Source of the DNA: Pseudomonadales bacterium
GTDB taxonomy: Bacteria; Pseudomonadota; Gammaproteobacteria; Pseudomonadales; IMCC2047
Direction of reading: 5' to 3'
NCBI GenBank assembly: GCA_965230515.1
Contig: OZ246007.1
Span: 3,251,012-3,315,011 of the forward strand
DNA: 64,000 bases
Below the pieces are notes generated by a model. The model had not been told where the DNA came from and made no database searches. It saw nothing but the letters and a program-made list of their open reading frames with translations. Positions 1-64,000 of this stretch are shown here, piece by piece; within the stretch, counting starts at the first letter, position 1; the number at the start of each line of letters is the position of its first letter. The position numbers and the translations under genes were made by a program.

Positions 1-300
1 CCGGATTGCCAGCTATACAGAATCGATGGGATCGAACGCTTGCAAACCGAATGGTCACAAGGACTGCCGAACGATCCGGCGCAAGCCAAGCAGGTCGCGT
101 TATCGTACTTACAATCGCTGAATCCAAAGCGATATCGATCGCTCGAAAATGCGGCCAAAGGTTTGCTCAAGGCCCTGGAGTATGGTCTGAATCGTTATCC
201 CGCTATGGTTTTTGACAACCGTGCCGTGGTCTACGGCGTTCGGGATGTGGAACAGGCCAGTGGTTATTATCGGCAATGGCGTTCTAAGGTAAATGACTGA
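1..300 (+). CDS. ICE protein, PFL_4709-like, C-terminal part (5' end outside the window)
   Basis: Frame 1 is open from base 1 (PDCQLYRIDGIERLQTEWSQ...). The C-terminus ...YPAMVFDNRAVVYGVRDVEQA... recalls the small ICE protein that precedes the TraU-like gene. The stop overlaps the next ATG by 1 nt. Confidence 0.5.
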   Translation, partial: PDCQLYRIDGIERLQTEWSQGLPNDPAQAKQVALSYLQSLNPKRYRSLENAAKGLLKALEYGLNRYPAMVFDNRAVVYGVRDVEQASGYYRQWRSKVND

Positions 301-1322
301 TGCGCCAAAGCCCCAAACACCTGTTGCTCAGCTTGATGCTGCTGGTTCCGTTATCCGGTTATAGCGGGTCGATCACCACACCGCAGATTGTGATTCAAAC
401 CAGCACGGCAGCACTGAGTTGCATGCGCTGGATGCCGGTGGGTATCTGCTTTTGGCTGAAATGCTCCTTATCTGGCTGTCGCATCCGAACTTCAATTAAG
501 GTGGGACATTACCAACCGGATGCGGTGGTGAGCAGCTACAACGAACTCGGTGGCAACCCCTGGATTGAAATTCGATCGACGCTGGGTTTAGCGCAAAAAA
601 CAGCCGCCAATGGGCTACTTGGCCGTTTACTATCGGTACCTGTAGACAGTGCCGGCAATCGAACGGAAGGCGGGCGGGGCAACAAGGACCACCGTAATCT
701 GATCTTTCGGGAAACGGATGTGATCGGCCATCCGGTCAGTTCCTTGTCGCGCATTGTTGCCAGTACCGGTTATCTTTGCCGTTCACAAACCCGATCCTTC
801 TATCCCTACTTTTTATCCGGTCTGGATGCGCTCTCCTGGCGGATGGAAATCCCTGAAATGTTTTATCCCGCGAGCCTGATACCGGGATTACGGGAGATCG
901 GCACCTGGCCTCTACAGACCTGGGGTGGTGTCTACCCGCGTACCGGCTGGACCACCCAGGCCGAAGAACCCAAAGCCGCAGCCATTAATGCGCAAAGGGC
1001 AGGGGATATCGTCACCCGCACCGGCCAACCCCATATCTACGTGCCCATCACTGGTGGATCCAGTTCCCGGCAAAGAGTCTGGCCACCGGGCCCGCTCGTT
1101 GAAGATAACCGGCGTACCGGCTATTGGCAGATGCTATTACCCAAAGCCCAGAACAGCTGCGCTGTGTTTGGCACCAACGATCTGGCCAGTTTGCGCGGCT
1201 GGGGCGGTGGGCGTGTGGACGGTGGTGGTGATTATGTTTGGAACCTATGGCGTCCCTACCGTTGTTGCCGGGATCGCGGCATCTTTCTGTTTGACATCAA
1301 TTGGATCAATTACCCGCCATGA
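300..1322 (+). CDS. ICE protein, TraU-like (PFL_4710 family)
   Basis: 340 aa with a signal peptide, then the Cys-rich motif CMRWMPVGICFWLKCSLSGC typical of TraU-like ICE proteins. Tightly coupled to both neighbours. Confidence 0.7.
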   Translation: MRQSPKHLLLSLMLLVPLSGYSGSITTPQIVIQTSTAALSCMRWMPVGICFWLKCSLSGCRIRTSIKVGHYQPDAVVSSYNELGGNPWIEIRSTLGLAQKTAANGLLGRLLSVPVDSAGNRTEGGRGNKDHRNLIFRETDVIGHPVSSLSRIVASTGYLCRSQTRSFYPYFLSGLDALSWRMEIPEMFYPASLIPGLREIGTWPLQTWGGVYPRTGWTTQAEEPKAAAINAQRAGDIVTRTGQPHIYVPITGGSSSRQRVWPPGPLVEDNRRTGYWQMLLPKAQNSCAVFGTNDLASLRGWGGGRVDGGGDYVWNLWRPYRCCRDRGIFLFDINWINYPP

Positions 1323-2659
1323 TCAAACGATACGTTGTCTATATGCTGCTCATCGCCTCAGTCTTATCCGTCAGTGAAAAGATCAATGCGGCCAAAGCAC
1401 CTACCGAAGATGGGTTGTGGTATTACGAAATTGGCGGTGCTGAACCGGTTTCAGTGCCTGCCAACCCGTCGGTGGTTTCTGTCACCTTGGGTGGATCCGC
1501 CCAATTGGGGTTGGGATACAGCTGTGGCAAGTTTGATCCGGTGGCCGCAGTTACCCATACCCTGAACGATATCGGTTCGGGGTTAGACAATATGGTCAAT
1601 GCCATGACCGCGGCGGCTACTAGCGCTATTGCGTCATTGCCAGCACTCATTCTGCAACGCGCCAATCCCGGCCTGTACGATCTGTTTCAAAACGCACTGC
1701 TGAAAGCTGAAGAAACCATGCAACTGGCGACCAAGTCCTGCGAGCAGATGGAGGCGGAGATTGCCCAGGGCAAGAATCCCTACGCCGATCTGATCACCTT
1801 GTCCAAGGGTAACGACTGGAAGGTGCAAATGGGTATTGGTGGAAACGATGCGGTGACCGCCAAAGACACGGTGGAATCTTCCAACGGCGATAACGGTGTG
1901 CCCTGGATCGGCGGGCAGGCCGGGGGAACCGGGCAGCCGGTGCTGGAATTTACCGGCGACATCGTCGAGGCCGGTTACAACATCAATATGAATCGACCTG
2001 TTACGGATACCAGTCCGGTACCGGCGGCGGCATCGACACGCTTGTCAGAAATCTGGACTTCACCCTTGGAGGCCAGAGATTGGACCGTGGATGTGGTGGG
2101 CGAGAACATTGTCACCACCTGCGATACCTGCCGCAAGGATAGCATTCCCGGCACGGGATTGTTACCCAAGCTCTACCAGGAGTCCGCCACCGTCACTACC
2201 GAGATCCAGAACCTGGTCAGTGGCGCCACATCGCCCACGTTGGCCAATCTCGATCAGATCACCGCCCCCGGCGTGGCCATCACCCGGCAGGTGATTGAAG
2301 CCATCCGCGAGATGCCGGTTTCGGAGCAGAGCCTGATTATGGGGCGCCTGGTATCCGAGATCAGCACCGCGCGCACTGTTGAAAAGGCACTGTACGCCCG
2401 ACGTCTGCTGCTATCAGGGCGACAGGTGCCCGAAGTCTATGCCACCGAAGTGGCCCGCGAACACGCGGACAATTCCATCGCCGAGCTTGATAAAGAGATC
2501 GAAAACCTGCTGTTTGAAACCCGGGTACGCAAGGAGGTAGTCTCTGATACCGTTGCCACTTTACTCGAACGAGCAGCAGCTCGGCGACAGAGTTCTTTGA
2601 CGGTACCAGAAGTACCGACCCTCGATCCCAATCCGTTACGAGGCGGGCGTGTTCAATAA
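1319..2659 (+). CDS. ICE secreted protein (PFL_4711-like family)
   Basis: The ATG at 1319 overlaps the previous stop (ATGA) and gives a clean signal peptide MIKRYVVYMLLIASVLSVSEKINA. The position after the TraU-like gene fits this family (from memory). The ORF track's TTG start at 1301 is less likely. Confidence 0.6.
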   Translation: MIKRYVVYMLLIASVLSVSEKINAAKAPTEDGLWYYEIGGAEPVSVPANPSVVSVTLGGSAQLGLGYSCGKFDPVAAVTHTLNDIGSGLDNMVNAMTAAATSAIASLPALILQRANPGLYDLFQNALLKAEETMQLATKSCEQMEAEIAQGKNPYADLITLSKGNDWKVQMGIGGNDAVTAKDTVESSNGDNGVPWIGGQAGGTGQPVLEFTGDIVEAGYNINMNRPVTDTSPVPAAASTRLSEIWTSPLEARDWTVDVVGENIVTTCDTCRKDSIPGTGLLPKLYQESATVTTEIQNLVSGATSPTLANLDQITAPGVAITRQVIEAIREMPVSEQSLIMGRLVSEISTARTVEKALYARRLLLSGRQVPEVYATEVAREHADNSIAELDKEIENLLFETRVRKEVVSDTVATLLERAAARRQSSLTVPEVPTLDPNPLRGGRVQ

Positions 2660-3017
2660 CATCCGATCAAGGCGAAAAAACTTTCTGCTATTAACCACCA
2701 TGGCCGTGTTGCTGACAGCACTGGTGGGGTATCTCCTGATGCATCGATTACAAACGGATTCCGTGCAATCCGTCCAACAAAGTATCGATACCTGGCGGAC
2801 GGCGCTAACAGCCATGCGCTGGATAGTGATCGCGGTCGTTGCCCTTGGCTGGAATCATCTGGTTGGGTGGCTGGCTGATGCAAAAATCCTGAGCCGGGCC
2901 AAAGCAAACCGACTAACAGGCTTACGCTTGCGCGTCGTCACTTGGCTGGTTTTGCTTGAATGGGTGCTAGGGCAGGGTGTGTGGGTCAATGTCATTGGCT
3001 TGATGGTTAGAGCTTGA
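2649..3017 (+). CDS. small integral membrane protein of the ICE transfer region
   Basis: 122 aa with hydrophobic helices (LLLTTMAVLLTALVGYLL; WIVIAVVALGW; VVTWLVLLEWVLG). Overlaps the end of the upstream gene. Alternative start at ATG 2700. Confidence 0.4.
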   Translation: MFNNIRSRRKNFLLLTTMAVLLTALVGYLLMHRLQTDSVQSVQQSIDTWRTALTAMRWIVIAVVALGWNHLVGWLADAKILSRAKANRLTGLRLRVVTWLVLLEWVLGQGVWVNVIGLMVRA

Positions 3018-3033
3018 TCATTGGAGCAAGGCA

Positions 3034-4599
3034 ATGAGTGTCGATAGCTATCTGGAGCTCTTTACTTCCCTTTTTGGATGGACCTTCTACGGCATTCTGT
3101 GGGATGTGCTGGTCAGTACCGGCATCGTCTATCTCCCGTTTCTGGGGATCCTGATCGACAACTGGCGCGAACCCGCGCAGGGTGGTGAAGTGGGCCATGC
3201 CAGCGGTCTTTCACTGCGGCGCATGGAGATCGAGCTGTTCATTGCACTACTGGTAGTGGTGCTGGCCGGGCAACCCGCTGTCCTCACGCCCCTCAATGCA
3301 GGGACCTTGGCCTATTCGCCACCGCCGACCTTGCTGGATCCAATACCCGCCACCGCGACAGTCGCAGCTCCCCAGAGCACCTATGGCACGACCGGGTTCA
3401 CGGGTTCTGCTGCAACCGTCAATGTGCCGGTGTGGTGGTACGGTGTCATCGCACTCAGTTCTGGCCTGAATCACGCCATTGTCGCAGGCCTGCCAACGGT
3501 GGCGGATATGCGCACGTTTGAGCAGCAAGCACGCCTGGCCACCATTGCCGATCCGCGCCTGCGGCAGGAAGTGAGTGATTTCTTCAGCCAGTGTTACATT
3601 CCGGCGCGTTCCAAATACCAGGCAGAGCGACCAAACACCGCGGCCATCAATGGCATTCTCACCACCTACGGTACTGATGACCCCGATTGGATGGGCTCTC
3701 ACGTCTATCGTGATATAGCGGGCTATTACGATACGCTACGCCCAGCCAACCAAATCAGTGGCTGGGCTTACAACGCGGCCAGGGATACGGAATACGATTC
3801 GACTACTCCGCCAGCCTGGGGTAAACCTTACTGCAAACAGTGGTGGGAGGATGGGGCCATCGGCTTACGTGAAAAGCTGATCAATGAGGCGGATGCCACC
3901 TCGGCCGGCTTCTCCGGACTGGTGGTCGCCATCGCGCCGGTACTTGCCAGCGAACAGCAAAATGATGCGGTCGCCAAAACCGTTCTCACCAATGCACCAC
4001 CCTCGTGGTCGAGCAATGAATTGATCGCCAATAATGCATCCGGCTCGGGTTTATTCAATACCGCAGGAAATATTATCAAAGGCGGTCTAGCGACCGGTGG
4101 CGTGGTCACTGCATCGGCTCTGTTCTCCGTGACCATGACCGCCGTGCTTCAATCGCTGCCCATGGTGCAGGGCATTATGCTTTTGGGTATCTACGCGCTG
4201 CTGCCGCTGGTGGTGATACTGTCCCGGTATTCCATCACTATGATGGTGGTGGGAGGCATGGCCATCTTCACCATCAAGTTCTGGACAGTGCTCTGGTACC
4301 TGGCCATGTGGGTGGATCAGAACCTGATTTTATCCATGTACCCGGATGTGAATGTGTTCCTGCAGATCTTTGCTAACCCTGGCGAACACGATGCCAAACG
4401 CATGCTGCTGAATATGATCACCACCAGCCTTTATCTGGGGCTGCCGCTGCTGTGGAGTGGAATGATGGCGTGGGCGGGGGTAAAAGTAGGGCGATCGCTT
4501 GATCATTCTACTAATCCATTGATTAGGCCAGCAAACGACGCAGGTCAGAAAGGTGGGACATTAGGAAAGGCTGCGATAGGTAAGGGGGTCAAGAAATAG
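3034..4599 (+). CDS. conjugal transfer protein with TraG N-terminal domain (TraG_N-like)
   Basis: 521-aa polytopic membrane protein with an N-terminal TM pair, a large soluble middle and a C-terminal TM bundle. It sits in the position that TraG_N proteins occupy in this ICE family. Confidence 0.65.
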   Translation: MSVDSYLELFTSLFGWTFYGILWDVLVSTGIVYLPFLGILIDNWREPAQGGEVGHASGLSLRRMEIELFIALLVVVLAGQPAVLTPLNAGTLAYSPPPTLLDPIPATATVAAPQSTYGTTGFTGSAATVNVPVWWYGVIALSSGLNHAIVAGLPTVADMRTFEQQARLATIADPRLRQEVSDFFSQCYIPARSKYQAERPNTAAINGILTTYGTDDPDWMGSHVYRDIAGYYDTLRPANQISGWAYNAARDTEYDSTTPPAWGKPYCKQWWEDGAIGLREKLINEADATSAGFSGLVVAIAPVLASEQQNDAVAKTVLTNAPPSWSSNELIANNASGSGLFNTAGNIIKGGLATGGVVTASALFSVTMTAVLQSLPMVQGIMLLGIYALLPLVVILSRYSITMMVVGGMAIFTIKFWTVLWYLAMWVDQNLILSMYPDVNVFLQIFANPGEHDAKRMLLNMITTSLYLGLPLLWSGMMAWAGVKVGRSLDHSTNPLIRPANDAGQKGGTLGKAAIGKGVKK

Positions 4600-4610
4600 G
4601 GCCTTAGACC

Positions 4611-4835
4611 TCACTCGTGGTCGTACCAGCCATATGGGTCTGTGCTGTCGTCGAGCTCGCCTGTTCTGTAATTCAAAGCTCCCGTCCGATCAGAATTGCT
4701 CAAGGCTTTGTCAGAATTGGGAGTTTCAGCGCTGATGGCAAGCAACGAGATCATTTTTACAGAAATTACCCACAACGACATGGCCGTAACCACGAGGCAT
4801 TTCCAGGCTCTTTTGATAAGGTTTTTGTTATCCAT
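4611..4835 (-). CDS. hypothetical small membrane-anchored protein
   Basis: 74-aa ORF with one hydrophobic helix (LVVTAMSLWVISVKMISLLAISA). The ribosome-binding site is weak and no family was recognised. Confidence 0.25.
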   Translation of the reverse strand: MDNKNLIKRAWKCLVVTAMSLWVISVKMISLLAISAETPNSDKALSNSDRTGALNYRTGELDDSTDPYGWYDHE

Positions 4836-4989
4836 AACTCAATGACTCTATCGCATTTTGTAACAGTAGCCAATATTAAATTGTCGTGGCAAGTGAATGT
4901 TGTTTCAAGGGGTGGTAATTGGTTTGTAGGCTGGGCCTGGCTGAGCAAGAAATATCTATACCCATTGTATGGTTATTTACGGGCGGGAG

Positions 4990-5126
4990 TTATGAGTATT
5001 GGCAATAGCGGGCGCGTTGTAATCGAGATGGAGCCTGAACTGAAAAAGCAGCTCCACGCGGTTTTACGGTTAGAAGCCCAGCCTATACGAGCAGAAGAAT
5101 CATTGCTTTTATCGTTTGTATGTTGA
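4990..5126 (+). pseudogene. possible remnant of a ribbon-helix-helix (ParG/Arc-like) gene
   Basis: 45 codons. MSIGNSGRVVIEMEPELKKQLHAVLRLE looks like an RHH beta-strand plus helix 1. The rest does not continue the fold pattern. Confidence 0.2.
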
Positions 5127-5404
5127 TGCATGAATGGCTGATCCTACAAAATTTCCAGGAGTAATGAAAAATTCTAAGTGATTAGGTATATATTTGTGTG
5201 AGTTGGATATAATCACAGATTCTTTTTTTGATGTTTTCTAAGCAACAAGTTAGCTGTTTCTCAGCTTCTTCTTTGGTAGTGAGCGGACCTATATTTTCTC
5301 CCTCTCTCACTAAAAAATACCATTGGCCATTTGCGCAACTAATCCGGTGTGTTCTGAAATAAAACTGCTCTTAGGTATCGCCTTCTTGTCGCATTATTAG
5401 GATC

Positions 5405-5452
5405 CTCAAAAATAGCACACCTAAAAATAGCTGTTTGTATCTTAGGTGTGCT
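5405..5452 (-). terminator. rho-independent terminator of the minus-strand czc operon
   Basis: Perfect 11-bp inverted repeat AGCACACCTAA (5414-5424) / TTAGGTGTGCT (5442-5452) with a 17-nt loop. On the minus strand it is followed by ATTTTTGAGG, 27 nt after the PII-like stop. Confidence 0.6.
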
Positions 5453-5478
5453 GTTATGCCGAAAGATAAACTGAGAGC

Positions 5479-5799
5479 TTAACTGCCAGCGCCTCCAATC
5501 GGTAACGCTTGCTCTACGGGGCTGACATAAACCCAGCCTGAGATGTTCGGCCCAATTCGTCCTGCTTTGCGAATAATGCCGGTGACCTCATCAACTTGCG
5601 AATCTTCGCAGACCAATGATATTCGAACCTCTGATATAACGACGCCGGCATCAGTAGAATAATCCTGTTCAGACTCGTTTAGAGGTTTTAAGGTGCCTTT
5701 TACATCAAGCAAAGTAATATTTTTATAACCGGCGTCACGCAATGCTTCGATGACAGTGGCGGAACGGACATGGTGTATAAACGCTTTAATTTGTTTCAT
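5479..5799 (-). CDS. PII (GlnB)-like small protein associated with the HME-RND pump
   Basis: 106 aa. The N-terminus MKQIKAFIHHVRSATVIEALRDAGYKNITLLDVKG aligns by eye with GlnB (MKKIEAIIKPFKLDDVREAL..G..GMTVTEVKG). Last gene after czcA. Confidence 0.8.
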   Translation of the reverse strand: MKQIKAFIHHVRSATVIEALRDAGYKNITLLDVKGTLKPLNESEQDYSTDAGVVISEVRISLVCEDSQVDEVTGIIRKAGRIGPNISGWVYVSPVEQALPIGGAGS

Positions 5800-5890
5800 G
5801 ATCTTACTCCAAGACTTGAGTCTTTATTTGTGTCTGAAAAGTTGGTTTGGCTGCATAAGGGAGGCCCCTCTGCAGCCAATGCATCAACCA

Positions 5891-8800
5891 TTAAGAAGCC
5901 GCAATATCCTCGTTATTTCCAACAAGGTTTTTTTGTTTGCGATAAGCCATGCGGTATAAGCCTGGTAGTACCAACAGCGTTAATAGTGTGGAGGATATAA
6001 TTCCCCCTATCACCACTGTCGCTAGTGGGCGCTGAACTTCTGCGCCGGTGCTGGTGTTAAGTGCCATCGGCAGAAAACCCAGTGCGGCAACCAGAGCGAC
6101 CATCAGTATTGGCCTTAACCGCAGCATCGCACCCTGTCGAATAGAGGTATCGATATCATCGCCTTGATTCAATCTATCTCTAAACGCGGAAACCATCATG
6201 ACGCCCGTCAGCACTGAGACTCCGCACAGTGTAATAAAACCAACGCCTGCGGTGATGGAGAGTGGGATATCTCGTAGCCATAGTGCGATAACGCCGCCGG
6301 TTAATGCCAAGGGCACGCCACTAAAAACCAGCGCCGCATCCTTGGCCGAACCAAAGGTCATCATCAGCAGGGCGAAAATCATGACTAATGTGATAGGTAC
6401 TAACAGGCTTAAACGCTCAGAAGCCGATTGCAACTGTTCAAATGTGCCGCCGAAATCCAGCCAATACCCTGGAGGTAAGGCAACCTGCTGCTCAATCTGT
6501 GTTTGCACATCGGCCACAAAGCTACCCAAATCACGCCCTCGTACATTGGCGCTCACCACCAGTCGACGCTTGCCATTTTCTCGGGAAATCTGATTCGGTC
6601 CTGGTGCAAGAGTGAGTGTTGCCACTTCACTGAGGGGGACGTAACCACCTTGCGGTAATGGAACTGGTAAGCGCTCAAGTGCACGCAAATCATTGCGGAT
6701 TTCCTCTGCCACTCTGACCACAATGGTGAAACGTCGATCTCCTTCAAATATCAGGCCTGCTTCCTCGCCGCCTGTTGCCGCCGCAATAATATCTTGCACA
6801 TCAGCGACATTGAGACCATAGCGATATAAAGCAGGGCGATTGGCTTCGATTGACAGGATGGGCAATCCGGAAACCTGCTCTACTTTAACGCCTTCCGCAC
6901 CTTCAATACCATTGAGAACGGCGGCAATCTCTGTGCCGGATTTCAGTAACTGATCGAGATCATCTCCATAAACTTTAACGCCCAGATCCGATCTAACACC
7001 GGAGATAAGTTCATTAAAACGAAGCTGGATCGGTTGGCTAATTTCGAAGGCATTACCAGGGATCAGTGCCAGTTTTTCCTGAATATCTTCCAGTAATTGC
7101 GCTTTGGATTTATCAGGGTTCGGCCAGTCTTTGTGGTCTTTTAACATTACATAACCGTCAGAGATATTGGGCCCCATGGGGTCACTGGCCACCTCTGCGG
7201 TGCCCACTCGCGAAAAGTAGGTTTTCACTTCGGGAATTTCCAGTACCGCACGTTCCAATTGAAACTGCATATCTAGCGATTGTGTAAGGCTGGTGCCGGG
7301 AATACGCAAAGCCTGAATGGCAATATCTCCCTCGTCCAGGTTTGGAATAAATTCAGCTCCCATTCTTGTAGCAAGTCCGCCAATGGCTATCACAAACAGC
7401 ACAGCCCCTGCGAGTACAGCTAGGCGAAACTTAAGTGCCCAGGCCAAGATGGGGGTGTACGCACGTTTTGATTGGCGAACAATAAGGTTGTCTTTTTCCT
7501 TAATATGACCGCTCAGTAAAAGTGCCACGGCTGCGGGAACAAAGGTGAGTGACAACACCAGTGCCGATAAAAGTGCCATAATCACCGCCATGGCCATAGG
7601 GGTAAACATTTTCCCCTCTACCCCGGTGAGCGCCAGGATGGGTATGTTAACTAGAATTACCACCAGAACACTGATTAAACTGGGGGTGAAGACCTCACGC
7701 GTTGCGGCGAACACCGTTTGAAAACGTTCGTCCAACTTCAGCGTTCGACCGAGTTGGTGCTGTCGGCCAGCCAATCTGAGAATACAGTTTTCCACAATGA
7801 TCACTGCGCCATCGACAATAAGACCAAAATCCAGTGCCCCCAAACTCATTAAGTTGGCACTGACCTTGGTTTGAACCATGCCTGTCATGAGCATCAGCAT
7901 GGATAGCGGAATAACCATCGCGGTAAGCAAGGCGGCCCGCACATTGCCAAGCATCACCAACAAAACGACGACCACTAATACCGCACCTTCAAGTAGGTTC
8001 TTCTGCACGGTAGCAATGGTCTTATCAACCAGTATGGTTCGGTCATACACTGGCTCGGCGATAACACCTTCCGGTAGTGTTTTGTTAATCTCAACCAGCT
8101 TGGCGGAAACAGCCTCTGAAACGCTGCGGCTATTGCCGCCCAGCAGCATGACGGCTGTGCCGAGGACAGTCTCTTCACCATCAAGGGTCGCAGCGCCAGT
8201 TCGAAGCTGTTTGCCAAAACTAACCTTAGCTACATCGGCTACAGTTATCGGAATACCGTCTTTATGGGCGACTATGACCCGTTGGATTGCAGCGATATCT
8301 GCCACTTGTCCCGGCGCACGGATCAGGTATTGCTCGCCGTTTTTCTCGATATAGCCAGCGCCGACATTGGCATTATTTTTTTCTACAGCGTCGACAATGT
8401 CATCAAAGGTCAGCTCAACTGCCAACAGTTGAGCGGGGTCAGGGGTGATATGAAATTCTTTTTCAAAGCCGCCGATGGTATTAATCTCGGTTACCCCTGG
8501 CACTAATCGTAGTTGAGGACGGATCACCCAGTCTTGCAGTGTACGCAATGCCGTGGCGTCGTATTTTTCACCATTGGCTTGTCGGGCATCGTCGTCTGCA
8601 TGTACCGCGTAGTGAAAAATCTCTCCGAGACCGGTTGCAACAGGCCCCATCACGGGCTCAATGCCTGATGGCATGTCACTTTTAGCCTGCTGCAGCCTTT
8701 CATTAATTAGGTTTCGTGCAAAGTAGATGTCCGTTCCCTTTTTAAATATGACCGTTACTTGTGAGAGTGCGTATCGTGATAGAGAGCGGGTACTTTCGAC

Positions 8801-9034
8801 GTAGGGCAAACCTGTGATCGCAAGCTCGACCAAGTAGGTGATACGTTGCTCCACTTCCAGCGGCGAATAGCCGGGCGCTTCAGTATTAATCTGCACCTGT
8901 ACGTTGGTGATGTCTGGAACGGCGTCGATGGGCAGTTTTTGGTAATTCCAAACACCGAGTGCGCCGACAACGAGCACAAAAAACATCACCAGCCAACGAC
9001 TGGCGATGGAAAATTGAATCAGTTTATCGATCAT
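5891..9034 (-). CDS. czcA: heavy-metal RND efflux pump, CzcA type (Co/Zn/Cd)
   Basis: 1047 aa with 12-TM RND architecture. The N-terminus MIDKLIQFSI..RWLV and FIPNLDEGDIAIQALRIPGTSLTQS are characteristic of the CzcA rather than the CusA subgroup. Confidence 0.92.
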   Translation of the reverse strand: MIDKLIQFSIASRWLVMFFVLVVGALGVWNYQKLPIDAVPDITNVQVQINTEAPGYSPLEVEQRITYLVELAITGLPYVESTRSLSRYALSQVTVIFKKGTDIYFARNLINERLQQAKSDMPSGIEPVMGPVATGLGEIFHYAVHADDDARQANGEKYDATALRTLQDWVIRPQLRLVPGVTEINTIGGFEKEFHITPDPAQLLAVELTFDDIVDAVEKNNANVGAGYIEKNGEQYLIRAPGQVADIAAIQRVIVAHKDGIPITVADVAKVSFGKQLRTGAATLDGEETVLGTAVMLLGGNSRSVSEAVSAKLVEINKTLPEGVIAEPVYDRTILVDKTIATVQKNLLEGAVLVVVVLLVMLGNVRAALLTAMVIPLSMLMLMTGMVQTKVSANLMSLGALDFGLIVDGAVIIVENCILRLAGRQHQLGRTLKLDERFQTVFAATREVFTPSLISVLVVILVNIPILALTGVEGKMFTPMAMAVIMALLSALVLSLTFVPAAVALLLSGHIKEKDNLIVRQSKRAYTPILAWALKFRLAVLAGAVLFVIAIGGLATRMGAEFIPNLDEGDIAIQALRIPGTSLTQSLDMQFQLERAVLEIPEVKTYFSRVGTAEVASDPMGPNISDGYVMLKDHKDWPNPDKSKAQLLEDIQEKLALIPGNAFEISQPIQLRFNELISGVRSDLGVKVYGDDLDQLLKSGTEIAAVLNGIEGAEGVKVEQVSGLPILSIEANRPALYRYGLNVADVQDIIAAATGGEEAGLIFEGDRRFTIVVRVAEEIRNDLRALERLPVPLPQGGYVPLSEVATLTLAPGPNQISRENGKRRLVVSANVRGRDLGSFVADVQTQIEQQVALPPGYWLDFGGTFEQLQSASERLSLLVPITLVMIFALLMMTFGSAKDAALVFSGVPLALTGGVIALWLRDIPLSITAGVGFITLCGVSVLTGVMMVSAFRDRLNQGDDIDTSIRQGAMLRLRPILMVALVAALGFLPMALNTSTGAEVQRPLATVVIGGIISSTLLTLLVLPGLYRMAYRKQKNLVGNNEDIAAS

Positions 9035-9124
9035 AGTGTGGCCCTTTTATGGTCTCGCACAACTAACTTACCTAGTGCTGATGGCAAACAATGACGCGTA
9101 TTCAACGTATTCGGGTGAATGCGG

Positions 9125-10060
9125 TTAATGGCCATGTTCAGCATCCTCTTTGCCCATCTCTGATTTCAGAACAAAGCTGTTTTTCGAGACATAGGTTTCG
9201 TCGACGTCCAGCCCTGCCAATACTTCGGTTGACTCGCCATCGGTGTGCCCCAAGGTAACTGGGCGCGGTTCAAAGCCTTCTTCTCCTTGAACAAAAACAA
9301 CATGTTCTCCTTCTACAAGCTGTACCGCTTCGTTATGAATAACCAATGGGGCGGCCGTTTCAGACAGGGTAATTTCAGCATTCACAAAAAGCCCTGGTTT
9401 CCACAAATTGTCTGTGTTGTTCATCAAAACCCGTGCAATAGTGGCTTGGTTGTTGCTATTCCCTAATGGAGCGATGTAGATAATCTGACCTTCGCCAGTG
9501 ATAGGGTTGTTGGCGTTTTTGATACGAACCGTTTGACCTATCTGCGCCTTGGCCACGTCTTTGGGAAACAGTGAGAGGTCGACCCAAACGGTGGAGAAAT
9601 CTTCAACAACAAAGAGAACTCGATCGGCAGTTTGTTCGCCAATATTGGCATGACGTTGAGTGATCACACCGTTAAGTGATGAAACAACAGAATAGGCTTT
9701 CAAGCTTTCATTGGCTTCAACCGTGACTAGCGTTTCACCTTTACGAACCTGGTCGCCAATTTTCTTGTTGACCGAGCGAATGACGCCATCAAAGCGGGCG
9801 CTGACCGACTGTATTTGTTCTGCGTTGCTGGTAATAACACCATACACGGGTAGCGTTTCTCGAATATTTCCGGCACCAACACGAGAGAGGCCAATACCTG
9901 CATGCTTGATTTGTTCCTGGGTGAGCTCGATGTGGCCTTCTTCGTGCTCTTCTTCATCGCCATGACCGGTTTCAGCGAATGCCAGAGTGGACATAAAACA
10001 GAATGTGAGATAATAAATAAACTTGATGGCGGGTGATGTATTTACGTTATTTGATTTCAT
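9125..10060 (-). CDS. czcB: RND periplasmic adaptor (CzcB-like) with His-rich termini
   Basis: 311 aa with a signal peptide, GHGDEEEHEEGH near the N-terminus and EDAEHGH at the C-terminus. Barrel-sandwich hybrid-like core. Overlaps czcC by 4 nt. Confidence 0.85.
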   Translation of the reverse strand: MKSNNVNTSPAIKFIYYLTFCFMSTLAFAETGHGDEEEHEEGHIELTQEQIKHAGIGLSRVGAGNIRETLPVYGVITSNAEQIQSVSARFDGVIRSVNKKIGDQVRKGETLVTVEANESLKAYSVVSSLNGVITQRHANIGEQTADRVLFVVEDFSTVWVDLSLFPKDVAKAQIGQTVRIKNANNPITGEGQIIYIAPLGNSNNQATIARVLMNNTDNLWKPGLFVNAEITLSETAAPLVIHNEAVQLVEGEHVVFVQGEEGFEPRPVTLGHTDGESTEVLAGLDVDETYVSKNSFVLKSEMGKEDAEHGH

Positions 10061-11466
10061 TGTGCTGATCCTGGTAATTCGGTTGATTCACCATATCGCG
10101 TGGCGGACAAAGGTTCTGCTGTGAGCTGTTCGATTTCGGCGCCATACGTTAATGCGGATGAGGCGGATTCGATCAGAGTGCGTTTGGCGCCTAGCAATTC
10201 CTGTCTGGCGGAAACGTATTCCAGGTAACCGTAACGGCCACGCTGATACGCTGTCTGTATTTCTTCGAGCGCTTCTTCTAGCGCAGGAATAATGGTGGTT
10301 TGGAGTTCCTTCGCGGTGAGAATGGCCTGTTTTCTATTGTGGAATGCCCGAAATAATTGCGTATGCATGTTGAGTAGCGCCACTTCCTTTCGAACGAAGA
10401 TTTCGTTGCGTTGGGCAAGTGCAGTAGAGACAGCGCCAGAGTTTCTTTTCGATGAAAAGAGCGGCATGCTAAAACCGGCGACCAGGGCTGAATTGTCGCT
10501 TTCCTGAAAACGGCGTACACCGACCGACCAGCTGATATCAGCCCTTGATTGAGTTTTGGCAAGACGCACTTCCGCCTCTTTGAGTCGCTCTTCAGCAGCA
10601 AAGACCTGGATAGCCGGGTTCTTCTCCATTTTGGCATAGAGCCTTTCAAAGTCGACATCCGTACCAAAGTGAAACAAATCACCGTCAATGGCGGAAAATT
10701 TCGGCGAAGTTTCTCCCCAAAGTGCCGCGAGTGACACTTTCAGATAAGCGAGTTGCCGTTGAGTGGAGAGCAGTGTGAGTTGTGCTTGCGAGGCCGAGGC
10801 TTGCGCGCGTTTTACTTCTGCATCTGGTGTCGCGCCTGCGTTAGCACGCTCTTTCACGATATTTAGAGTCTGGCTGGCAAGTTCATTTGCTTCTTTAGCC
10901 AGGGAAACCCGCTCTTGTGCGGCTAGTGCATCCACATAGCGCCGAGTAACTTCACCCAGTAACGCCAACGATTCCACCTGCCTCTGCGCATCGAGAACCG
11001 AGCGAGCGTTAGAAACGATGCCCCTGCGGGCAGCGCGTTTATCGCCCATTTCCAGTACAGAAGAGAGCGAAACGGTGAGTTCTACGCCACCAAAACCGCT
11101 GAGTTCATCGGAGCCAGAGAAGTTCTCAGCTTCCAGGCCGAGTTCATAAGCTGGTTTCAAGTTTGCTGTTTCCAACTGTCCAGCCAGGGCTGTGTTGCGA
11201 AAGTCAAAAACCTTAAGGGAAGGATTCCGCTCTAGAGCACGCTTAAGTGCGGTGTTGAGTGTGAGTGTATTGTCTGTGGCCTCAGCATGAGCAAAAGAGA
11301 GTTGTCCGCCGAAAATCAGACCGATAAATATCAGTTTTCTAAAGCTGATTCGTTTAAATTTTGCGTTTGTTATAGGCGCAGAATTGGGTGGTGCAGTAGC
11401 TGCTATCCAATTAAAGATGGATAAGCTACTCAACAGTAAAGTAGCGACAATATTTCGCGTTTGCAT
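10057..11466 (-). CDS. czcC: TolC-family outer membrane factor (CzcC-like)
   Basis: 469 aa with a two-repeat coiled-coil-rich OMF pattern, immediately upstream of and overlapping czcB. The N-terminal start choice is uncertain because there are two hydrophobic segments. Confidence 0.82.
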   Translation of the reverse strand: MQTRNIVATLLLSSLSIFNWIAATAPPNSAPITNAKFKRISFRKLIFIGLIFGGQLSFAHAEATDNTLTLNTALKRALERNPSLKVFDFRNTALAGQLETANLKPAYELGLEAENFSGSDELSGFGGVELTVSLSSVLEMGDKRAARRGIVSNARSVLDAQRQVESLALLGEVTRRYVDALAAQERVSLAKEANELASQTLNIVKERANAGATPDAEVKRAQASASQAQLTLLSTQRQLAYLKVSLAALWGETSPKFSAIDGDLFHFGTDVDFERLYAKMEKNPAIQVFAAEERLKEAEVRLAKTQSRADISWSVGVRRFQESDNSALVAGFSMPLFSSKRNSGAVSTALAQRNEIFVRKEVALLNMHTQLFRAFHNRKQAILTAKELQTTIIPALEEALEEIQTAYQRGRYGYLEYVSARQELLGAKRTLIESASSALTYGAEIEQLTAEPLSATRYGESTELPGSAQ

Positions 11467-11568
11467 AAATCAAATTCCGATTGTAATGAATGGTCGTACA
11501 CAGTGATTAGCCTGTTACCGCTAATGGTTTGCAGTAACAGGTGTGAGCTGATAGGTATCAGAAATGAT

Positions 11569-11889
11569 TTATGCGTTTGGAGGAGGAGTCGGCGGTGCCT
11601 GTGCGAAGTTAAGGATATGTGGCTGGTAAAAGGCAAACTGTTGATCGGACATATCGCATTTCAGAATAGTGATATTACCCTCAATGCTGCCGGTATGACC
11701 GTGACAGCAATGTGAGCAGTGGTTGCTATCAGCATCTGAATCTATTGACAGTGATTCATCGTTATCCAGTACATGCGCGTGATCGTCTCCGTGCGTGTGT
11801 TCACCGCCGCCCAAAGAATCGATAGCACCTTCGATACCCATAAAGAGTAGCGAAAATATAAATAGATAAAGAATGGAATATCTCTGCAT
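11569..11889 (-). CDS. CzcI/DUF2946-like small secreted Cys/His-rich protein (copy 1)
   Basis: Leader MQRYSILYLFIFSLLFMGIEGAIDS, a His/Asp-rich linker, the cluster HCSHCCHGH and the tail APPTPPPNA. The start was chosen by alignment with copy 2. Alternative starts at 11898 and 11931. Confidence 0.55.
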   Translation of the reverse strand: MQRYSILYLFIFSLLFMGIEGAIDSLGGGEHTHGDDHAHVLDNDESLSIDSDADSNHCSHCCHGHTGSIEGNITILKCDMSDQQFAFYQPHILNFAQAPPTPPPNA

Positions 11890-11973
11890 AGAACCCATAC
11901 TAGGCCATCCTGTTTTGATGGGAAAACACAATTAATACCTGGTAGTTCAGACTATATTGCCCGATCAGATATC

Positions 11974-12405
11974 TTAACGCGCAATGTTTGATTCGTGCTT
12001 CGGAGGTGAAGCTGCCTCTAACTGGTTTTGATGATAAGCGATCTTAATTACGGCATTTGTAGGAATAGCTTTAGGAACGCTCGCCGAGAATCGTACTCCT
12101 CCTTTGCGAAATGCTCGTTTTGAGGGTGACGGGGGAAAATAGTTGGTTGTAGTCTCATACATCAAATCGCCTTCATCCGACCAAACTGCGATATCTATAT
12201 GCCCTTTTGGCAGTCCGTATCGCGAGCTTGCAGTCAATCGTCCAGATACAATTGCATCGGATTTGTTTTCTTCGAATTGTAATCGGCTAAAATGCCAGCG
12301 CTGATAATCAGTTTTGATAATTTTTAACAGCGGGGAATGATTGTTCGCTGACGCAGGCGCAATAAATGTCGTACATAAAAGGAATGCGAGAATAGTAAAT
12401 CTCAT
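11974..12405 (-). CDS. unknown secreted protein, paralogue of 15449-15874
   Basis: 143 aa with signal peptide MRFTILAFLLCTTFIAPASA. The beta-rich-looking core GHIDIAVWSDEGDLMYE...VIKIAYH matches the second copy by eye. Confidence 0.6.
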   Translation of the reverse strand: MRFTILAFLLCTTFIAPASANNHSPLLKIIKTDYQRWHFSRLQFEENKSDAIVSGRLTASSRYGLPKGHIDIAVWSDEGDLMYETTTNYFPPSPSKRAFRKGGVRFSASVPKAIPTNAVIKIAYHQNQLEAASPPKHESNIAR

Positions 12406-12480
12406 ATTGTTTCACCTAATTTGAAATAGCTAAGTAGTTGCCACGATACTAAATCGTAGCTCTTTCTAAGTTATTAAAAA

Positions 12481-12843
12481 TCAGGCTATAGGCGGGCGAA
12501 ACAAAGAAAATACTGGGGCTATTGGCAAATTGGATCGGTAGTCCGGTTGCAGCAGTTTCGTATGAGTCACACATAGCTGCATAAGATTTTCAGTTAGGTA
12601 GCAATGACATCCATGATTATGACAGTGTAGAAAACTTCCACACGAATCTTCCTGGTTTAAAGGGTCAGTAACACTAGGGTTGTCATCCAAATCACCCGTA
12701 AAGCTATTGCTGAAATTGCTATCCAAAATATGTGTGTAGCTTCCCCCGCGATGCAGTTCTCCAGCAGCAGAATCGACAGCGCTTTCTATACCCGTAAAGA
12801 GCAGAGAAAAGATAAACAGGTAGCAGGTAAACGATTTGAACAT
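12481..12843 (-). CDS. CzcI/DUF2946-like small secreted Cys/His-rich protein (copy 2)
   Basis: 120 aa with leader MFKSFTCYLFIFSLLFTGIESAVDS (near identical to copy 1), cluster CGSFLHCHNHGCHC and tail FSLFRPPIA. Lies 11 nt after the CDF gene. Confidence 0.55.
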   Translation of the reverse strand: MFKSFTCYLFIFSLLFTGIESAVDSAAGELHRGGSYTHILDSNFSNSFTGDLDDNPSVTDPLNQEDSCGSFLHCHNHGCHCYLTENLMQLCVTHTKLLQPDYRSNLPIAPVFSLFRPPIA

Positions 12844-12854
12844 AATTAATCAGT

Positions 12855-13493
12855 CTATACGACTTCCAAGTGTTCTGCACGTATTTCGCTAAATGCCAAG
12901 CGTATGACGTGAATGGCCGCACTAAAATTGAGGCTGGCTATGATGGCCGCGACGGCAAGGTCGGGCCATCGCGAAGACGTTGCAAAGACACCCGCTGCAG
13001 CGATCATGACCGCGATATTGCCAATCGCATCGTTGCGGCTGCACAGCCAGATAGAACGCATATTGCTATCACCTGCACGGTAGCGGTAAAGCAACACCGT
13101 AACAGCAACATTGACGATGAGTGCGAGTATGGCCACTGTGCCCATAACCGACGCTTCAGGAGCACTGCCGGTCAGCGCGCGATAAATAGCATTGCCAATC
13201 ACCCATAGGCCAAAAGCAGCCATGGTCGCGCCCTTAATCAGCGAGGCGCGGGCGCGTAAATGTAGCGCCATTCCCAGTACAAACAGGCTAATCGCGTAGT
13301 TGGCTGAGTCACCAAAAAAATCCAACGCATCGGCTTGCAGGGAGATCGAATCACCAATCTGACTGGCGATGATCTCAACCAAAAACATAGCTGCATTCGC
13401 GATAAGTGCAATCCATAGTACGCGGCGAAATACAGGATCAACGTTATTGTCTGCCGTTACGGTATCAGATGGACAGTTTGTACACCCTGGCAT
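12855..13493 (-). CDS. short cation diffusion facilitator-like transporter (TM domain only)
   Basis: 212 aa with six hydrophobic helices and CDF-type metal-site helices SLQADALDFFGDSANY and RNDAIGNIAVMIAA. There is no cytoplasmic C-terminal domain. The start overlaps the arsR-family stop. Confidence 0.75.
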   Translation of the reverse strand: MPGCTNCPSDTVTADNNVDPVFRRVLWIALIANAAMFLVEIIASQIGDSISLQADALDFFGDSANYAISLFVLGMALHLRARASLIKGATMAAFGLWVIGNAIYRALTGSAPEASVMGTVAILALIVNVAVTVLLYRYRAGDSNMRSIWLCSRNDAIGNIAVMIAAAGVFATSSRWPDLAVAAIIASLNFSAAIHVIRLAFSEIRAEHLEVV

Positions 13494-13831
13494 TAGTCGT
13501 CCTCCTCGGATTGATCCGGCTCGCCGATATGCGCCACCATATCCTCAATCACGCATTGGATATGTTCATCTGCTGCGACGTAGAAAACCTGTTTACCACG
13601 ACGTTCTGAACGGGCGATTCTGGCGGCTCGCAACAAACGCAAATGGTGGCTGACAAGGGATTGCGATAGCTCTAGCTTCTCGGCGATGTCCGATACGCTA
13701 ATTGGAGCGTGCAAGCAGGTTAGAATAATGCGCAGCCTGCTGGTATCCCCCATAAGGCGGAATAAATCGGCTAACTGCGATATCTCCTCCTCTGAACCTA
13801 TCTTTTTAAGCGGGTGTCTTTTTGTCTTCAT
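13493..13831 (-). CDS. SmtB/ArsR-family metal-responsive repressor (alpha5-site type)
   Basis: Start chosen at MKTKRHPLKK. The wHTH is VSDIAEKLELSQSLVSHHLRLLR. ADEHIQCVIEDMVAHIGE fits the DxHx10Hx2E alpha5 metal site of SmtB/CzrA-type sensors. Confidence 0.85.
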   Translation of the reverse strand: MKTKRHPLKKIGSEEEISQLADLFRLMGDTSRLRIILTCLHAPISVSDIAEKLELSQSLVSHHLRLLRAARIARSERRGKQVFYVAADEHIQCVIEDMVAHIGEPDQSEEDD

Positions 13832-13836
13832 ATTGA

Positions 13837-13892
13837 TGAATAAACATATAAATATATATTCATATGTTTGCACGATATACTAATTATGTCAA
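13837..13892 (-). promoter_or_regulatory. candidate promoter and SmtB-type operator of the minus-strand operon
   Basis: Interleaved inverted repeats TGAATA(13837-42)/TATTCA(13857-62) and AAACATAT(13842-49)/ATATGTTT(13862-69). On the minus strand TTGACA (13892-13887) is followed after 17 nt by AAACAT, which overlaps the repeat. Confidence 0.45.
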
Positions 13893-13926
13893 CTCCGAGT
13901 CTTTTCCAATATGAAATGAGCCGGAA

Positions 13927-14585
13927 GTGGGGGGCGTATTTCCATTATCAAATGAGCCTGAAATAATCACTGAGTTTGTTAATGATCGGAGGATGAAAAC
14001 GACCATAAGCTTAGAACAACTAATAACCATTGAAGCCGTTAGCCAATTTCTTGAGGGTACACAGGCAGTCGCCTTTAACTTCGCCATGTACAAACAGGAT
14101 CGGTATAGCTGGATATAAAAAGACTTTGATAAAGTTTCAGTGTCGGCAACTGGGTAAGACGGATAAAGGGATCCTCACACGTTATCTGATGAAAGTCACG
14201 GGCTACTCCCGCGCCCAAATCAAACGTCTGATACAGCGGTACCGCCAAACCGACAAGCTGTCTTGCTCAAGACGGCTTGCCGTAATCGCTTTAAGCGCCT
14301 TTACACAGATGTAGACAGATGCAGATATACGTTTATTGGCAGCCATGGATGAACGCCACAACCAATCCAGCGGGCCGGTACTCAAAAAGCTCTGCGAACG
14401 CGCCTATCAGCGGTTTGGCCAATCCCAGTATCAGCGTCTGGCCGGGATCTCCATCTCTCACCTGTATAACCCACACCAAACCACCACCTACCAGTGGCAA
14501 CGCTATACCTTGACCACAACACGCCGCAAGGGGGTGTCATCAGTCCGCTACTGGTGAACCTGTTTACGCGACGAACGTATTCCAC
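13927..14585 (+). pseudogene. degraded DDE (rve-type) transposase, N-terminal fragments only
   Basis: Three consecutive frames carry ...SLEQLITIEAVSQFLEGTQAVAF..., ...KTLIKFQCRQLGKTDKGILTRYLMKVTGYSRAQIKRLIQRYRQT... and ...AAMDERHNQSSGPVLKKLCERAYQRFGQSQYQRLAGISISHLYN.... This matches remembered IS transposase N-termini. There are at least 2 frameshifts and the catalytic core is missing. Confidence 0.6.
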
Positions 14586-14947
14586 CAGTTCTGAGGAAAA
14601 TAAAAGCTAAGCATTATGACTTGGATCTAGAAATTGTACGCCGAGTACTGAGAAATCTTTTTGACTTCGAAATACTAGAGAGAGACAAGCACAATAATTA
14701 TAAGTTGGGGCTCAATTTCATAGCATGGCAGAGTGATAACTCGTGAACATTTTCAAATTTTGTCAATTAAGAGGTGCCCTGATATTTAACTTGGATTGAT
14801 GCGCGTATGATAAGAAAGGTGGTTAAAAAATGTAATGAAAACTATATACTGCTATAATAGCTCCGATGAAGCGTTATTAAAATTGAACTTAATGCTAATT
14901 CGCAAATCGAAGCGGTAGATATTATTGAGTATGGCGATTTTATTTAG

Positions 14948-15367
14948 GTGAAGTTAAAAAACACAGCGATAATAATGGTTTTTATGTTGTTCTGCCAACA
15001 GGCGGGAGCAGTTGCTGTGAACCTTGTAAAGACAATTCCTTTTGAAAATGAAACTGAGTTGGCTGTGCAGACCGATGCTGCCTGTCATGGCAACTCTTTG
15101 ACAGAGAGCGCTTCCGACGTCAACGAACTTACACTTTTACATAGTCACAGCAATACCGCTCAGAAGGGTGAATCACAGTACTCAGCTTTAACCGAAAATT
15201 GTTGCGATGTAAGTTGTCAATGTTGTGTTAGTGGTTGCCAGTCAGTGTTAGGTGGTGGATCAGACCAAAATCAGCGTACGTCACCCACAGGCCCAGAAGA
15301 TAATTATTCATTTGTGGTTCCGAAACTGCTGCCCAGCTCATTTTTCCGCCCCCCCATTATTTCTTAA
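14948..15367 (+). CDS. CzcI/DUF2946-like small secreted Cys-rich protein (copy 3)
   Basis: 139 aa with a GTG start, leader KLKNTAIIMVFMLFCQQAGAVA, cluster CCDVSCQCCVSGC and tail SSFFRPPIIS. Confidence 0.5.
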   Translation: MKLKNTAIIMVFMLFCQQAGAVAVNLVKTIPFENETELAVQTDAACHGNSLTESASDVNELTLLHSHSNTAQKGESQYSALTENCCDVSCQCCVSGCQSVLGGGSDQNQRTSPTGPEDNYSFVVPKLLPSSFFRPPIIS

Positions 15368-15448
15368 TCCCTAGGGCAATTGCGCCCAACGAATTATTAG
15401 ATCTGTTGTTGCCAGCAGGTTTCTATTCCCGTATTTGAGGATTATGAG

Positions 15449-15874
15449 ATGAAAACTTCCTATATAAAAATTGGTTTTATCGCACTTTCCATGAGCGCCT
15501 TTTCTAACGTTGCTTTTGCCAATCATCCATTGGATACAAGTATCAAAATTGATCGTGATAGCATACGAGGAGTTCGCTTGGGTCAAGTTCAATTACGTCA
15601 TTTAGCTGATGGCGAGTATCGGCTGAGTGGTGAGGTCAGGCGACGTCAAAATAACCCGGTACCGATGGGGCATTTTGACTTGATGGTGTCTGATCAAAGT
15701 GATCATGTGATTTTTGAGGATTCAGAATTTTACTGGCCACGAATCGTAAATCGTCGATACCACCACCCTTCAAAATTTGTTTTTACTTTACCGGAATCGA
15801 TCGCTACCCAAGCTGAATTACAGCTGAGTTTCCATAAAGACAAGCTGGCTAAACGGCCTAAGCCAAACCACTGA
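15449..15874 (+). CDS. unknown secreted protein, paralogue of 11974-12405
   Basis: 141 aa with signal peptide MKTSYIKIGFIALSMSAFSNVAFA, GAGGA-like SD upstream and core GHFDLMVSDQSDHVIFE...ELQLSFH. Confidence 0.6.
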   Translation: MKTSYIKIGFIALSMSAFSNVAFANHPLDTSIKIDRDSIRGVRLGQVQLRHLADGEYRLSGEVRRRQNNPVPMGHFDLMVSDQSDHVIFEDSEFYWPRIVNRRYHHPSKFVFTLPESIATQAELQLSFHKDKLAKRPKPNH

Positions 15875-15939
15875 TTTAGGAAGTCAGAGGTTTCTCTAGC
15901 CCAACAAGCAAAACTAATATTGATATTTGAGGATCTATT

Positions 15940-16449
15940 ATGATCAATAAAACCATATTCCCATTTATGCTCGCCATACTGCTATCGGCAGCTACAAATA
16001 TTGTGAGTGCGGAATCAGCTATTGCCAAATCTGCCGTTGATCACGCCAAAAATAAAATAATGATGGTATACAAAAACCCAAAATGTGGTTGTTGTGATAA
16101 ATGGGTAAAGCATATCAACGACTTCGGGCTTTTGAGCCAAGTTGTTAGTGGTTCAAATGTAGCTACGATCAAATCCAATTTTGGCATTGAGCCACGTTAT
16201 CGCTCTTGCCATACCACGATTGCTGATGGCTACGCTTTTGAGGGTCATATCCCAGCGCACATTATTCAACAATTTCTTATTGAGAAACCCAAAGATGTTG
16301 TTGGTTTATCGGTACCCGGTATGCCGGCGGGTAGTCCAGGCATGGAAATGGGCGATCGGCACGATGACTATGATGTGCTGTTGTTAAAAAAAGATGGTAG
16401 CTCAGAGGTTTATGCTCATATAAGTGAGACACATAAGGCAGATCATTGA
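15940..16449 (+). CDS. copG: DUF411 / CopG-like periplasmic copper-resistance protein
   Basis: 169 aa with a signal peptide, the CxCC motif KCGCCDKW, conserved CHTT and the Met-rich loop PGMPAGSPGME typical of DUF411 proteins. Confidence 0.8.
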   Translation: MINKTIFPFMLAILLSAATNIVSAESAIAKSAVDHAKNKIMMVYKNPKCGCCDKWVKHINDFGLLSQVVSGSNVATIKSNFGIEPRYRSCHTTIADGYAFEGHIPAHIIQQFLIEKPKDVVGLSVPGMPAGSPGMEMGDRHDDYDVLLLKKDGSSEVYAHISETHKADH

Positions 16450-16476
16450 ATCTTTATCAACCAGGAGAACATACCT

Positions 16477-17022
16477 ATGTACAAATTCATTATTACGTTA
16501 ACAGCATCGACAGTTATCGCTTTGTCGGCCTTTGCCGAAGGAAAGCATAATGATAACGTGAGTGACCATAACAGCCATGCTAAATCTTCCCATGAAGGTC
16601 ATGGTGCCCATCTGCAAGCACATAATCATGAAACAAAAAAGGGAGCAGTGGGGTACCCTGCCAAACCTTCCAACTCTCAGCGCTCCATTGATGTCAGCTT
16701 GAGCGATAATATGCGGATTAGCTTTTCTGAGGATCTTACCGAGCTCAAATCAGGAACGGTGATTAACTTTGTGGTGACCAACGAAGGTGAAATTTCCCAT
16801 GAGTTTTCTATCGGCAACCAGGCTGAGCAGAAAGCACATGCAAAAATGATGCGGCAAATGCCAGGTATGGTGCACAACGATGGTAATACAGTTACGTTGG
16901 CACCAGGTGAAACCAAACGTTTGGCGTGGCACTTTGTCGGTGATGATCAGGTTGTATTTTCCTGTAATATCCCCGGCCATTTCGAGGCGGGCATGTTTCG
17001 AATAGCTTCGTTGAAACTGTAG
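16477..17022 (+). CDS. periplasmic cupredoxin (type-1 copper protein) with a His-rich N-terminal region
   Basis: 181 aa with a signal peptide, a His-rich stretch (SDHNSHAKSSHEGHGAHLQAHNHE) and the type-1 Cu ligand pattern HEF...CNIPGHFEAGM. Confidence 0.75.
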   Translation: MYKFIITLTASTVIALSAFAEGKHNDNVSDHNSHAKSSHEGHGAHLQAHNHETKKGAVGYPAKPSNSQRSIDVSLSDNMRISFSEDLTELKSGTVINFVVTNEGEISHEFSIGNQAEQKAHAKMMRQMPGMVHNDGNTVTLAPGETKRLAWHFVGDDQVVFSCNIPGHFEAGMFRIASLKL

Positions 17023-17452
17023 TGATATTGACATGGCAATGGCAACTAAAGTACATCGAAGTAGGGAAGTGGATAGCGAGCTAAAAATGATCGCCACGTG
17101 TGATTTCACTTCAACTCGAGACATGTTGTGTGTTACTGGTCGTCAATTACCACCGATAACCTGATTAGTTGAATTTCTAACCTGATCTAGAAGAGTAAGA
17201 AAGCTATCTGTTTGAAAACAAATAGTTTTTGACTGTATGAAAAAATACTTCGAAAGTGGTATTCGTAGAATAGAAGCTACTTTCATTATTTGAAAATATT
17301 GACTTATGTCAATCCTGGAGACAGATTTTTCTAATATGGTCATAATTCCTAAAAGCCGTAACGGCTATTGATCAAAACATAGAGAGAGCTAGTGTCTAAA
17401 TCGGGATAAAACTCAGACGTAGGCTGATTAATAGCTTAGAAGGAGTAAATAT

Positions 17453-17860
17453 ATGGTTCGTTTAGTGGGTACAGTATTAGTTATCTTGGGGTTGATTTTT
17501 CAACCGCTGATGGCTGCTATGCCTATTGAAATGGCCGATCACGGGACGGATACCATGGCAACTATTAATGTTGATGAGACAGCCCTTGTGGATGGGCATA
17601 CATACATACATGATCAAAAAGTCGGCAATAAAGCAGCTGAAGAACCCTGTCATGGGGGCGCTGCGGAAGACGGATCAACATCTGAAACTCATGACGGTTG
17701 CATCACTGTTGGAAACTGCTGTGGTGTTTGCGTGGCTTCAATTAGTCATAACCTGATTATTTCCTCTAATCCACAAATTAACATGCATATTGTTGAAAGA
17801 GCCGAACATCTTGTTCTTGGTATTCTTTCATCTATCTATCACCCTCCTAAACACGCCTAA
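17453..17860 (+). CDS. CzcI/DUF2946-like small secreted Cys/His protein (copy 4, most divergent)
   Basis: 135 aa. GGAG SD upstream, leader MVRLVGTVLVILGLIFQPLMAA, a His/Asp-rich linker, CHGG...CITVGNCCGVCV and tail SSIYHPPKHA. Confidence 0.45.
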   Translation: MVRLVGTVLVILGLIFQPLMAAMPIEMADHGTDTMATINVDETALVDGHTYIHDQKVGNKAAEEPCHGGAAEDGSTSETHDGCITVGNCCGVCVASISHNLIISSNPQINMHIVERAEHLVLGILSSIYHPPKHA

Positions 17861-18089
17861 TTTATCCGAAAAGGCGTTATTACGCCCAAAATTTCGGAAT
17901 CCCTAAACATTAATGTATTGATCTAGACCTTGTGTCTGGGTTTTAGGGCTTAGCCAAAATCCTCTGTCGTATGTAATGCGAGCGTCGTTAGCCTTTAAAC
18001 GGCCTGGTGCAAGATTAATGCAGAGATAACGAGTTGATTTTGACTAAAAATTGAGCGCCACACTTGGCGCAACACAATGGAGAGTCAAC

Positions 18090-19340
18090 ATGAATATTAA
18101 GAAGTTAGTGAAGGTTGTCACCTATGGAACTCTAGCGGCTGTTAGCACTGTGACTATAGCGGCAGAGACGGATGTAGAGGCATTAAGCAAGCGTCTCGAA
18201 ATGATGCAAAAAGAGATGGATGAACTGAAGCACCAGATACAAATGAGCGCTAGCAAAAAGGACGTTCAGGCGGTCAGGCAGGAAGTAGCCGTCGCCAGGG
18301 AATGGCGCCAACCAGATACGCTCATACACATGGCGGGTTATGCTGATGTAGGTTACGCAGATACGGAGTCGAAGGACGGTAGTTTTAATGTAGGGACATT
18401 CGCACCGATTTTCCATTATCAATATCGCGACTTAGTGATGCTGGAGTCTGAACTGGAACTTGAGGTCGGTGATGATGGCGAAACGGAAATTAATCTGGAA
18501 TACCTGACCATTGATTTAATTTTGAACGACTATATGACTTTGGTCGGTGGTAAGTTCCTCAGCCCAATTGGTCAATTTAGGCAAAACATACATCCTTCAT
18601 GGATAAACAAATTGGCTTCAGCACCGCCTGGGTTTGGCCATGATGGCGCAGCGCCGGTTTCTGACGTTGGCTTTCAACTGCGTGGTGGGTTTCCAATAGC
18701 AGGCATACGAACTAATTATGCAATTTTTGTCAGCAATGGCCCTGAATTAAAAGCTGAGATGGAGGAGGAAGAGGGCGAAATTGAGTTCGAATTGGATGGT
18801 GTAGAGGCAGAAGGCTTTGGCACAGATAGCGATGGTGAAAAAACCTTTGGCGGTCGTTTTGGAATCATCCCCTTCTCAGGTTTTGAACTTGGATTCTCAG
18901 CCGCGAGCGGTAAGGTCACAGTAACATCCATTGAGGATGGTGATAGTGAATTGCTGGAAGGTGAAGCCGCTAGGGACTACGACGTAATAGGTGCTGATTT
19001 TAGTTGGCAGTGGAACGCGTTCAGCCTGCGTGGTGAATATGTCAAAACTGAAGTAGGTGATGACAATGGCGTGGGCACCGCAGCGTCGGCTGGAGCCGAT
19101 TGGGAAACCTGGTACACACAGGCTAGCTATCAAATACCCAAAACAAAATTGGAGTTAGTGACACGCTACACGGACTTTGATTCCCCGCACGACAGCAGGG
19201 ATCAAGAGCAATGGGCGTTTGGCATTAACTATCTCTTTACCAACAATGTGATTGGTAAGCTCAGCTATGAGTTTAACGATGCATTGAATAGGGATATTGA
19301 CCAGGATCGACTGTTGATTCAAATGGCCTATGGCTTTTAA
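18090..19340 (+). CDS. outer-membrane porin-like beta-barrel with an N-terminal coiled coil and an acidic loop
   Basis: ATG 18090 lies 7 nt after GGAGA. Signal peptide, then the coiled coil EALSKRLEMMQKEMDELKHQIQ, alternating beta-strand pattern and a C-terminal aromatic ...QMAYGF. The acidic loop is EMEEEEGEIEFELDGVEAEGFGTDSDGE. Confidence 0.6.
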   Translation: MNIKKLVKVVTYGTLAAVSTVTIAAETDVEALSKRLEMMQKEMDELKHQIQMSASKKDVQAVRQEVAVAREWRQPDTLIHMAGYADVGYADTESKDGSFNVGTFAPIFHYQYRDLVMLESELELEVGDDGETEINLEYLTIDLILNDYMTLVGGKFLSPIGQFRQNIHPSWINKLASAPPGFGHDGAAPVSDVGFQLRGGFPIAGIRTNYAIFVSNGPELKAEMEEEEGEIEFELDGVEAEGFGTDSDGEKTFGGRFGIIPFSGFELGFSAASGKVTVTSIEDGDSELLEGEAARDYDVIGADFSWQWNAFSLRGEYVKTEVGDDNGVGTAASAGADWETWYTQASYQIPKTKLELVTRYTDFDSPHDSRDQEQWAFGINYLFTNNVIGKLSYEFNDALNRDIDQDRLLIQMAYGF

Positions 19341-19354
19341 TCGGGAGAACTATC

Positions 19355-19972
19355 ATGAAACACCCAGCTAAAAAATACATTTATGCGCATGGCTTAAAAA
19401 TGATTCTCTTGCTCTTGGCTGCGAGCGCGGCACAGTTTGGTTACGCGTTTGATTACCCGGAAAAAGGTGATTTCGCCAAGGGAAGCCAGGCGTGGGCAGA
19501 TAATTGCACGCGTTGCCATAACATGCGAAACCCCGCCGACCTTCGCGATGATCAATGGATTACCACGGCATTTCATATGCGGATACGTGCCGGGCTAACG
19601 GGCCAGGAGACGCGTGACATTCTTACTTTTTTGCAAGGTTCAAATACAAAACCGGAGAGTTATGAGGGCAAAGGTGAACTAGCAATTTCAGAAAGTTCCA
19701 GAGGTGCTGCTTCAGGAAAAGAAATCTATGACGGTACCTGTATTGCTTGTCATGGTGCTAACGGGAAAGGAAGCCTGCCAGGCGTACCGGATTTTACGGA
19801 TAGAAATGGCAGATTGAGCAAACCCGATGGTGAGTTGCTTACCAACATGATTAACGGATATCAAAGTAAAGGAAGCTTAATGGCAATGCCTGCAAAAGGT
19901 GGAAACCCAGCGCTTTCCCCGGCTGATATGGAATCTGTTTTGCAGTATATCAGAGACCAATTTGCCAATTAG
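19355..19972 (+). CDS. periplasmic dihaem c-type cytochrome
   Basis: 205 aa with a signal peptide and two CxxCH haem motifs (CTRCH and CIACH). Starts 14 nt after the porin gene. Confidence 0.75.
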   Translation: MKHPAKKYIYAHGLKMILLLLAASAAQFGYAFDYPEKGDFAKGSQAWADNCTRCHNMRNPADLRDDQWITTAFHMRIRAGLTGQETRDILTFLQGSNTKPESYEGKGELAISESSRGAASGKEIYDGTCIACHGANGKGSLPGVPDFTDRNGRLSKPDGELLTNMINGYQSKGSLMAMPAKGGNPALSPADMESVLQYIRDQFAN

Positions 19973-19985
19973 TGGATGCAGATAC

Positions 19986-20013
19986 GGCCCCGGATTAAAG
20001 AATATCCGGGGTC
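19986..20013 (+). terminator. possible attenuating or terminator hairpin after the cytochrome c gene
   Basis: 9-bp stem GGCCCCGGA / TCCGGGGTC (one G-T pair) with a 10-nt loop. The trailing sequence is A/T-rich but lacks a clean T-run. Confidence 0.35.
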
Positions 20014-20039
20014 ATAATTATGAGGCCTACTGATAATGA

Positions 20040-20480
20040 ATGAGGAAGATCATGGATAGTTATAGCAGTTTAGAATTGCGAGATGATCACGCAGAAACCT
20101 ATTTAGAAAATGATTGCTCTCGGAGGTTAAGAAAGATTGTCAAGTATGGTGCTGTAATTATTTTAATAGGACTTTTAGCCGGGTGCTCTGGGAATCAAAT
20201 GCTACATGAATATTTCTATAAAGGACAAGTCATCGGGATCGAAGGCGATGAAATTGTTCTCTGTATAGGCAGCCGTGATGGTGCTGAGACGGGTCAAAAT
20301 TTGAGCGTTTATAGGTATATATATGAAGGCTCAATTACGGAAGGAGAAGAAGCTTACGGTAAAGCATATATCGGTCAAATTACGGTTAATAAGATTGTCA
20401 ATACTCATTTTGCTAGAGCGAAAATTATAAGTGGAAAGATTAAAAAATATGATGTGGCTGAGCCAGTGAGAGACGATTAA
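20040..20480 (+). CDS. hypothetical lipoprotein
   Basis: 146 aa with lipobox LLAGC. The real start is uncertain, because a GGAGG at 20122-20126 suggests a later non-ATG start. No family recognised. Confidence 0.45.
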   Translation: MRKIMDSYSSLELRDDHAETYLENDCSRRLRKIVKYGAVIILIGLLAGCSGNQMLHEYFYKGQVIGIEGDEIVLCIGSRDGAETGQNLSVYRYIYEGSITEGEEAYGKAYIGQITVNKIVNTHFARAKIISGKIKKYDVAEPVRDD

Positions 20481-20499
20481 TAAGTATAAGGAGAATTGA

Positions 20500-21978
20500 A
20501 TGAACTGGAGATTAATGGGAAAAATACCGATGAATAATGCTAAGCGCAGGCGAATAAACAATAGGGTAATAGTTAGATGGACGATTGTACTACTGTTTAA
20601 CCTTTCCCCATTGGCAGTGATTGCCAATGAGATAACTACTTCGCAATCGAAGGGTATCGAACTTAAGGCGGCGGTACAGATTGCGTTAATAACAGACCCC
20701 TGGTTAGTCGGGAGTAGGCATTCTCAGGATGCGCTAGAAGCCTTGAGTACTGCGGCAGGCGCCCTGCCTGACCCAAAAGTATCGCTAGGCATTGCTAATC
20801 TGCCGACGGATACATTTGACGTACAACAGGAAGCGATGACGCAGTCCAAAATCTCTGTATCGCAACTATTTCCTCGCGGTAACAGCCGGGCGATCAAGAA
20901 AAAACAGCTGGAAGTCATGAGCACTCAATATCCCTATCAGCGCCAGGACAGGGAAGCAAAGGTTGTGACCACGGTCAGTCAGTTGTGGCTGGATGCATAC
21001 AAGGCGCAGGAGAGCATTACGCTAATTGAACAAGATCGTGCGCTGTTTGAACAGTTGGCGGATGTCGCTCAAGCGACTTACTCCTCGGCATTTGGACGGA
21101 CGCGGCAGCAAGATATCGTACGCGCCGATCTGGAACTGACCCAACTAGAAGATAGGCTAACCCTATTAAAGCAACAGCAGGAAATGTCCCAAGAGCGGCT
21201 TTCGGAATGGTTAAACGGCTATTTTGTGGATCAATATTTGAAGGATAAATCGAGCGCTGGCGGTAAGAATGTTTCTGGCATAACACTGGCTGGTAACTTA
21301 CCCGATATTGCGTTGCTTAAACCCGAACTTATCGAAAGAGTGACGGGAGTTAGCCAACGATTATTAGCTGAGAGTTTTATGGAACATCCATCCATAAAAG
21401 CTTTGGAACAAAAGATTCAGGCAACCGATATCGGAATTGAGCTGGCAAAACAAAAGTATAAACCTGAATGGAGTATTAATGCAGCTTATGGCTATCGCGA
21501 TGACGACCCATTGGGGCGCGATCGATCTGATTTGTTTTCTATTGGGATCACTTTTGATCTGCCTATATTTACTGCAAACCGGCAAGACAAAGAGTTGCGA
21601 GCAGCGACCTCCCAAGCCGAATCTGTAAAAACGGAAAAGTGGTTGTTGCTCAGAAAGTTGATGGCGTCATATGAGTCCCTCAGAGTGCAGCTTGAGCGGC
21701 TTAATGACCGTCAAAAACTCTATCGATCGGAACTGCTACCGCAAATGCACATGCAGGCTGAAGCATCACTTACCGCCTATACCAACGATGATGGTGATTT
21801 TGCAGAGGCAGTTAGAGCACGTATCGCGGTATTAAATGCGGAAATTGAAGCACTGAGTATCGAAGTAGATAGGCAAAAAGTGATTACTCAACTGAATTAC
21901 CTTTTCGTTAGTCAACAGCAGAGCGCCGAGGCAATGCTAATTGAACGTTCTATGGTGCTGAAGGGGAAAAAACAATGA
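20500..21978 (+). CDS. cusC: TolC-family outer membrane factor (CusC-like)
   Basis: 492 aa. AAGGAG SD lies 7 nt upstream. OMF two-repeat pattern, directly upstream of cusBA. Confidence 0.82.
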   Translation: MNWRLMGKIPMNNAKRRRINNRVIVRWTIVLLFNLSPLAVIANEITTSQSKGIELKAAVQIALITDPWLVGSRHSQDALEALSTAAGALPDPKVSLGIANLPTDTFDVQQEAMTQSKISVSQLFPRGNSRAIKKKQLEVMSTQYPYQRQDREAKVVTTVSQLWLDAYKAQESITLIEQDRALFEQLADVAQATYSSAFGRTRQQDIVRADLELTQLEDRLTLLKQQQEMSQERLSEWLNGYFVDQYLKDKSSAGGKNVSGITLAGNLPDIALLKPELIERVTGVSQRLLAESFMEHPSIKALEQKIQATDIGIELAKQKYKPEWSINAAYGYRDDDPLGRDRSDLFSIGITFDLPIFTANRQDKELRAATSQAESVKTEKWLLLRKLMASYESLRVQLERLNDRQKLYRSELLPQMHMQAEASLTAYTNDDGDFAEAVRARIAVLNAEIEALSIEVDRQKVITQLNYLFVSQQQSAEAMLIERSMVLKGKKQ

Positions 21979-22012
21979 ATCAGAAATTAATTTCAATCAG
22001 GGGTTATTCATA

Positions 22013-23719
22013 ATGAGTAGATCCAACATTATTACCGCAATTATTTTAGCGCTGGTTGCTGGCGGTATAGGTCATTGGCTCGGGTTGAGCCGTTCATCCA
22101 CGCCAGTAGACGGGGTGGTGCAGGAAAAGGTCCCGCTGTACTGGGTCGCGCCAATGAACCCGAATTATAAACGCGATAAACCGGGGAAATCTCCGATGGG
22201 TATGGATCTTATTCCGGTTTATGAGGAAGGTGGTGATGATGCCGGGCCAGGAGCTATAAAAATATCCCCTGATGTGGTCAACAATCTCGGCGTGAGAACC
22301 GCTGTGGTAGAGCGTAAAGCGCTTCACTCGGCAATCAAAACCGTCGGATATGTGGCATACGATGAAGACCAGCTTATTCACATTCATCCACGGATAGAGG
22401 GTTGGATTGAAAAACTGTATGTAAAGGCTGCGGGGGATCCGGTTAAGCAGGGGCAGCCCCTTTATGAAATATATTCTCCGGAGTTGGTGAATGCGCAGGA
22501 GGAACTGGTGCTGGCAATTGATCGAAAAAACCAACGCTTGATGAGAGCTGCAGAAGATCGACTCACAGCGTTACAGCTACCCAAACAGGCGATTGAAAAA
22601 CTGAAGAAAACTAAAAAAGTGCAACAAACGGTGACCTTTTTTTCACCGCAAAGTGGCGTAGTGGACAACCTGAATATTCGGGAAGGGTTTTATGTAAAAC
22701 CTGGCACCACGTTGATGTCGATAGGTACGCTTGATGAGGTCTGGGTCGAGGCTGAAGTGTTTGAGCGTCAAGCGTCGGAAGTCAAGATAGGCTTGCCCGT
22801 TACCATGTCTCTGGACTATCTGCCCGGAACCGAATGGTTGGGGGAAGTCGACTATATCTACCCAACACTGGACAGTAAAACGCGAACCGTGAAAGTTCGG
22901 TTACGTTTTGATAACAAAAGGCAGATATTAAAACCCAACATGTTTGCTCAAGTGGTGATTCACACAGAGAATTCAGAAGAAGCTTTACTTGTTCCTCGCG
23001 AGGCGGTGATTCGTACCGGGAGCAGCAATCGTGTGGTGCTTGCACTCGGCGATGGTCGCTTTAAGTCGATCGATGTCAAGGTCGGTCGATTTGATGGGTC
23101 TTCAGCTGAAATACTCGCCGGCTTGAAGGAAGGTGATCAAATTGTAAGCTCAGCGCAGTTCCTGATTGATTCCGAATCAAGCAAGACCTCTGATTTTAAA
23201 AGAATGAATCATGGTAGTGGCGATGAGGCTGTGGCAGCAAGTGTCTGGGTTGAAGCGACCATCAATAGCCTGATGGCAGGACACCGAATGGTTAATGTCA
23301 CTCACAAGGCGATAAGTGAATGGGATTGGCCTGAAATGACAATGGATTTTATCGTCACTGAAGGGGTTGATTTCTCGAGTCTTGAAAAAGGTTTGAGGTT
23401 GCATATCGAAGTGACAAAAAATGAAGATCAGTACCAAATCTCTAATGTTCATATACCGGACAGTAAAACCCCTGCACAGACTAAGAGTGAAGCGGGAATG
23501 GACCACAGCGAGCATCAGACTGCAGGCCCGGAAAATATGGACCATAGCCAACATCAGAACATGAGTCATGAAAGGATGGATTATGATCAGCATCAGTCAA
23601 TGGAGCCAGGGAGCACAGATCATAGCCAACACCAGGGTATGAATCATGATGGAATGGATCATAACCAAATGAAGAGTATGGGCCATGAAAATATGGATCA
23701 TACCCAACATAACGAATAG
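22013..23719 (+). CDS. cusB: RND periplasmic adaptor CusB-like, fused to a CusF-like domain and a Met/His repeat tail
   Basis: 568 aa with the N-terminal Met motif YWVAPMNPNYKRDKPGKSPMGMDLIPV (CusB-like), the adaptor core, then WDWPEMTMDF (CusF signature WPEMTM) and MDHSxHQ repeats. Confidence 0.85.
   Translation: MSRSNIITAIILALVAGGIGHWLGLSRSSTPVDGVVQEKVPLYWVAPMNPNYKRDKPGKSPMGMDLIPVYEEGGDDAGPGAIKISPDVVNNLGVRTAVVERKALHSAIKTVGYVAYDEDQLIHIHPRIEGWIEKLYVKAAGDPVKQGQPLYEIYSPELVNAQEELVLAIDRKNQRLMRAAEDRLTALQLPKQAIEKLKKTKKVQQTVTFFSPQSGVVDNLNIREGFYVKPGTTLMSIGTLDEVWVEAEVFERQASEVKIGLPVTMSLDYLPGTEWLGEVDYIYPTLDSKTRTVKVRLRFDNKRQILKPNMFAQVVIHTENSEEALLVPREAVIRTGSSNRVVLALGDGRFKSIDVKVGRFDGSSAEILAGLKEGDQIVSSAQFLIDSESSKTSDFKRMNHGSGDEAVAASVWVEATINSLMAGHRMVNVTHKAISEWDWPEMTMDFIVTEGVDFSSLEKGLRLHIEVTKNEDQYQISNVHIPDSKTPAQTKSEAGMDHSEHQTAGPENMDHSQHQNMSHERMDYDQHQSMEPGSTDHSQHQGMNHDGMDHNQMKSMGHENMDHTQHNE
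23498..23716 (+). repeat. in-frame degenerate tandem repeats encoding M-D-H-S-x-H-Q units (CusB C-terminal tail)
   Basis: Repeated ATGGACCA(C/T)AGC(G/C)A(G/A)CATCAG-like units. Peptide: MDHSEHQ..MDHSQHQNMSHERMDYDQHQ..TDHSQHQGMNHDGMDHNQMKSMGHENMDHTQHNE. Confidence 0.8.
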
Positions 23720-23730
23720 AAGGGAATGAG

Positions 23731-26700
23731 ATGATTGAATCTATTATTCGTTGGTCGGTTGGCAATCGCTTTTTTGTTTTGCTGGCTACATCCATTGTCG
23801 TTGGTGTGGGGCTGTTTTCACTTAGAAATACGCCGGTAGATGCGATACCTGACCTGTCTGATGTACAGGTCATTATTAAAACGACCTATCCGGGGCAAGC
23901 ACCTCAAGTGGTGGAGGATCAGGTTACCTATCCGTTGACGACAGCCATGTTGTCCGTGCCTGGCGCAGTGACGGTCCGTGGCTACTCCTTTTTTGGAGAC
24001 TCCTACGTCTATGTAATTTTTGATGAAAAAACCGATATGTATTGGGCTCGCTCGCGGGTGCTTGAATATCTGAGTCAGGTTGCGCCAACTCTTCCTCAAA
24101 ATGCCAAACCGCAATTGGGTCCGGATGCCACCGGAGTGGGTTGGGTGTATTTATACGCGCTGGTTGACAAAACCGGACAACATGATATTGGTCAGTTAAG
24201 GAGCCTACAAGACTGGTTTTTGAAGTATGAGCTGCAGACTGTGCCAGGAGTTTCTGAGGTAACAGCCCTGGGTGGCATGGTTAAACAGTATCAGGTGAAG
24301 GTGGATCCTGAAAAACTCAGGGCTTTTGGTATGCCGCTTTCTCACATCCAGATGGCCATCAAGCGGGGTAACCAGGAGATTGGTGCTTCAGTGGTAGAAA
24401 TGGCTGAAGCTGAATATATGTTACGAGCTACCGGGTATCTGCAGAGTATTCAGGAATTGGAGAATATTCCGTTGGGCGTTAATCAAAATGGAACACCCTT
24501 GTTACTGAAGGATGTAGCAGACATTGATCTCGGCCCGCAAATGCGTAGAGGGGTGGCGGAACTCAACGGCGAAGGGGAAACCGTGGGTGGTATTGTCGTC
24601 ATGCGCTTTGGTGAAAATGCACAAAAAACCATCGATGGTGTAAAAGCCAAGCTGGAACAATTGCAGCAAGGACTGCCTGAAGGCGTTGAAGTGGTGACGG
24701 TTTATGATCGTAGCGCTTTGATTGAGCGAGCAGTGAATAATTTGGCCATTAAGTTGTTAGAAGAGTTTGGGGTTGTCGCTCTCGTCTGCATGGTGTTTTT
24801 GTTCCATGTTCGTTCTTCGCTGGTGGCTATTATCAGCTTGCCTGTAGGCATTCTCACGGCATTTATCATAATGTACGCGCAAGGTCTGAACGCCAACATC
24901 ATGTCCCTTGGTGGCATTGCCATTGCTATTGGCGCCATGATTGATGGCGCCATCGTCATGATTGAAAATATGCATAAGCATATGGAGCGCACCCCCCTCA
25001 CCAAGGAAAACCGCTGGCAAATCGTTGCGGAATCAGCAAGTGAAGTGGGGCCAGCATTATTTTTTAGTTTGCTTATTATTACCGTCAGTTTTGTTCCTGT
25101 ATTTACACTAGAAGCCCAGGAAGGGCGGATGTTCTCACCACTCGCCTTCACCAAGACCTATGCGATGGCAGCATCGGCAGCTTTGGCGATCACCCTGGTG
25201 CCGATACTGATGGGTTATTTTATTCGGGGAAAAGTACTGCCTGAACATAAAAACCCGGTTAACCGATTATTAACGGTTACATATTTACCGGTGCTAAAAA
25301 CGGTTTTGAAATTCCCGAAAACAACGCTACTCGCGGCGTTATTAATACTTGCGGTTGGGTTATGGCCGCTCGATAAAATTGGCAGTGAATTTATTCCTCC
25401 GCTGGATGAGGGCGACCTGATGTATATGCCAACGACCTATCCCGGGATTTCCATCGGTAAAGCAAGGGAGTTACTGCAGCAGATGGACAAGCTGATCTAC
25501 AGCGTACCTGAAGTGAAAACGGTCTTTGGTAAGGTCGGCCGCGCGGAAACCGCAACTGATCCGGCACCGCTGACCATGGTGGAAACCTTTATTCAGCTAA
25601 AACCCAGAGACCAGTGGCGTAAAGGCCTGACCACGGAAGAGCTCATCAAAGAGCTGGATAACCTGGTGAAACTTCCCGGTGTCACCAATGCCTGGGTGAT
25701 GCCAATCAAGACTCGAATCGACATGCTGGCCACCGGGATTAAAACACCGGTCGGCATCAAGGTTGCCGGGCCTGAGCTTGGAAAAATCCAGGAAATCGGT
25801 CAGCAACTGGAACAAATCCTGAAGGAGGTCCCCGGAACAGCTTCGGTGTATGCAGAACGTGTTGCTGGAGGCCGCTATATCAAGGTGGATATACGGCGAG
25901 AAAAAGCAGCACGCTACGGCCTTAATATAGATGATGTGCAGCAGGTCGTTGCTACAGCCATTGGCGGTATGAACGTAGCGCAGACGGTGGAAGGGCTGGA
26001 ACGTTATCCCGTCAATATCCGTTATCCACAGGATTATCGGAATTCGCCCGAGCAATTATCCCTTCTTCCCATTGTTACACCCAGTGGTCACCGTATTTCG
26101 TTAGCGGATGTTGCGCATATCTTTGTTGAGGATGGCCCCCCGGCAATAAAAAGCGAAAATGCCCGGTTAAATGGGTGGGCCTATGTAGATATAGCAGATG
26201 TGGATGTCGGTAGTTACGTGGTTGAGGCGCAAAAAGTGGTCAGTGAACAACTGGATTTGCCCGCTGGGTATTCTGTCAGTTGGTCAGGACAGTACGAGTA
26301 TATGCAGCGTGCAAAAGCAAAACTCACCTATGTAGTACCACTGACGCTGGCCATCATTATTGTGCTGTTGTTTATGAATTTTGGTAACTTCATCGAAGTA
26401 GCCATCATCATGGGTACTCTGCCATTGGCGATGGTAGGCAGTATCTGGCTGATGTACCTGCAGGGGTATAACTTTTCGGTGGCGGTAAGTGTCGGGTTTA
26501 TTGCACTTGCTGGGGTCGCCGTCGAGATTGGCGTCATTATGCTGGTTTACCTCAATCAGGCGTATCGCCAAATGTTGGACGAGTGTAATGCGCAGGGAAC
26601 ATCACCAACGATCACTAAACTATCCGAAGCGGTACTTCATGGTGCGGGCATGCGGGTGCGGCCAGTCATGATGACAGCCGCTGCAATCATTGCAGGTTTA

Positions 26701-26850
26701 TTACCTATTTTGTATGGCACCGGTACTGGTTCTGAGGTGATGAGTCGCATTGCGGCACCGATGGTTGGAGGGATGGTGAGTGCGGTTCTTCTCACATTAT
26801 TGGTGGTGCCTGCCGTTTTCTTTATATGGCGACGGAGATCATTTGATTAG
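23731..26850 (+). CDS. cusA: Cu(I)/Ag(I) RND efflux pump CusA
   Basis: 1039 aa. DEGDLMYMPTTYPGIS and AWVMPIKTRIDMLATGIKTPVGIKV match remembered E. coli CusA Met-triad regions. Confidence 0.92.
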   Translation: MIESIIRWSVGNRFFVLLATSIVVGVGLFSLRNTPVDAIPDLSDVQVIIKTTYPGQAPQVVEDQVTYPLTTAMLSVPGAVTVRGYSFFGDSYVYVIFDEKTDMYWARSRVLEYLSQVAPTLPQNAKPQLGPDATGVGWVYLYALVDKTGQHDIGQLRSLQDWFLKYELQTVPGVSEVTALGGMVKQYQVKVDPEKLRAFGMPLSHIQMAIKRGNQEIGASVVEMAEAEYMLRATGYLQSIQELENIPLGVNQNGTPLLLKDVADIDLGPQMRRGVAELNGEGETVGGIVVMRFGENAQKTIDGVKAKLEQLQQGLPEGVEVVTVYDRSALIERAVNNLAIKLLEEFGVVALVCMVFLFHVRSSLVAIISLPVGILTAFIIMYAQGLNANIMSLGGIAIAIGAMIDGAIVMIENMHKHMERTPLTKENRWQIVAESASEVGPALFFSLLIITVSFVPVFTLEAQEGRMFSPLAFTKTYAMAASAALAITLVPILMGYFIRGKVLPEHKNPVNRLLTVTYLPVLKTVLKFPKTTLLAALLILAVGLWPLDKIGSEFIPPLDEGDLMYMPTTYPGISIGKARELLQQMDKLIYSVPEVKTVFGKVGRAETATDPAPLTMVETFIQLKPRDQWRKGLTTEELIKELDNLVKLPGVTNAWVMPIKTRIDMLATGIKTPVGIKVAGPELGKIQEIGQQLEQILKEVPGTASVYAERVAGGRYIKVDIRREKAARYGLNIDDVQQVVATAIGGMNVAQTVEGLERYPVNIRYPQDYRNSPEQLSLLPIVTPSGHRISLADVAHIFVEDGPPAIKSENARLNGWAYVDIADVDVGSYVVEAQKVVSEQLDLPAGYSVSWSGQYEYMQRAKAKLTYVVPLTLAIIIVLLFMNFGNFIEVAIIMGTLPLAMVGSIWLMYLQGYNFSVAVSVGFIALAGVAVEIGVIMLVYLNQAYRQMLDECNAQGTSPTITKLSEAVLHGAGMRVRPVMMTAAAIIAGLLPILYGTGTGSEVMSRIAAPMVGGMVSAVLLTLLVVPAVFFIWRRRSFD

Positions 26851-26876
26851 AGTGAAAAAGTTATATGAAAGCGGAC

Positions 26877-26907
26877 TTGACCTGTGTCTTAGACGCAGGT
26901 GTAGGCT
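26877..26907 (+). promoter_or_regulatory. MerR-type promoter/operator (19-bp spacer with a centred dyad)
   Basis: TTGACC (26877-82), a 19-bp spacer, then TAGGCT (26902-07). The dyad ACCTGTGTCT-T-AGACGCAGGT (26880-26900) matches 9/10. It lies 50 nt upstream of the MerR-family gene. Confidence 0.6.
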
Positions 26908-26957
26908 TTGGATATGCGGGATAGTCCTAGGTGTGAGTCCGAAAATGAGAGGTGTTT

Positions 26958-27362
26958 ATGAGAGTTAATCAATTAGCCGCCGCATTGGATGTTAGCGCCG
27001 ACACTGTCCGTTATTACACCCGGATAGGCATGTTGGCGCCGAAAAAGAATCCTAATAATGGCTACAAAGAGTATACGGCTGCAGACAGGCAAAGATTAGG
27101 CTTTATTCTGGCGGCCCGGCAACTGGGATTTTCAGTGAAGGATATAGACATTATTTTAGCGCAAGCCAAAACCGGGAAAACAGCCTGCCCTCTGGTCAGA
27201 GAGTTGATTGAAGAACGGTTAAAGGAAACTGAGAAAAAGTTTGCTGGAACCAAGGTGCTCAGAGCACGCATGCAGGCAGCTGTAGAAGACTGGCAATCAA
27301 AGCCCGATAAAGCGCCGACCGGGCATATGATTTGCCACTTGATTGAAAGCTTTTCTAGCTAA
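26958..27362 (+). CDS. MerR-family metal-responsive transcriptional activator (CueR/CadR-like)
   Basis: MRVNQLAAALDVSADTVRYYTRIGML is a classic MerR HTH. Followed by a coiled-coil dimerisation helix and a C-terminal ligand region GHMICH, plus a Cys in TACPLV. Confidence 0.85.
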   Translation: MRVNQLAAALDVSADTVRYYTRIGMLAPKKNPNNGYKEYTAADRQRLGFILAARQLGFSVKDIDIILAQAKTGKTACPLVRELIEERLKETEKKFAGTKVLRARMQAAVEDWQSKPDKAPTGHMICHLIESFSS

Positions 27363-27422
27363 AGCAGGGGATAAGACAGTGAATAGTTATCAATTAATCC
27401 AATCAGGAGAAAGGGCCTCGTT

Positions 27423-29729
27423 ATGAATCAGATTACAAAGGATCAGCAGGCAAGCCAGGATAAATGCCATCAAGACGATCAGCAATCGTCAGCGGATTCC
27501 GCGAGCCTGGAGTTAATCATTGAGGGAGCGAGCTGCGCCAGCTGCGTCGGGAAAATAGAGGCGGCCCTAAATAATGTGCCGGGCGTTGAGAAGGCCGAAA
27601 TGAATTTTGCGCAAAGAACAGCCACTGTCATTGGAGCAGTAAATTCAGGTGACCTGATTAAAGCAGTGGAAAAGGCCGGTTACAACGCGAAAGTACAGGA
27701 GGAGGGGACGGAGCAGGACTCATTGGATGAAAAGGAACAGGCAGACTGGGCCTACTACAAGCGTTTAATGCGTGAAATGACTATCGCCTTAACCTTGGGT
27801 GTTCCTTTGATGGCCTATAGCGTCATTGTCGGGGAGATGACGGTGACCACTAACACCGAACGCTCGGTCTGGCTGGTTATCGGGTTAATGACTCTTGGCG
27901 TGATGGTCTTTTCCGGCAAGCACTTCTTTGTCGGTGCCTGGAAATCCTTTGCGAATCACAGCGCAAACATGGATACGCTTATTGCCTTGGGTACCGGCAC
28001 CGCCTGGCTTTATTCCATGGTGGTGGTGTTTTTCCCTTATGCCGTGCCGGAGATGGCGCGACATGTGTATTTCGAAGCGACCGCCATGATTATCGGCCTG
28101 ATTGACCTGGGCCTGGCTTTGGAAATTAAAGCGCGTGGCAGAACCTCGGAAGCGATCAAGCGTTTAATCGGTTTACAGGCGAAAACCGCACGGGTCATTC
28201 GTGATGACAAAGAGATTGATATTCTGATTGAGCAGGTGCTGTTGAATGACAAAGTGCGGGTGCGGCCAGGCGAAAAGATACCTGTTGATGGAGTAGTGCT
28301 GGATGGCCATACGTCGGTCGACGAATCGATGCTGACCGGCGAACCCATGCCAGTAGAGAAGAAACAAGATGATGAGGTGGTGGGCGGCACGATCAATAAA
28401 ACTGGTTCAATCGTGTTTAAGGCCACGCGGGTTGGAAAAGATACTGCACTGGCACAAATCATTAATATGGTTAAACGAGCGCAGAACTCCAAACCACCAA
28501 TTGGCCGCCTGGCGGATGCGATCTCGGCATATTTCGTTCCGGTGGTGATGATAATTGCCGTAGTCAGCGCGCTGATCTGGTTGAATTTCGGCCCCGAACC
28601 AGCGGTAGCCTTTGCTATCGTTTCCGCTACCACCGTTTTAATCATTGCATGCCCCTGTGCCTTGGGATTGGCAACTCCGATGTCGGTGATGGTCGGTGTG
28701 GGCAAAGCGGCCGAGGCTGGGGTGCTGATTCGTAATGGCGAAGCCTTGCAAACTTCCTCCAAAATAACCGCCATGATCCTGGATAAAACCGGCACCATTA
28801 CACTGGGTTCGCCCAAAGTCACCAATATTCATCTCGCGCATGCCGAGAGCGAAGATGAGGTGTTGCGCCTGGCGGCGAGCCTGGAAGCAGGTTCCGAGCA
28901 CCCCTTGGCGGTTTCTATTGTGGAGTCCGCAACCGAACGCGATCTATCGCTCGATAAAGTCGAAAAGTTTTCCGCCATTGCCGGACATGGCGTAGAGGGT
29001 TTTGTCGGTGAGCAACAGTTGCTGTTCGGCAATGAAAAGCTGATGCGCGATAAAAACATCACCGTGGACAATCACGTGGATGTTGCCCAAAAAATGGCGG
29101 AGGAAGCCAAAACACCCATGTATTTTGCCGTGAATGGGGAGTTAGCGGCGATTATTGCCGTTGCAGACCCGATTAAAGAAGACTCCCTGTCAGCCATCAA
29201 ACGCCTGCAAAAAAATGGTATACGCGTGGTGATGCTAACCGGCGACAACCGCGCTACGGCAAAAGCGGTGGCAACCAAAGTTGGGATCAACGAGTTCTTT
29301 GCTGAAGTGCTCCCGGAGCAAAAAGCTGAAAAAGTCGCTGAGCTGCAAATGCAAAATGAAATTGTTGGCATGACCGGCGACGGGATTAACGATGCGCCAG
29401 CACTCGCCCTGGCGAACGTTGGTTTTGCCATTGGTACCGGAACGGATGTCGCCATCGAGAGCGCCGATATTACACTGATGCGCGGCTCCTTGCATGGCCT
29501 GGCCGATGCGATCGCCGTCAGCAAAGCAACATTACGGAATATCAAACAGAATCTGTTTGGCGCCTTTATCTATAACGTCGCAGGTATACCTTTTGCGGCC
29601 GGAATTTTATATCCGTTTTTTGGGTTATTGCTCAGTCCTGTGATCGCGGGCGCGGCCATGGCCTTTTCATCGCTCACCGTGGTCAGCAATGCTAATCGTT
29701 TGCGCTTTTTTAAAGCGCAGGAACACTAA
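27423..29729 (+). CDS. copA: copper-translocating P1B-type ATPase
   Basis: 768 aa with an N-terminal HMA domain ([12 protein letters not shown]), CPC in [26 protein letters not shown] and HP in SEHPLA. Confidence 0.93.
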
Positions 29730-29741
29730 GAGGCTCTCGTT

Positions 29742-30095
29742 ATGATGATCATTAATATTATCGGATTGTTACTGATAGCACTAATCGTCTGGTGGTTTTG
29801 GCTCTATAAGCCCCGTGAAGTCGCTGTCAGCGAGGGAGCGATCACGGTGACGGTTGAAGACGGTACCTATCAGCCGTCGCGGATAAAACTGGCGGCCGGC
29901 CAGCCGGCGACTATCCGGTTTATGCGTAAAGATGCCTCGCCCTGCGCCGGCACAGTGTTATTTTCCGATTTTGATATCAGTGAGGAGTTGCCATTGAATC
30001 AATTTAAATCCATCGTTTTGCCCGCGATGGAGAAAGGTGAGTATGCCTTCAGCTGCCAGATGCAAATGTATCGTGGCACGTTGCTGGTGGAGTAA
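29742..30095 (+). CDS. membrane-anchored cupredoxin-like protein
   Basis: 117 aa with an N-terminal TM helix, then the beta-sandwich-like ITVTVEDGTYQPSRIKLAAGQPATIRF..C..FSCQMQMYRGTLLVE. This type is commonly found after copA. Confidence 0.6.
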   Translation: MMIINIIGLLLIALIVWWFWLYKPREVAVSEGAITVTVEDGTYQPSRIKLAAGQPATIRFMRKDASPCAGTVLFSDFDISEELPLNQFKSIVLPAMEKGEYAFSCQMQMYRGTLLVE

Positions 30096-30119
30096 TCCAT
30101 TTTTCAATAGGAGGTTGAT

Positions 30120-30470
30120 ATGACGGTTAAGAAGATAACGGCCATCATTGATGAGTTGCAACTGGCTGCAGTTGAAACCGCTTTGGAATTGCGGGGGGTA
30201 AAGGGTTTTACGGTTCATCCGGTCCAGGGGCGTGGAGATTATTGCAATACTTATTCGCGAAACCAGCTTGTGAATCACGTCCAAATTGAAATTTACACTA
30301 GCGGAAAGTATGCCCACAGAATCGCGAAGTTAATCATACGGACAGCGGATGTCGGTGCGCAGAGCGAAGGATTAGTGGCAATTACCGCTGTTGATCAATT
30401 GTATTGGGTTTGTGGCGGAGATACGGCTGCGGCAAATGAATTTAAATATTACGAGGTGAAGCATGGCTAG
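30120..30470 (+). CDS. PII (GlnB)-like small protein, second copy
   Basis: 116 aa. MTVKKITAIIDELQLAAVETALELRGVKGFTVHPVQGRG follows the PII beta-alpha-beta pattern. AGGAGG SD upstream. Confidence 0.72.
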   Translation: MTVKKITAIIDELQLAAVETALELRGVKGFTVHPVQGRGDYCNTYSRNQLVNHVQIEIYTSGKYAHRIAKLIIRTADVGAQSEGLVAITAVDQLYWVCGGDTAAANEFKYYEVKHG

Positions 30471-30747
30471 TAAACAAGGTTCTTTTTGGTTTACCCCGAA
30501 AGGCTTAGCGTCTCTGGGTCTGATCGGTGCCGCCAGCTATTTTCTGTTGATTGAGCATCGACAACATTTAACTCAATGGCTGCCGTTTTTAATCCTGGCA
30601 CTCTGCCCTTTGATGCACATTTTTATGCACCGGGGGCACGGCGGGCATGAGCATGAAGATGCTCATATGACCGAAGAATCGGAAGAAAAAGCGTATCGCC
30701 GCGGTTACGAAGCAGGCAAAAAAGACTCGGGTCAACACCCGCATTAA
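30463..30747 (+). CDS. DUF2933-like small membrane protein with a His-rich tail
   Basis: 94 aa with two TM helices and CPLMHIFMHRGHGGHEHEDAH. Overlaps the PII-like gene by 8 nt. Confidence 0.6.
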   Translation: MASKQGSFWFTPKGLASLGLIGAASYFLLIEHRQHLTQWLPFLILALCPLMHIFMHRGHGGHEHEDAHMTEESEEKAYRRGYEAGKKDSGQHPH

Positions 30748-30759
30748 AGGAGATAAATC

Positions 30760-31410
30760 ATGCATGGCGAATCAGGTTACGGTCTTTGGACCCTGGTGAT
30801 ATTAAATTCAGCGATATTTATCTTCTTTGCGTTCAGTTTTACCAAGCCGCAAACGAAAACCGACTGGCGTAGCTTTGGCGCTTTCTCGGCGTTTATTATT
30901 GCCCTGTTTACCGAGATGTACGGTTTTCCGTTAACCATCTATTTCCTCTCCGGCTGGCTGGCGGAAAAGTATCCGGGCATCGATTTTCTGTCCCACGAGA
31001 ACGGCCATCTTCTGCATACCGTTTTTGGATTTGAAGGCAATCCCCATTTCGACCCGCTGCACATTGCCAGCAATGTGCTGATCGTGTTGGGTTTCTTCCT
31101 ACTTGCCTCAGCCTGGAATGTGCTACACAAGGCGCAGCAAACACGGTCGCTGGCGACCACCGGATGGTATGCCCGCTGCCGTCACCCCCAGTACATCGCC
31201 TTTATTTTAATCATGTTCGGTTTCCTGTTGCAGTGGCCGACCTTACCCACTGTGGTGATGTTTCCGATACTGGTGGTCGTCTATGTTCGATTGGCGAAAC
31301 GTGAAGAACGAATGGCATTGGAAGAATTCGGCGATGACTATCGCCGCTATATGGAAACTACGCCGGCGTGGTTTCCGAAATTCAGCGTTAATAAAACAGT
31401 TTCAACTTGA
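30760..31410 (+). CDS. ICMT/PEMT-family membrane methyltransferase (copy 1)
   Basis: 216 aa polytopic protein. RCRHPQYIAFILIMFG...REERMALEEFGDDYRRYMETTP is the ICMT-type SAM-binding C-terminal region. Confidence 0.72.
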   Translation: MHGESGYGLWTLVILNSAIFIFFAFSFTKPQTKTDWRSFGAFSAFIIALFTEMYGFPLTIYFLSGWLAEKYPGIDFLSHENGHLLHTVFGFEGNPHFDPLHIASNVLIVLGFFLLASAWNVLHKAQQTRSLATTGWYARCRHPQYIAFILIMFGFLLQWPTLPTVVMFPILVVVYVRLAKREERMALEEFGDDYRRYMETTPAWFPKFSVNKTVST

Positions 31411-31423
31411 TGAGGATAGTCCA

Positions 31424-31906
31424 ATGAAAAAACAAATCTCCACAGTGGTAATAGCAGCCGCACTTGCTACTCCGGTCTTCGCCGCAGGCGACCATCAACA
31501 TGGCGCGAGTCAGCAAGATAAGAAAATGGAAGGCGGGATGATGATGGACAAGATGGACCATAGCAAAATGGGCATGATGGATCACAGCAAGATGGGTGGC
31601 ATGCATGAACAGATGCAGAAAATGCATCAGCTCATGGGGCAGATCACCAAGGAGGATGACCCGAAAAAACGTGAGCAATTGATGCAACAACACATGGAAA
31701 GCATGCAACAGGGTATGAAATCCATAAAGGAGTCCATGGGCGAAATGAGAAGCAATAAGGGTAAAAGCAAGGCCGCACCGGCCATGAACATGGAGCAGCG
31801 AATGGATGTGATGCAACAGCGCATCGATATGATGGAAATGATGATGGATCAAATGGTGTCGCACAGTGCAGAAGAGAAGAAACTGCACCGGCATAAAAAA
31901 CGTTAA
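31424..31906 (+). CDS. Met/His-rich periplasmic protein
   Basis: The ATG at 31424 follows GAGGA. Signal peptide MKKQISTVVIAAALATPVFA, then MEGGMMMDKMDHSKMGMMDHSKMGGMHEQMQKMHQLM and further Met-rich helices. Confidence 0.6.
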   Translation: MKKQISTVVIAAALATPVFAAGDHQHGASQQDKKMEGGMMMDKMDHSKMGMMDHSKMGGMHEQMQKMHQLMGQITKEDDPKKREQLMQQHMESMQQGMKSIKESMGEMRSNKGKSKAAPAMNMEQRMDVMQQRIDMMEMMMDQMVSHSAEEKKLHRHKKR

Positions 31907-32014
31907 CGGAAAATTGAGTGGCGTGTCAATCGCACCGCTCAATCTGGCCTGAGAGCGATAAGCTGGCTTATATCAGTGATAGCAACAGAAGTGAGAAATG
32001 AAAGGAGTAATGTC

Positions 32015-32359
32015 ATGACAAAGAAAGAACACAGACTGGGTGTTTCTGAAGCCAATCTGGTTAACAGGCATCTGAAAATTGAGACTGCACCCGCAGAATC
32101 TATTCGAGCGGCAGTCGCTGAAATCGATGAGATCTACGGGATGGATTCGGTTGCCTTCGACGAAAAACATTACCGGTTAGATCTGGCCTATGACGCTTCA
32201 AGGTTGTCGATAGAGGATGTGGAAAAGGTGATGACGACACATGGACTGGAGCTGAGCCATGGTTGGTGGACCCAACACAAGGAAAGTAACTACCGTTTTG
32301 TCGACCAGAACGTAAAAGACAACGCCAAGCATGAGCCATGGAGTTGCCATAAAAAGTAA
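32015..32359 (+). CDS. hypothetical protein with an HMA-like (ferredoxin-fold-looking) domain and a C-terminal CH motif
   Basis: GGAG lies 7 nt before ATG 32015. 114 aa. The region LDLAYDASRLSIEDVEKVMTTHGLEL...SCHKK is paralogous by eye to the C-terminal half of 48872-49369. Confidence 0.45.
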   Translation: MTKKEHRLGVSEANLVNRHLKIETAPAESIRAAVAEIDEIYGMDSVAFDEKHYRLDLAYDASRLSIEDVEKVMTTHGLELSHGWWTQHKESNYRFVDQNVKDNAKHEPWSCHKK

Positions 32360-32419
32360 CGTCATGTGTGCATGCACCAGCAACACCTCCAAGAGGCATG
32401 AAATGATGGGGATATCAGG

Positions 32420-33925
32420 GTGAGCAGACATATTCTACAAGCGGTGGCGATGGGCATTGACACCCATCAGGAGCCAGTTGTGTATATGCAGGAGGACTGC
32501 CATATCTGCCGCGCAGAGGGCTTTAACGCGAACACGCGCTTGTCAATCAGCACCAGAACTGAGCAGTTGATTGCGACGCTTAATGTGGTTAGAAACGATA
32601 AGCTATTAGTGGGACAAATCGGGTTGTCCAAGATTACGCAGCAACGTCTAGATATTAAGGATGGCGAGTCGGTAAGTGTCAGCCATGCACAGGTTGTGAG
32701 GTCATTAAGCGCAGTACGTAAAAAAATTTACGGTCATAAACTCAGTGATCAGGAGATTGCCGATATCGTCGAGGACATCAGCGCCCATCGCTATTCAGAT
32801 ATCGAAATCGCGAGTTTTCTTAGCGTATGTGCAGGCAGTCGCTTGGACGTGGATGAAATCATCGGGCTCACTCAGGCCATGGTAGCGTGCGGTAAACGAT
32901 TGAAATGGGCGGATCAAACAAAAGTTCTCGATAAACATTGCATTGGAGGATTGCCGGGCAACCGCACCACGCCTTTGGTGGTTTCCATAGTCAGCGCGGC
33001 GGGACTGACGATTCCCAAAACCTCGTCGCGAGCAATCACCTCTCCGGCGGGTACTGCGGATACCATGGAAGCACTGACTACCGTCAATCTGGAAATTACC
33101 GACATTCAACGTGTTGTAGCACAAACCCATGCCTGTCTCGTCTGGGGCGGGGCGGTGAATCTGAGTCCAGCTGATGATTTGTTGATTCGCATTGAACGGG
33201 CCCTGGACTTAGACGGCGAAGGACAGTTGATCGCCTCAGTGCTATCCAAAAAAATCGCCGCCGGTTCCACTCATGCGGTGATTGATATTCCCGTCGGCTC
33301 CACAGCTAAGGTGCGCTCGCAAAAAGATGCCGAGCGACTCTCTTCACTTTTTACCCAAGTGGGGGCTGCCTGTGGTATTCAAATTCGCTGCCTCATTACG
33401 GATGGTAGTCAACCGGTGGGACGAGGTATCGGCCCGGTAGAAGAAGCGCGCGATGTGTTGGCGGTATTGCAATGCGAGCACAATGCGCCACAGGATTTAC
33501 GAGAGCGCGCTTTATTTTTAGCGGCACATCTATTTTCACTCGCTTATTCAGAGCGTTATGAACAAGGGTTGGAAAGAGCAATCGCAATTTTGGATGAAGG
33601 TAAAGCCTGGCAGCAGTTTCAGCACATTTTGGCTGCACAGGGTGGGATGAAAGCCCTGCCTGACCCCAGCTACCAACATACCGAAGCGGCCACAACTGCG
33701 GGCACACTTACCGCTATCGATAATCGTCAACTCGCGCGCTTGGCGAAGCTGGCAGGTGCTCCGGCGACAGAGGCTGCGGGGATGCGTCTTCATACACGTG
33801 TCGGCGAAAAGATTGAGGCTGGACAGTCTTTATTTACCCTCTATTCCGATACGATCGGAGAGCAACAATACGCGATGGAGTTTTATCGTCAATCGATGAT
33901 TTTTACTATCGAGGAGGCGCAATGA
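32420..33925 (+). CDS. thymidine phosphorylase-family protein of the long AMP-phosphorylase-like type
   Basis: 501 aa. An N-terminal extension of about 85 aa (GIDTHQEPVVYMQEDCHICRAEGF...ATLNVV...GESVSVSHAQ) precedes the glycosyltransferase-3 core (DKHCIGGLPGNRTT; SSRAITSPAGTADTME). Confidence 0.82.
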   Translation: MSRHILQAVAMGIDTHQEPVVYMQEDCHICRAEGFNANTRLSISTRTEQLIATLNVVRNDKLLVGQIGLSKITQQRLDIKDGESVSVSHAQVVRSLSAVRKKIYGHKLSDQEIADIVEDISAHRYSDIEIASFLSVCAGSRLDVDEIIGLTQAMVACGKRLKWADQTKVLDKHCIGGLPGNRTTPLVVSIVSAAGLTIPKTSSRAITSPAGTADTMEALTTVNLEITDIQRVVAQTHACLVWGGAVNLSPADDLLIRIERALDLDGEGQLIASVLSKKIAAGSTHAVIDIPVGSTAKVRSQKDAERLSSLFTQVGAACGIQIRCLITDGSQPVGRGIGPVEEARDVLAVLQCEHNAPQDLRERALFLAAHLFSLAYSERYEQGLERAIAILDEGKAWQQFQHILAAQGGMKALPDPSYQHTEAATTAGTLTAIDNRQLARLAKLAGAPATEAAGMRLHTRVGEKIEAGQSLFTLYSDTIGEQQYAMEFYRQSMIFTIEEAQ

Positions 33926-34848
33926 GCGAAGCGACGGCTGTGAACGATAAATCTCCGCTGATATTTTCCCTGCACAATCATCCGTTGGTTGAATCTCTCG
34001 CTACTGCGATTGGTGGTCAGCGAGGCGACTTCAATGCCCGAAGGTTTCCCGATGGGGAGTCCTATCTGCGTATTCATTCTGCTGTAGAAAATCGCGCCTG
34101 TATTGTGGTGGCTGACCTGTCACACCCAAACACCAAATATCTACCGTTGTTGTTTTTATTGGAAACACTGCGGGAGCTGGGAGCAACGCAAGTGGGGTTA
34201 GTGGCGCCTTACCTCAGTTATATGCGTCAGGATCGCCGTTTTGTCGATGGGGAAGCGGTTACTTCACGTATTTTTGCCAAGTGCCTTTCTCAACATGCTG
34301 ATTGGCTGGTCACCGTCGATCCACATTTGCATCGCTATCATTCCCTGGATGAAATCTATTCCATACCCAGTCGTGTTGTGCAAGGGGCTCCGGCATTGGC
34401 GCACTGGCTCAAAACGCAAAGCAACCTATTGTTGGTTGGGCCGGACAGCGAAAGCGAGCAATGGGTTTCTGAGATTGCTGCCTTTAGTCAACATCCTTTT
34501 GAGATTGGAGAAAAACAGCGCTTCGGGGATCGCCATGTCGAAGTGATGCTGCCCGACATCAACGAATTCAGGGATAGAACGGCTGTGATTATCGACGACG
34601 TAATCTCCAGTGGGCAGACGATTTTGGAATGTGTTAAAACACTTCAGTCCAAAGGAATCGACAAGATTCAGTGTGTGGCGGTACACGGCATATTTGCCGA
34701 TCACTCCGATAAAACCTTACTGGCCTCAGGCCTGAGCCAGCTGGTCACGTCCAATACCATCCCCCATCCCTCCAATGCTATCGATATTACGTCGCAACTG
34801 ATTGCGCCCGTGATCAGCATGCTTAAATTGCCAGGACAATCATTATGA
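33922..34848 (+). CDS. ribose-phosphate diphosphokinase (PRPP synthetase)-like protein, divergent
   Basis: 308 aa with the PRPP-binding loop AVIIDDVISSGQTI. The R5P region reads VTVDPHLHRY, whereas E. coli Prs reads TVDLHAEQ. ATGA overlap with the upstream gene, and a GAGGAGG SD. Confidence 0.8.
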   Translation: MSEATAVNDKSPLIFSLHNHPLVESLATAIGGQRGDFNARRFPDGESYLRIHSAVENRACIVVADLSHPNTKYLPLLFLLETLRELGATQVGLVAPYLSYMRQDRRFVDGEAVTSRIFAKCLSQHADWLVTVDPHLHRYHSLDEIYSIPSRVVQGAPALAHWLKTQSNLLLVGPDSESEQWVSEIAAFSQHPFEIGEKQRFGDRHVEVMLPDINEFRDRTAVIIDDVISSGQTILECVKTLQSKGIDKIQCVAVHGIFADHSDKTLLASGLSQLVTSNTIPHPSNAIDITSQLIAPVISMLKLPGQSL

Positions 34849-36200
34849 AAATCACCTTTATCGGCGGTACCGAGACCGTTACCGGTTCAAAATTTCTGCT
34901 GGAAACCGACACGACAACTGTATTAGTCGATTGCGGTTTGTTCCAGGGCTACAAGTGGCTGCGGGAGCGCAATTGGCAAACCTTGCCTCTGGACATCGAC
35001 AAACTGGATGCGGTGCTGCTCACTCACGCACATCTGGATCACTCCGGCTATATCCCGGTGCTATACAAGTGTGGCTTTCGCGGCCCGGTGTTTACCCATC
35101 ACGCCACCAAGGCCCTGTGTCAGATCTTATTGGCCGACAGCGGCCATATCCAGGAGGAAGACACCAGGTATTACAGCAAACATAAACTGGGCAAGCACGC
35201 TCACCCTGAGTCGCTTTACGACCGCCAAACGGCGGAAGCCAGCATGACGCTATTTCAGTCCGTGGAGTTTGATGAACAGATCGAAGTCGGAGATATCCGT
35301 TTTTATCTGCAGCCCGCCGGGCATATTCTCGGTGCCGCCAGCATTATCGTGGAAGCGGAAGGGAAACGAATCGGCTTTTCTGGTGATGTCGGTCGCTTCG
35401 ATGATGTGCTGATGAACCCCCCTCGGCTATTGCCGGAGCTGGATCTGCTGTTGATGGAGTCCACTTACGGCAACCGCCGGCACGACACCCAAGATCCGTT
35501 TCAGCAGTTGGCGGAAATTGTTAACCGTGTCGCTAAAAGCGGCGGCGTGCTGCTGGTCCCGGCCTTTGCGGTAGGGCGGGCGCAGGCCTTGCAACATCTG
35601 TTGGCGACCCTGATGGATCAGGACGATATCCCCAAAATGCCGATCTATCTCGACAGCCCCATGGCGATCAAAGTATCGGATATTTTTTGCCAGTTCAGTG
35701 ACCAGCATCGGTTAAACCACGAGCAATGCTACCGCATGTGCGACTCCATCACTTATACCCGTACGGTGGATGATTCCAAGGCGATTGCGGGACAGGCTTT
35801 CCCCCATATTGTTATCGCTGGCAGCGGTATGGCTACCGGGGGTCGTATTCTCCACCATTTTAAACGCCTGTTAGGCAGCTCTAAAACCACGGTGCTGTTT
35901 ACCGGTTATCAGGCGGGCGGCACTCGCGGCGCAAAAATGCTGGAGGGTGTCGAGAGCATCAAAATTCACGGTGAGTGGATTTCAAATAATGCGCAGGTGG
36001 CGGTCTTGCACGGTTTGTCCGGACACGGCGATTACATGGAGATCGAGCAATGGCTCAAACAATCCGCATTACAAAAAAACATGTCGATTCAACTGGTTCA
36101 TGGTGATCCCGATGCCCTGGAAGGCATGCGCGATCATTTGCGACGCACCACGGCCTTCGATGTAGAGGTCGCCGGCTATCAAACAATACTCAAACTGTAG
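34845..36200 (+). CDS. MBL-fold beta-CASP nuclease (RNA-specificity-domain type)
   Basis: 451 aa with the HxHxDH motif LLTHAHLDHSGYIP, later GHILGAA, ESTYG and a C-terminal SGHGD typical of beta-CASP enzymes. ATGA overlap with the upstream gene. Confidence 0.82.
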   Translation: MKITFIGGTETVTGSKFLLETDTTTVLVDCGLFQGYKWLRERNWQTLPLDIDKLDAVLLTHAHLDHSGYIPVLYKCGFRGPVFTHHATKALCQILLADSGHIQEEDTRYYSKHKLGKHAHPESLYDRQTAEASMTLFQSVEFDEQIEVGDIRFYLQPAGHILGAASIIVEAEGKRIGFSGDVGRFDDVLMNPPRLLPELDLLLMESTYGNRRHDTQDPFQQLAEIVNRVAKSGGVLLVPAFAVGRAQALQHLLATLMDQDDIPKMPIYLDSPMAIKVSDIFCQFSDQHRLNHEQCYRMCDSITYTRTVDDSKAIAGQAFPHIVIAGSGMATGGRILHHFKRLLGSSKTTVLFTGYQAGGTRGAKMLEGVESIKIHGEWISNNAQVAVLHGLSGHGDYMEIEQWLKQSALQKNMSIQLVHGDPDALEGMRDHLRRTTAFDVEVAGYQTILKL

Positions 36201-36209
36201 GAGCCTGTT

Positions 36210-36668
36210 ATGCAAATTGAAACCTTAAAGGATGTGCTGAACTGGACCCGCGATTTTCATCAGCATTTGGCGAGCTGTTTACACCACTGCGACGACCGGA
36301 ATCAAAGTGAACGTGCACGACTTTTGCTGGAGTACCTTGCTGAGCATGAACAAAAACTGGTTGCGGTGCTTGACAGCTTTGCACAAAGCGCGGGCGTTAA
36401 TGCATTGAACACTTGGTGTTACGAATATCTCGATAAACACCCCATTGTTCGTCATGTCCAATGCGATCAGCCTTTCACGCAAATGAACACCGAGGAAATC
36501 ATTTCGGAAATAACAGGGCAGCACAGCCAGGTGGTAGACCTTTACCGCTATTTGTACAGCCGGGCGGAAACCGATTCAGCGCGAAACTTATTGGCTCAGT
36601 TATTGGACTTGGAGGAACATGAAACGATGCGTATGACGCAAAGCGCCAACCGCCTGGAAGATATATAA
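36210..36668 (+). CDS. hypothetical helical protein (His/Cys-containing), last gene of the four-gene operon
   Basis: 152 aa. GGAG SD lies 9 nt after the upstream stop. All-helical-looking, with FHQHLASCLHHCDD. No family recognised. Confidence 0.5.
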   Translation: MQIETLKDVLNWTRDFHQHLASCLHHCDDRNQSERARLLLEYLAEHEQKLVAVLDSFAQSAGVNALNTWCYEYLDKHPIVRHVQCDQPFTQMNTEEIISEITGQHSQVVDLYRYLYSRAETDSARNLLAQLLDLEEHETMRMTQSANRLEDI

Positions 36669-36750
36669 ATCGCAAGTTTTATTGCTGTTGTTTTAACACA
36701 AAGAGTATCTGTCATTGCAATTATTTATTACCAAGTAAAGGGGATACCCC

Positions 36751-37005
36751 ATGAATCTTAATACCTACAAATTTTGTTTGGCGTCAGCATTCAGTTTTTC
36801 AGTTATTTGGATTGTTTGCAGTCTATTGGTCTGGCTCTTTCCGGAAATGATGATGAGTATGGCGGGTGATATGTTGCACGGCGACCTGTCGTCAATTGAC
36901 TGGCAGCTTTCTTTTAAGGGTGTTTTGACAGGTCTGGCGGCATGGGCCGTAACTGCAGGCGTTATCGGATGGCTGTTGGCATTTTTTTACAACAGGCTCT
37001 TATAA
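36751..37005 (+). CDS. small two-TM membrane protein (DUF5676-like)
   Basis: 84 aa with two hydrophobic helices. AAAGGGGA SD upstream. Confidence 0.45.
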   Translation: MNLNTYKFCLASAFSFSVIWIVCSLLVWLFPEMMMSMAGDMLHGDLSSIDWQLSFKGVLTGLAAWAVTAGVIGWLLAFFYNRLL

Positions 37006-37107
37006 GTAGAGCTGGATGCCACAAATTAAAGGCTAGGGTGCTATGCCGGGGTATCCGGAAGTACAGCATGAGATTAACTTAAGATTACGGATGAGACAGG
37101 CGTAATT

Positions 37108-38427
37108 ATGACAGAGCATTCGCATCACGAAAGATCGGCACAATATCGAGAAAATAGCCTGACATTAGTGGGTGCCGTGTCGATGGGTACCGGTGTAATG
37201 ATCGGCGCCGGCATATTGGCATTAACGGGGCAAATAGCCGAGCTGGCCGGTGCGCTATTTCCCTTGGCCTTTCTTGCCGCTGCGATAGTGACGGCTTTTA
37301 GTGCGTATTCCTACGTGAAAATGTCAAATGCCTTTCCTTCCGCGGGAGGAATTGCGATGTTTCTGGAAAAAGCCTATGGCCGAGGCGTAATAACGGCTGC
37401 CGGTGCATTGTTCATGTATTTTTCGATGGTTATCAATGAAAGTCTTGTCGCTCGTACATTTGGCGCATACAGTACTCAGTTGTTCGACATTGATCCGGGC
37501 AGCTGGATCGTACCGGCCCTGGGTGTAGGGCTACTGTCGTTTGCTTTTCTGATCAATATCTCCGGCAATCGCCTGATCGGAATATTTTCTCTGTTGATGG
37601 CTTTTATCAAGGTTGGCGGTATTGCCATTTTTGCCATTGCCGGATTGTCGCTGGCCGGGTTTTCACTGGAAATTAACGCTATCGAAATCAGGGAAACCTC
37701 TGCCGAAGGGTTTCTGGCGGCAATGGCGCTAGCGATCCTGGCCTATAAGGGATTTACCACCATCACCAATAGCGGTTCGGAGATTGTTGAGCCACACCGT
37801 AATGTCGGACGGGCAATCATTATTTCGATTGTTATCTGCGTACTCGTATATTTTTTGGTGGCATTGGCGGTAGCAGGCAATCTTAGCTTAGACGAAATTA
37901 TCGCTGCAAAGGATTTTGCACTGGCGCAAGCTGCTCGTCCTGCTTTCGGTGATTATGGCTTATGGTTTACCGTGGTGCTGGCCATTATAGCCACGGTTTC
38001 CGGCGTCATTGCCAGCGTGTTTGCGGTATCGCGCATGCTGGCCATGCTGACCGATATGAAGCTGGTTCCGCACAGCCATTTAGGCATGCCCGGCGATATC
38101 CAGAAACACACACTGGTCTACACCATCGTATTGGCGATGTGCCTGACGGTATTTTTTGATTTAAGTCGTATCGCTTCATTGGGAGCAATTTTTTACCTGA
38201 CGATGGATATCGCTGTGCATTGGGGCATATGGCGCTACTTGCGCAAGGAGATTAATGCCAACGCTTTTATTCTTATGGCTGCGATCATTTGCGATCTGAT
38301 GGTGCTGGGCGCATTTCTGATGGTCAAGGCTAAAACCGACATGTTGGTTATCTATGCCGCCCTAATCGGTATGCTGTTTATCCTCATTGGTGAGCGATTT
38401 TTTATACGGTCAAAAAATGAAAACTAA
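37108..38427 (+). CDS. APC-superfamily amino acid/polyamine permease
   Basis: 439 aa with about 12 TM helices and an N-terminal GAVSMGTGVMIGAGILALTG typical of APC transporters. Confidence 0.78.
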   Translation: MTEHSHHERSAQYRENSLTLVGAVSMGTGVMIGAGILALTGQIAELAGALFPLAFLAAAIVTAFSAYSYVKMSNAFPSAGGIAMFLEKAYGRGVITAAGALFMYFSMVINESLVARTFGAYSTQLFDIDPGSWIVPALGVGLLSFAFLINISGNRLIGIFSLLMAFIKVGGIAIFAIAGLSLAGFSLEINAIEIRETSAEGFLAAMALAILAYKGFTTITNSGSEIVEPHRNVGRAIIISIVICVLVYFLVALAVAGNLSLDEIIAAKDFALAQAARPAFGDYGLWFTVVLAIIATVSGVIASVFAVSRMLAMLTDMKLVPHSHLGMPGDIQKHTLVYTIVLAMCLTVFFDLSRIASLGAIFYLTMDIAVHWGIWRYLRKEINANAFILMAAIICDLMVLGAFLMVKAKTDMLVIYAALIGMLFILIGERFFIRSKNEN

Positions 38428-38539
38428 GGTTATTAAGGATAGAAATCCCCACAGTGCTTGGCCCTAGATAGGCACAGCAGCCATGTGTCTATTGAACCAG
38501 GATCTGACAACCCATTGGAGTAGAAAAAGGTAATCCATT

Positions 38540-40366
38540 ATGAAAGATAAAAAGGCAGAAAAAAAAGGCAAAGCGCACTGCGAAAATACTGAAATATGTG
38601 TGTTTTGCGGACAGCGAAAGCATTTGCCGGCGTTCGAACATGATACGCAAAAGATTTCCGCATTCGATCGTTTTCTGCACACCTCCATGGCAAAAATTTT
38701 TGGTCTATCACCGGCTTCGCTGGCGGTAGCTTATTTTGACTGGCTGACTCATTTGGCCATCGCCCCCGGTAAGCAGGTGGAACTGGCGCAAAGCGCCGGG
38801 GAAAAAACCGTGCTATTAGCTAATTATGTCGCGCAGCAGCTGCAGCATGGCGAAGAGGAACCCGAATGTTGCGTGTATCCGCTACCGCAGGATCGGCGCT
38901 TCAAGGATGAAGGTTGGGAGAGCTGGCCCTACAATCTGTATCAGCAGGCGTTTTTGCTGACCGAGCAATGGTGGCAGGAAGCGACTTGTAGTGTACGAGG
39001 CGTCACGCGGCATCATTCGGATGTCATGCCATTCCTCACCCGCCAGCTGCTGGATATGTTTTCCCCGCTGAACTTCCCCATGACTAATCCGTGCGTGGTA
39101 AAAGCAACCCGGAAAGAGAGGGGGATGAATTTCGTCAAAGGGGCGCAGAATTTTCTTGAGGATTTGTCACGGCAAATCACCCAGGCGCCGCCGGCCGGTA
39201 CGGAAGACTACAGAGTAGGTGAAAATATTGCCGTCACCAAGGGCAAGGTCGTTTATCGAAACCGGCTGATCGAGCTAATTCAGTATGCACCAGCGACCGA
39301 AGAGGTGTATGCCGAGCCAATACTCATCGTGCCTGCCTGGATCATGAAATATTATATCCTGGATTTGTCACCGGAAAATTCCCTGGTGAAATACCTGGTC
39401 GATCAGGGCCATACCGTGTTTATGATCTCGTGGAAAAACCCCGATGCGGATGACCGCGAACTGGGCTTTGAGGATTATCTCAACCTGGGTGTGATGGAAG
39501 CATTAAAGGCGGTCACCACTATCCTACCGAAGCAGCAGGTGCATACGGTTGGTTACTGTCTTGGCGGCACGCTGCTCGCGGTGGCGGCAGCGGCAATGGC
39601 GCGCGATGCGGATGAACGCTTAAAAAGCATAACGCTGTTTGCCGCACAGGTGGATTTTGAAGAGGCTGGGGAATTGCTGCTGTTTATCGATGAGAGCCAG
39701 TTGGCCTTTCTGGAAGATACCATGTGGGAGCAGGGCTATCTTGATGCCACCCGTATGGCTGGCGCCTTCTATATGTTGCGCTCGCATGACCTGATCTGGT
39801 CGCGTATCGTCGAACAGTACCTGTTGGGCAATCCCGCTGATCTAAACGATCTGATGGCATGGAACGCTGATGCGACCCGTATGCCGTACCGGATGCACTC
39901 GGAATATCTACGCAGTCTGTTTTTGAATAACGACCTGTCCGAGGGGCGGTTTAGCGTTAGTGGTAATCCGATTGCCCTGACGGATATCCGGGCACCTATC
40001 TTTGCCGTCGGCACCCAGCGTGATCATGTCGCTCCCTGGCAGTCTGTCTATAAGATTCGCCATTTTACCGATACTGATGTCACCTTTCTGTTAGCCAGCG
40101 GCGGGCATAATGCGGGGATCGTCAGCGAACCGGGGCATCCTCATCGCAGCTATCAGCTGGCTAAGTCCAACAGTACTGATAAATATATCGGGCCCGATGC
40201 ATGGTGTGATCATACGCCGCTACAGGAAGGTTCGTGGTGGCCGGCCTGGTGTCAGTGGCTGGCTGAGCAGTCTGGGGGGAAAATGAAACCGCCGAAAATG
40301 GGGGCGCCGCAGCAGGGTTATAAAGTCTTGGGGGATGCACCCGGTGAATATGTGATGCTGAAGTAG
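38540..40366 (+). CDS. phaC: class I poly(R)-hydroxyalkanoate synthase
   Basis: 608 aa with the N-terminal PhaC pattern GLSPASLAVAYFDWLTHLAIAPGKQ, the lipase-box with catalytic Cys GYCLGG, and an alpha/beta-hydrolase core. Confidence 0.87.
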   Translation: MKDKKAEKKGKAHCENTEICVFCGQRKHLPAFEHDTQKISAFDRFLHTSMAKIFGLSPASLAVAYFDWLTHLAIAPGKQVELAQSAGEKTVLLANYVAQQLQHGEEEPECCVYPLPQDRRFKDEGWESWPYNLYQQAFLLTEQWWQEATCSVRGVTRHHSDVMPFLTRQLLDMFSPLNFPMTNPCVVKATRKERGMNFVKGAQNFLEDLSRQITQAPPAGTEDYRVGENIAVTKGKVVYRNRLIELIQYAPATEEVYAEPILIVPAWIMKYYILDLSPENSLVKYLVDQGHTVFMISWKNPDADDRELGFEDYLNLGVMEALKAVTTILPKQQVHTVGYCLGGTLLAVAAAAMARDADERLKSITLFAAQVDFEEAGELLLFIDESQLAFLEDTMWEQGYLDATRMAGAFYMLRSHDLIWSRIVEQYLLGNPADLNDLMAWNADATRMPYRMHSEYLRSLFLNNDLSEGRFSVSGNPIALTDIRAPIFAVGTQRDHVAPWQSVYKIRHFTDTDVTFLLASGGHNAGIVSEPGHPHRSYQLAKSNSTDKYIGPDAWCDHTPLQEGSWWPAWCQWLAEQSGGKMKPPKMGAPQQGYKVLGDAPGEYVMLK

Positions 40367-40377
40367 GAGAAAGGTAC

Positions 40378-41148
40378 ATGAACGATACATTGCAAGGGAA
40401 GAAAGGGCTGGTGGTCGGCATCGCCAACGCGCATTCGATCGCCTGGGGCTGTGCCAAGGCGTTTCATGCCGCCGGGGCGGAACTGGCGATTACTTATCTG
40501 AACGCAAAGGCCGAGCCCCATGTACGGCCGCTGGCGGAGAAGGTGAACGCGCCCATTGTTGCAGCACTGGATGTGACGGACGATGCACAGATGGAGGGGT
40601 TGTTTGAGGTTATCGATAATACCTGGGGCAAACTGGACTTTCTATTGCATGCCATCGCCTTCGCGCCGCAGCAGGATTTGCATGGGCGGGTAACGGATTC
40701 CTCCCGTCAGGGCTTTTTGCAGGCGATGGATATTTCTTGCCATTCCCTCGTCCGCCTGGCGCGCCTGGCTCAGCCGCTGATGCGGGATGGCGGTTGTTTG
40801 CTGACCACGACCTACTATGGTGGTGAAAAGGTGGTTGAACATTACGGGGTGATGGGGCCGGTCAAAGCCGCTCTGGAAGGTACAGTCAAATATTTGGCGG
40901 CGGAGTTAGGCGCCAATAAAATACGGGTCAATGCGCTATCGCCTGGACCCATTGCTACCCGCGCCGCCAGTGGTATCGCTCATTTCGATCAACTGCTGGC
41001 AATCGCTCGCGAAAAATCACCGAATCATGAATTGATCTGTATCGATTGTGTCGGTGCTTATGCCCGGTTTCTGGTCAGTGACGAGGCGCGGCTGGTCACC
41101 GGCAGTACGGCCTACATCGATGCCGGATTTAATATTATGGCGACCTAA
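40378..41148 (+). CDS. fabI: enoyl-[acyl-carrier-protein] reductase (NADH), FabI type
   Basis: 256 aa. GKKGLVVGIANAHSIAWGCAKAFHAAGAELAITY matches the FabI N-terminus pattern. SDR Tyr/Lys region present. Confidence 0.85.
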   Translation: MNDTLQGKKGLVVGIANAHSIAWGCAKAFHAAGAELAITYLNAKAEPHVRPLAEKVNAPIVAALDVTDDAQMEGLFEVIDNTWGKLDFLLHAIAFAPQQDLHGRVTDSSRQGFLQAMDISCHSLVRLARLAQPLMRDGGCLLTTTYYGGEKVVEHYGVMGPVKAALEGTVKYLAAELGANKIRVNALSPGPIATRAASGIAHFDQLLAIAREKSPNHELICIDCVGAYARFLVSDEARLVTGSTAYIDAGFNIMAT

Positions 41149-41197
41149 GGAGGCGCACCGTGAATCAATTGAGTGGAGAGATTGCCGGTATTTTGGC

Positions 41198-41219
41198 GAT
41201 CACTGTGATCGTAATCACG
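41198..41219 (+). promoter_or_regulatory. candidate CRP/FNR-family binding site upstream of the pta-ackA-xfp block
   Basis: TGTGA-TCGTAA-TCACG (41204-41219) contains the perfect palindrome GTGAT-CGTA-ATCAC. An overlapping palindrome GATCAC-T-GTGATC lies at 41198-41210. No clear -10 at the canonical distance. Confidence 0.3.
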
Positions 41220-41278
41220 CCGTTACAGTATGACCACTGTGCGCACTGCAAGGAGATAATCGATGGGAGCAGTCAGGT

Positions 41279-42703
41279 ATGGATGGACTAATTGAAAACA
41301 AGGTTTTCAATGAAATAGATATTGGGGATACCGCCAGTGTCGAGCATATGCTGACGCAAAGGGATATCCAACTGTTTGCCCTGATGTCGGGTGATGTGAA
41401 CCCGGCCTATATGGATGAAGGATTCGCCAAAAGCGATATGTTTCACAAGATAATCGCCCACGGCATGTGGGGTGGCTCATTGATTTCAACCGTGCTAGGC
41501 ACCCAGTTACCGGGGCCGGGCACCATTTATCTCGGCCAGACGTTACGGTTTTTAAAGCCTGTCGGCATCGGTGACAGGATCACTGCGCGAATTACGGTTA
41601 GCGGGAAAGACGACAGTACCCAGCGGCTGATTCTGACGTGCGTCTGTCTTAATCAGGACGGCAAGGAAGTGATTACTGGTGAGGCAGAGGTGATTGCGCC
41701 CACTGATAAAGTCAAACGTAAGCGGGTCAGGTTGCCGGAGCTGGAGTTTAAGTTTAAGGAAGAGAAATGCCCTAATCACCACCGCGTGATCTGTATGGCC
41801 GACGGACTGCCACCGGTCAGGACGGCGATTGTGCATCCGGTTGATCGTTATTCTTTGCGTGGTGCGATTGCCGCTGCGGAGGCAGGGATCATTGAAGCCA
41901 TACTGGTGGGGCCGGAAGATAAAATCCGCGCTATGGCGCAGGCAGAAGATATTGACCTGTCACCCTATGCCATCGTTGCAACACCACACAGCCATGCAGC
42001 GGCGGAAACCGCTGTGCAGTTGGCGCGTGAAGGCAAAGTCGAAGCCCTGATGAAGGGCCATCTGCGCACCGATGAGCTGATGTCTGCCGTAATCAATAAA
42101 ACCAAGGGTTTGTGTACGGGGCGGCGCATGAGCCATATCTTCATGGCTGATGTGCCCGCCTATCCCCGGCCACTTTTTGTGACCGATGCGGCTATTAACA
42201 TCAATCCGAGGTTAGCGCAGAAGAAGGATATCGTACAAAACGCGATTGACCTGTTTCTATGTGTTGAGCAATTCACCCCACGGGTAGCGCTGTTGTCGGC
42301 GGTGGAGACGGTCAATGAGGAAATACCCTCTACCCTGGATGCCACGGCACTGTGCAAAATGGCCGAGCGCGGACAAATTACCGGTGCATTGCTTGATGGC
42401 CCGCTGGCGTTTGACAATGCAATTTCCGAGAAAGCCGCTGCGATCAAAGGTATCCAATCACAGGTCGCCGGCAAGGCGGATATTCTGGTAGTGCCCGATC
42501 TGGTGTCGGGCAATATCCTGCTCAAGCAGCTGACCCTGCTTTCCGGCGCTTATACGGCGGGTATCGTGATGGGGGCACAGGTGCCGATTATTCTGACCAG
42601 CCGCGCCAGCACGGAACTGGCGCGCAAAGCGTCCTGCGCCTTGGCACTGCTCACGGTGCGTGGTGGCAAAGCCGAGTGTCAACATGGCAAGGAAAGCACA
42701 TGA
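41279..42703 (+). CDS. pta: bifunctional MaoC-like (R)-specific enoyl-CoA hydratase / phosphate acetyltransferase
   Basis: 474 aa. An N-terminal hot-dog MaoC region (FALMSGDVNPAYMDEGFAKS...IAHGMW) is fused to a PTA_PTB domain (GKADILVVPDLVSGNILLKQL). Confidence 0.85.
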   Translation: MDGLIENKVFNEIDIGDTASVEHMLTQRDIQLFALMSGDVNPAYMDEGFAKSDMFHKIIAHGMWGGSLISTVLGTQLPGPGTIYLGQTLRFLKPVGIGDRITARITVSGKDDSTQRLILTCVCLNQDGKEVITGEAEVIAPTDKVKRKRVRLPELEFKFKEEKCPNHHRVICMADGLPPVRTAIVHPVDRYSLRGAIAAAEAGIIEAILVGPEDKIRAMAQAEDIDLSPYAIVATPHSHAAAETAVQLAREGKVEALMKGHLRTDELMSAVINKTKGLCTGRRMSHIFMADVPAYPRPLFVTDAAININPRLAQKKDIVQNAIDLFLCVEQFTPRVALLSAVETVNEEIPSTLDATALCKMAERGQITGALLDGPLAFDNAISEKAAAIKGIQSQVAGKADILVVPDLVSGNILLKQLTLLSGAYTAGIVMGAQVPIILTSRASTELARKASCALALLTVRGGKAECQHGKEST

Positions 42704-43890
42704 GTGACAGCATTATCGTATTTAATGCTGGATCGTCCAGCCTAAAATTCTCGTTGTTCGATGCGACCACCAGCGATCTGCAATTCCATGGTGAAGTGGA
42801 GGATATAGCGAGTAAACCCAGTTTGACCGTCTATGACGCGAGTAAAACAACCGTCTTTGAAAAAGCCGGACTTTACTGTAGCCATGAAGCGGCCTTGTCC
42901 GCGTTGCTCAGATGGCATGCAGACCATGAGGACACCGCCGAAATTGTGGCCGTTGGCCATCGAGTGGTGCACGGGGGCAAGGAGTTTGCCGAATCCGTCC
43001 TTATTACCGCAACGATCATCGAAAAACTGGAAACACTTATCCCGCTCGCACCCTTGCACCAGCCGCACAACCTGGAAATTATTAAAGTCTTTGCGGCGTT
43101 GCACCCAACTATCCCGCAAATAGCCTGTTTCGATACCGCCTTTCACCGTACCCAGCCACGCACAGCGGAACTGTTTGCGCTGCCGTGTCGCTACAGCGAT
43201 GAAGGCGTACTCCGTTATGGTTTTCACGGATTATCCTATGAATATATTGCCTCCGTGCTGCCCGGCTATGCCGGTAAAAAAGCGCAAGGTCGGGTGATCG
43301 TTGCTCATCTGGGTAACGGCGCCAGCATGTGTGCGATGAAACAGCGCAGGAGTGTAGCCACTACCATGGGTTTTACCGCGCTTGACGGACTGATGATGGG
43401 GACACGCTGCGGTGCGCTTGACCCCGGTGTGGTGCTGTATCTAATGCAGGGAAAAGGCCTGACGGTAGAGGAGGTTACCCGGTTGCTCTATCAGGAATCG
43501 GGGCTAAAGGGCGTATCGGCAATGAGTCACGATATGCGGGACCTGTTGGCAAGCGATGCGCTTGCGGCAAAAGAAGCGATCGAATTATTTTGCTACCAGG
43601 CAGCCAGACAACTGGCCGGACTGATCCCCGCACTTGGCGGACTCGACACACTGGTCTTTACCGCCGGGATCGGCGCGGGTTCGCCCGAGATTCGCAAAAA
43701 CATCTGCGCGCGGTTGTCTTGGCTAGGACTGCGGTTGGATAACCAGGCTAACCAAGCACAAGGGCACAGCATCCACTCACCGGAAAGTACGGTGGATCTG
43801 TATGTCATTCCAACCAATGAAGAACGCACCATTGCCCGCGCGACGATGAAAATGGTCGCCGCCAAAGGAGGTTGTAATGAGAAACGGTGA
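42700..43890 (+). CDS. ackA: acetate kinase
   Basis: The ATG at 42700 overlaps the pta stop (ATGA). MSDSIIVFNAGSSSLKFSLF, GHRVVHGG and FHGLSYEY are hallmark AckA motifs. Confidence 0.92.
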   Translation: MSDSIIVFNAGSSSLKFSLFDATTSDLQFHGEVEDIASKPSLTVYDASKTTVFEKAGLYCSHEAALSALLRWHADHEDTAEIVAVGHRVVHGGKEFAESVLITATIIEKLETLIPLAPLHQPHNLEIIKVFAALHPTIPQIACFDTAFHRTQPRTAELFALPCRYSDEGVLRYGFHGLSYEYIASVLPGYAGKKAQGRVIVAHLGNGASMCAMKQRRSVATTMGFTALDGLMMGTRCGALDPGVVLYLMQGKGLTVEEVTRLLYQESGLKGVSAMSHDMRDLLASDALAAKEAIELFCYQAARQLAGLIPALGGLDTLVFTAGIGAGSPEIRKNICARLSWLGLRLDNQANQAQGHSIHSPESTVDLYVIPTNEERTIARATMKMVAAKGGCNEKR

Positions 43891-43923
43891 AGGTCAAAAA
43901 GCGGTTGATAACGGGAGATAAAG

Positions 43924-46299
43924 ATGTTTCCGACAAATGATGAAGATTTACACCGCATCCGGCAGCGAGCGTCCCTGTACCGGGAGCGCTATCCGGCGTT
44001 CGCCCACTGGGCCGAGGGTTACGGCGTCATAAAACATAGTGACGAAACTCAGATCCGGGTGTTTGATTTGTGCCAGCAATTGTTGTGTAAGGACCGCTAT
44101 GATCAGCTTGATGGCCCGCTGGCTATTTTTTGTGCGGCGGACCGCCTGACCAGCGCCGCGATGTGGTTGGTGGCACACATGACATACGCTTCTAGGGTTT
44201 ATCTCGACGGTCGCGCATTGACGGCTGAGGACTTCAAGGCCAACCCGCAGGGACATACCGGTGGCTCGCTGAATATGGCGCCAGCCTATGTCGGCTATAT
44301 GGTCGCCAATACATTGGCTGGCACAACCCGCAGCTGGTTGATGGGGCAGGGGCACTGTGTCGCCGCAATCGACTCGGTCAACGTGCTGTTGGGCAATTTA
44401 TTGCCAGAACAGGCCGCTCGATATGGTTTGACGAATCAGGGTTTATCGCATCTGATCGAGGACTTTTACAGCTATGCCATTAACCAGGAAGGCCGCCCCG
44501 GCGTGCCCTTAGGCAGCCATGTCAATCCCCACACGGCTGGGGGTCTTATCGAAGGGGGGTATCTGGGTTTTGCCGAATTGCAGTATGTGCATATGCCGCT
44601 GCCGGGTGAACATCTGGTGGCGTTTCTCAGCGACGGTGCGTTCGAAGAACAACGCGGCAGCGACTGGGCCAGCCGCTGGTGGCGAGCGGAGGACTGTGGT
44701 CTGGTGACGCCGGTAATGATCGCCAATGGTCGTCGTATAGACCAGCGATCCATCATGTATCAACAAGGTGGTTTGGAATGGTTTTTTCAGCACCTGCAAC
44801 TGAATGGGTTCTATCCGATCGCCATTGATGGCAGGGATCCGGCGGCGTTTATTTGGGGAGTTTTTGAATCCGAAGCCCGTTTGCAGGCCTGCAGCGCACA
44901 GGTTCAGGCTGGCCATATGAGTTATCCGGTGAAATTACCTTACTTGATTGCCGAAACGATAAAAGGCTATGGTTTTTATGGTGAGGGAACCAATGCCGCA
45001 CATGGTGCGCCGCTACCTGAAAATCCTAAGTATGACCTTTCATCCCGTGGCTTGTTTAATGAGTCTGTAGCAGGTTTATTTGTATCTGAAAAAAAGCTCA
45101 GGCAGGCCGTATCGCAATTAAACACGCATGATAAAGATGCCCGGCTGCCGGAGAAGGATCATCCACTCTGCCGGAGGAATATTTCTCTTAGCTCAATCCC
45201 GGCATTTCAATGGGTAACCGTGGGTGCCGAATATTCCCCCATGGAAGCGATTGACAGGCAGTTCATTGCTCTAGTGTATGCTAATCCTCAATTGAGGGTA
45301 AGGGTTGGCAATCCCGATGAATTGCGCAGTAACCGTATGGGACATACGCTTGATAAGCTGAAACACCGTGTGCTGAAACAGGAAGACGGCGTGGCCGAGT
45401 CGATTCAGGGTGCTGTTATCACAGCCCTGAATGAAGAAGCTGTGGTGAGCGCAGCGCTAGGTAATAAAGGCGGAATTAACCTCGTGGTTTCCTATGAAGC
45501 CTTTGCCGTGAAAATGCTGGGAGCGATCCGTCAGGAGATCATTTTTGCACGTCACCAGAAAGAGTTAGGCCGTGCCCCTCAGTGGTTGTCGGTACCGGTA
45601 ATCGCTACATCGCATCTCTGGGAGAACGGTAAAAACGAACAGTCACACCAGGATTCATTATTTGGCGAGGCCTTAATGGGTGAAATGAGCGATGTAGCGC
45701 GTGTGGTATATCCCGCCGATGCGAATAGCGGCATCGCCTGTTTAAACGCCTGTTATCGGACACAGGGACAAATCTGGGCGCTCACGGTACCGAAACAACA
45801 GGTGAAGACCATTTTTAGCAAACAACAGGCGCAGCTCCTGGTGAGCCAGGGTGCTATAACCCTGGGGGAGAGCAACAATGCCGAAGTGCAGCTGGTTGCG
45901 GTGGGGGCTTATCAGCTCGATCTTTGTATCCAGATCCAACAAGAGCTTAGCGAAAATGGTATTTCTAGCTTTGTCACCTATTTGATGGAACCCGGCCGTT
46001 TTCGTAAGCCCAGAGATCGATCGGAACAGGCCTTTGTTAGCAGCGTTTCAGCTAAAGAAGCGCTGTTTCCTTCGAACATAGCCCTGCGTGTGTTTGTCGC
46101 TCACTTGCGCCCGGAAACCCTGCTTGGTGTGTGCAGGCCTTTGGACCTGGGACCGCAGCGCTGTATTGCCTTCGGCTACACCAACCAGGGCGGCACGTTG
46201 GACACCAACGGGCTGTTTAAGGCCAATGGCTGTGAACTTGAAACTGTAGCAGTTGCTGCGATACGGAAGTTAGTCCTTCTAAAAAAGAGTGAGTTATGA
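43924..46299 (+). CDS. xfp: phosphoketolase (xylulose-5-P/fructose-6-P)
   Basis: 791 aa, the typical Xfp length. TPP-enzyme motifs include GHTGGSLNMAPAYVGY and EGGYLGFAE. Confidence 0.9.
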   Translation: MFPTNDEDLHRIRQRASLYRERYPAFAHWAEGYGVIKHSDETQIRVFDLCQQLLCKDRYDQLDGPLAIFCAADRLTSAAMWLVAHMTYASRVYLDGRALTAEDFKANPQGHTGGSLNMAPAYVGYMVANTLAGTTRSWLMGQGHCVAAIDSVNVLLGNLLPEQAARYGLTNQGLSHLIEDFYSYAINQEGRPGVPLGSHVNPHTAGGLIEGGYLGFAELQYVHMPLPGEHLVAFLSDGAFEEQRGSDWASRWWRAEDCGLVTPVMIANGRRIDQRSIMYQQGGLEWFFQHLQLNGFYPIAIDGRDPAAFIWGVFESEARLQACSAQVQAGHMSYPVKLPYLIAETIKGYGFYGEGTNAAHGAPLPENPKYDLSSRGLFNESVAGLFVSEKKLRQAVSQLNTHDKDARLPEKDHPLCRRNISLSSIPAFQWVTVGAEYSPMEAIDRQFIALVYANPQLRVRVGNPDELRSNRMGHTLDKLKHRVLKQEDGVAESIQGAVITALNEEAVVSAALGNKGGINLVVSYEAFAVKMLGAIRQEIIFARHQKELGRAPQWLSVPVIATSHLWENGKNEQSHQDSLFGEALMGEMSDVARVVYPADANSGIACLNACYRTQGQIWALTVPKQQVKTIFSKQQAQLLVSQGAITLGESNNAEVQLVAVGAYQLDLCIQIQQELSENGISSFVTYLMEPGRFRKPRDRSEQAFVSSVSAKEALFPSNIALRVFVAHLRPETLLGVCRPLDLGPQRCIAFGYTNQGGTLDTNGLFKANGCELETVAVAAIRKLVLLKKSEL

Positions 46300-46877
46300 A
46301 AAGTTTTAATGATAATCGACGCAGATTTTTAACCGTTGCCACCTCCTTTGTCGCTGGTGCTGGCGCAGTGGGCCTGGCGATACCCTTTGTGCAATCCTGG
46401 ACTCCCAGTGCAAAAGTCAGGTCTTCGGGGGCGCCGGTTAAGGTGGATGTCTCGAAAATTGATCCTGGAGCCATTATCACCGTGGAATGGCAGCGCAAAC
46501 CGGTCTGGGTGTTGCGACGTACCAAAGATAACATTGAAGAACTTAAAGAGCCTGCCCACAAGAGCCTACTCAGGGATGCGGACTCCGAGATGAATCAGCA
46601 GCCGGATTATGCAAAAAACGCCTACCGCAGTATCCGTGGCGATATCTTTGTGGTGGTAGGTATTTGTACGCACCTGGGTTGTGTGCCGAACTATAAACCC
46701 GAGGGGATAGCGGGTGTTGATCACGCATTATTTTACTGCCCCTGTCACGGCTCCAAGTTCGATCTGGCCGGGCGGGTATTTAAAGGGGTGCCGGCCCCTA
46801 CCAACCTGATTATTCCTCCGCATCAGTACTTGGGAAACAACGTATTGGAGATCGGTTCCGATGCCACCACCAGCTAG
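46296..46877 (+). CDS. petA: Rieske [2Fe-2S] subunit of the ubiquinol-cytochrome c reductase type (orphan PetA paralogue)
   Basis: 193 aa with Tat signal NRRRFLTVATS, Rieske boxes CTHLGCVP and CPCHGSKFDLAGR, and bc1-type KPVWVLRRT. ATGA overlap with xfp. No cytochrome b or c1 gene follows. Confidence 0.85.
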   Translation: MKSFNDNRRRFLTVATSFVAGAGAVGLAIPFVQSWTPSAKVRSSGAPVKVDVSKIDPGAIITVEWQRKPVWVLRRTKDNIEELKEPAHKSLLRDADSEMNQQPDYAKNAYRSIRGDIFVVVGICTHLGCVPNYKPEGIAGVDHALFYCPCHGSKFDLAGRVFKGVPAPTNLIIPPHQYLGNNVLEIGSDATTS

Positions 46878-46930
46878 CGCCATTCAGCCAAAACCGCGCC
46901 ACCTAAGCAATCAAAGAAAAGGAAACAGCC

Positions 46931-47911
46931 ATGAACGATAAGTTTGAACAATCATTGCCGGACATACCCATTTCACCGCGTCAGATTGCTTTGGGTATTG
47001 TCATCGCGCTCGCGGTGTATCTGGGCTACAGCAGTTTTTACACAGTCTCGGCGGAATCCGTCGGCGTCGTACAGCGCTTTGGTCACTACCACTATGTCGT
47101 CGATCCTGGCCTGCATTTCAAAATTCCCTTCGGTGTTGATCAGGTGGTTCAGGTCCCAGTGAAACGTCAGCTCAAAGAAGAATTTGGCTTCGGTACACCC
47201 GGCGCGACGTTTACGCGACAGATGTCCGATCCCAGGGAATGGGAGCTGGAAACCACCATCGTTACCGGAGACTTGAATGCGGCGCTGGTGGAGTGGGTGA
47301 TTCAGTTTCGCATTGAGAACGCCTTCGACTTCCTATTCAAAGTGCGCGATCCGGGGGATGCCCTGCGGGACATTTCCGAATCGGTGATGCGCGAAGTTGT
47401 CGGTGATCGTACGGTAGATGAAGTGTTGACCATCGGTCGTCAGGACATTGAGGCCAATGCCCAGACCAAGATGCAGGAGGTGGTTAACCTCTATGAAATG
47501 GGCTTGCGCATAGATCAGGTGCAGCTCAAGAACGTCAATCCGCCGAAACCGGTAAAGGCTTCCTTTGATGAAGTCAACGAAGCGCAGCAGGAACGTGAGC
47601 GCATGATTAATGTAGCCCGCGGCGAGTACAACAAGGCCGTACCCCAAGCCAGGGGTACGGCGGAACGCTCCATCCAGGCAGGGGAAGGGTATGCGATCCA
47701 GCGTGTCAATCAGGCGGAAGGGGACGCGGCCAAATTTAACGCGCTGCTGGCTGAATATATCAAGGCACCGGGGGTTACCAAGCGGCGACTCTACCTGGAA
47801 ACCCTGCAGGAGGTATTGCCAGTCGTGAAAAACAAAATTGTGCTCGACGATAAAGCAGCGTCCGTTTTGCCGTTGCTGCAACTCAACGCCATGCAAGGAG
47901 AACCCCGATGA
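46931..47911 (+). CDS. hflK: SPFH/band-7 protein, HflK-like FtsH modulator
   Basis: 326 aa with an N-terminal TM, then FYTVSAESVGVVQRFGHYHYVVDPGLHFKIPFGVDQV (HflK pattern). Confidence 0.8.
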   Translation: MNDKFEQSLPDIPISPRQIALGIVIALAVYLGYSSFYTVSAESVGVVQRFGHYHYVVDPGLHFKIPFGVDQVVQVPVKRQLKEEFGFGTPGATFTRQMSDPREWELETTIVTGDLNAALVEWVIQFRIENAFDFLFKVRDPGDALRDISESVMREVVGDRTVDEVLTIGRQDIEANAQTKMQEVVNLYEMGLRIDQVQLKNVNPPKPVKASFDEVNEAQQERERMINVARGEYNKAVPQARGTAERSIQAGEGYAIQRVNQAEGDAAKFNALLAEYIKAPGVTKRRLYLETLQEVLPVVKNKIVLDDKAASVLPLLQLNAMQGEPR

Positions 47912-48861
47912 ACAGATTCATCTACATCGCGCTGGCGGTATTATTTCCGCTACTGATCGTTGCCTATGAAGCGTTCTATACCGTGAACGAAACCGAGCAG
48001 GTGATCATGACGCAGTTCGGTAAACCCGTGGGCGGAATTGTTAATGAAGCCGGCCTGAAATTAAAGATTCCCTTTATCCAGAAAGTCAATCGTATCGAAA
48101 AACGGATATTGCTTTGGGATGGTTCCGCCAACGATATGCCGACCAAGGACAAGCTTTATATCACGGTTGATACCTTCGGCCGCTGGCGCATCAAAGATCC
48201 GCTGCAGTACTTCCTGCGGTTACGGGACGAGCGCAGTGCCCAGTCCCGGCTGGAGGATATTCTCGGCAGTGAAACCCGCAATGCCGTCGCCAAACACGAA
48301 TTGATTGAAATTGTCCGAACCACCAAAGACAGAACGCCTGCTGTTGATCCCCTGCTGGCAGAAGCGGACGTTGGAAAATTGCTACCGATTAAGCGCGGCA
48401 GGCGGCAAATTGAAGAGGATATTTTTTCCGCCGCGTCCGTAAAACTGGCGGAATTCGGTATTGAGTTGCTCGATATCCGGTTTAAGCGGATTAACTATAA
48501 CGAAAGCGTCCGGCAGAAAATCTACGCCAGAATGATCAGTGAACGCCAGCAGATTGCTGAGCGGTTTCGTTCCGAAGGTGCCGGTGAGGCCGCCAAAATT
48601 ATCGGCAACAAGGAAAAAGACCTGCAGCGTATTGAGTCCGAAGCGTACCGAAAAATTCAATCTATTCAAGGTGTGGCCGATGCCAAAGCCACAGAAATCT
48701 ATGCGGCGGCCTACAACCAAACCAAGTCGTCACGTGAACTGTATGACCTTGTGAAGACATTGGAAACCTACAAGCAGGTGATTGATCCTTCCACCACGCT
48801 GGTATTAACCACCGAAAGCGAGTTGTACCAGTTGTTGAATGGCGTGGGCCAGCAACCCTGA
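47908..48861 (+). CDS. hflC: SPFH/band-7 protein, HflC-like FtsH modulator
   Basis: 317 aa. FYTVNETEQVIMTQFGKPV...GLKLKIPFIQKV. 4-nt overlap with hflK. Confidence 0.8.
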   Translation: MNRFIYIALAVLFPLLIVAYEAFYTVNETEQVIMTQFGKPVGGIVNEAGLKLKIPFIQKVNRIEKRILLWDGSANDMPTKDKLYITVDTFGRWRIKDPLQYFLRLRDERSAQSRLEDILGSETRNAVAKHELIEIVRTTKDRTPAVDPLLAEADVGKLLPIKRGRRQIEEDIFSAASVKLAEFGIELLDIRFKRINYNESVRQKIYARMISERQQIAERFRSEGAGEAAKIIGNKEKDLQRIESEAYRKIQSIQGVADAKATEIYAAAYNQTKSSRELYDLVKTLETYKQVIDPSTTLVLTTESELYQLLNGVGQQP

Positions 48862-48871
48862 GGAGGTTTTG

Positions 48872-49369
48872 ATGAACAAACTGGAATTCACGATTCACTG
48901 CCCTGTTTGTTATATGACAAAAATCAACCGATCACTGTTGGTGAACTATCAGGGCGTTGATCACTATTTTTGTTCGACCCAGTGTCTGGAGCGATTTAAG
49001 TCCCATCCACATCTGTTTGTGGGTGACCCCCAACATGGCAAGTCACCCAAGCAGAAAGACCAGGTGGTGTTAAAGAAGCGTCGCATTCGATTTTGCGAAG
49101 CCATCAGCGATCCCCTTAAAGCAGAACTGGAAGCCTCACTGCAGATGCTGATGGGTGTTGAAGCAATTGTGTTTGAAGGTGAAGACTTGTACGTGACTTA
49201 CGACCTCATTCAAGTCTCTCTGGAGGATATTGAAAAAGCCATCGAGAAAGCGGCAGTTGGGTTTCGCAAAGGTGTGTTGGATCAGGTTAAACGGGGACTG
49301 ATTCATTACAGCGAGGAGTGTGAACTCGACAACCTTGCACACCTGACCAAGGACGGTGGTTGTCACTGA
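48872..49369 (+). CDS. YHS/TRASH-type zinc-finger protein fused to an HMA-like domain with a C-terminal CH
   Basis: AGGAGG lies 5 nt before the ATG. CPVCYM...YQGVDHYFCSTQCLERFKSHPHLF is a YHS/TRASH motif. The C-terminal half is paralogous to 32015-32359 and ends GGCH. Confidence 0.6.
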   Translation: MNKLEFTIHCPVCYMTKINRSLLVNYQGVDHYFCSTQCLERFKSHPHLFVGDPQHGKSPKQKDQVVLKKRRIRFCEAISDPLKAELEASLQMLMGVEAIVFEGEDLYVTYDLIQVSLEDIEKAIEKAAVGFRKGVLDQVKRGLIHYSEECELDNLAHLTKDGGCH

Positions 49370-49379
49370 GGAAAATGCA

Positions 49380-51242
49380 ATGAATAAAAAGCAGCAATTG
49401 AATCTGGTCTACCTGTTTGTGGCGCTGTGGGGGGTTGTGCTGTTTCAGAGCTTCTGGGGACACACAGCTAGTCAGGCTCAACTGAGTTACAGCGAGTTTG
49501 AGCGCTACCTGCAACAGGGCTGGTTAAAAGACCTGGTGGTTGATCAGCAAACCATTCGCGGCAGCTTCAAGGAGCCGATTGAGGGCAAAGACCACTTCGT
49601 TACACCCCGGGTCGATATCGACCTGGCGGAAAAACTCGCCCCCTATAACGTGGACTACAAGGGTGTTGTCTCCGGTGGGCCGCTTGCCACATTAATCGGC
49701 TGGATCGCTCCGGCACTGGTGTTTTTCCTGGTGTGGTTTTTGATGTTCCGTAAATTTGCCGACAAGCAGGGCATGGGCGGCATGATGAATATCGGTAAGA
49801 GCAAAGCCAAGGTGTTGGTTGAGAAAGATACGGGCGTCACGTTTGATGACGTGGCTGGGGTGGATGAGGCCAAGGAAGAATTGGTGGAAGTGGTGCAGTT
49901 CTTAAAAGAACCGGGGAGATATAGCCGATTGGGTGCCCATATTCCCAAGGGGGTATTACTGGTTGGCCCGCCGGGTACCGGTAAAACACTGATCGCCCGC
50001 GCCGTGGCGGGGGAGGCCGGAGTGGCGTTCTTTTCCATTAGCGGCTCGGAATTTATCGAAATGTTTGTCGGTGTTGGTGCCGCCAGAGTGCGGGATCTGT
50101 TTGAACAGGCCAAGCAACATGCCCCCGCCATTATTTTTATCGACGAACTGGATGCCTTGGGTCGTGTGCGCGGTGTAGGCCCCATGTCCGGGGGCCACGA
50201 TGAGCGTGAACAAACCCTGAATCAGTTACTCAGCGAACTGGATGGTTTTAATCCCTCTGAAGGCGTGATCATTCTCGCAGCCACCAACCGGCCCGAAATC
50301 CTCGACCCGGCCTTACTACGCGCTGGCCGCTTTGACCGTCAGGTATTGGTCGACCGCCCGGATAAAGTCGGCCGTGGACAGATACTTCGCGTCCATATGG
50401 TAAAGATACAGGCCGATGATACGGTCAGCATAGAAGCAGTTGCGTCGCTAACCACCGGATTCAGTGGCGCGGACCTGGCGAACCTGGTTAATGAAGCGGC
50501 GCTGCTCGCCACCCGGCGCGGTGCCGACAGTGTCTCCATGGAGGATTTTGTCAATGCCATCGAGCGCATCATTGCTGGCTTGGAGAAGAAAAACAAACTG
50601 ATCAATCCACAGGAAAAGGCCGTCGTCGCGCATCACGAAATGGGTCATGCCCTGGTGGGCATGGCGCTCAGCCCGGAACAGCCGATTCAAAAAGTCTCCA
50701 TAATCCCCCGTGGTGTGGGAGCGCTTGGCTACACCATCCAGCGCCCCTCGGAAGATCGCTATTTAATGAGCAAAAAAGATTTGCAGAATCGTATCGCCGT
50801 GCTGTTGGCGGGGAGAGCGGCGGAGCAACTGATCTTCGACGAAGTGACCACCGGCGCCGCCGACGATTTGGTGAAAGCCACGGATATTGCCCGAGCCATG
50901 GTGACCCAGTATGGCATGTCGGACGAGATCGGCATGCTGTCCATTGATACGCCAAAATCGCCGTTTCTCGATCCATCCATCACTGATTCCAGCCTGCGTT
51001 TCGGCCCCGATATGGCACAGCGGGTATCGGCAGCCGTCAGCCAACTGTTGAATGACGCTTTTGCCCTGGCGACGGATATCCTCACGCTCAATCAGTCGTT
51101 ACTGGAAGAAACCGCCCAACGGTTGCTGGCGGAGGAAACCCTGGACGATCAACATCTGTCTGGCATCAAACAGAAAATCACTGTGTCCAGGGCGATTCAA
51201 CAAGTGGCTTTTTCCGCCTTCACGTCTGCGGAGAACCATTAA
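49380..51242 (+). CDS. ftsH: ATP-dependent zinc metalloprotease FtsH (accessory copy)
   Basis: Two N-terminal TM helices, Walker A GPPGTGKT, a second region of homology and the Zn site HEMGHA. Confidence 0.92.
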
Positions 51243-51323
51243 TGCAGGCGAGAGTAAGGCGCATCAATCAGATCGTCTTCAGTCGCCACGGCATTATGGG
51301 CCGTGGAGGATGTAATACGTGCT

Positions 51324-52583
51324 ATGAATGACTACCAAACGCAACTTTCCCATCTGATGCTGTTCGCCCAAAGCATCGGCATCGGCTTTCTGATCGGGCT
51401 CGAACGGGAGCGCCACAATAACGCCATTGCCGGGGTGCGCACGTTTACCCTGATTGCGCTCGCCGGCAGTCTGGCCGGCTATATTGCTACACCTGAACAG
51501 AATGTGGGGCTGGCCATTGCGATTGGTCTGTTGGTTGGTCTTTCATTGGTCGTTGCGCAGGCAAAATCAACATCCGAAGAGTCGGATACGACGACGGTGA
51601 TGGCCGGGTTAATCGCTTTTGCGCTTGGCTACAGTCTGTGGCTGGGACATCCGTTGTTGCCGGCGACTTTAGCCATCGCTATCACCGCTATTTTGTATTT
51701 CCGCGAGCAATTGCGGCAGGTGCCGCAGCAGTTGACGGATAAGGATATCCGGTCGTTCTTCCAGTTTGCGGCGGTCGCGTTTATTTTGCTGCCCATCCTG
51801 CCTGATACCACCTATGGTCCCTATGCGGTGTTTAACCCGTATCAAACCGGTTGGCTGGTGGTGTTGATCAGCGGTATCAGTCTCGCCGGTTACGTAGCGC
51901 TACGCTGTCTGGACGGCAAGGCAGGGCTGCTGATTCTCGGCTTGTTTGGTGGCCTGGTTTCCACCACCGCGACGACCCTCGTCTATGCGCGACACAGTAA
52001 GAGCCTACGGGGATTTTCCACCGTTGCCAGCACCATCATCCTGCTCTCGCACATTGTCCTGTTCATTCGCGTTGGTATCCTGGTTTCAGTGGTAGAGCCT
52101 TCGATGTTGCGGCCCATGTTGCCTTGGTTATTAGGCGGCGGTTTAGTGGGTGGTGTTTATGGGCTTTGGGCTTATCGTCGTGCTGTCAGTGCACAAAAAG
52201 CCCTCCCGGATCTGGAGGTCAGAAATCCGGCGGAGCTGAAAACGGCGCTGGGCTTTGCGGCGGCATTCGCTGTGGTATTGCTACTGGTATCGTGGATGAA
52301 CGACAACTTCGCCGATACCGGTGTTTATGTCGTGGCCTTTATCTCAGGTTTGACGGACCTGGATGCCATTACCATTTCCAATCTTAAATTGGTATCGAGC
52401 CAGACACTCAGTTCACCAGTGGCGGTAACCGCCATCGTTATCGCCTTCGTAGCCAACCTGATTTTTAAGTACGCGATTGTCCTGACGGCGGGGGCTAAGA
52501 CGTTGCGTCTTCCGGTGGCCATGGGCTTTTTAACCTTGTTGATCGGCATCGCGTTGGGTCTCGCTGCGGATCGTTTCTTGTAA
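51324..52583 (+). CDS. MgtC/SapB-family membrane protein with a DUF4010-like C-terminal half
   Basis: About 419 aa. The N-terminus IGIGFLIGLERERHNNAIAGVRTFTLIALAG is the MgtC motif. Polytopic throughout. Confidence 0.72.
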   Translation: MNDYQTQLSHLMLFAQSIGIGFLIGLERERHNNAIAGVRTFTLIALAGSLAGYIATPEQNVGLAIAIGLLVGLSLVVAQAKSTSEESDTTTVMAGLIAFALGYSLWLGHPLLPATLAIAITAILYFREQLRQVPQQLTDKDIRSFFQFAAVAFILLPILPDTTYGPYAVFNPYQTGWLVVLISGISLAGYVALRCLDGKAGLLILGLFGGLVSTTATTLVYARHSKSLRGFSTVASTIILLSHIVLFIRVGILVSVVEPSMLRPMLPWLLGGGLVGGVYGLWAYRRAVSAQKALPDLEVRNPAELKTALGFAAAFAVVLLLVSWMNDNFADTGVYVVAFISGLTDLDAITISNLKLVSSQTLSSPVAVTAIVIAFVANLIFKYAIVLTAGAKTLRLPVAMGFLTLLIGIALGLAADRFL

Positions 52584-52612
52584 CCCCTATAACCCTGACG
52601 ATGGAGAAGATT

Positions 52613-53245
52613 ATGACAACGTTGATAAACGCTCGATGGAAACTCAGACCATTATTCCCCCGCGCTCTGCTGGTTCTGTTATTTACGCTGCCGTGGTTAA
52701 GCGGCTGCGGCGTTAACAACATCCCCACCTACGATGAGCAGGCGAAAGCTGCCTGGGCCCAGGTGGAGAATCAGTACCAGCGGCGTGCGGATCTGGTTCC
52801 CAATCTAGTCGCCACCGTCAAAGGTTATGCCGCCCATGAACAGGAAACGCTGATAGCGGTGACTGAGGCCCGCGCCAAAGTCGGTTCCATTCAGGCGGGC
52901 AAAGATCTACTTGATAATCCACAGAAGCTACAGCAGTTTCAGGCAGCTCAGAGCGAGCTGGGAAGTGCGCTACAGCGTCTTATGGTCGTCGTTGAGCGCT
53001 ATCCCGATTTGAAAGCCAATCAAAATTTTCTGGCGTTGCAATCCCAGTTGGAAGGCACTGAGAACCGAATCAGCGTCGCCCGTCGCGATTTTATTCAGGC
53101 AGTCAACCAATACAACAGGGAGATAAGAACCTTTCCCGGCAGGATCTGGCACTGGATTCTTTACAGTGATATGCCGCTACGGGAAACCTATGAGGCTACG
53201 AACCAGAATGCAGAACAGGCGCCCAAGGTAGATTTCAATGACTAG
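52613..53245 (+). CDS. lemA: LemA-family lipoprotein
   Basis: GGAGAAG SD before ATG 52613 and lipobox LSGC. YDEQAKAAWAQVENQYQRRADLVPNLV is the LemA signature. Confidence 0.85.
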   Translation: MTTLINARWKLRPLFPRALLVLLFTLPWLSGCGVNNIPTYDEQAKAAWAQVENQYQRRADLVPNLVATVKGYAAHEQETLIAVTEARAKVGSIQAGKDLLDNPQKLQQFQAAQSELGSALQRLMVVVERYPDLKANQNFLALQSQLEGTENRISVARRDFIQAVNQYNREIRTFPGRIWHWILYSDMPLRETYEATNQNAEQAPKVDFND

Positions 53246-53927
53246 CGTATGGCGAATCAGTACCTGCCTACTGCTGCTCTGGGCCAGTCTGCCGCTCTTC
53301 GCGGCGGTCTCCTTCCCCCCGCTCAGCGGTCGGGTGGTCGATCAGGCCGGGTTGCTGGATTCCGGCACGGCACAACAGCTTGAGCAGCAGTTGCAGGCCC
53401 ACGAGGCCGCGACTGGCAATCAACTGGTGGTGGTTACGCTGAAGGACCTGCAAGGGCTGGCAATCGAGGACTACGGCTACCAGCTGGGACGGGCGTGGGG
53501 TATCGGACAGAAAGGTAAGGACAATGGCGCCTTGCTGATCGTGGTGCCAGGTCTTCGCAAGGTACGTATCGAAGTGGGATATGGCCTGGAAGGCGAGCTG
53601 ACCGATGCGCTGTCTGCCAACATTATACAGGCGGTGATCCTGCCGCAGTTTCGTGATAGCAACTTCGCCCAGGGTATTACCGAAGGTGTGGATGCCATTA
53701 TTCAGGCCATGGGTGGACAATACCGTTTCAGATCGCCCCAGAATCAATCCAATGAATTGCCACCCTGGTGGGTGATTTTCTTTCTTCCCCTGATCTTTCT
53801 ACGGCGCTTTGGCATGGGGGGATTTTATGGCCACCATGGTGGCCATTACGGTGGTTCGCGCCGGGGCGGTGGATTCGGCGGCGGTGGCGGTGGTTTTGGT
53901 GGCGGCGGCGCCTCGGGAGGTTGGTGA
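53238..53927 (+). CDS. TPM-domain protein (YgcG-like) with a Gly-rich C-terminal tail
   Basis: Signal peptide, then the TPM pattern GRVVDQAGLL...QLVVVTL...GALLIVVPGLRKVRIEVGYGLEG, one TM helix, and the tail GGGFGGGGGGFGGGGASGGW. Confidence 0.8.
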   Translation: MTSVWRISTCLLLLWASLPLFAAVSFPPLSGRVVDQAGLLDSGTAQQLEQQLQAHEAATGNQLVVVTLKDLQGLAIEDYGYQLGRAWGIGQKGKDNGALLIVVPGLRKVRIEVGYGLEGELTDALSANIIQAVILPQFRDSNFAQGITEGVDAIIQAMGGQYRFRSPQNQSNELPPWWVIFFLPLIFLRRFGMGGFYGHHGGHYGGSRRGGGFGGGGGGFGGGGASGGW

Positions 53928-54544
53928 TGCAGTATTCAAAACGGTTACAGCAACAGATCAGTCAGGCCATCAGTGACGTCGAACAACTCACCGATGCGGA
54001 AGTGGTGTGCGTGCTTGCGCCACGCAGCGATGATTATTATTACATTCCAGCCCTTTGGGCAGCGTTGCTCGCGTTGGTGTCACCTCTGCTGTTGGTATTA
54101 ACACCCTGGTGGGGACACAGTAGCGCAGTGTCACTGTTGCAGTTGCTGGTCTTCGTCGCGTCCTGGCTGCTATTTCGCTGGCAGCCATTTTTTCAGCGGA
54201 TTATTCCCCAACCGGTTCGCTACTGGCGCGCTGCCAATATGGCGAGGCGGCAGTTTCTGGAGAACGGTCTGCATCATACGCGGGAAGGGATGGGCCTACT
54301 GATTTTTGTGTCAGCGCAGGAACGCTATGTGGAAATCCTTACCGACCGGGGTATCGCCCAAAAAATAGCGGATGAGCAATGGCAGGACATTGTTTCTGCC
54401 TTTGTCCAACAGGTAAAGCGCAAGCAAATTGCTGAGGGATTTATTCAGTGCATTCAATCCTGTGGTCGCTTACTGGCAGAGCATTACCCGGCAACGCAAG
54501 AGAAAAATGAGTTGCCCAACAAGCTGGTGGTACTGCCCGATTGA
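53927..54544 (+). CDS. TPM-domain-like membrane protein (third member of the LemA-TPM-TPM triad)
   Basis: The ATG at 53927 overlaps the upstream stop (TGATG). AEVVCVLAPRSDDYYYIP, two TM helices, then GLLIFVSAQERYVEILTDRGI. Confidence 0.6.
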   Translation: MQYSKRLQQQISQAISDVEQLTDAEVVCVLAPRSDDYYYIPALWAALLALVSPLLLVLTPWWGHSSAVSLLQLLVFVASWLLFRWQPFFQRIIPQPVRYWRAANMARRQFLENGLHHTREGMGLLIFVSAQERYVEILTDRGIAQKIADEQWQDIVSAFVQQVKRKQIAEGFIQCIQSCGRLLAEHYPATQEKNELPNKLVVLPD

Positions 54545-54590
54545 ATCAGTACCACTAACTGACATTCATACGCAAACAGGGAGAAGAGCC

Positions 54591-55586
54591 ATGAAACGAT
54601 TTGCAATCAATGGCGCCGGCAGAATCGGCCGGTTAGTTATTCGCGAATACCTGCGACGCATGCCTGAAAACCTGCAACTGGTTGCGCTTAATGATTTGAC
54701 CGACTGCGAGACGCTGGCCTATTTGCTGGAATATGACTCGGTCCATGGTCGTCTCGCGGCGCCTGTTGAAATCAGTGGTGATCAGTTGCGCGTGTCCGGT
54801 GTGTCCATTCCGGTGTGTCATCAGCCTGATCCCGGGCAGTTGCCCTGGTCGGATTTGGCGGTGGACTGGGTGCTTGAAGCCACGGGCGTTTTCAGAAAGC
54901 GCAACGATGCGGCGAAGCACTTGGCGGCAGGGGCGGGAAGGGTGTTAATCAGCGCCCCGTCTGAATCGGCTGATCTAACCATTATCTATGGCGTTAACCA
55001 GGGTGCATTTAACCCGGAGCAACACCAGATCATTTCCAGCGGCTCCTGCACCACCAATTCCCTGGTGCCGCCGCTGGCTGTGCTACTGGAGGCCTGGGGT
55101 ATTGAGACGGCGTCGGCCACCACCATTCATGCCTACACCTCCTCTCAGGGGCTGGTGGATGTCGCCTCCCGAAAGCGCATTCGCGGTCGCGCGGCGGCCC
55201 TCAACCTGGTGCCCACTTCCACCGGTGCGGACAAGGTGGTCGCGGCTGTGCTGCCCGATCTTGCCGGGAAGTTTTCCGCCCTGGCGGTCAGGGCACCAAT
55301 AGCCGATGGCGGTTTGACCGATATTACGGTGCGATTGCAACAACCAGTGACGGTTGATGAAGTCAATCAGCGTTTGTTGGATGCCTGTAAAAATGCCCTT
55401 AGTGGGGTCATGGATTTTACCCTGCAGGAGTGGGTGAGCAGCGATATTGTCGGCAACGCCCATTCCGCCATCGTACACGGGCTGTCCACGCGGGTCATCG
55501 GTGACCGAACCGTAAAGCTTCAAGTGTGGTACGACAACGAGTATGCCTATGCCTGTCGTCTACTGGATTTGTTGGAAACACTGTGA
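54591..55586 (+). CDS. gap: glyceraldehyde-3-phosphate dehydrogenase (type I)
   Basis: MKRFAINGAGRIGR NAD-binding N-terminus, catalytic SCTTNS and C-terminal WYDNEYAY. Confidence 0.9.
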   Translation: MKRFAINGAGRIGRLVIREYLRRMPENLQLVALNDLTDCETLAYLLEYDSVHGRLAAPVEISGDQLRVSGVSIPVCHQPDPGQLPWSDLAVDWVLEATGVFRKRNDAAKHLAAGAGRVLISAPSESADLTIIYGVNQGAFNPEQHQIISSGSCTTNSLVPPLAVLLEAWGIETASATTIHAYTSSQGLVDVASRKRIRGRAAALNLVPTSTGADKVVAAVLPDLAGKFSALAVRAPIADGGLTDITVRLQQPVTVDEVNQRLLDACKNALSGVMDFTLQEWVSSDIVGNAHSAIVHGLSTRVIGDRTVKLQVWYDNEYAYACRLLDLLETL

Positions 55587-56836
55587 TGAAGGGACGCATG
55601 GACAAAGCATATTTTTCCGAAAACAGTGAATCTGAGATACCAGAAACAAGAAAAGGAAAAGTGAGCAATATCCACCAGAAGCTTTTCTTGCAGGCTTTGA
55701 AGTCGCTTCAGTTCGGATCTTTGTCGCTTACCTGGCCCAATGGTCAGACAACACACCATGGAGGGAAAACTGCCTGTGTCAATGCTGAAATGACCCTGTT
55801 TCACTGGGATGTGATTGATCGTCTGATCACCCACGGTGACGTGGGCCTGGGGGAAGACTACATGGCGGGGAAATGGTCCACGCCCGATCTGCTGGCGCTC
55901 ATGCGTTTAGTCGCCGCCAATCTGACCGTTTTCGACCGGTATTTACAGACCAACCTGTGGCTAAAACTACTGTACTGGTGCAAACACCACCTGTTCCCCA
56001 ACACGCTCAAACGCAGCCGTCAAAACGTGCATGAGCATTATGACCTGGGCAACGACTTCTACCGGCTCTGGCTGGATAAGAGCATGACCTATTCCAGCGC
56101 TCTGTTTAACGGTGATGCCTCCGTCTCACTTTTTGATGCGCAAAAAGCCAAATACCAACGGATCCTTCAGCGATTGGCCCCGTCACCGGGAAGCCGCATG
56201 CTGGAAATCGGTTGTGGCTGGGGCGGTTTTATGGAAGTCGCGGCTGCACGTGATTGCCATGTCACGGGTGTGACTCTGTCAAAAGAGCAGGCGCAATATG
56301 CTGCTGAACGACTGCAATCCGCCGGACTGGACTCGAATACCGAGGTTCGATTGCAGGATTACCGCGAACTGACGGGATCGTTCGATTACGTGGTATCGAT
56401 CGGGATGTTTGAACACGTTGGCGAGTCGTATTGGTCTACGTATATGAGGGATGTGTACAACTACCTAAGACCTGCGGGCAAGGCAATGATACAGACGATT
56501 ACCATCGCAGAAGAGCGGTTTGACTGGTATCGAGCCGGCAGTGATTTTCTCAGAGAGCATATTTTCCCCGGCGGGATGCTGCCCTCCAGGGAACGCTTTG
56601 AAACGATTGCCGTGGACAGCGGGCTGGTGGTGAATGATGTTTTTGAATTCGGCCAGGACTATGCCATTACGTTGGAAAAATGGCTGGCAAACGTTGATAA
56701 ACAAATTCCGGCAATACAGGCGCTAGGCTACAGCGAAATATTTATACGCAAATGGCGGTTCTACCTGGCCAGTTGTGCCGGCATGTTCCGTACCGGAGGG
56801 ATCAATGTAATGCAAGTGGAGTTGGGCCGACCGTAG
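55586..56836 (+). CDS. cfa: cyclopropane-fatty-acyl-phospholipid synthase-like SAM methyltransferase
   Basis: The ATG overlaps the gap stop (TGATG). HYDLGNDFYRLWLDKSMTYSSALF and LEIGCGWGGF are CFA-synthase motifs. Confidence 0.87.
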   Translation: MKGRMDKAYFSENSESEIPETRKGKVSNIHQKLFLQALKSLQFGSLSLTWPNGQTTHHGGKTACVNAEMTLFHWDVIDRLITHGDVGLGEDYMAGKWSTPDLLALMRLVAANLTVFDRYLQTNLWLKLLYWCKHHLFPNTLKRSRQNVHEHYDLGNDFYRLWLDKSMTYSSALFNGDASVSLFDAQKAKYQRILQRLAPSPGSRMLEIGCGWGGFMEVAAARDCHVTGVTLSKEQAQYAAERLQSAGLDSNTEVRLQDYRELTGSFDYVVSIGMFEHVGESYWSTYMRDVYNYLRPAGKAMIQTITIAEERFDWYRAGSDFLREHIFPGGMLPSRERFETIAVDSGLVVNDVFEFGQDYAITLEKWLANVDKQIPAIQALGYSEIFIRKWRFYLASCAGMFRTGGINVMQVELGRP

Positions 56837-57033
56837 TAGCACGGTTCTGCCTCGGTCGTTGGTAGATAAGGTCTATGCAATTTACGACATAAGTAAAGCG
56901 CATGAAGAAAAGACATCTCAAGCGTTCAGCTATCAACGTCACCGGCGATATTACCGCTTGTCTGGTGCTGGACAGGCTATTGTCGAACAAATATGAAATT
57001 TACCATAACAGCACGTGAGTTGGAGGATTAAAG

Positions 57034-57693
57034 ATGGAACAAACGATACAACATTCAGGCGCGTGGGCACTCGCGATCATTATGATCGTAGTGATTTCCT
57101 GGCTTTTTTATCGCTACCTGGCACCCAAATCCTGGCATGAATGGGCCAGTGCGGGCGTGGTGCAGGCATTTATTATCGCGCTATACGCTGAAATGTATGG
57201 ATTCCCATTAACCATATATTTGCTGTCACGGTTCTTTGGCCTTGATCGGTACGATCTGAATGCCAGCCTATGGTCCACCTTATTGGGCGTGGGGGAGACG
57301 GGCATGATGATTTCGATGATTCTGGGCTACGCCTTGGCTTTTCTCGGGATTGGCATTTTTTTCCAGGGTTGGAGGCAGGTACATAGCTCACGCCAGCAAA
57401 ACACCCTGGTGACCGATGGTTTGTATCGCTTTGTTCGACATCCCCAATACACTGGCCTGTTTATCGCGCTGTTTGGTGAGGGTGTGGTGCACTGGCCCAC
57501 TCTGTTTTCTGTGGGACTTTTCCCGGTGATCGTATTTGCCTATTACATGCTGGCCCGAAAGGAAGAGCGCCAGGTGCTGGCGGAATTTGGCGAGACCTAT
57601 CGCGCCTACCAGCAACGGGTGCCTATGTTTATTCCTAGGCGGGCCCAATGGCGGGCGTTTGCCGGTAGTTCCAGCTTGAATTCCGATGATTGA
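57034..57693 (+). CDS. ICMT/PEMT-family membrane methyltransferase (copy 2)
   Basis: 219 aa. FIIALYAEMYGFPLTIYLLS and FVRHPQYTGLFIALFG...KEERQVLAEFGETYRAYQQRVP parallel copy 1 at 30760-31410. Confidence 0.72.
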   Translation: MEQTIQHSGAWALAIIMIVVISWLFYRYLAPKSWHEWASAGVVQAFIIALYAEMYGFPLTIYLLSRFFGLDRYDLNASLWSTLLGVGETGMMISMILGYALAFLGIGIFFQGWRQVHSSRQQNTLVTDGLYRFVRHPQYTGLFIALFGEGVVHWPTLFSVGLFPVIVFAYYMLARKEERQVLAEFGETYRAYQQRVPMFIPRRAQWRAFAGSSSLNSDD

Positions 57694-58840
57694 ATATTGC
57701 TCTGGGGCGAGCGTGACTCCTGACGGGCGGGAAAATCGATTTAACGGCAGCGAATGCGTTATGTTATCCGATCATGCTTCGGAAACGTTTCAGCTGTTTA
57801 CCGAGGGCGATACTTTATATACATCCATGCTTTCGGCGATAGCGGGTGCTAAAGAGAGTATTCGACTGGAATGCTATATCTTTGCCGATGACGCGGTAGG
57901 CAAACGGTTTTGTCAGGCGCTTATTGAACGGGCGCAGGCGGGTATTGCGGTAAGGGTGCATGTTGATGCGGCGGGTTCGCTGTTCTGGTTTTCGCGCAAG
58001 ATGCAAAATCACTTGCGTTGCAACGGTGTGAAATTGCGCTGGTTTCACCGCTGGAGCTGGCGCAGGCCCTGGCGCTATAACCGTCGTAATCATCGCAAGT
58101 TGCTAATTGTGGATGATCGAGTCGTCTTTCTCGGTGGCTTCAATATTCATCAGGAAAATTCTAGGGAGTGTTACGGGGATGCGCGCTGGCGTGATACTCA
58201 TGTGAGTTTTGGCGGCTCACTTGTCAACGTGGCCACCCAGTTGTTTGACGCATTCTGGCGAGGTCGTCTGCGTTGGCAGCCCGTGCGAAAGGAAGCGGGT
58301 AGCAGACTGCTACACAATCATACGCTGTCCTGCCGCCACCGCTTGCGATGTGTGTACGGCGCAGCATTCGACAAGGCGAAGACGTTTATTTACCTGACCA
58401 CCCCTTATTTTGTCCCCGATAGTCATACCCTCAGGCAATTGTGTCAGGCCGCTGAGCGCGGTGTGGATGTCAGACTACTGGTTCCCGGTAAGAGTGACGT
58501 GCATATCGCGCGCTGGGCTGCCCGTCATATTTATGCCTCCTTGCTCGATTCTGGTGTGCGCATTTATGAGTACCTGCCGAGAATGCTGCACGCAAAGACG
58601 GTTGTGATCGATGGTAACTGGTCGATGGTGGGAACGGCCAATCTGGATTACCGCAGTTTATTTATTAACTACGAACTCAATCTGGCGACAGCCGATAGCG
58701 GGTTGGCCGCCGAACTTAAAGAACAATTCATGCAGGATTTATCGTTGTCGGAGGGCATACTGTCGCAGGACTGGGAGCGGCGCGAAGGGGTATCGCGATG
58801 GTTGGAACGGATTGCCATGATGGTTAAACGCTGGCTGTGA
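57686..58840 (+). CDS. phospholipase D-family cardiolipin synthase (ClsB-like)
   Basis: Two HKD motifs, HRKLLIVDD and HAKTVVIDGNWSMVGTANLD. The start could instead be ATG 57761. Confidence 0.83.
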   Translation: MIEYCSGASVTPDGRENRFNGSECVMLSDHASETFQLFTEGDTLYTSMLSAIAGAKESIRLECYIFADDAVGKRFCQALIERAQAGIAVRVHVDAAGSLFWFSRKMQNHLRCNGVKLRWFHRWSWRRPWRYNRRNHRKLLIVDDRVVFLGGFNIHQENSRECYGDARWRDTHVSFGGSLVNVATQLFDAFWRGRLRWQPVRKEAGSRLLHNHTLSCRHRLRCVYGAAFDKAKTFIYLTTPYFVPDSHTLRQLCQAAERGVDVRLLVPGKSDVHIARWAARHIYASLLDSGVRIYEYLPRMLHAKTVVIDGNWSMVGTANLDYRSLFINYELNLATADSGLAAELKEQFMQDLSLSEGILSQDWERREGVSRWLERIAMMVKRWL

Positions 58841-61149
58841 ATAGATTGGTGCCAATGATTCCAATACAAACAATAGCCATATTGGCCGCCGCCTTTCTGT
58901 TGATGATCGGCAATGGTTGGGCTGGCGCCACCCAGTATTCGGAAAGTAGCAACGTAAAGCGAATCCTGGATACACGCTGCGTGGTGTGCCATGGCTGTTA
59001 TGACGCACCCTGTCAGTTAAAACTTGGTGCTTACGAGGGGCTCCTGCGCGGAGCGACGCCACAAACTATCTACAACCCCTCCAGGTTCTCAGAAGACGTC
59101 ACCACAAGGCTGTTTATTGACGGCCGTTCCATCACCGACTGGCGTAAGCTAGGCTTTCACGAGGTGATTACCGCCACCTCAGCTTCGCCCAAAAATACCG
59201 ACTATCTGGACGACGTGCTATACCGACTTGTTACACGCAAACCCGAGAATACCTTTCCCTCTAGAGGAAGATTGTCCACTGACTTTCCGTTGGATATTAA
59301 CCGTGAATTGTCCTGTGCGGCAACAATCGAAGAAGTTGATGATTTTCTTGCTAAACAGCCGATGGCCGCCATGCCCTATGGCATGGCGGCCTTACCGCGC
59401 CAGGAACAACTGCAGTTGGAAAACTGGATAAAACAGGGCTATCCGGATTTTGATACACCTCTTGATCTGCCATCCAGCGTGATCGCGCAAGTCGACCGGT
59501 GGGAGGAGTTTTTCAACCAAGCAACACCCCGGCATAAACTGGTTGCCCGCTATTTGTATGAACATTTGTTTCTGGGACATTTGGCGATTACTGAGCAGAG
59601 ACAAGCCTTTTACTTTCGGCTGATCCGGTCTTCGACACCGACGGCTGTTACGCCGAATGAAATCGCAACCCGTCGCCCTAACAGTGACCCCGGGGAAAAG
59701 CCGTTTTACTATCGACTCATTCCTGTCAGGGAAACACTCCTGGATAAAACACATATCGGCTATTCACTTGACCAGCGTCGTATGGCTCGCTGGAACTACC
59801 TGTTTTTCTCCAGTGACTGGAAGGTGTCTGAGTCGGCTGGCTACACCACGAAAAATGCGACCAATCCGTTCTTGACGTTCAGTGATATTCCCGCCGATGC
59901 CCGTTATCGATTCATGCTGGATAACGTCCAATTTTTTGTTGAATCCTTTATCAAAGGTCCGGTCTGTCGCGGGCAGGTCGCGTTGAATGTGATCAACGAT
60001 TATTTCTTTGTGGCCTTCCTGTCGCCGGAGTATGACTTGTCGGTGGTCGATAACGCCTATCTTTCTAACGCGATCCCCCTTCTGTACCTTCCGCCGACAT
60101 CCGCCGGATCTCTGGAATTTGCGGCGTTGTGGCACGAGGGGCTTCACGGCCACCGGCGCTACCTGGAATACCGTGACAATGCCTACCGGATCCACGCACT
60201 CACCCGGCAGGGTTTGCCGACAACAGCCATCTGGAATGGCGACAATCAATCGACACCGGTGCTCACCGTGTTCAGGCATTTTGACAGCGCTTCTGTGTCC
60301 AAGGGGGTGATTGGCGAGAGTCCTAACACCGTATGGGTTATTGATTACCCGACGCTGGAACGTATTTACTACGACCTGGTGGTGAACTTCGATGTGTTTG
60401 GCAGCGTGTCCCACCAAATACTGACCCGGATGTACATGGACTATCTGCGCATGGAAAGCGAAGGATTGTTTCTATCCTTCCTGCCCATCGCAGACAGAGA
60501 GCCCATTCTTAAACGTTGGTATCGGGGGGCGTTGGCGCAGGCTAAGGTATTTTATGGCCATTCCAAGTTGTTGATTGATACCCCTGCGGCGATCCGGTAT
60601 GCCGGTCATGATGTCAAAGGTGAACTGATCGAGATGATCCGTGATCGATCTTCATTCACGCGGGATAAAGCCGTTCCCATCGGTGGTCGCGTACCTACAG
60701 CCCTTAATCCTCTGGATCACCTGTCAGCAAAGCAGTCGGTCTTGATACGCAACCTGCCCGAACTGAGTTATGTGGTGATTCATAACGAAGACAGTGAGAT
60801 TGAGCAGGTGGTATCGATGATCATCAACAAGGCTCACACGAATGTGTCATTTATTTTCGGGGAAGACAATCGTCGTAAACCTGAAGAAGATACGATGATG
60901 TTGGTGGGCGGGGCTATCGGTAGTTATCCGAATTTTATTTTTTGGGTGGATCGTAAAGATCTGGAAAAGTTTACCCGCGAAGCAAATAACATTACCGGTC
61001 AGGTGAGTATGGAGCGATGGATCGGGCGCTATGGTGTCCGCAGAACCGACCGTCGAATTTGGTCGGTCCTAGATAATCTTCACCATTATCGACGACGTGT
61101 GGGTGGAGACGAGGGTCTCCTGGATGTGAGTCGTTATGACAATTTATAA
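58837..61149 (+). CDS. cti: fatty acid cis/trans isomerase (haem c-containing Cti)
   Basis: 770 aa with a signal peptide. The N-terminal haem motif RCVVCHGCYDAPCQLKL is characteristic of Cti. The GTG start overlaps the upstream stop. Alternative ATG at 58855. Confidence 0.87.
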   Translation: MNRLVPMIPIQTIAILAAAFLLMIGNGWAGATQYSESSNVKRILDTRCVVCHGCYDAPCQLKLGAYEGLLRGATPQTIYNPSRFSEDVTTRLFIDGRSITDWRKLGFHEVITATSASPKNTDYLDDVLYRLVTRKPENTFPSRGRLSTDFPLDINRELSCAATIEEVDDFLAKQPMAAMPYGMAALPRQEQLQLENWIKQGYPDFDTPLDLPSSVIAQVDRWEEFFNQATPRHKLVARYLYEHLFLGHLAITEQRQAFYFRLIRSSTPTAVTPNEIATRRPNSDPGEKPFYYRLIPVRETLLDKTHIGYSLDQRRMARWNYLFFSSDWKVSESAGYTTKNATNPFLTFSDIPADARYRFMLDNVQFFVESFIKGPVCRGQVALNVINDYFFVAFLSPEYDLSVVDNAYLSNAIPLLYLPPTSAGSLEFAALWHEGLHGHRRYLEYRDNAYRIHALTRQGLPTTAIWNGDNQSTPVLTVFRHFDSASVSKGVIGESPNTVWVIDYPTLERIYYDLVVNFDVFGSVSHQILTRMYMDYLRMESEGLFLSFLPIADREPILKRWYRGALAQAKVFYGHSKLLIDTPAAIRYAGHDVKGELIEMIRDRSSFTRDKAVPIGGRVPTALNPLDHLSAKQSVLIRNLPELSYVVIHNEDSEIEQVVSMIINKAHTNVSFIFGEDNRRKPEEDTMMLVGGAIGSYPNFIFWVDRKDLEKFTREANNITGQVSMERWIGRYGVRRTDRRIWSVLDNLHHYRRRVGGDEGLLDVSRYDNL

Positions 61150-61166
61150 CAGATTAATTCTAAAAG

Positions 61167-62333
61167 GTGCTGAGTTTGCTTTTTAATACGGCCTTATTTT
61201 TGACGGCGACAATCCTGCTTATTTCCTGTGATGGGATATTTAAAAGATTTAAATTGCCTACTGCGGCGGTTACTATTTTAATGGGTATGTTGATTGGTCC
61301 CTCTGGTCTTAATGTTATAGGCTACGATCAGCCGGTAAAACTGCTTGCGGAGTTGGCCGTCGTGATCATTCTTTTTTCAGCAGGCTATGAAATTCGCTGG
61401 TCACAATTTGTTGCCGCCATTCGGCCAGGTTTGTTAGTGGGGGTTGCGGGAATTGTATTGAGTGTCTTGCTGGGTTTCTTGGCCAGCTATTCACAGACAG
61501 AGCGCCTTGATGAGGCTCTCTATATCGGTATTGCCTTGGCGGCTACTAGCATCGGTCTCAGTGTGCCGATGTTACATAAAGCAGGAATGCTTGATTCTAA
61601 AGTTGGTCAGATATTACTGGCTGCGGCAATAGTCGATGATATTTTAGCGCTGTACTTATTATCGGCAGCGCATCTCGGGTTAACTACTAATAATGGGCTG
61701 GGGCATATTCTTTATTCCCTGGTCTTGAGTTTATTGATGCTATCTGTTTTATGTGGGGCTGTGTGGTGTCTAAAAGCATTGCTCTATAAAACGATTATCG
61801 TTGAGATGGCGTGGGCTAGAAGATTAGTAGCGCTGATTATGGCGATGATCTCCGCCTGGATAAGTGATCGGCTTGGTCTTTCTCCGGTTGTCGGAGGGTT
61901 CTCGGCCGGGATGATGTTTTCTCTCTCCCGAGATGAGAGTCGGGACAAGGATAGCCGGTATTTTGACAATATAGCCGATGGGGTCGCGCCACTTTTTTTC
62001 CTAAGTGTCGGAATTCAGATCACCGGAATCGATTTTGGCAAGGGAGAAGTGTTAACGTATTCAATATTGGTTGTTGCTGCGGCCATTGTAGGGAAGCTCT
62101 TTTGCCCCTGGGTTATATCTTCCATGCTCCCATTAAGGGAGAAGTATTTGCTGGGCGTTTCATTGTTGCCTCGTGGCGAAGTAGGGCTGGTCGTCGCTAG
62201 CATTGGCTTGCAGCAAGCACATATTTCACACCACGGAATGATTGCGCTGGTGTCCATGACGTTAGTAACAGCGTTGATTTCCTCTGTCTTTATTCCGGTA
62301 TTGTCCAAACAAATCGGCACCGGCCGGAGATAG
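61167..62333 (+). CDS. cation:proton antiporter (CPA/KefB-NhaP-like membrane domain)
   Basis: 388 aa with about 11-12 TM helices. LFSAGYEI and AATSIG..V..L motifs resemble Na_H_exchanger-family proteins. Confidence 0.7.
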   Translation: MLSLLFNTALFLTATILLISCDGIFKRFKLPTAAVTILMGMLIGPSGLNVIGYDQPVKLLAELAVVIILFSAGYEIRWSQFVAAIRPGLLVGVAGIVLSVLLGFLASYSQTERLDEALYIGIALAATSIGLSVPMLHKAGMLDSKVGQILLAAAIVDDILALYLLSAAHLGLTTNNGLGHILYSLVLSLLMLSVLCGAVWCLKALLYKTIIVEMAWARRLVALIMAMISAWISDRLGLSPVVGGFSAGMMFSLSRDESRDKDSRYFDNIADGVAPLFFLSVGIQITGIDFGKGEVLTYSILVVAAAIVGKLFCPWVISSMLPLREKYLLGVSLLPRGEVGLVVASIGLQQAHISHHGMIALVSMTLVTALISSVFIPVLSKQIGTGRR

Positions 62334-62339
62334 CTTCTG

Positions 62340-63038
62340 ATGGATATGCAATATACTTACTTCGTCTGGAGTCTCATTCTGTTGCTGATTTGGCTGGTCG
62401 TTTTTATTGCGCAAAGGACTCGGCGAGTAAAGATGATGACGATGAGTATCTGGACGGCGCCGCTGGGCCTGTCTGAACCGCTGTTTTATCCGGACTATTG
62501 GTTTCCACCGACCTTGTTTCGTTTGGGTGAAGCTACTGGCTTCGATATCGAAAGCCTGATTTTTTCATTTGCGGTGGGTGGTTTGGCGAGTAGTCTCTTT
62601 GGCGTGTCGAATAAATACATGCTCAAGCCGCTGCCCGATTGCGATAAATCCAGCAAACGTCATCGATATCATAAGTTCCTGCTTAGTTCGCCGGTGTGGC
62701 TGTTTCTCGGGCTTGAGGGACTTACAACATGGAATGCCATTTATACCGCTTCACTGGGTTTGCTGGGAGGTGCGATAGCGACGGTAGTTTGTCGGCCAGA
62801 TTTGTTATCTAAGGCAATAAAAGGTGCCCTGATGTTTACGGGATTTTATTTTCTGTTTTTTAGTGCCATGACGGCTTCACATCCGGGCTTTGTGGCGCTG
62901 TATTGGAATCATGCCAATATTAGCGGTATACAAGTTGCCGGTATTCCAGTGGAAGAATTGTTATTTGCATTCTCCCTTGGCGCGATGTGGAGTGCGTTCT
63001 ATGAACACCGATACTGGTTGCGTGTGAAAATACCGTAA
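62340..63038 (+). CDS. polytopic membrane protein, possibly lycopene-cyclase-domain family
   Basis: 232 aa with about 6 TM helices. GIPVEELLFAFSLGAMW resembles the PxEE..FF motif of lycopene cyclase domains. Weak assignment. Confidence 0.35.
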   Translation: MDMQYTYFVWSLILLLIWLVVFIAQRTRRVKMMTMSIWTAPLGLSEPLFYPDYWFPPTLFRLGEATGFDIESLIFSFAVGGLASSLFGVSNKYMLKPLPDCDKSSKRHRYHKFLLSSPVWLFLGLEGLTTWNAIYTASLGLLGGAIATVVCRPDLLSKAIKGALMFTGFYFLFFSAMTASHPGFVALYWNHANISGIQVAGIPVEELLFAFSLGAMWSAFYEHRYWLRVKIP

Positions 63039-63063
63039 GCCAAATTGTTAACGATAAGGTGAT

Positions 63064-63513
63064 GTGATGATTCTGATAATTTTATTTCCTTTTCTATTGG
63101 TATTAACCGTGACTGTGCATTATGGGTTTTTGACACGATTGATGGTTATTCTTGATACCGGTTGGGCGCAGGCAATTAAATTGATCGCCATTATTTGCGG
63201 GTTATTTGTTGCCCATGTCGCCGAAGTAGTGGTTTATACGTTTGTGTATCATTTTTCGCATCTGATTCCCGGGATTGGCAAACTACCGGGGATTAATTTC
63301 GATGACTGGATCAATGCCCTGTATTTTTCATTTGCAGCCTACAGTTCGTTGGGTGCCGGTGACTTATCTACCGCGGGATGGTTAAAAATTCTCTATGGTT
63401 TGGAGGCCATTAATGGCCTGGTGCTAATCACTTGGTCAGCCTCTTTTTCGCTACTGGCGATGAACCGAATGAAATTTTGCCAATCCTGTTCAGAGAGTAG
63501 TTCAACGGGATGA
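63064..63513 (+). CDS. small ion-channel protein (two-TM pore-loop type)
   Basis: 149 aa. ALYFSFAAYSSLGAGDLS resembles a degenerate K-channel pore/selectivity loop (T-x-G-Y-G-D) flanked by TM helices. Confidence 0.45.
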   Translation: MMILIILFPFLLVLTVTVHYGFLTRLMVILDTGWAQAIKLIAIICGLFVAHVAEVVVYTFVYHFSHLIPGIGKLPGINFDDWINALYFSFAAYSSLGAGDLSTAGWLKILYGLEAINGLVLITWSASFSLLAMNRMKFCQSCSESSSTG

Positions 63514-64000
63514 GTATTTGCGTGGTGAGTTATTGCATATTGATATGAACGTTATTGGCTGCCGAATGAGTTGATGCACGAGCCAAAGTAAAAATGATGA
63601 AAAACTTTCCTGGATCTGGCCGTTAATTGTCAGAGCACTGGTTACCGTATTATACGGATACCAATTTTTAATGTTCTTCCACAATAGTGATAGCCAATAC
63701 CGGACTGTAGCAGGGACATCTGGGTATGTGCCGCATGACATTTTATTGATTGCCCCAGGTGTCTTTAAAACAGTTACGCTTGTATGGTGCTTATCGCCTC
63801 GATATTGGATGATATAGAGGTGCAGGGGTTATTAGGTTGTGCGCTGTTGATGCTATTACTACTTTTTGTGGTGTTCCGGCCAATACCAGTTTTACATAGT
63901 TGATATATGATGGGATAGATATTTATGCGAACAAGTACGCTAGAGTCTATGGACGTATTTTGGAGAGGACGAATAAGGGTTGTTGCTCATTAATCGGTAT

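Follow-up and report, generated by a model that had tools for sequence, protein, structure and literature searches.

A conserved, mobile operon coupling an AMP-phosphorylase-type enzyme to a Prs-like protein: a possible nucleotide-salvage module

Four adjacent genes in a 64,000-nt stretch of Pseudomonadales DNA (hereafter, the window) raise the question of whether they form one functional unit and what that unit might do. A preliminary description had presented them as a translationally coupled operon with a composition matching no characterised bacterial pathway, and our literature search likewise turned up no publication dealing with the chemistry of the set. Reading of the ORFs in the window showed the four genes to be present and co-directional at the expected positions (Table 1). 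The first two junctions read GAGGAGGCGCAATGAGCG and CAGGACAATCATTATGAAA, each containing an ATGA in which start and stop overlap. At the third (CTGTAGGAGCCTGTTATG), the stop codon of gene 3 (36198-36200) is overlapped by a GGAG and lies 9 nt from the ATG of gene 4 (36210). Translational coupling, as first proposed, is real. Elsewhere, a 4-nt overlap at the phosphorylase/Prs-like junction was found in 27 of 50 scored junctions of other genomes, and the Prs-like/beta-CASP junction had a matching overlap in four of the five other loci sharing this gene order.

Table 1. Features of the operon and its upstream flank in the window
Feature	Coordinates	Strand	Details
Upstream small ORF	32015..32359	+	114 aa from an ATG preceded by GAAAGGAG; mechanical ORF from GTG 31976
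Gene 1, phosphorylase	32420..33925	+	501 aa, GTG start; AMP-phosphorylase-type glycosyltransferase-family-3
ATGA start/stop overlap, phosphorylase to Prs-like	33922..33925	+	Preceded by GAGGAGG; direct reading
Gene 2, Prs-like ribose-phosphate diphosphokinase homologue	33922..34848	+	308 aa; subfamily NF005537/PRK07199
ATGA start/stop overlap, Prs-like to beta-CASP	34845..34848	+	Direct reading
Gene 3, beta-CASP metallo-beta-lactamase-fold RNase homologue	34845..36200	+	451 aa
Gene 4, His/Cys/Glu-rich protein, predicted four-helix bundle	36210..36668	+	152 aa; apparently accessory to the metal island

We assessed conservation of the gene order using each core gene as an anchor. With the phosphorylase as the anchor, the Prs-like gene was directly downstream in 64 of 80 genomes, a set spanning Alpha-, Beta- and Gammaproteobacteria, Bacteroidota, Leptospira, Planctomycetota and Acidobacteriota. 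With the Prs-like gene as the anchor, the phosphorylase was directly upstream in 54 of the 60 metagenome loci that had room for it. Either way, 80-90% of loci kept the pair in synteny, and this conservation, together with the 4-nt overlap in 27 of 50 junctions, means that the arrangement is not due to chance and that the tightly coupled operon is real. One clean Prs-phosphorylase fusion was found (P0272), with the domain order reversed and a Crp/Fnr-type regulator fragment next to it. The beta-CASP gene adjoined the pair in 42 of 80 genomes, usually upstream; although often present, this third member is dispensable, and in gene order it usually comes first. The trio is syntenic across phyla, and the original proposal stands on this point. 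Of the four-gene set, the first three recur together, but gene 4 (present in five of the 80 loci) lies outside the conserved module and is not a core member. Module proteins share about 50% identity across phyla, and the module was carried on plasmids in 115 plasmid records. Its core is the phosphorylase-Prs-like pair, and the module is both conserved and horizontally mobile.

The phosphorylase was classified by family-model search. It passed NF003338 (650 bits, cut-off 434) and TIGR02645 (577, cut-off 434.6), whereas scores for the DeoA/Pdp equivalogs were far under their cut-offs (201.7 vs 269, 168 vs 559 and 143 vs 571). The best solved relative was the Thermococcus AMP phosphorylase 4GA5 (E 5e-99), compared with E-40 to E-27 for pyrimidine and thymidine phosphorylase structures. 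The 4GA5 alignment covers residues 63-488, with roughly half of the residues identical by eye. Two motifs, DKHCIGGLPGNRTT (171-184) and KTSSRAITSPAGTADT (200-215), are common to 4GA5 and conserved in 73 orthologues. The N-terminal extension of about 85 aa noted earlier is real: matches to the AMP_phos and TIGR02645 models begin at residue 8-10, those to the Pfam and DeoA-type models only at 97-98. Public annotation of the same genome starts the product at M23 (479 aa), but conserved residues before M23 (L6, G12, I13, T15, E18 and Y22) support the longer 501-aa ORF. By family assignment, the protein belongs to the long AMP-phosphorylase-type branch and not to DeoA/Pdp. Because its score against the AMP_phos equivalog TIGR03327 (479.7) is under the cut-off of 535, the narrower name of AMP phosphorylase is one that we only infer.

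The Prs-like protein passed NF005537 (361 bits, cut-off 322) and the general TIGR01251 model, but was under the cut-off of the housekeeping model NF002320 (133.9 vs 297). Its nearest structures were the archaeal class III enzymes 1U9Y, 4TWB and 3LPN. The best-scoring of these, the PRPP synthase of Methanocaldococcus jannaschii (1U9Y), aligns with it at the FPD-E, RQD, PH, E-K-x-R loop and DD-IS-G-T motifs. The PRPP loop reported earlier, DDVISSGQT, is present at residues 225-233. VDPHLHRY does differ from canonical Prs, as had been pointed out, but we rejected its reading as an odd mutation: VDPHLHR occupies residues 132-138, and TVDPHLHR is an invariant signature of subfamily NF005537. Across 58 orthologues, FPD-E, RQD, D133-P-H-L-H-R138 and K198-x-R200-x-G-D showed little or no variation, and the consensus of the ribose-phosphate loop was DD[IV]IS[TS][GA][RQH]T. 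The archaeal class III relatives have NPH or EPH at the VDPHLHRY position, whereas the Prs-like subfamily has an invariant D-P-H-L-H-R, has R, Q or H for the second glycine of the loop, and is encoded almost always next to the phosphorylase gene. Judged by these models and motifs, the protein represents a separate, non-housekeeping Prs subfamily with all catalytic motifs kept. A 2026 preprint sorts bacterial PRPS enzymes into classes II and IV-XI and does not consider gene context.

Gene 3 contains the Pfam domains Beta-Casp, Lactamase_B and RMMBL. The nuclease call made earlier can be sharpened, as the nearest structure is a characterised RNase, TTHA0252 of Thermus thermophilus (2DKF, E 1.5e-68). 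The two proteins align over their full length and share the domain set and metal motifs, which are complete in gene 3 (D29, H61-x-H-x-D-H66, H160, D181, E205, H394 and H419). By homology, gene 3 encodes a TTHA0252-like beta-CASP RNase. Unlike TTHA0252, a stand-alone RNA-degradation enzyme, it is translationally coupled to nucleotide-metabolism genes.

These assignments bear on one alternative, that the genes are ordinary salvage paralogues (a thymidine or pyrimidine-nucleoside phosphorylase, a second PRPP synthase isozyme and an unrelated RNA-processing nuclease) that happen to be co-located on mobile DNA. Their public product names ("thymidine phosphorylase family protein", "ribose-phosphate diphosphokinase" and "MBL fold metallo-hydrolase") agree with it, as do the passed TIGR01251 model and the retention of every canonical catalytic residue in the Prs-like protein. 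The base-contact Arg, Ser and Lys of the thymidine phosphorylase family are presumably also kept in gene 1, within IERAL (258-262) and SVLSKK (273-278), on comparison with the E. coli enzyme. We nevertheless consider this alternative unlikely, given the low DeoA/Pdp scores, the much stronger AMP phosphorylase alignment, and the presence in gene 1 of AMPpase-type motifs and an extended N-terminus; nor would reciprocal adjacency and a conserved 4-nt overlap across phyla be expected of unrelated genes.

We consider it possible, though somewhat short of probable, that the operon is a conserved mobile nucleotide-salvage module with a translationally coupled phosphorylase and Prs-like core, usually accompanied by the beta-CASP RNase. 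Our best reading, built on homology, is of a stress- or low-oxygen-linked shunt that would convert RNA-derived nucleotides into pentose phosphate and PRPP. Archaeal AMP phosphorylase converts NMP and Pi into free base and ribose-1,5-bisphosphate. In the proposed shunt, the RNase would release 5'-mononucleotides from RNA, the phosphorylase would cleave them by the archaeal reaction, and pentose phosphate would be taken over at the level of PRPP by the Prs-like enzyme, through either canonical PRPP synthesis from ribose 5-phosphate or direct action on ribose-1,5-bisphosphate. Ribose phosphate locked in RNA would thereby become PRPP and re-balance the purine, pyridine and deoxynucleotide pools; alternatively, it could leave by a pentose-phosphate/phosphoketolase-acetate kinase route yielding ATP under limited respiration. 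It speaks against this scheme that, with textbook activities, AMP is the only metabolite common to both core enzymes, and no obviously useful net reaction results. What we infer here is which substrates are used, in which direction flux runs, what becomes of ribose-1,5-bisphosphate and how the operon is regulated in the window.

Precedents for parts of this scheme exist. Gene 1 shares its N-terminal extension and active-site motifs with the AMP phosphorylase of Thermococcus kodakarensis, and its chemistry would be expected to be the same. The archaeal enzyme works in a pentose bisphosphate pathway with ribose-1,5-bisphosphate isomerase and type III RuBisCO, neither of which was seen in a crude motif scan of the window and the 80 loci. 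The bacterial module further differs from that pathway in the sub-cut-off AMP_phos score of gene 1, in the constant Prs-like partner with an added beta-CASP RNase, and in its bacterial hosts and plasmid carriage. In E. coli, PhnN converts ribose-1,5-bisphosphate to PRPP, so this compound can feed PRPP, and the AMP nucleosidase Amn cleaves AMP as a means of managing adenylate pools. Both are functional analogies only: their protein families are unrelated to those of the module, and action of the Prs-like enzyme on ribose-1,5-bisphosphate is hypothetical. The preliminary description had listed pentose steps as missing from the window. The isomerase was indeed unseen in the motif scan, but the steps need not be missing, as a phosphoketolase-family gene, acetate kinase and GAPDH are encoded 6-20 kb downstream of the operon; housekeeping pentose-phosphate enzymes could supply the remainder.

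The link to oxygen limitation comes from published data on other bacteria. In Bradyrhizobium diazoefficiens, bll3117-bll3116-bll3115 is a predicted single operon of the FixK2 regulon (PMC9104804, PMC6515984) that encodes a phosphorylase, a Prs and an MBL hydrolase in the same order as in the window, a match made by product names and gene order only. A FixK2 box lies at -74, and deletion of fixK2 lowered bll3117 expression 6.6-fold and bll3115 expression 30.6-fold (PMC9104804). Microoxia induced all three genes at the protein and transcript level (PMC6515984). Both studies list the genes without addressing their function. In Burkholderia cenocepacia, BCAM0300, a "metal-dependent RNase", was induced 30-fold by low oxygen together with lxa genes for PhaC (PHA synthase), a phosphate acetyl/butyryltransferase (Pta), AckA, a cation ATPase and universal stress proteins (PMC3721108). 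The window resembles that gene set in its beta-CASP gene and P-type ATPase and, downstream of the operon, in PhaC, a Pta-like protein (MaoC-Pta) and AckA. No phosphorylase or Prs-like gene is in the Burkholderia low-oxygen gene table, and the words "phosphorylase" and "pyrophosphokinase" are absent from the text (PMC3721108). By analogy, the Bradyrhizobium operon gives published support for an oxygen-limitation link of the trio.

In the window itself, the operon is flanked by CusCBA-MerR-CopA-cupredoxin-DUF2933-ICMT genes on one side and DUF5676 on the other, and copper and metal genes are also the immediate neighbours in the closest relatives. Unlike bll3117-bll3115, it had no FNR-type (FixK2/FNR) box around it, nor a sigma-70 promoter match or terminator. 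Scanned window ORFs (most of those of at least 110 aa from 14.9 kb to the window end, that is, beyond the first ~14 kb) included no universal stress protein, Crp/Fnr or Anr-type regulator, or class II ribonucleotide reductase, in contrast to the Burkholderia gene set. Since the locus is a copper/stress island lacking such a box, stress gene and regulator, the growth-arrest and anoxia reading comes from relatives and not from the window. Elsewhere, FNR-like boxes upstream of the module were weakly enriched (21 of 79 vs a background of 13.4 +/- 3.2). Within 10 kb of the 80 loci, we found genes for phosphoketolase-family proteins (14 loci), universal stress proteins (12), 2-hydroxyacid dehydrogenase (10), AckA (9), CBS (9) and P-type ATPase (41). 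Phage-like replication genes were seen near some loci.

Such surroundings suggest a second alternative, in which the operon would serve metal (copper) stress in a MerR/Cu-controlled island, repairing or replacing metal-damaged nucleotide cofactors or RNA with gene 4 as a metal-binding partner. Beyond the window and the P-type ATPase count, it draws on the Methylophaga plasmid pWTT2411 (MerR, HMA protein, phosphorylase, Prs, MBL, 152-aa protein, DUF5676) and a Variovorax plasmid with MerR, HMA, DUF2933 and ICMT upstream of the module and a heavy-metal ATPase downstream. Gene 4 fits as well. It matched no Pfam or NCBIfam family, but had 235 homologues; among the 120 matches listed, nearly all were of 152 aa, and the few with an organism name were from marine Gammaproteobacteria. 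Its conserved residues are H17, C23, C27, H46, E47, C70, H82, C85, H105, E135, H137 and E138. The AlphaFold model (pLDDT 86) has four long helices, with weak Foldseek matches (TM 0.45-0.62) to ferritin-like TM1526, YciF, Dps, DUF305 and CopM. Gene 4 has the appearance of a four-helix-bundle metal binder belonging to the metal island around it. We rank metal stress below the paralogue alternative in probability. No biochemical link from these enzymes to metal handling is known, the genes could be associated because the same plasmids and islands carry them, and oxygen is the signal in the only expression data found; moreover, metal genes are absent from many loci, which have universal stress protein, CBS, fermentative dehydrogenase or phosphoketolase genes instead.

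An anti-phage or abortive-infection system depleting nucleotides through a nuclease, a nucleotide-cleaving phosphorylase and a PRTase-fold protein is highly improbable: carriage on plasmids and islands, the phage-like genes mentioned above, known defence systems with PRTase-fold and MBL proteins, and weak domain-level PADLOC matches (PRTase_III-A, E 3.5e-4; Avs1a, E 8e-4) are outweighed by the lack of a meaningful PADLOC family match, neighbours that belong to metabolism and stress and not to defence, regulation by FixK2 and microoxia in Bradyrhizobium, and conservation across phyla unlike that of fast-evolving defence genes.

Lastly, the small upstream ORF stops 60 nt short of the phosphorylase gene. 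It matched no family in the searches used for the other ORFs, and we rejected it as the counterpart of the HMA protein that Methylophaga has in this place, to which it is unrelated. Its homologues lie directly 5' of the phosphorylase in loci L001-3, L005, L009, L019 and L027, and in this clade the transcription unit possibly begins with it.

The operon is real and not an artefact. Its four open reading frames all lie on the forward strand, and both ATGA overlaps, the 9-nt gap and the motifs quoted in the preliminary description were read in the sequence at the coordinates it had listed. At the phosphorylase/Prs junction, a 4-nt overlap was seen in 27 of 50 scored cases.

Coordinates of the operon and of other features in the window and in homologous loci
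Feature	Sequence	Position (nt)	Strand	Remark
Copper and membrane-stress island	Window	14900–63500		One co-directional island
Inverted repeat ATTGA-N8-TCAAT	Window	31913–31930		Intergenic, just 5' of the small upstream ORF
Small upstream ORF	Window	32015–32359		Ahead of the phosphorylase gene
Gene 1, AMP-phosphorylase-like	Window	32420–33925	+	
Overlap ATGA, genes 1/2	Window	33922–33925	+	Behind GAGGAGG
Gene 2, Prs-like	Window	33922–34848	+	
Overlap ATGA, genes 2/3	Window	34845–34848	+	Stop/start common to both genes
Gene 3, putative beta-CASP RNase	Window	34845–36200	+	
Gene 4	Window	36210–36668	+	152 aa; start 9 nt after TAG, GGAG overlapping that stop
Phosphoketolase-family protein gene	Window	43924–46299		791 aa
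Tandem small-ORF genes	L001, Haliea salexigens	7710–8069; about 8070–8420		
ATP-cone/Mrr-type restriction-endonuclease protein gene	L058	17268–18113		~280 aa
Gluconokinase, ribulose-phosphate 3-epimerase and 6-phosphogluconate dehydrogenase genes	L083, Variovorax sp. WDL1 plasmid 3	22150–26171		~7–11 kb past the module end
Fused and unfused phosphorylase/Prs junction	L084, metagenomic population	7480–7540		

The product of gene 1 scored above the cut-offs of the long branch of its family (TIGR02645, 'thymidine phosphorylase family protein', 577.5 versus 434.6) and of NF003338 (650.3 bits versus 434). All DeoA/Pdp equivalogs were missed: NF004490 (201.7 versus 269), TIGR02644 (196.6 versus 409), NF004747 (168 versus 559) and TIGR02643 (143 versus 571). 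An N-terminal extension of ~85 aa is present ahead of the glycosyltransferase-3 core; the AMP_phos and TIGR02645 models start at residue 8–10, and Pfam Glycos_trans_3N and DeoA at 97–98. The top solved relative was the Thermococcus AMP phosphorylase 4GA5 (E 5e-99, residues 63–488), with pyrimidine and thymidine phosphorylase structures far behind (E-40 to E-27). The motifs HS/C-IGG-x-PGN-K/R-T and KTSSRAITS-x-AGTAD match 4GA5 residue for residue and are nearly invariant among 73 orthologues; we take HS/C-IGG-x-PGN and KTSSRAITS-x-AGTAD to be unlike the corresponding parts of DeoA-type sequences. The preliminary description had called the enzyme AMP-phosphorylase-like, and the extension, the 4GA5-type motifs and the TIGR02645 and NF003338 scores bear this out, but the AMP phosphorylase equivalog itself (TIGR03327, EC 2.4.2.57) matched residues 8–498 with 479.7 bits, below its cut-off of 535. 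From sequence, we infer that gene 1 may encode an AMP phosphorylase. The public annotation of the same genome starts the protein at M23 (479 aa, record P0001), whereas the ORF from the GTG at 32420 encodes 501 aa. As the residues ahead of M23 (window 32420–32488) are conserved among homologues and orthologues are ~500 aa long, the GTG is the better start.

The product of gene 2 scored above cut-off for NF005537/PRK07199 (361 bits versus 322) and for the general PRPP synthase model TIGR01251 (188 versus 113), but under cut-off for the housekeeping class I model NF002320 (PRK01259, 133.9 versus 297) and far under it for every class I equivalog. Its nearest solved relatives were archaeal class III Prs (1U9Y, 4TWB and 3LPN), structures that have N/E-P-H at the site where class I has D-L-H. 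The catalytic motifs of the gene 2 product (its residues 41–46, 102–106, 132–138, 197–204 and 225–233) align to these three structures and comprise FPDGE, RQD, the PP-site His, the K-x-R flexible loop and the DD..S.G.T ribose-phosphate loop. Among 58 orthologues, the catalytic motifs were invariant or nearly so, D-P-H-L-H-R was invariant, and the ribose-phosphate loop read DD[IV]IS[TS][GA][RQH]T. The quoted motifs DDVISSGQT and VDPHLHR were both found; the divergence, which the preliminary description had tied to VDPHLHRY, is hence a subfamily signature and not that of a degenerate copy. Judged by these comparisons, both core enzymes are closer to archaeal enzymes than to bacterial housekeeping ones. 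A 2026 preprint divided bacterial PRPS into many classes, with gene context left out.

Gene 3 is predicted to encode a beta-CASP ribonuclease homologue of the TTHA0252/RNase J/CPSF73 kind. Its MBL motifs 1–4 and beta-CASP motifs A, B and C are complete (D29, HAHLDH at 61–66, H160, D181, E205, H394 and H419), and Pfam detected the MBL, Beta-Casp (119 bits) and RMMBL (44.7 bits) domains. The Thermus RNase TTHA0252 (2DKF) aligned with it end to end (E 1.5e-68), and it scored under every cut-off of the named equivalogs aCPSF1, Cas14 and RNase J.

We assessed the conservation of the module via a phosphorylase-alignment scan with one genome per species, which confirmed 593 relatives; the best 80 went into the analysis. 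These 80 span Alpha-, Beta-, and Gammaproteobacteria, Bacteroidota, Leptospira, Planctomycetota, and Acidobacteriota, with two copies in Legionella drancourtii. The Prs-like gene was immediately 3' of the phosphorylase gene in 64 of the best 80 and within 10 kb in 69. The beta-CASP gene adjoined the phosphorylase gene in 42 of them (36 upstream, six downstream), and the trio was contiguous in 33. When the Prs-like gene (DPHLH family) served as the anchor in metagenome loci whose upstream sequence extends for 1.6 kb or more (n = 60), the phosphorylase gene was immediately 5' in 54, elsewhere in the locus in three and absent in three. The pair hence spans at least five bacterial phyla, with adjacency in 80–90% of loci both ways (best 80 of 593 for the phosphorylase anchor). 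Such near-obligate, often coupled pairing places the phosphorylase and the Prs-like enzyme on one pathway, probably at adjacent steps, and it is almost certain that the two share a single task. The commonest order was RNase, phosphorylase, Prs; the order of the window was restricted to its closest relatives among the best 80 (L001–4 and L007).

The module was also detected in 115 plasmid records. Among these, Methylophaga pinxianii plasmid pWTT2411 carries it at 84.8% DNA identity, in the order MerR, HMA protein, phosphorylase, Prs, MBL, 152-aa protein, DUF5676. The window copy is on a 3.58-Mb contig and is presumably chromosomal, and relatives are plasmid-borne.

Fusions of the two core genes were considered separately by gene order. 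The library-wide Prs-like search found P0272, a singleton protein of 724 aa in which the Prs-like part precedes a phosphorylase core devoid of the N-terminal extension; it is an uninterrupted ORF on a short-read contig, immediately preceded by a Crp/Fnr-like regulator fragment, the C-terminal helix-turn-helix. Apparent phosphorylase-Prs fusions in the natural order numbered 12, and one apparent triple fusion was also found. Two of the natural-order fusions lay on error-prone, low-coverage long-read contigs with split neighbouring genes, and one was the frameshifted form of a pair (508 + 294 aa) whose two genes stay separate on most contigs from the same population. Because of these contig errors and the frameshift case, natural-order fusions were discounted and P0272 alone was counted as support. 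One metagenomic population (P0416, P0533 and P0532) had the unfused 508 + 294 aa and the frameshift-fused 802 aa forms on several contigs. As stop and start overlap, read-through fusions arise easily, by mutation or sequencing error.

Expression data were found for one organism, Bradyrhizobium, in which the genes are among those turned on at low oxygen. The predicted operon of Bradyrhizobium diazoefficiens, which has its FixK2 box at -74, consists of bll3117 (thymidine phosphorylase family), bll3116 (Prs) and bll3115 (MBL hydrolase); deletion of fixK2 lowered bll3117 6.6-fold and bll3115 30.6-fold (PMC9104804). In microoxia, the protein log2 changes and transcript changes were 2.1 and 5.1-fold for bll3117, 4.4 and 7.7-fold for bll3116, and 2.9 and 15.4-fold for bll3115 (PMC6515984). 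The FixK2 regulon also includes bll2518-2517, a phosphoketolase-family/acetate kinase pair (PMC9104804). In Burkholderia cenocepacia, the 'metal-dependent RNase' BCAM0300 was 30-fold up at low oxygen, and PhaC, Pta, AckA, universal stress proteins and a cation ATPase of the lxa locus were induced along with it (PMC3721108). The window trio, with its overlapping stops and starts, has the same order as the Bradyrhizobium trio, going by gene numbering, the two being compared by product names only. The chemistry of the module is not addressed in PMC9104804, PMC6515984 or PMC3721108, and literature searches found no biochemical study of the bacterial module and no Legionella or metal-island study.

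The operon is part of a long co-directional array. On its 5' side are genes for Cus efflux, MerR, CopA, a cupredoxin, a PII-like protein, DUF2933, ICMT and a Met/His-rich protein. The 3' side begins with DUF5676, a permease, PhaC, an enoyl reductase, MaoC-Pta, AckA, the phosphoketolase-family protein and a Rieske protein, continues with two SPFH proteins, YHS, FtsH, MgtC, LemA, TPM and GAPDH, and ends with a CFA synthase, a PLD-type enzyme, a cis/trans isomerase and a Na/H exchanger. The phosphoketolase-family protein is a divergent member, since its XFP Pfam matches are moderate (E 4e-41 and 4e-11); the Bradyrhizobium counterpart is under FixK2 control. Protein identity to Haliea salexigens (L001, NZ_AUHJ01000003.1) is uneven, at 98–99% for SPFH and FtsH and 84–92% for the trio, which suggests a mosaic island with recently exchanged segments. 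Among the best 80 of the 593 relatives, the most frequent module neighbours were a P-type ATPase (41 loci, by tblastn), a phosphoketolase-family protein (14), a universal stress protein (12), an MFS transporter (11), a D-2-hydroxyacid dehydrogenase (10), an ATP-cone/Mrr protein (10), AckA (nine) and a CBS protein (nine). The ATP-cone and Mrr-type restriction-endonuclease protein lies within ~2 kb of the module in L058 and nine other loci. A role in anti-phage defence was rejected, as PADLOC-DB gave only domain-level matches (E 3.5e-4 or weaker).

The regulatory signal in the window could equally be metal stress or oxygen. The Bradyrhizobium operon has its FixK2 box, whereas a search of 31215–32456 for an FNR/FixK2 box (TTGAT-N4-ATCAA-like, at most two mismatches) found none in the window. 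The inverted repeat 5' of the small ORF has the wrong spacing for an FNR box, and no conservation of it was found in relatives. Scans for sigma-70 promoters and terminators gave no match bracketing the operon, and alignment of the regions 5' of the small leading ORF from seven loci revealed no conserved element. In other loci, FNR-like boxes 5' of the module were weakly enriched (21 of 79, versus a background of 13.4 +/- 3.2), with five boxes matching at least nine of 10 positions versus 1.8 expected from background.

We favour a shunt that would lead from RNA via NMP to pentose (bis)phosphate and PRPP, for which we infer both the substrates and the direction of flux. The RNase homologue would supply 5'-NMPs. 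The phosphorylase, by its family, would convert nucleotide and phosphate to base and ribose-1,5-bisphosphate, and the Prs-like enzyme, by its family, would transfer a phosphoryl group between ATP and C1 of the ribose 5-phosphate skeleton. Under limited respiration or growth, the shunt would help to re-balance the nucleotide pool and to salvage pentose, and the nearby phosphoketolase-acetate kinase-GAPDH genes might provide an ATP-yielding sink. The core idea of the preliminary description, an operon for RNA or nucleotide salvage, survives in this form, but corrections were needed for the fourth gene, for the class assigned to the Prs-like enzyme, for the AMP phosphorylase status and for the local regulation.

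AMP is the sole metabolite common to the textbook activities of AMP phosphorylase and Prs, so it would be attractive, if conjectural, for the Prs-like enzyme to act on ribose-1,5-bisphosphate. Taken as a whole, a two-enzyme bacterial route built on such an activity seems unlikely to us. RNA-derived NMPs would give ribose-1,5-bisphosphate and, directly from it, PRPP, or the reverse reaction would harvest the glycosyl-phosphate bond (ADP/AMP to ATP); the invariant HLHR would adapt the Prs-like enzyme to the bisphosphate, isomerase and RuBisCO would not be needed, and the plasmid-spread route would be on when respiration fails. If true, bacteria would have a hitherto undescribed equivalent of the archaeal pentose bisphosphate pathway.

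The module varies the archaeal AMP-phosphorylase theme, and it is annotated everywhere and listed in expression tables. The archaeal AMP/pentose bisphosphate pathway has an isomerase and type III RuBisCO as partners, whereas the window module has different ones: no ribose-1,5-bisphosphate isomerase or type III RuBisCO domains were present among the neighbours scanned in the window, and a crude regular-expression search for RuBisCO/e2b2 signature motifs found none in six-frame translations of the window and the 80 loci. The pentose-phosphate genes near the module on the Variovorax plasmid might supply steps that the preliminary description had called missing. The chemistry of the module could show how bacteria that are not growing or are starved of oxygen, root-nodule symbionts and relatives of cystic-fibrosis pathogens among them, turn RNA back into nucleotides, cofactors or energy. 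Ribose-1,5-bisphosphate metabolism could also gain a bacterial branch from it.

The fourth gene, previously counted as part of the operon, does not belong to the conserved module, a homologue being present in only five of the best 80 of the 593 relatives. It matched no Pfam or NCBIfam family. A total of 235 homologues were detected; almost every one of the 120 listed has 152 aa, and the few of these with an organism name come from marine Gammaproteobacteria. His, Cys and Glu residues are conserved across the homologues. The predicted structure (pLDDT 86) consists of four long helices, with weak fold matches to ferritin-like, YciF, Dps, DUF305 and CopM bundles (TM 0.45–0.62, none with E < 1e-3). 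From this model and the conserved His, Cys and Glu residues, the protein is probably a metal-binding four-helix bundle that merits a family of its own. The NCBI name of the 152-aa family, 'ATPase', was rejected, as the protein has no ATPase features; some IMG records call the family 'bacterioferritin', 'DisA' or 'DUF305'. The small upstream ORF recurs in seven of the best 80 loci. Its assignment as an HMA protein was rejected, given no similarity to the Methylophaga HMA protein and no family match. It is a member of an unclassified family whose C-terminal motif resembles N-x-K-D-N-A-K-H-E-x-x-x-C, and Haliea salexigens carries two such genes in tandem.

Follow-up and report, generated by a model that had tools for sequence, protein, structure and literature searches.

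A cassette of the composition phaC-(phaJ::pta)-ackA-fabI is known as pha 'group D' of Burkholderia sensu lato, and it is related to a PhoB-induced pta-ackA-fabI operon of S. meliloti, as cited in the same study (PMC8231600). It is also carried by the phaC1-fabI-bi-pta-ackA locus of Halomonas/Cobetia (PMC8686332) and by P. aeruginosa islands with a class I.3 PhaC (bioRxiv 10.1101/2025.03.12.642780), and it is present in loci of the lxa (low-oxygen-activated) type. The known cassettes are frequently located on islands or plasmids, and frequently phaA is missing. The same four proteins, including the unusual MaoC::phosphotransacylase fusion, are encoded by co-directional and tightly spaced genes in the stretch of 64,000 nucleotides analyzed here (the window). 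The gene order varies, and phaB, phasin and phaR genes are absent from the window. In contrast to the known pha cassettes, the window cassette lies inside a stress/metal island of an integrative conjugative element (ICE), an XFP-family gene follows directly 3', and a His of the MaoC motif is replaced by Tyr.

Another accessory locus, with a role in survival, is the lxa locus of Burkholderia cenocepacia J2315. It contains ackA (BCAM0293) and genes for an SDR annotated as acetoacetyl-CoA reductase (0296), a class I PHA synthase (0297), a phosphate acetyl/butyryl transferase (0298), a metal-dependent RNase (0300) and a cation ATPase (0318). Under low oxygen its ackA, phaC, pta and SDR genes are induced 75- to 224-fold, and deletion of the locus reduces anoxic survival (PMC3721108). 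The predicted resemblance to lxa holds for PhaC, Pta, AckA, SDR, the metal-dependent RNase and the cation ATPase, but does not extend to phosphoketolase, which is not listed in PMC3721108. Further lxa hallmarks are six USPs, alpha-crystallin, Anr-like regulators, a class II ribonucleotide reductase, ribokinase and a TGA-N6-TCA motif (PMC3721108), and the window yielded none of them. A CRP-type regulator was not found in the window either, and no FNR/Anr box was present upstream of the block or elsewhere in the window.

[quoted passage not shown] However, its core of sHsp20, ClpG/ClpK and the YfdX/HdeD/Trx/DegP modules is missing from the window, and the five genes of the block are unmentioned in the two tLST papers. 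The features of the window discussed below are:

300..4599, + strand: conjugative-transfer genes (TraU-like, TIGR03755 protein, TraG_N; Pfam TraU, TraG_N; NCBIfam)
32420-33925, + strand: AMP-phosphorylase-like protein of the thymidine-phosphorylase (TP) family (NF003338, 650 versus 434)
33922-34848, + strand: PRPP-synthetase-like (PRS-like) protein (NF005537, 361 versus 322)
34845-36200, + strand: beta-CASP metallo-beta-lactamase RNase-like protein (Pfam)
34500..44500, no strand: recombination tract carrying the cassette (blastn and 500-bp sliding identity)
36210..36668, + strand: conserved 152-aa protein without Pfam or NCBIfam match
36751..37005, + strand: small membrane protein of the DUF5676 family (84 aa; 90% identical to an L082 protein with PF18926)
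37108..38427, + strand: amino-acid permease (439 aa; Pfam AA_permease_2)
38540..40366, + strand: PhaC, class I-like PHA synthase (608 aa; Pfam PhaC_N, PHBC_N, Abhydrolase_1)
40378..41148, + strand: FabI-type NADH enoyl reductase (256 aa; NF005717)
41279..42703, + strand: fusion of a MaoC/PhaJ-like and a Ptb-like phosphotransacylase domain (474 aa; NF006045; MaoC and PTA_PTB domains)
42700..43890, + strand: AckA, acetate/propionate-family kinase (Pfam Acetate_kinase, TIGR00016)
43924..46299, + strand: divergent XFP-family (phosphoketolase-like) ThDP enzyme (791 aa; Pfam XFP, XFP_N)
46296..46877, + strand: orphan Rieske iron-sulfur protein (TIGR01416, 221 versus a cut-off of 97)
about 54591..55586, + strand: type I GAPDH (Pfam Gp_dh_N, Gp_dh_C; TIGR01534, 356.9, just under the cut-off of 367.2)

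Proteins encoded by the five-gene block

As predicted, five consecutive open reading frames, all on the + strand, occupy positions 38540-46299, and matches to Pfam and NCBIfam profiles bore out the gene identities at the domain level. PhaC matched Pfam PhaC_N with 4.7e-57, and its best NCBIfam match was the class I PHA synthase model TIGR01838 with 534.6 bits, below the cut-off of 622.65. The predicted lipase box GYCLGG was located at residues 338-343, and Cys, Asp and His of the catalytic triad were all aligned with the PHA synthase of PDB entry 9knj (342 bits). FabI scored 413.7 against NF005717 (cut-off 337) and about 250 bits against FabI structures in the PDB, and the motif Y156-x6-K163 was found. 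NADH consumption in the block is confined to FabI. The proposal that MaoC and PhaC form a reductant sink needs correction, because that pair uses no reductant.

The third protein had been described as a fused (R)-enoyl-CoA hydratase/phosphotransacetylase. The fusion itself was confirmed (NF006045, 702 bits), but both domains needed qualification. The best PDB matches were the phosphate butyryltransferase 7vg9 with 211 bits and the PhaJ protein 5cpg with 126 bits, while canonical Pta (1qzt) reached 50 bits. The phosphotransacylase domain is Ptb-like and far from a canonical Pta. The hydratase motif reads GDVNPAY instead of GDVNPAH; at this position (motif position 44) 80 homologues have His in 73 cases, Tyr in four and Gln in three. 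The motif His is kept in P0122, a protein 92% identical to the window's fusion. Because Tyr replaces it in the window's copy, hydratase activity may be reduced or absent there.

AckA probably starts with the ATG at 42700. This codon overlaps the TGA of the upstream fusion gene in the predicted ATGA coupling. The protein matched Pfam Acetate_kinase (1e-112) and TIGR00016 (377, cut-off 293). Its identity was 82% to the L082 AckA and 46-49% to the cassette AckAs of Sphingopyxis and Ralstonia; for the AckA paralogues usually encoded ahead of XFP-like genes it was 30-33%. The division into a 'cassette AckA' and an 'island AckA' is not clean, since the L084 AckA shares 57% identity with one of the island type.

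The fifth protein had been called a phosphoketolase, but it is not a canonical one: the best curated phosphoketolase model gave 111.7 bits at a cut-off of 962, versus matches to Pfam XFP (4e-41) and XFP_N (4e-11). Residues 81-780 align with PDB 3ahc, and the homology to canonical phosphoketolases (Xfp/Xpk; PDB 3ahc, 3ai7, 8io8) is full-length, with an adjacent ackA in both cases. The catalytic motifs are largely retained, with signatures altered to EGGYLGF and SDGA. Shared features are the ThDP/Mg motif (xDG...NG), the catalytic histidines and the YEAF glutamate; in the alignment with canonical XFP (A3) H111, H144, H199, EGGxLG at 210, D237-G238, N268-G269, H360, YEAF at 524, N571, SHQ at 574 and K624 are kept. 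In contrast, the identity is only about 23% (A3), the N-terminus has about 75 additional amino acids, and Pfam XFP_C was not matched. The protein is thus assigned as a divergent XFP-family member with a putative phosphoketolase-like activity. In sources it is named 'xylulose 5-phosphate 3-epimerase'.

Island context and recombination

The prediction that the block is carried on an ICE next to metal resistance agrees with the genes upstream of it, where ICE-type conjugation genes and metal-efflux genes were found. Two ICE proteins clearly exceeded their cut-offs (TIGR03756, 378.9 versus 188; TIGR03755, 488.4 versus 270), and genes for stress and metal resistance form a long co-directional array on the element from about 30.7 to 63.5 kb. 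Proteins identical to those of the window are recorded on a 3.58-Mb contig. The predicted portability is in line with the presence of the ICE proteins, with the absence of the block from a sister island with 92-99% identical flanks, and with homologues of parts of it on conjugative plasmids. These findings support the interpretation of the block as accessory ICE cargo. That the genes are instead the ordinary pta, ackA, phaC and fabI of the cell, which happen to sit here, is very improbable, because they are flanked by ICE transfer genes and metal-resistance cargo, are missing in the sister island in spite of its near-identical flanks, and encode PhaC and XFP proteins whose scores fall short of the curated thresholds for the standard families.

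The mosaic structure was mapped by blastn and 500-bp sliding identity against the sister island L001 and an L082-type island. The window matched L001 with 99-100% identity over 31-34.5 kb and with 96-98% over 44.5-46.5 kb. L001 had no match from 36.5 to 44.0 kb, where only the L082-type island aligned, which does so throughout at 76-90% and with the same gene order. The window is a recombinant, in which sister-island DNA spanning about 34.5-36 kb to 44.5 kb has taken the place of the ackA paralogue native to the island. The tract has a size of roughly 8-10 kb, and its cargo is the cassette together with the amino-acid permease. The permease is 93% identical to the L089 copy at the same position and is missing there in L001; it arrived together with the cassette. 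The right breakpoint lies inside the XFP-like gene, which is chimeric, with about the first 0.5 kb from the donor tract and the remainder from the island backbone.

The XFP-like gene is the island's own. Its usual upstream genes in related islands are an island ackA paralogue and the TP-like/PRS-like/beta-CASP trio (32420..36200), the latter being its most conserved partners. A survey of 56 species-level loci revealed AMP-phosphorylase-like and PRPP-synthetase-like genes at 46 loci each, the beta-CASP RNase and any AckA at 41 loci each, and a GAPDH of either type at 10 loci, e.g., a type II GAPDH on an Acidovorax plasmid. The 152-aa protein is regularly encoded upstream of ackA and the XFP-like gene (L001, L082, L170 and a Methylophaga plasmid). 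The Rieske gene, which shares its first four bases with the end of the XFP-like gene, is conserved 3' of it in L001, L002, L005, L015, L017, L082 and L170.

The AMP-phosphorylase-like protein scored 479.7 against AMP_phos TIGR03327, below the cut-off of 535, and its best PDB matches were 4ga5/4ga4 with 335 bits, versus about 140 bits for pyrimidine nucleoside phosphorylases. It is nearest to the T. kodakarensis AMP phosphorylase and, as in the archaeal pentose-bisphosphate pathway (AMP phosphorylase - R15P isomerase - RuBisCO), it is associated with an enzyme that cleaves C-C bonds in pentose-phosphate metabolism. In contrast to the archaeal pathway, the island lacks R15P isomerase and RuBisCO, and the terminal enzyme of its counterpart would be a ThDP lyase. 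Among the papers searched, none connects this pathway with the arrangement of the island.

The partners of the cassette were surveyed at 26 well-flanked metagenome loci around MaoC::Pta, where AckA was present at 19, FabI at 14, PhaC at 10 and an XFP gene at four. Junctions of the window type were found in L082, L083 and L089; the order FabI-MaoC::Pta-AckA-PhaC-YHS-NhaA-XFP-like was found in L090, L091 and L098; and in L119 PstSCAB-esterase-PhaC-FabI-MaoC::Pta-AckA is followed by a canonical phosphoketolase (NF003619, 1371 bits). The phaC-fabI-(phaJ::ptb-like)-ackA cassette is pre-existing and widely distributed, and its adjacency to the phosphoketolase-like gene is due to recombination. The five genes had originally been viewed as a single module; instead, the block combines known parts in a new way and does not represent a new system.

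Proposed function and alternatives

The favored reading, to which a probability of about 0.5 is assigned, is a composite ICE cargo of five proteins that converge on acyl-phosphate and serve maintenance ATP and redox balance. Three independent arrangements of the cassette with an XFP gene, one of them with a canonical phosphoketolase, make a coupling at acetyl-phosphate plausible. Points against this reading are the lack of an FNR/Anr box, a USP gene and a CRP-type regulator in the window, the low phosphoketolase score and altered signatures of the XFP-like protein, the Tyr in the MaoC motif and the mixed AckA lineages.

It is unlikely that no functional coupling exists and that the XFP-like protein works only with the AMP-phosphorylase-like/PRPP-synthetase-like/beta-CASP/AckA module of the island, the PHA/FabI cassette being independent cargo. 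PhaC or MaoC::Pta was found at none of the 56 loci of the closest relatives of the XFP-like protein, versus 46 with the TP-like and PRS-like genes, so that the adjacency could be a by-product of island shuffling. The recombination tract is clear, its breakpoints lie within flanking conserved genes, and modules are shuffled freely among related islands. However, the cassette and an XFP gene share a co-directional array in all three arrangements, the four of 26 well-flanked loci are far above the roughly estimated expectation of about 0.5% (one gene per genome within 9 kb), and an ackA directly upstream of the XFP-like gene was retained after the replacement.

An unlikely alternative is that the cassette runs towards acyl-CoA, and that its purpose is carbon storage and not ATP or anoxic survival. 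AckA and the phosphotransacylase would activate acetate or short-chain acids, acetyl-phosphate from the XFP-like enzyme would yield acetyl-CoA without loss of carbon, and PhaC would lay down PHA in nutrient imbalance, e.g., phosphate limitation. This is the interpretation of the authors who described the cassette in Cobetia/Halomonas (PMC8686332) and Burkholderia (PMC8231600), and it fits the PhoB induction of the related S. meliloti operon as well as the location of the L119 cassette and its canonical phosphoketolase after the pstSCAB phosphate transporter. However, as originally noted, phaA and phaB are absent: no thiolase or PhaB-type reductase is encoded by window open reading frames of at least 200 aa, and thus acetyl-CoA could not reach the polymer with island genes alone. 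The route gives no role to FabI, in spite of its frequency as a partner, and the phosphotransacylase domain is Ptb-like rather than Pta-like. In addition, the pairing of AckA with the XFP-family gene is conserved in islands without PhaC (41 of 56 loci versus none), which fits better to the formation of ATP.

In the favored reading of a composite cargo for ATP and redox balance, the ThDP enzyme would convert a phosphorylated ketose to acetyl-phosphate, probably together with glyceraldehyde 3-phosphate, and AckA would use acyl-phosphate and ADP to form ATP. The Ptb-like domain would interconvert acyl-phosphate and acyl-CoA, enoyl-CoA reduction by FabI would re-oxidize NADH, and PhaC would store (R)-3-hydroxyacyl units as polymer or release them from it. 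As predicted, a type I GAPDH is encoded on the same strand about 8.3 kb downstream, and it could use glyceraldehyde 3-phosphate from a phosphoketolase-type reaction. By analogy to the homologous clusters, we infer a physiology of hypoxia or phosphate stress, in which the block may supply ATP for maintenance and balance the redox state under limited respiration or phosphate, as has been reported for those clusters.

The five-gene block and its island

Five open reading frames, all on the + strand, fill positions 38540-46299 exactly, and their coordinates and Pfam and NCBIfam matches bear out the five consecutive genes of the original prediction.

Genes of the block (window positions, strand, product, matches)
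38540-40366, +, PhaC, 608 aa; PhaC_N 4.7e-57; top NCBIfam model class I PHA synthase, 534.6 bits, below the cut-off of 622.65
40378-41148, +, FabI, 256 aa; NF005717, 413.7 versus a cut-off of 337
41279-42703, +, fusion of MaoC and PTA_PTB (MaoC::Pta), 474 aa; NF006045, 702 bits versus a cut-off of 282
42700-43890, +, AckA; Pfam Acetate_kinase 1e-112
43924-46299, +, XFP-family protein (XFP-like), 791 aa; Pfam XFP and XFP_N

As predicted, PhaC has the lipase box GYCLGG (residues 338-343), which agrees with the pattern G-x-C-x-G-G, and the Asp and His that complete the Cys-Asp-His triad line up with PDB 9knj. The gap between phaC and fabI is 11 bp. Both domains of MaoC::Pta are on one polypeptide (Pfam MaoC at residues 21-116, PTA_PTB at residues 241-445), and the ATG of ackA at 42700 overlaps the TGA of the preceding gene, which is the ATGA coupling that had been proposed. 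FabI and the acetate/propionate-family kinase are adjacent and co-directional in the block, and homologous loci have the same neighbors. The absence of phaA and phaB was also verified, i.e., no thiolase or PhaB was found among the window ORFs of at least 200 aa.

A GAPDH gene had been placed about 8 kb downstream, and a type I GAPDH gene was indeed found at a distance of about 8.3 kb. The ORF as listed (54429-55586, + strand) has a TTG start that overlaps the TPM gene before it; because Gp_dh_N begins only at residue 57 of this ORF, translation probably starts near 54591. The score with the type I model was 356.9, just below the cut-off of 367.2, and the model of ArsJ-associated GAPDH gave 308.

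The predicted carriage on an ICE next to metal resistance was likewise supported. The window starts with ICE-type conjugation genes (TIGR03756, 378.9 versus a cut-off of 188; TIGR03755, 488.4 versus 270; plus TraG_N), including family-specific conjugation proteins of the ICEclc/PAGI-2 type, and RND efflux and P-type ATPase genes follow. The window contains no tRNA gene in a tRNA scan and no integrase gene, and the ends of the element lie outside of it. Proteins identical to those of the window are recorded on a 3.58-Mb contig, which fits a chromosomal ICE. Methylophaga plasmids carry island segments that are 84-90% identical to the window. An Rfam scan of the window gave no matches.

The metal genes at 5891-29729 include two RND efflux systems, a czc-like one on the - strand and another on the + strand, and the adaptor protein of the latter carries CusF and HMBD domains. 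The same region encodes a CDF transporter, a DUF411 protein, a cytochrome c, a porin, and a MerR regulator with an HMA (heavy-metal) P-type ATPase. From about 30.7 to 63.5 kb all genes are on the + strand and the gaps are short.

Gene order of the array at about 30.7-63.5 kb (all + strand)
1: ICMT-like methyltransferase, thymidine-phosphorylase-family protein (TP-family, TP-like), PRPP-synthetase-like protein (PRS-like), beta-CASP metallo-beta-lactamase (MBL)
2: 152-aa protein, DUF5676 protein, amino-acid permease, then the five-gene block
3: Rieske, HflK, HflC, YHS protein, FtsH
4: MgtC/DUF4010, LemA, two TPM proteins, GAPDH, CFA synthase
5: second ICMT-like methyltransferase, cardiolipin synthase, fatty-acid cis/trans isomerase, Na/H exchanger

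The gene directly behind the block (46296-46877, + strand) encodes an orphan Rieske Fe-S protein of the ubiquinol-cytochrome c reductase type (TIGR01416, 221 bits). Its start overlaps the stop codon of the XFP-like gene by 4 bases, and no cytochrome b or c1 gene was found near it. A Rieske gene follows the XFP-like gene also in several related islands. At 46931-54544 are HflK, HflC, a YHS-domain protein and an FtsH xenologue, then MgtC/DUF4010 and LemA-TPM-TPM. In the sister island L001, which lacks the PHA/acetate kinase genes of the block, HflK, HflC and FtsH are deleted or truncated (HflK 101 aa, FtsH 319 aa). A membrane-lipid remodelling set is found as ICE cargo at 55526-61149; it consists of a cyclopropane-fatty-acid synthase, an ICMT-like methyltransferase, a PLD-type cardiolipin synthase and a fatty-acid cis/trans isomerase (CTI, 742 bits). 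Across related islands, several methyltransferases that depend on SAM (ICMT-like, CFA synthase) are recurrent.

In many islands the gene of the conserved 152-aa protein (window 36210-36668) separates the beta-CASP gene from the ackA/XFP-like pair; on a Methylophaga plasmid the protein is annotated as 'ATPase'. It had no match in Pfam or NCBIfam, and its sequence is rich in His/Cys and looks all-helical; a role as sugar-phosphate isomerase was dropped on these grounds.

The XFP-like protein and the fusion protein

The fifth gene had been called a phosphoketolase, and this assignment needs to be corrected. The best NCBIfam match of the XFP-like protein was NF003619 with 111.7 bits, far from the curated cut-off of 962, while the canonical phosphoketolase at L119, a homologous metagenome locus, scored 1371 bits. 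Pfam XFP and XFP_N exceeded their gathering scores, and an XFP_C match was not reported. At the N-terminus the protein has about 75 extra residues, and the alignment with PDB 3ahc spans residues 81-780.

An alignment with canonical Xfp revealed that H111, H144, H199, H360, H575 and E525 are invariant, as are ThDP/Mg-type and further residues (D237-G238, N268-G269, N571, K624). The YEAF glutamate is retained, and the signatures are altered to EGGYLGF and SDGA. The XFP-like protein thus has the ThDP/Mg motif and the catalytic His and Glu in common with canonical Xfp/Xpk, but misses the curated cut-off. Judged from these residues, the protein probably acts as a ThDP lyase of the phosphoketolase type. 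In source records its relatives are named 'xylulose 5-phosphate 3-epimerase' or 'phosphoketolase family protein'.

In a scan with one genome per species, at least 551 genomes encode an XFP-like relative. The family is tight, with only about 12 full-length representatives at 50% clustering; 151 matches were found at E <=1e-30, most of them fragments. It occurs on 15 plasmids, 10 of which are conjugative. On Acidovorax p1-T1 the XFP-like gene is beside copper resistance genes, together with LemA, TPM, MBL, TP, PRS, type II GAPDH, CFA synthase, MerR and AckA. The neighbors were counted at 56 loci with at least 20 kb of sequence. TP-like and PRS-like genes were each present at 46 of these loci, and genes for a beta-CASP MBL, for AckA (any) and for a P-type ATPase at 41 each. 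GAPDH of either type was near at 10 loci and FabI at two, and neither PhaC nor MaoC::Pta was seen at any.

The phosphotransacylase domain of MaoC::Pta had phosphate butyryltransferase as best PDB match (7vg9, 211 bits), followed by branched-chain phosphotransacylase (114 bits) and canonical Pta (50 bits). For the MaoC domain, PhaJ is the nearest match (PDB 5cpg, 126 bits). It had been proposed that MaoC plus PhaC form a reductant sink, but these two enzymes use no reducing equivalents, and FabI is the sole enzyme encoded in the block that consumes NADH. The fusion of a hydratase with a Ptb-like domain, together with the frequent FabI neighbor, suggests a different route, in which (R)-3-hydroxyacyl-CoA would be converted via enoyl-CoA, acyl-CoA and acyl-phosphate to the acid and ATP.

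The copy in the window has a peculiarity in the hydratase-2 motif (MaoC residues 38-49), which reads GDVNPAYMDEGF in the window versus GDVNPAHLDEEY in the closest homologues, i.e., four changes within five residues. An intact G-D-x-N-P-x-H motif is not present, and the window has GDVNPAY instead. At the position of the motif His, residue 44, 73 of 80 homologues have His, four have Tyr like the window, and three have Gln. Because the His, which we take to be the catalytic residue of hydratase-2 (PhaJ), is replaced by Tyr, the hydratase may be impaired or even lost in this copy. The four-gene cassette phaC-fabI-(phaJ::pta)-ackA showed no wider sign of decay: in a leave-one-out count, MaoC::Pta, PhaC and FabI had no private change at an otherwise invariant column, and AckA had a single one, G282A. 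H44Y is therefore a local feature.

Exchange of the cassette and its possible link to XFP genes

The window was compared with L001 (assembly GCA_021773395.1) and with L082, a metagenome contig that shares the gene order of the window with contigs L083 and L089.

Nucleotide identity of the window to two related islands
31-34.5 kb: L001 99-100%; L082 no match to 34 kb, then about 72%
34.5-36 kb: L001 86-92%; L082 70-75%
36.5-44.0 kb: L001 no match; L082 76-90%
44.0-44.5 kb: L001 71%; L082 83%
44.5-46.5 kb: L001 96-98%; L082 80-84%

Where the window has a 7.5-kb segment, L001 holds 1.8 kb with a DUF5676 gene and another acetate-kinase paralogue that is only 30% identical. From this replacement and the identity profile it follows that the window is a recombinant, i.e., an L001-like island in which a tract of some 8-10 kb derives from an L082-like sister island. 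On the right, the crossover is about 0.5 kb inside the XFP-like gene. The transfer of the tract into an L001-like island directly shows that the cassette is accessory and exchangeable, and the predicted portability of the block is supported by an exchange between islands, one of which lacks the cassette. A clean split into lineages of 'cassette AckA' and 'island AckA' was rejected, since the identities were mixed.

The cassette is also found elsewhere. Homologues of MaoC::Pta were present in 194 plasmid records. At 26 metagenome loci with adequate flanks around MaoC::Pta, AckA was near at 19, FabI at 14, PhaC at 10 and an XFP gene at four. The recurrence of FabI beside MaoC::Pta makes it unlikely that FabI is a stand-alone biocide-tolerance gene. 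In the metagenome locus L084 the order is P-type ATPases, PhaC, KR-type SDR, FabI, MaoC::Pta, AckA. A conjugative Sphingopyxis plasmid carries PhaC, MaoC::Pta and AckA, surrounded by USP, Zn-dependent alcohol dehydrogenases, TP-like and PRS-like, truncated haemoglobin and a PAS sensor. A Ralstonia megaplasmid has PhaC, an ABC efflux system, MaoC::Pta, AckA and a B12-dependent ribonucleotide reductase. A megablast search of plasmids with the block gave just short matches of 73-77% identity.

The cassette with fused phaJ-pta has been described as Burkholderia pha group D (PMC8231600), which is related to the PhoB-induced ORF-pta-ackA-fabI operon of S. meliloti (as cited in PMC8231600). It has also been reported for Halomonas and Cobetia (PMC8686332) and is carried by P. 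aeruginosa genomic islands (bioRxiv 10.1101/2025.03.12.642780). Hence the cassette is already known, and new is its ICE-borne arrangement with an uncharacterised phosphoketolase-family gene, built by island recombination.

Cassette and XFP genes were found in one co-directional array in three different layouts.

Layouts of cassette and XFP genes
1: window type
2: P-type ATPase, FabI, MaoC::Pta, AckA, PhaC, YHS, NhaA, XFP-like, MBL (metagenome loci L090, L091, L098)
3: PstSCAB, esterase, PhaC, FabI, MaoC::Pta, AckA, then the canonical phosphoketolase (L119)

That two branches of the XFP family follow the same cassette argues for a functional link of both at acetyl-phosphate. The retention of an ackA directly upstream of the XFP-like gene in the recombinant also speaks for this predicted link. 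Against it counts that none of the 56 loci of the closest XFP-like relatives has the cassette, and thus the link would be optional. At L119, positions 1621-5846 encode PstSCAB and an alpha/beta-hydrolase with weak similarity to intracellular PHA depolymerase, directly upstream of PhaC-FabI-MaoC::Pta-AckA-phosphoketolase. The gene order hints at Pho-regulon control of this version.

Known systems, regulation and possible roles

A similar gene set had been expected in the low-oxygen-activated (lxa) locus of Burkholderia cenocepacia, and this was true in part. Under low oxygen ackA is induced 75-fold, an SDR gene 94-fold, a class I PHA synthase gene 224-fold, a phosphate acetyl/butyryl transferase gene 116-fold and a metal-dependent RNase gene 30-fold, and a cation ATPase gene is also in the locus (PMC3721108). 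Deletion of the locus lowers anoxic survival (PMC3721108). AckA, PHA synthase and the phosphotransacylase are thus shared, but the lxa paper mentions no phosphoketolase (PMC3721108). The contexts on the Sphingopyxis plasmid and the Ralstonia megaplasmid resemble lxa. In contrast, the lxa set of multiple USPs, alpha-crystallin, Anr-like CRP regulators, class II RNR and ribokinase was not found in the window (Pfam/NCBIfam; nearly all ORFs of at least 120 aa, all of at least 200 aa). Membership in the tLST/TLPQC islands was rejected: the window shares only FtsH, Cls and Na/H-exchanger analogues with them, the core sHsp20-ClpG/ClpK is absent (no Clp or HSP20 domain among the window ORFs tested, which were nearly all of those of at least 120 aa), and the tLST papers do not mention the five block genes.

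The Anr/FNR box TTGAT-N4-ATCAA with up to one mismatch had five matches in the window versus 3.0 expected, i.e., no enrichment, and none was in the intergenic DNA upstream of the block. A scan for sigma-70 promoters and terminators at 30-48 kb gave counts no higher than shuffled sequence, and thus operon boundaries could not be called. When the upstream DNA of phaC at five loci was aligned, no conserved motif emerged. Judged from homologues, possible inducing conditions are hypoxia (lxa), phosphate limitation (S. meliloti; the pst genes of L119) and a metal-stress context. Overall, the five-gene finding is real, the ICE carriage is supported and the original reading holds in part, but the fifth gene is not a canonical phosphoketolase, and we infer the physiological role of the block from homologues only.

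A further aspect is the TP-like/PRS-like/beta-CASP trio at 32420-36200, which accompanies XFP-like genes at 41-46 of the 56 species-level loci and was seen, among related islands, in L001, L002, L169, L170, L086 and L171. On a Methylophaga plasmid it comes after the genes for a MerR regulator and an HMA protein, and no XFP gene accompanies it there. In L169 (JGI 3300063059, 1.09-Mb contig) an archaeal-type AdoMet synthetase (PF01941), a DegP-like protease, a USP and PPK2 are around the TP/PRS/beta-CASP/XFP-like set. At its N-terminus the TP-family protein is extended by about 97 residues. The best PDB matches of this protein were 4ga5/4ga4 with 335 bits, versus about 140 bits for pyrimidine nucleoside phosphorylases; we take both entries to be the T. 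kodakarensis AMP phosphorylase. With the AMP_phos model it reached 479.7, below the cut-off of 535. The co-occurrence of this AMP-phosphorylase-like protein with PRS-like, beta-CASP RNase and AckA suggests nucleotide ribose as a possible source of substrate for the XFP-like enzyme. The window does not match the archaeal pentose-bisphosphate pathway, which consists of AMP phosphorylase, R15P isomerase and RuBisCO; the latter two were found neither in the window nor at related loci. A literature search revealed nothing relevant that ties phosphoketolase to thymidine/AMP phosphorylase or PHA synthase operons, and no described function of the trio.

A bolder reading, which we regard as improbable, is that the real unit is not the PHA block but the conserved set of TP-like, PRS-like, beta-CASP RNase, AckA and XFP-like. 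These would form a mobile RNA/nucleotide-degrading pathway, in which the ThDP lyase would convert ribose phosphate to acetyl-phosphate and probably glyceraldehyde 3-phosphate, yielding ATP through substrate-level phosphorylation in non-growing, stressed cells, with the PHA/FabI cassette as an optional redox accessory. If this were true, the set would correspond to the archaeal pentose-bisphosphate pathway, with a phosphoketolase as its last enzyme.

Taken together, the repeated meeting of the cassette with phosphoketolase-type genes points to acetyl-phosphate as the shared node. The Ptb-like domain and FabI as the only reductive step suggest a C4 (butyrate-type) electron sink, which would replace or accompany PHA. 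The XFP-like family, encoded in at least 551 scanned genomes and on 15 plasmids and always among the same neighbors, deserves an enzymatic assignment. The lxa work ties a gene set of this kind to the anoxic persistence of an obligate aerobe (PMC3721108). The cassette is swapped between ICE-borne metal/stress islands by homologous recombination, and thus an energy-maintenance trait can travel together with metal resistance.
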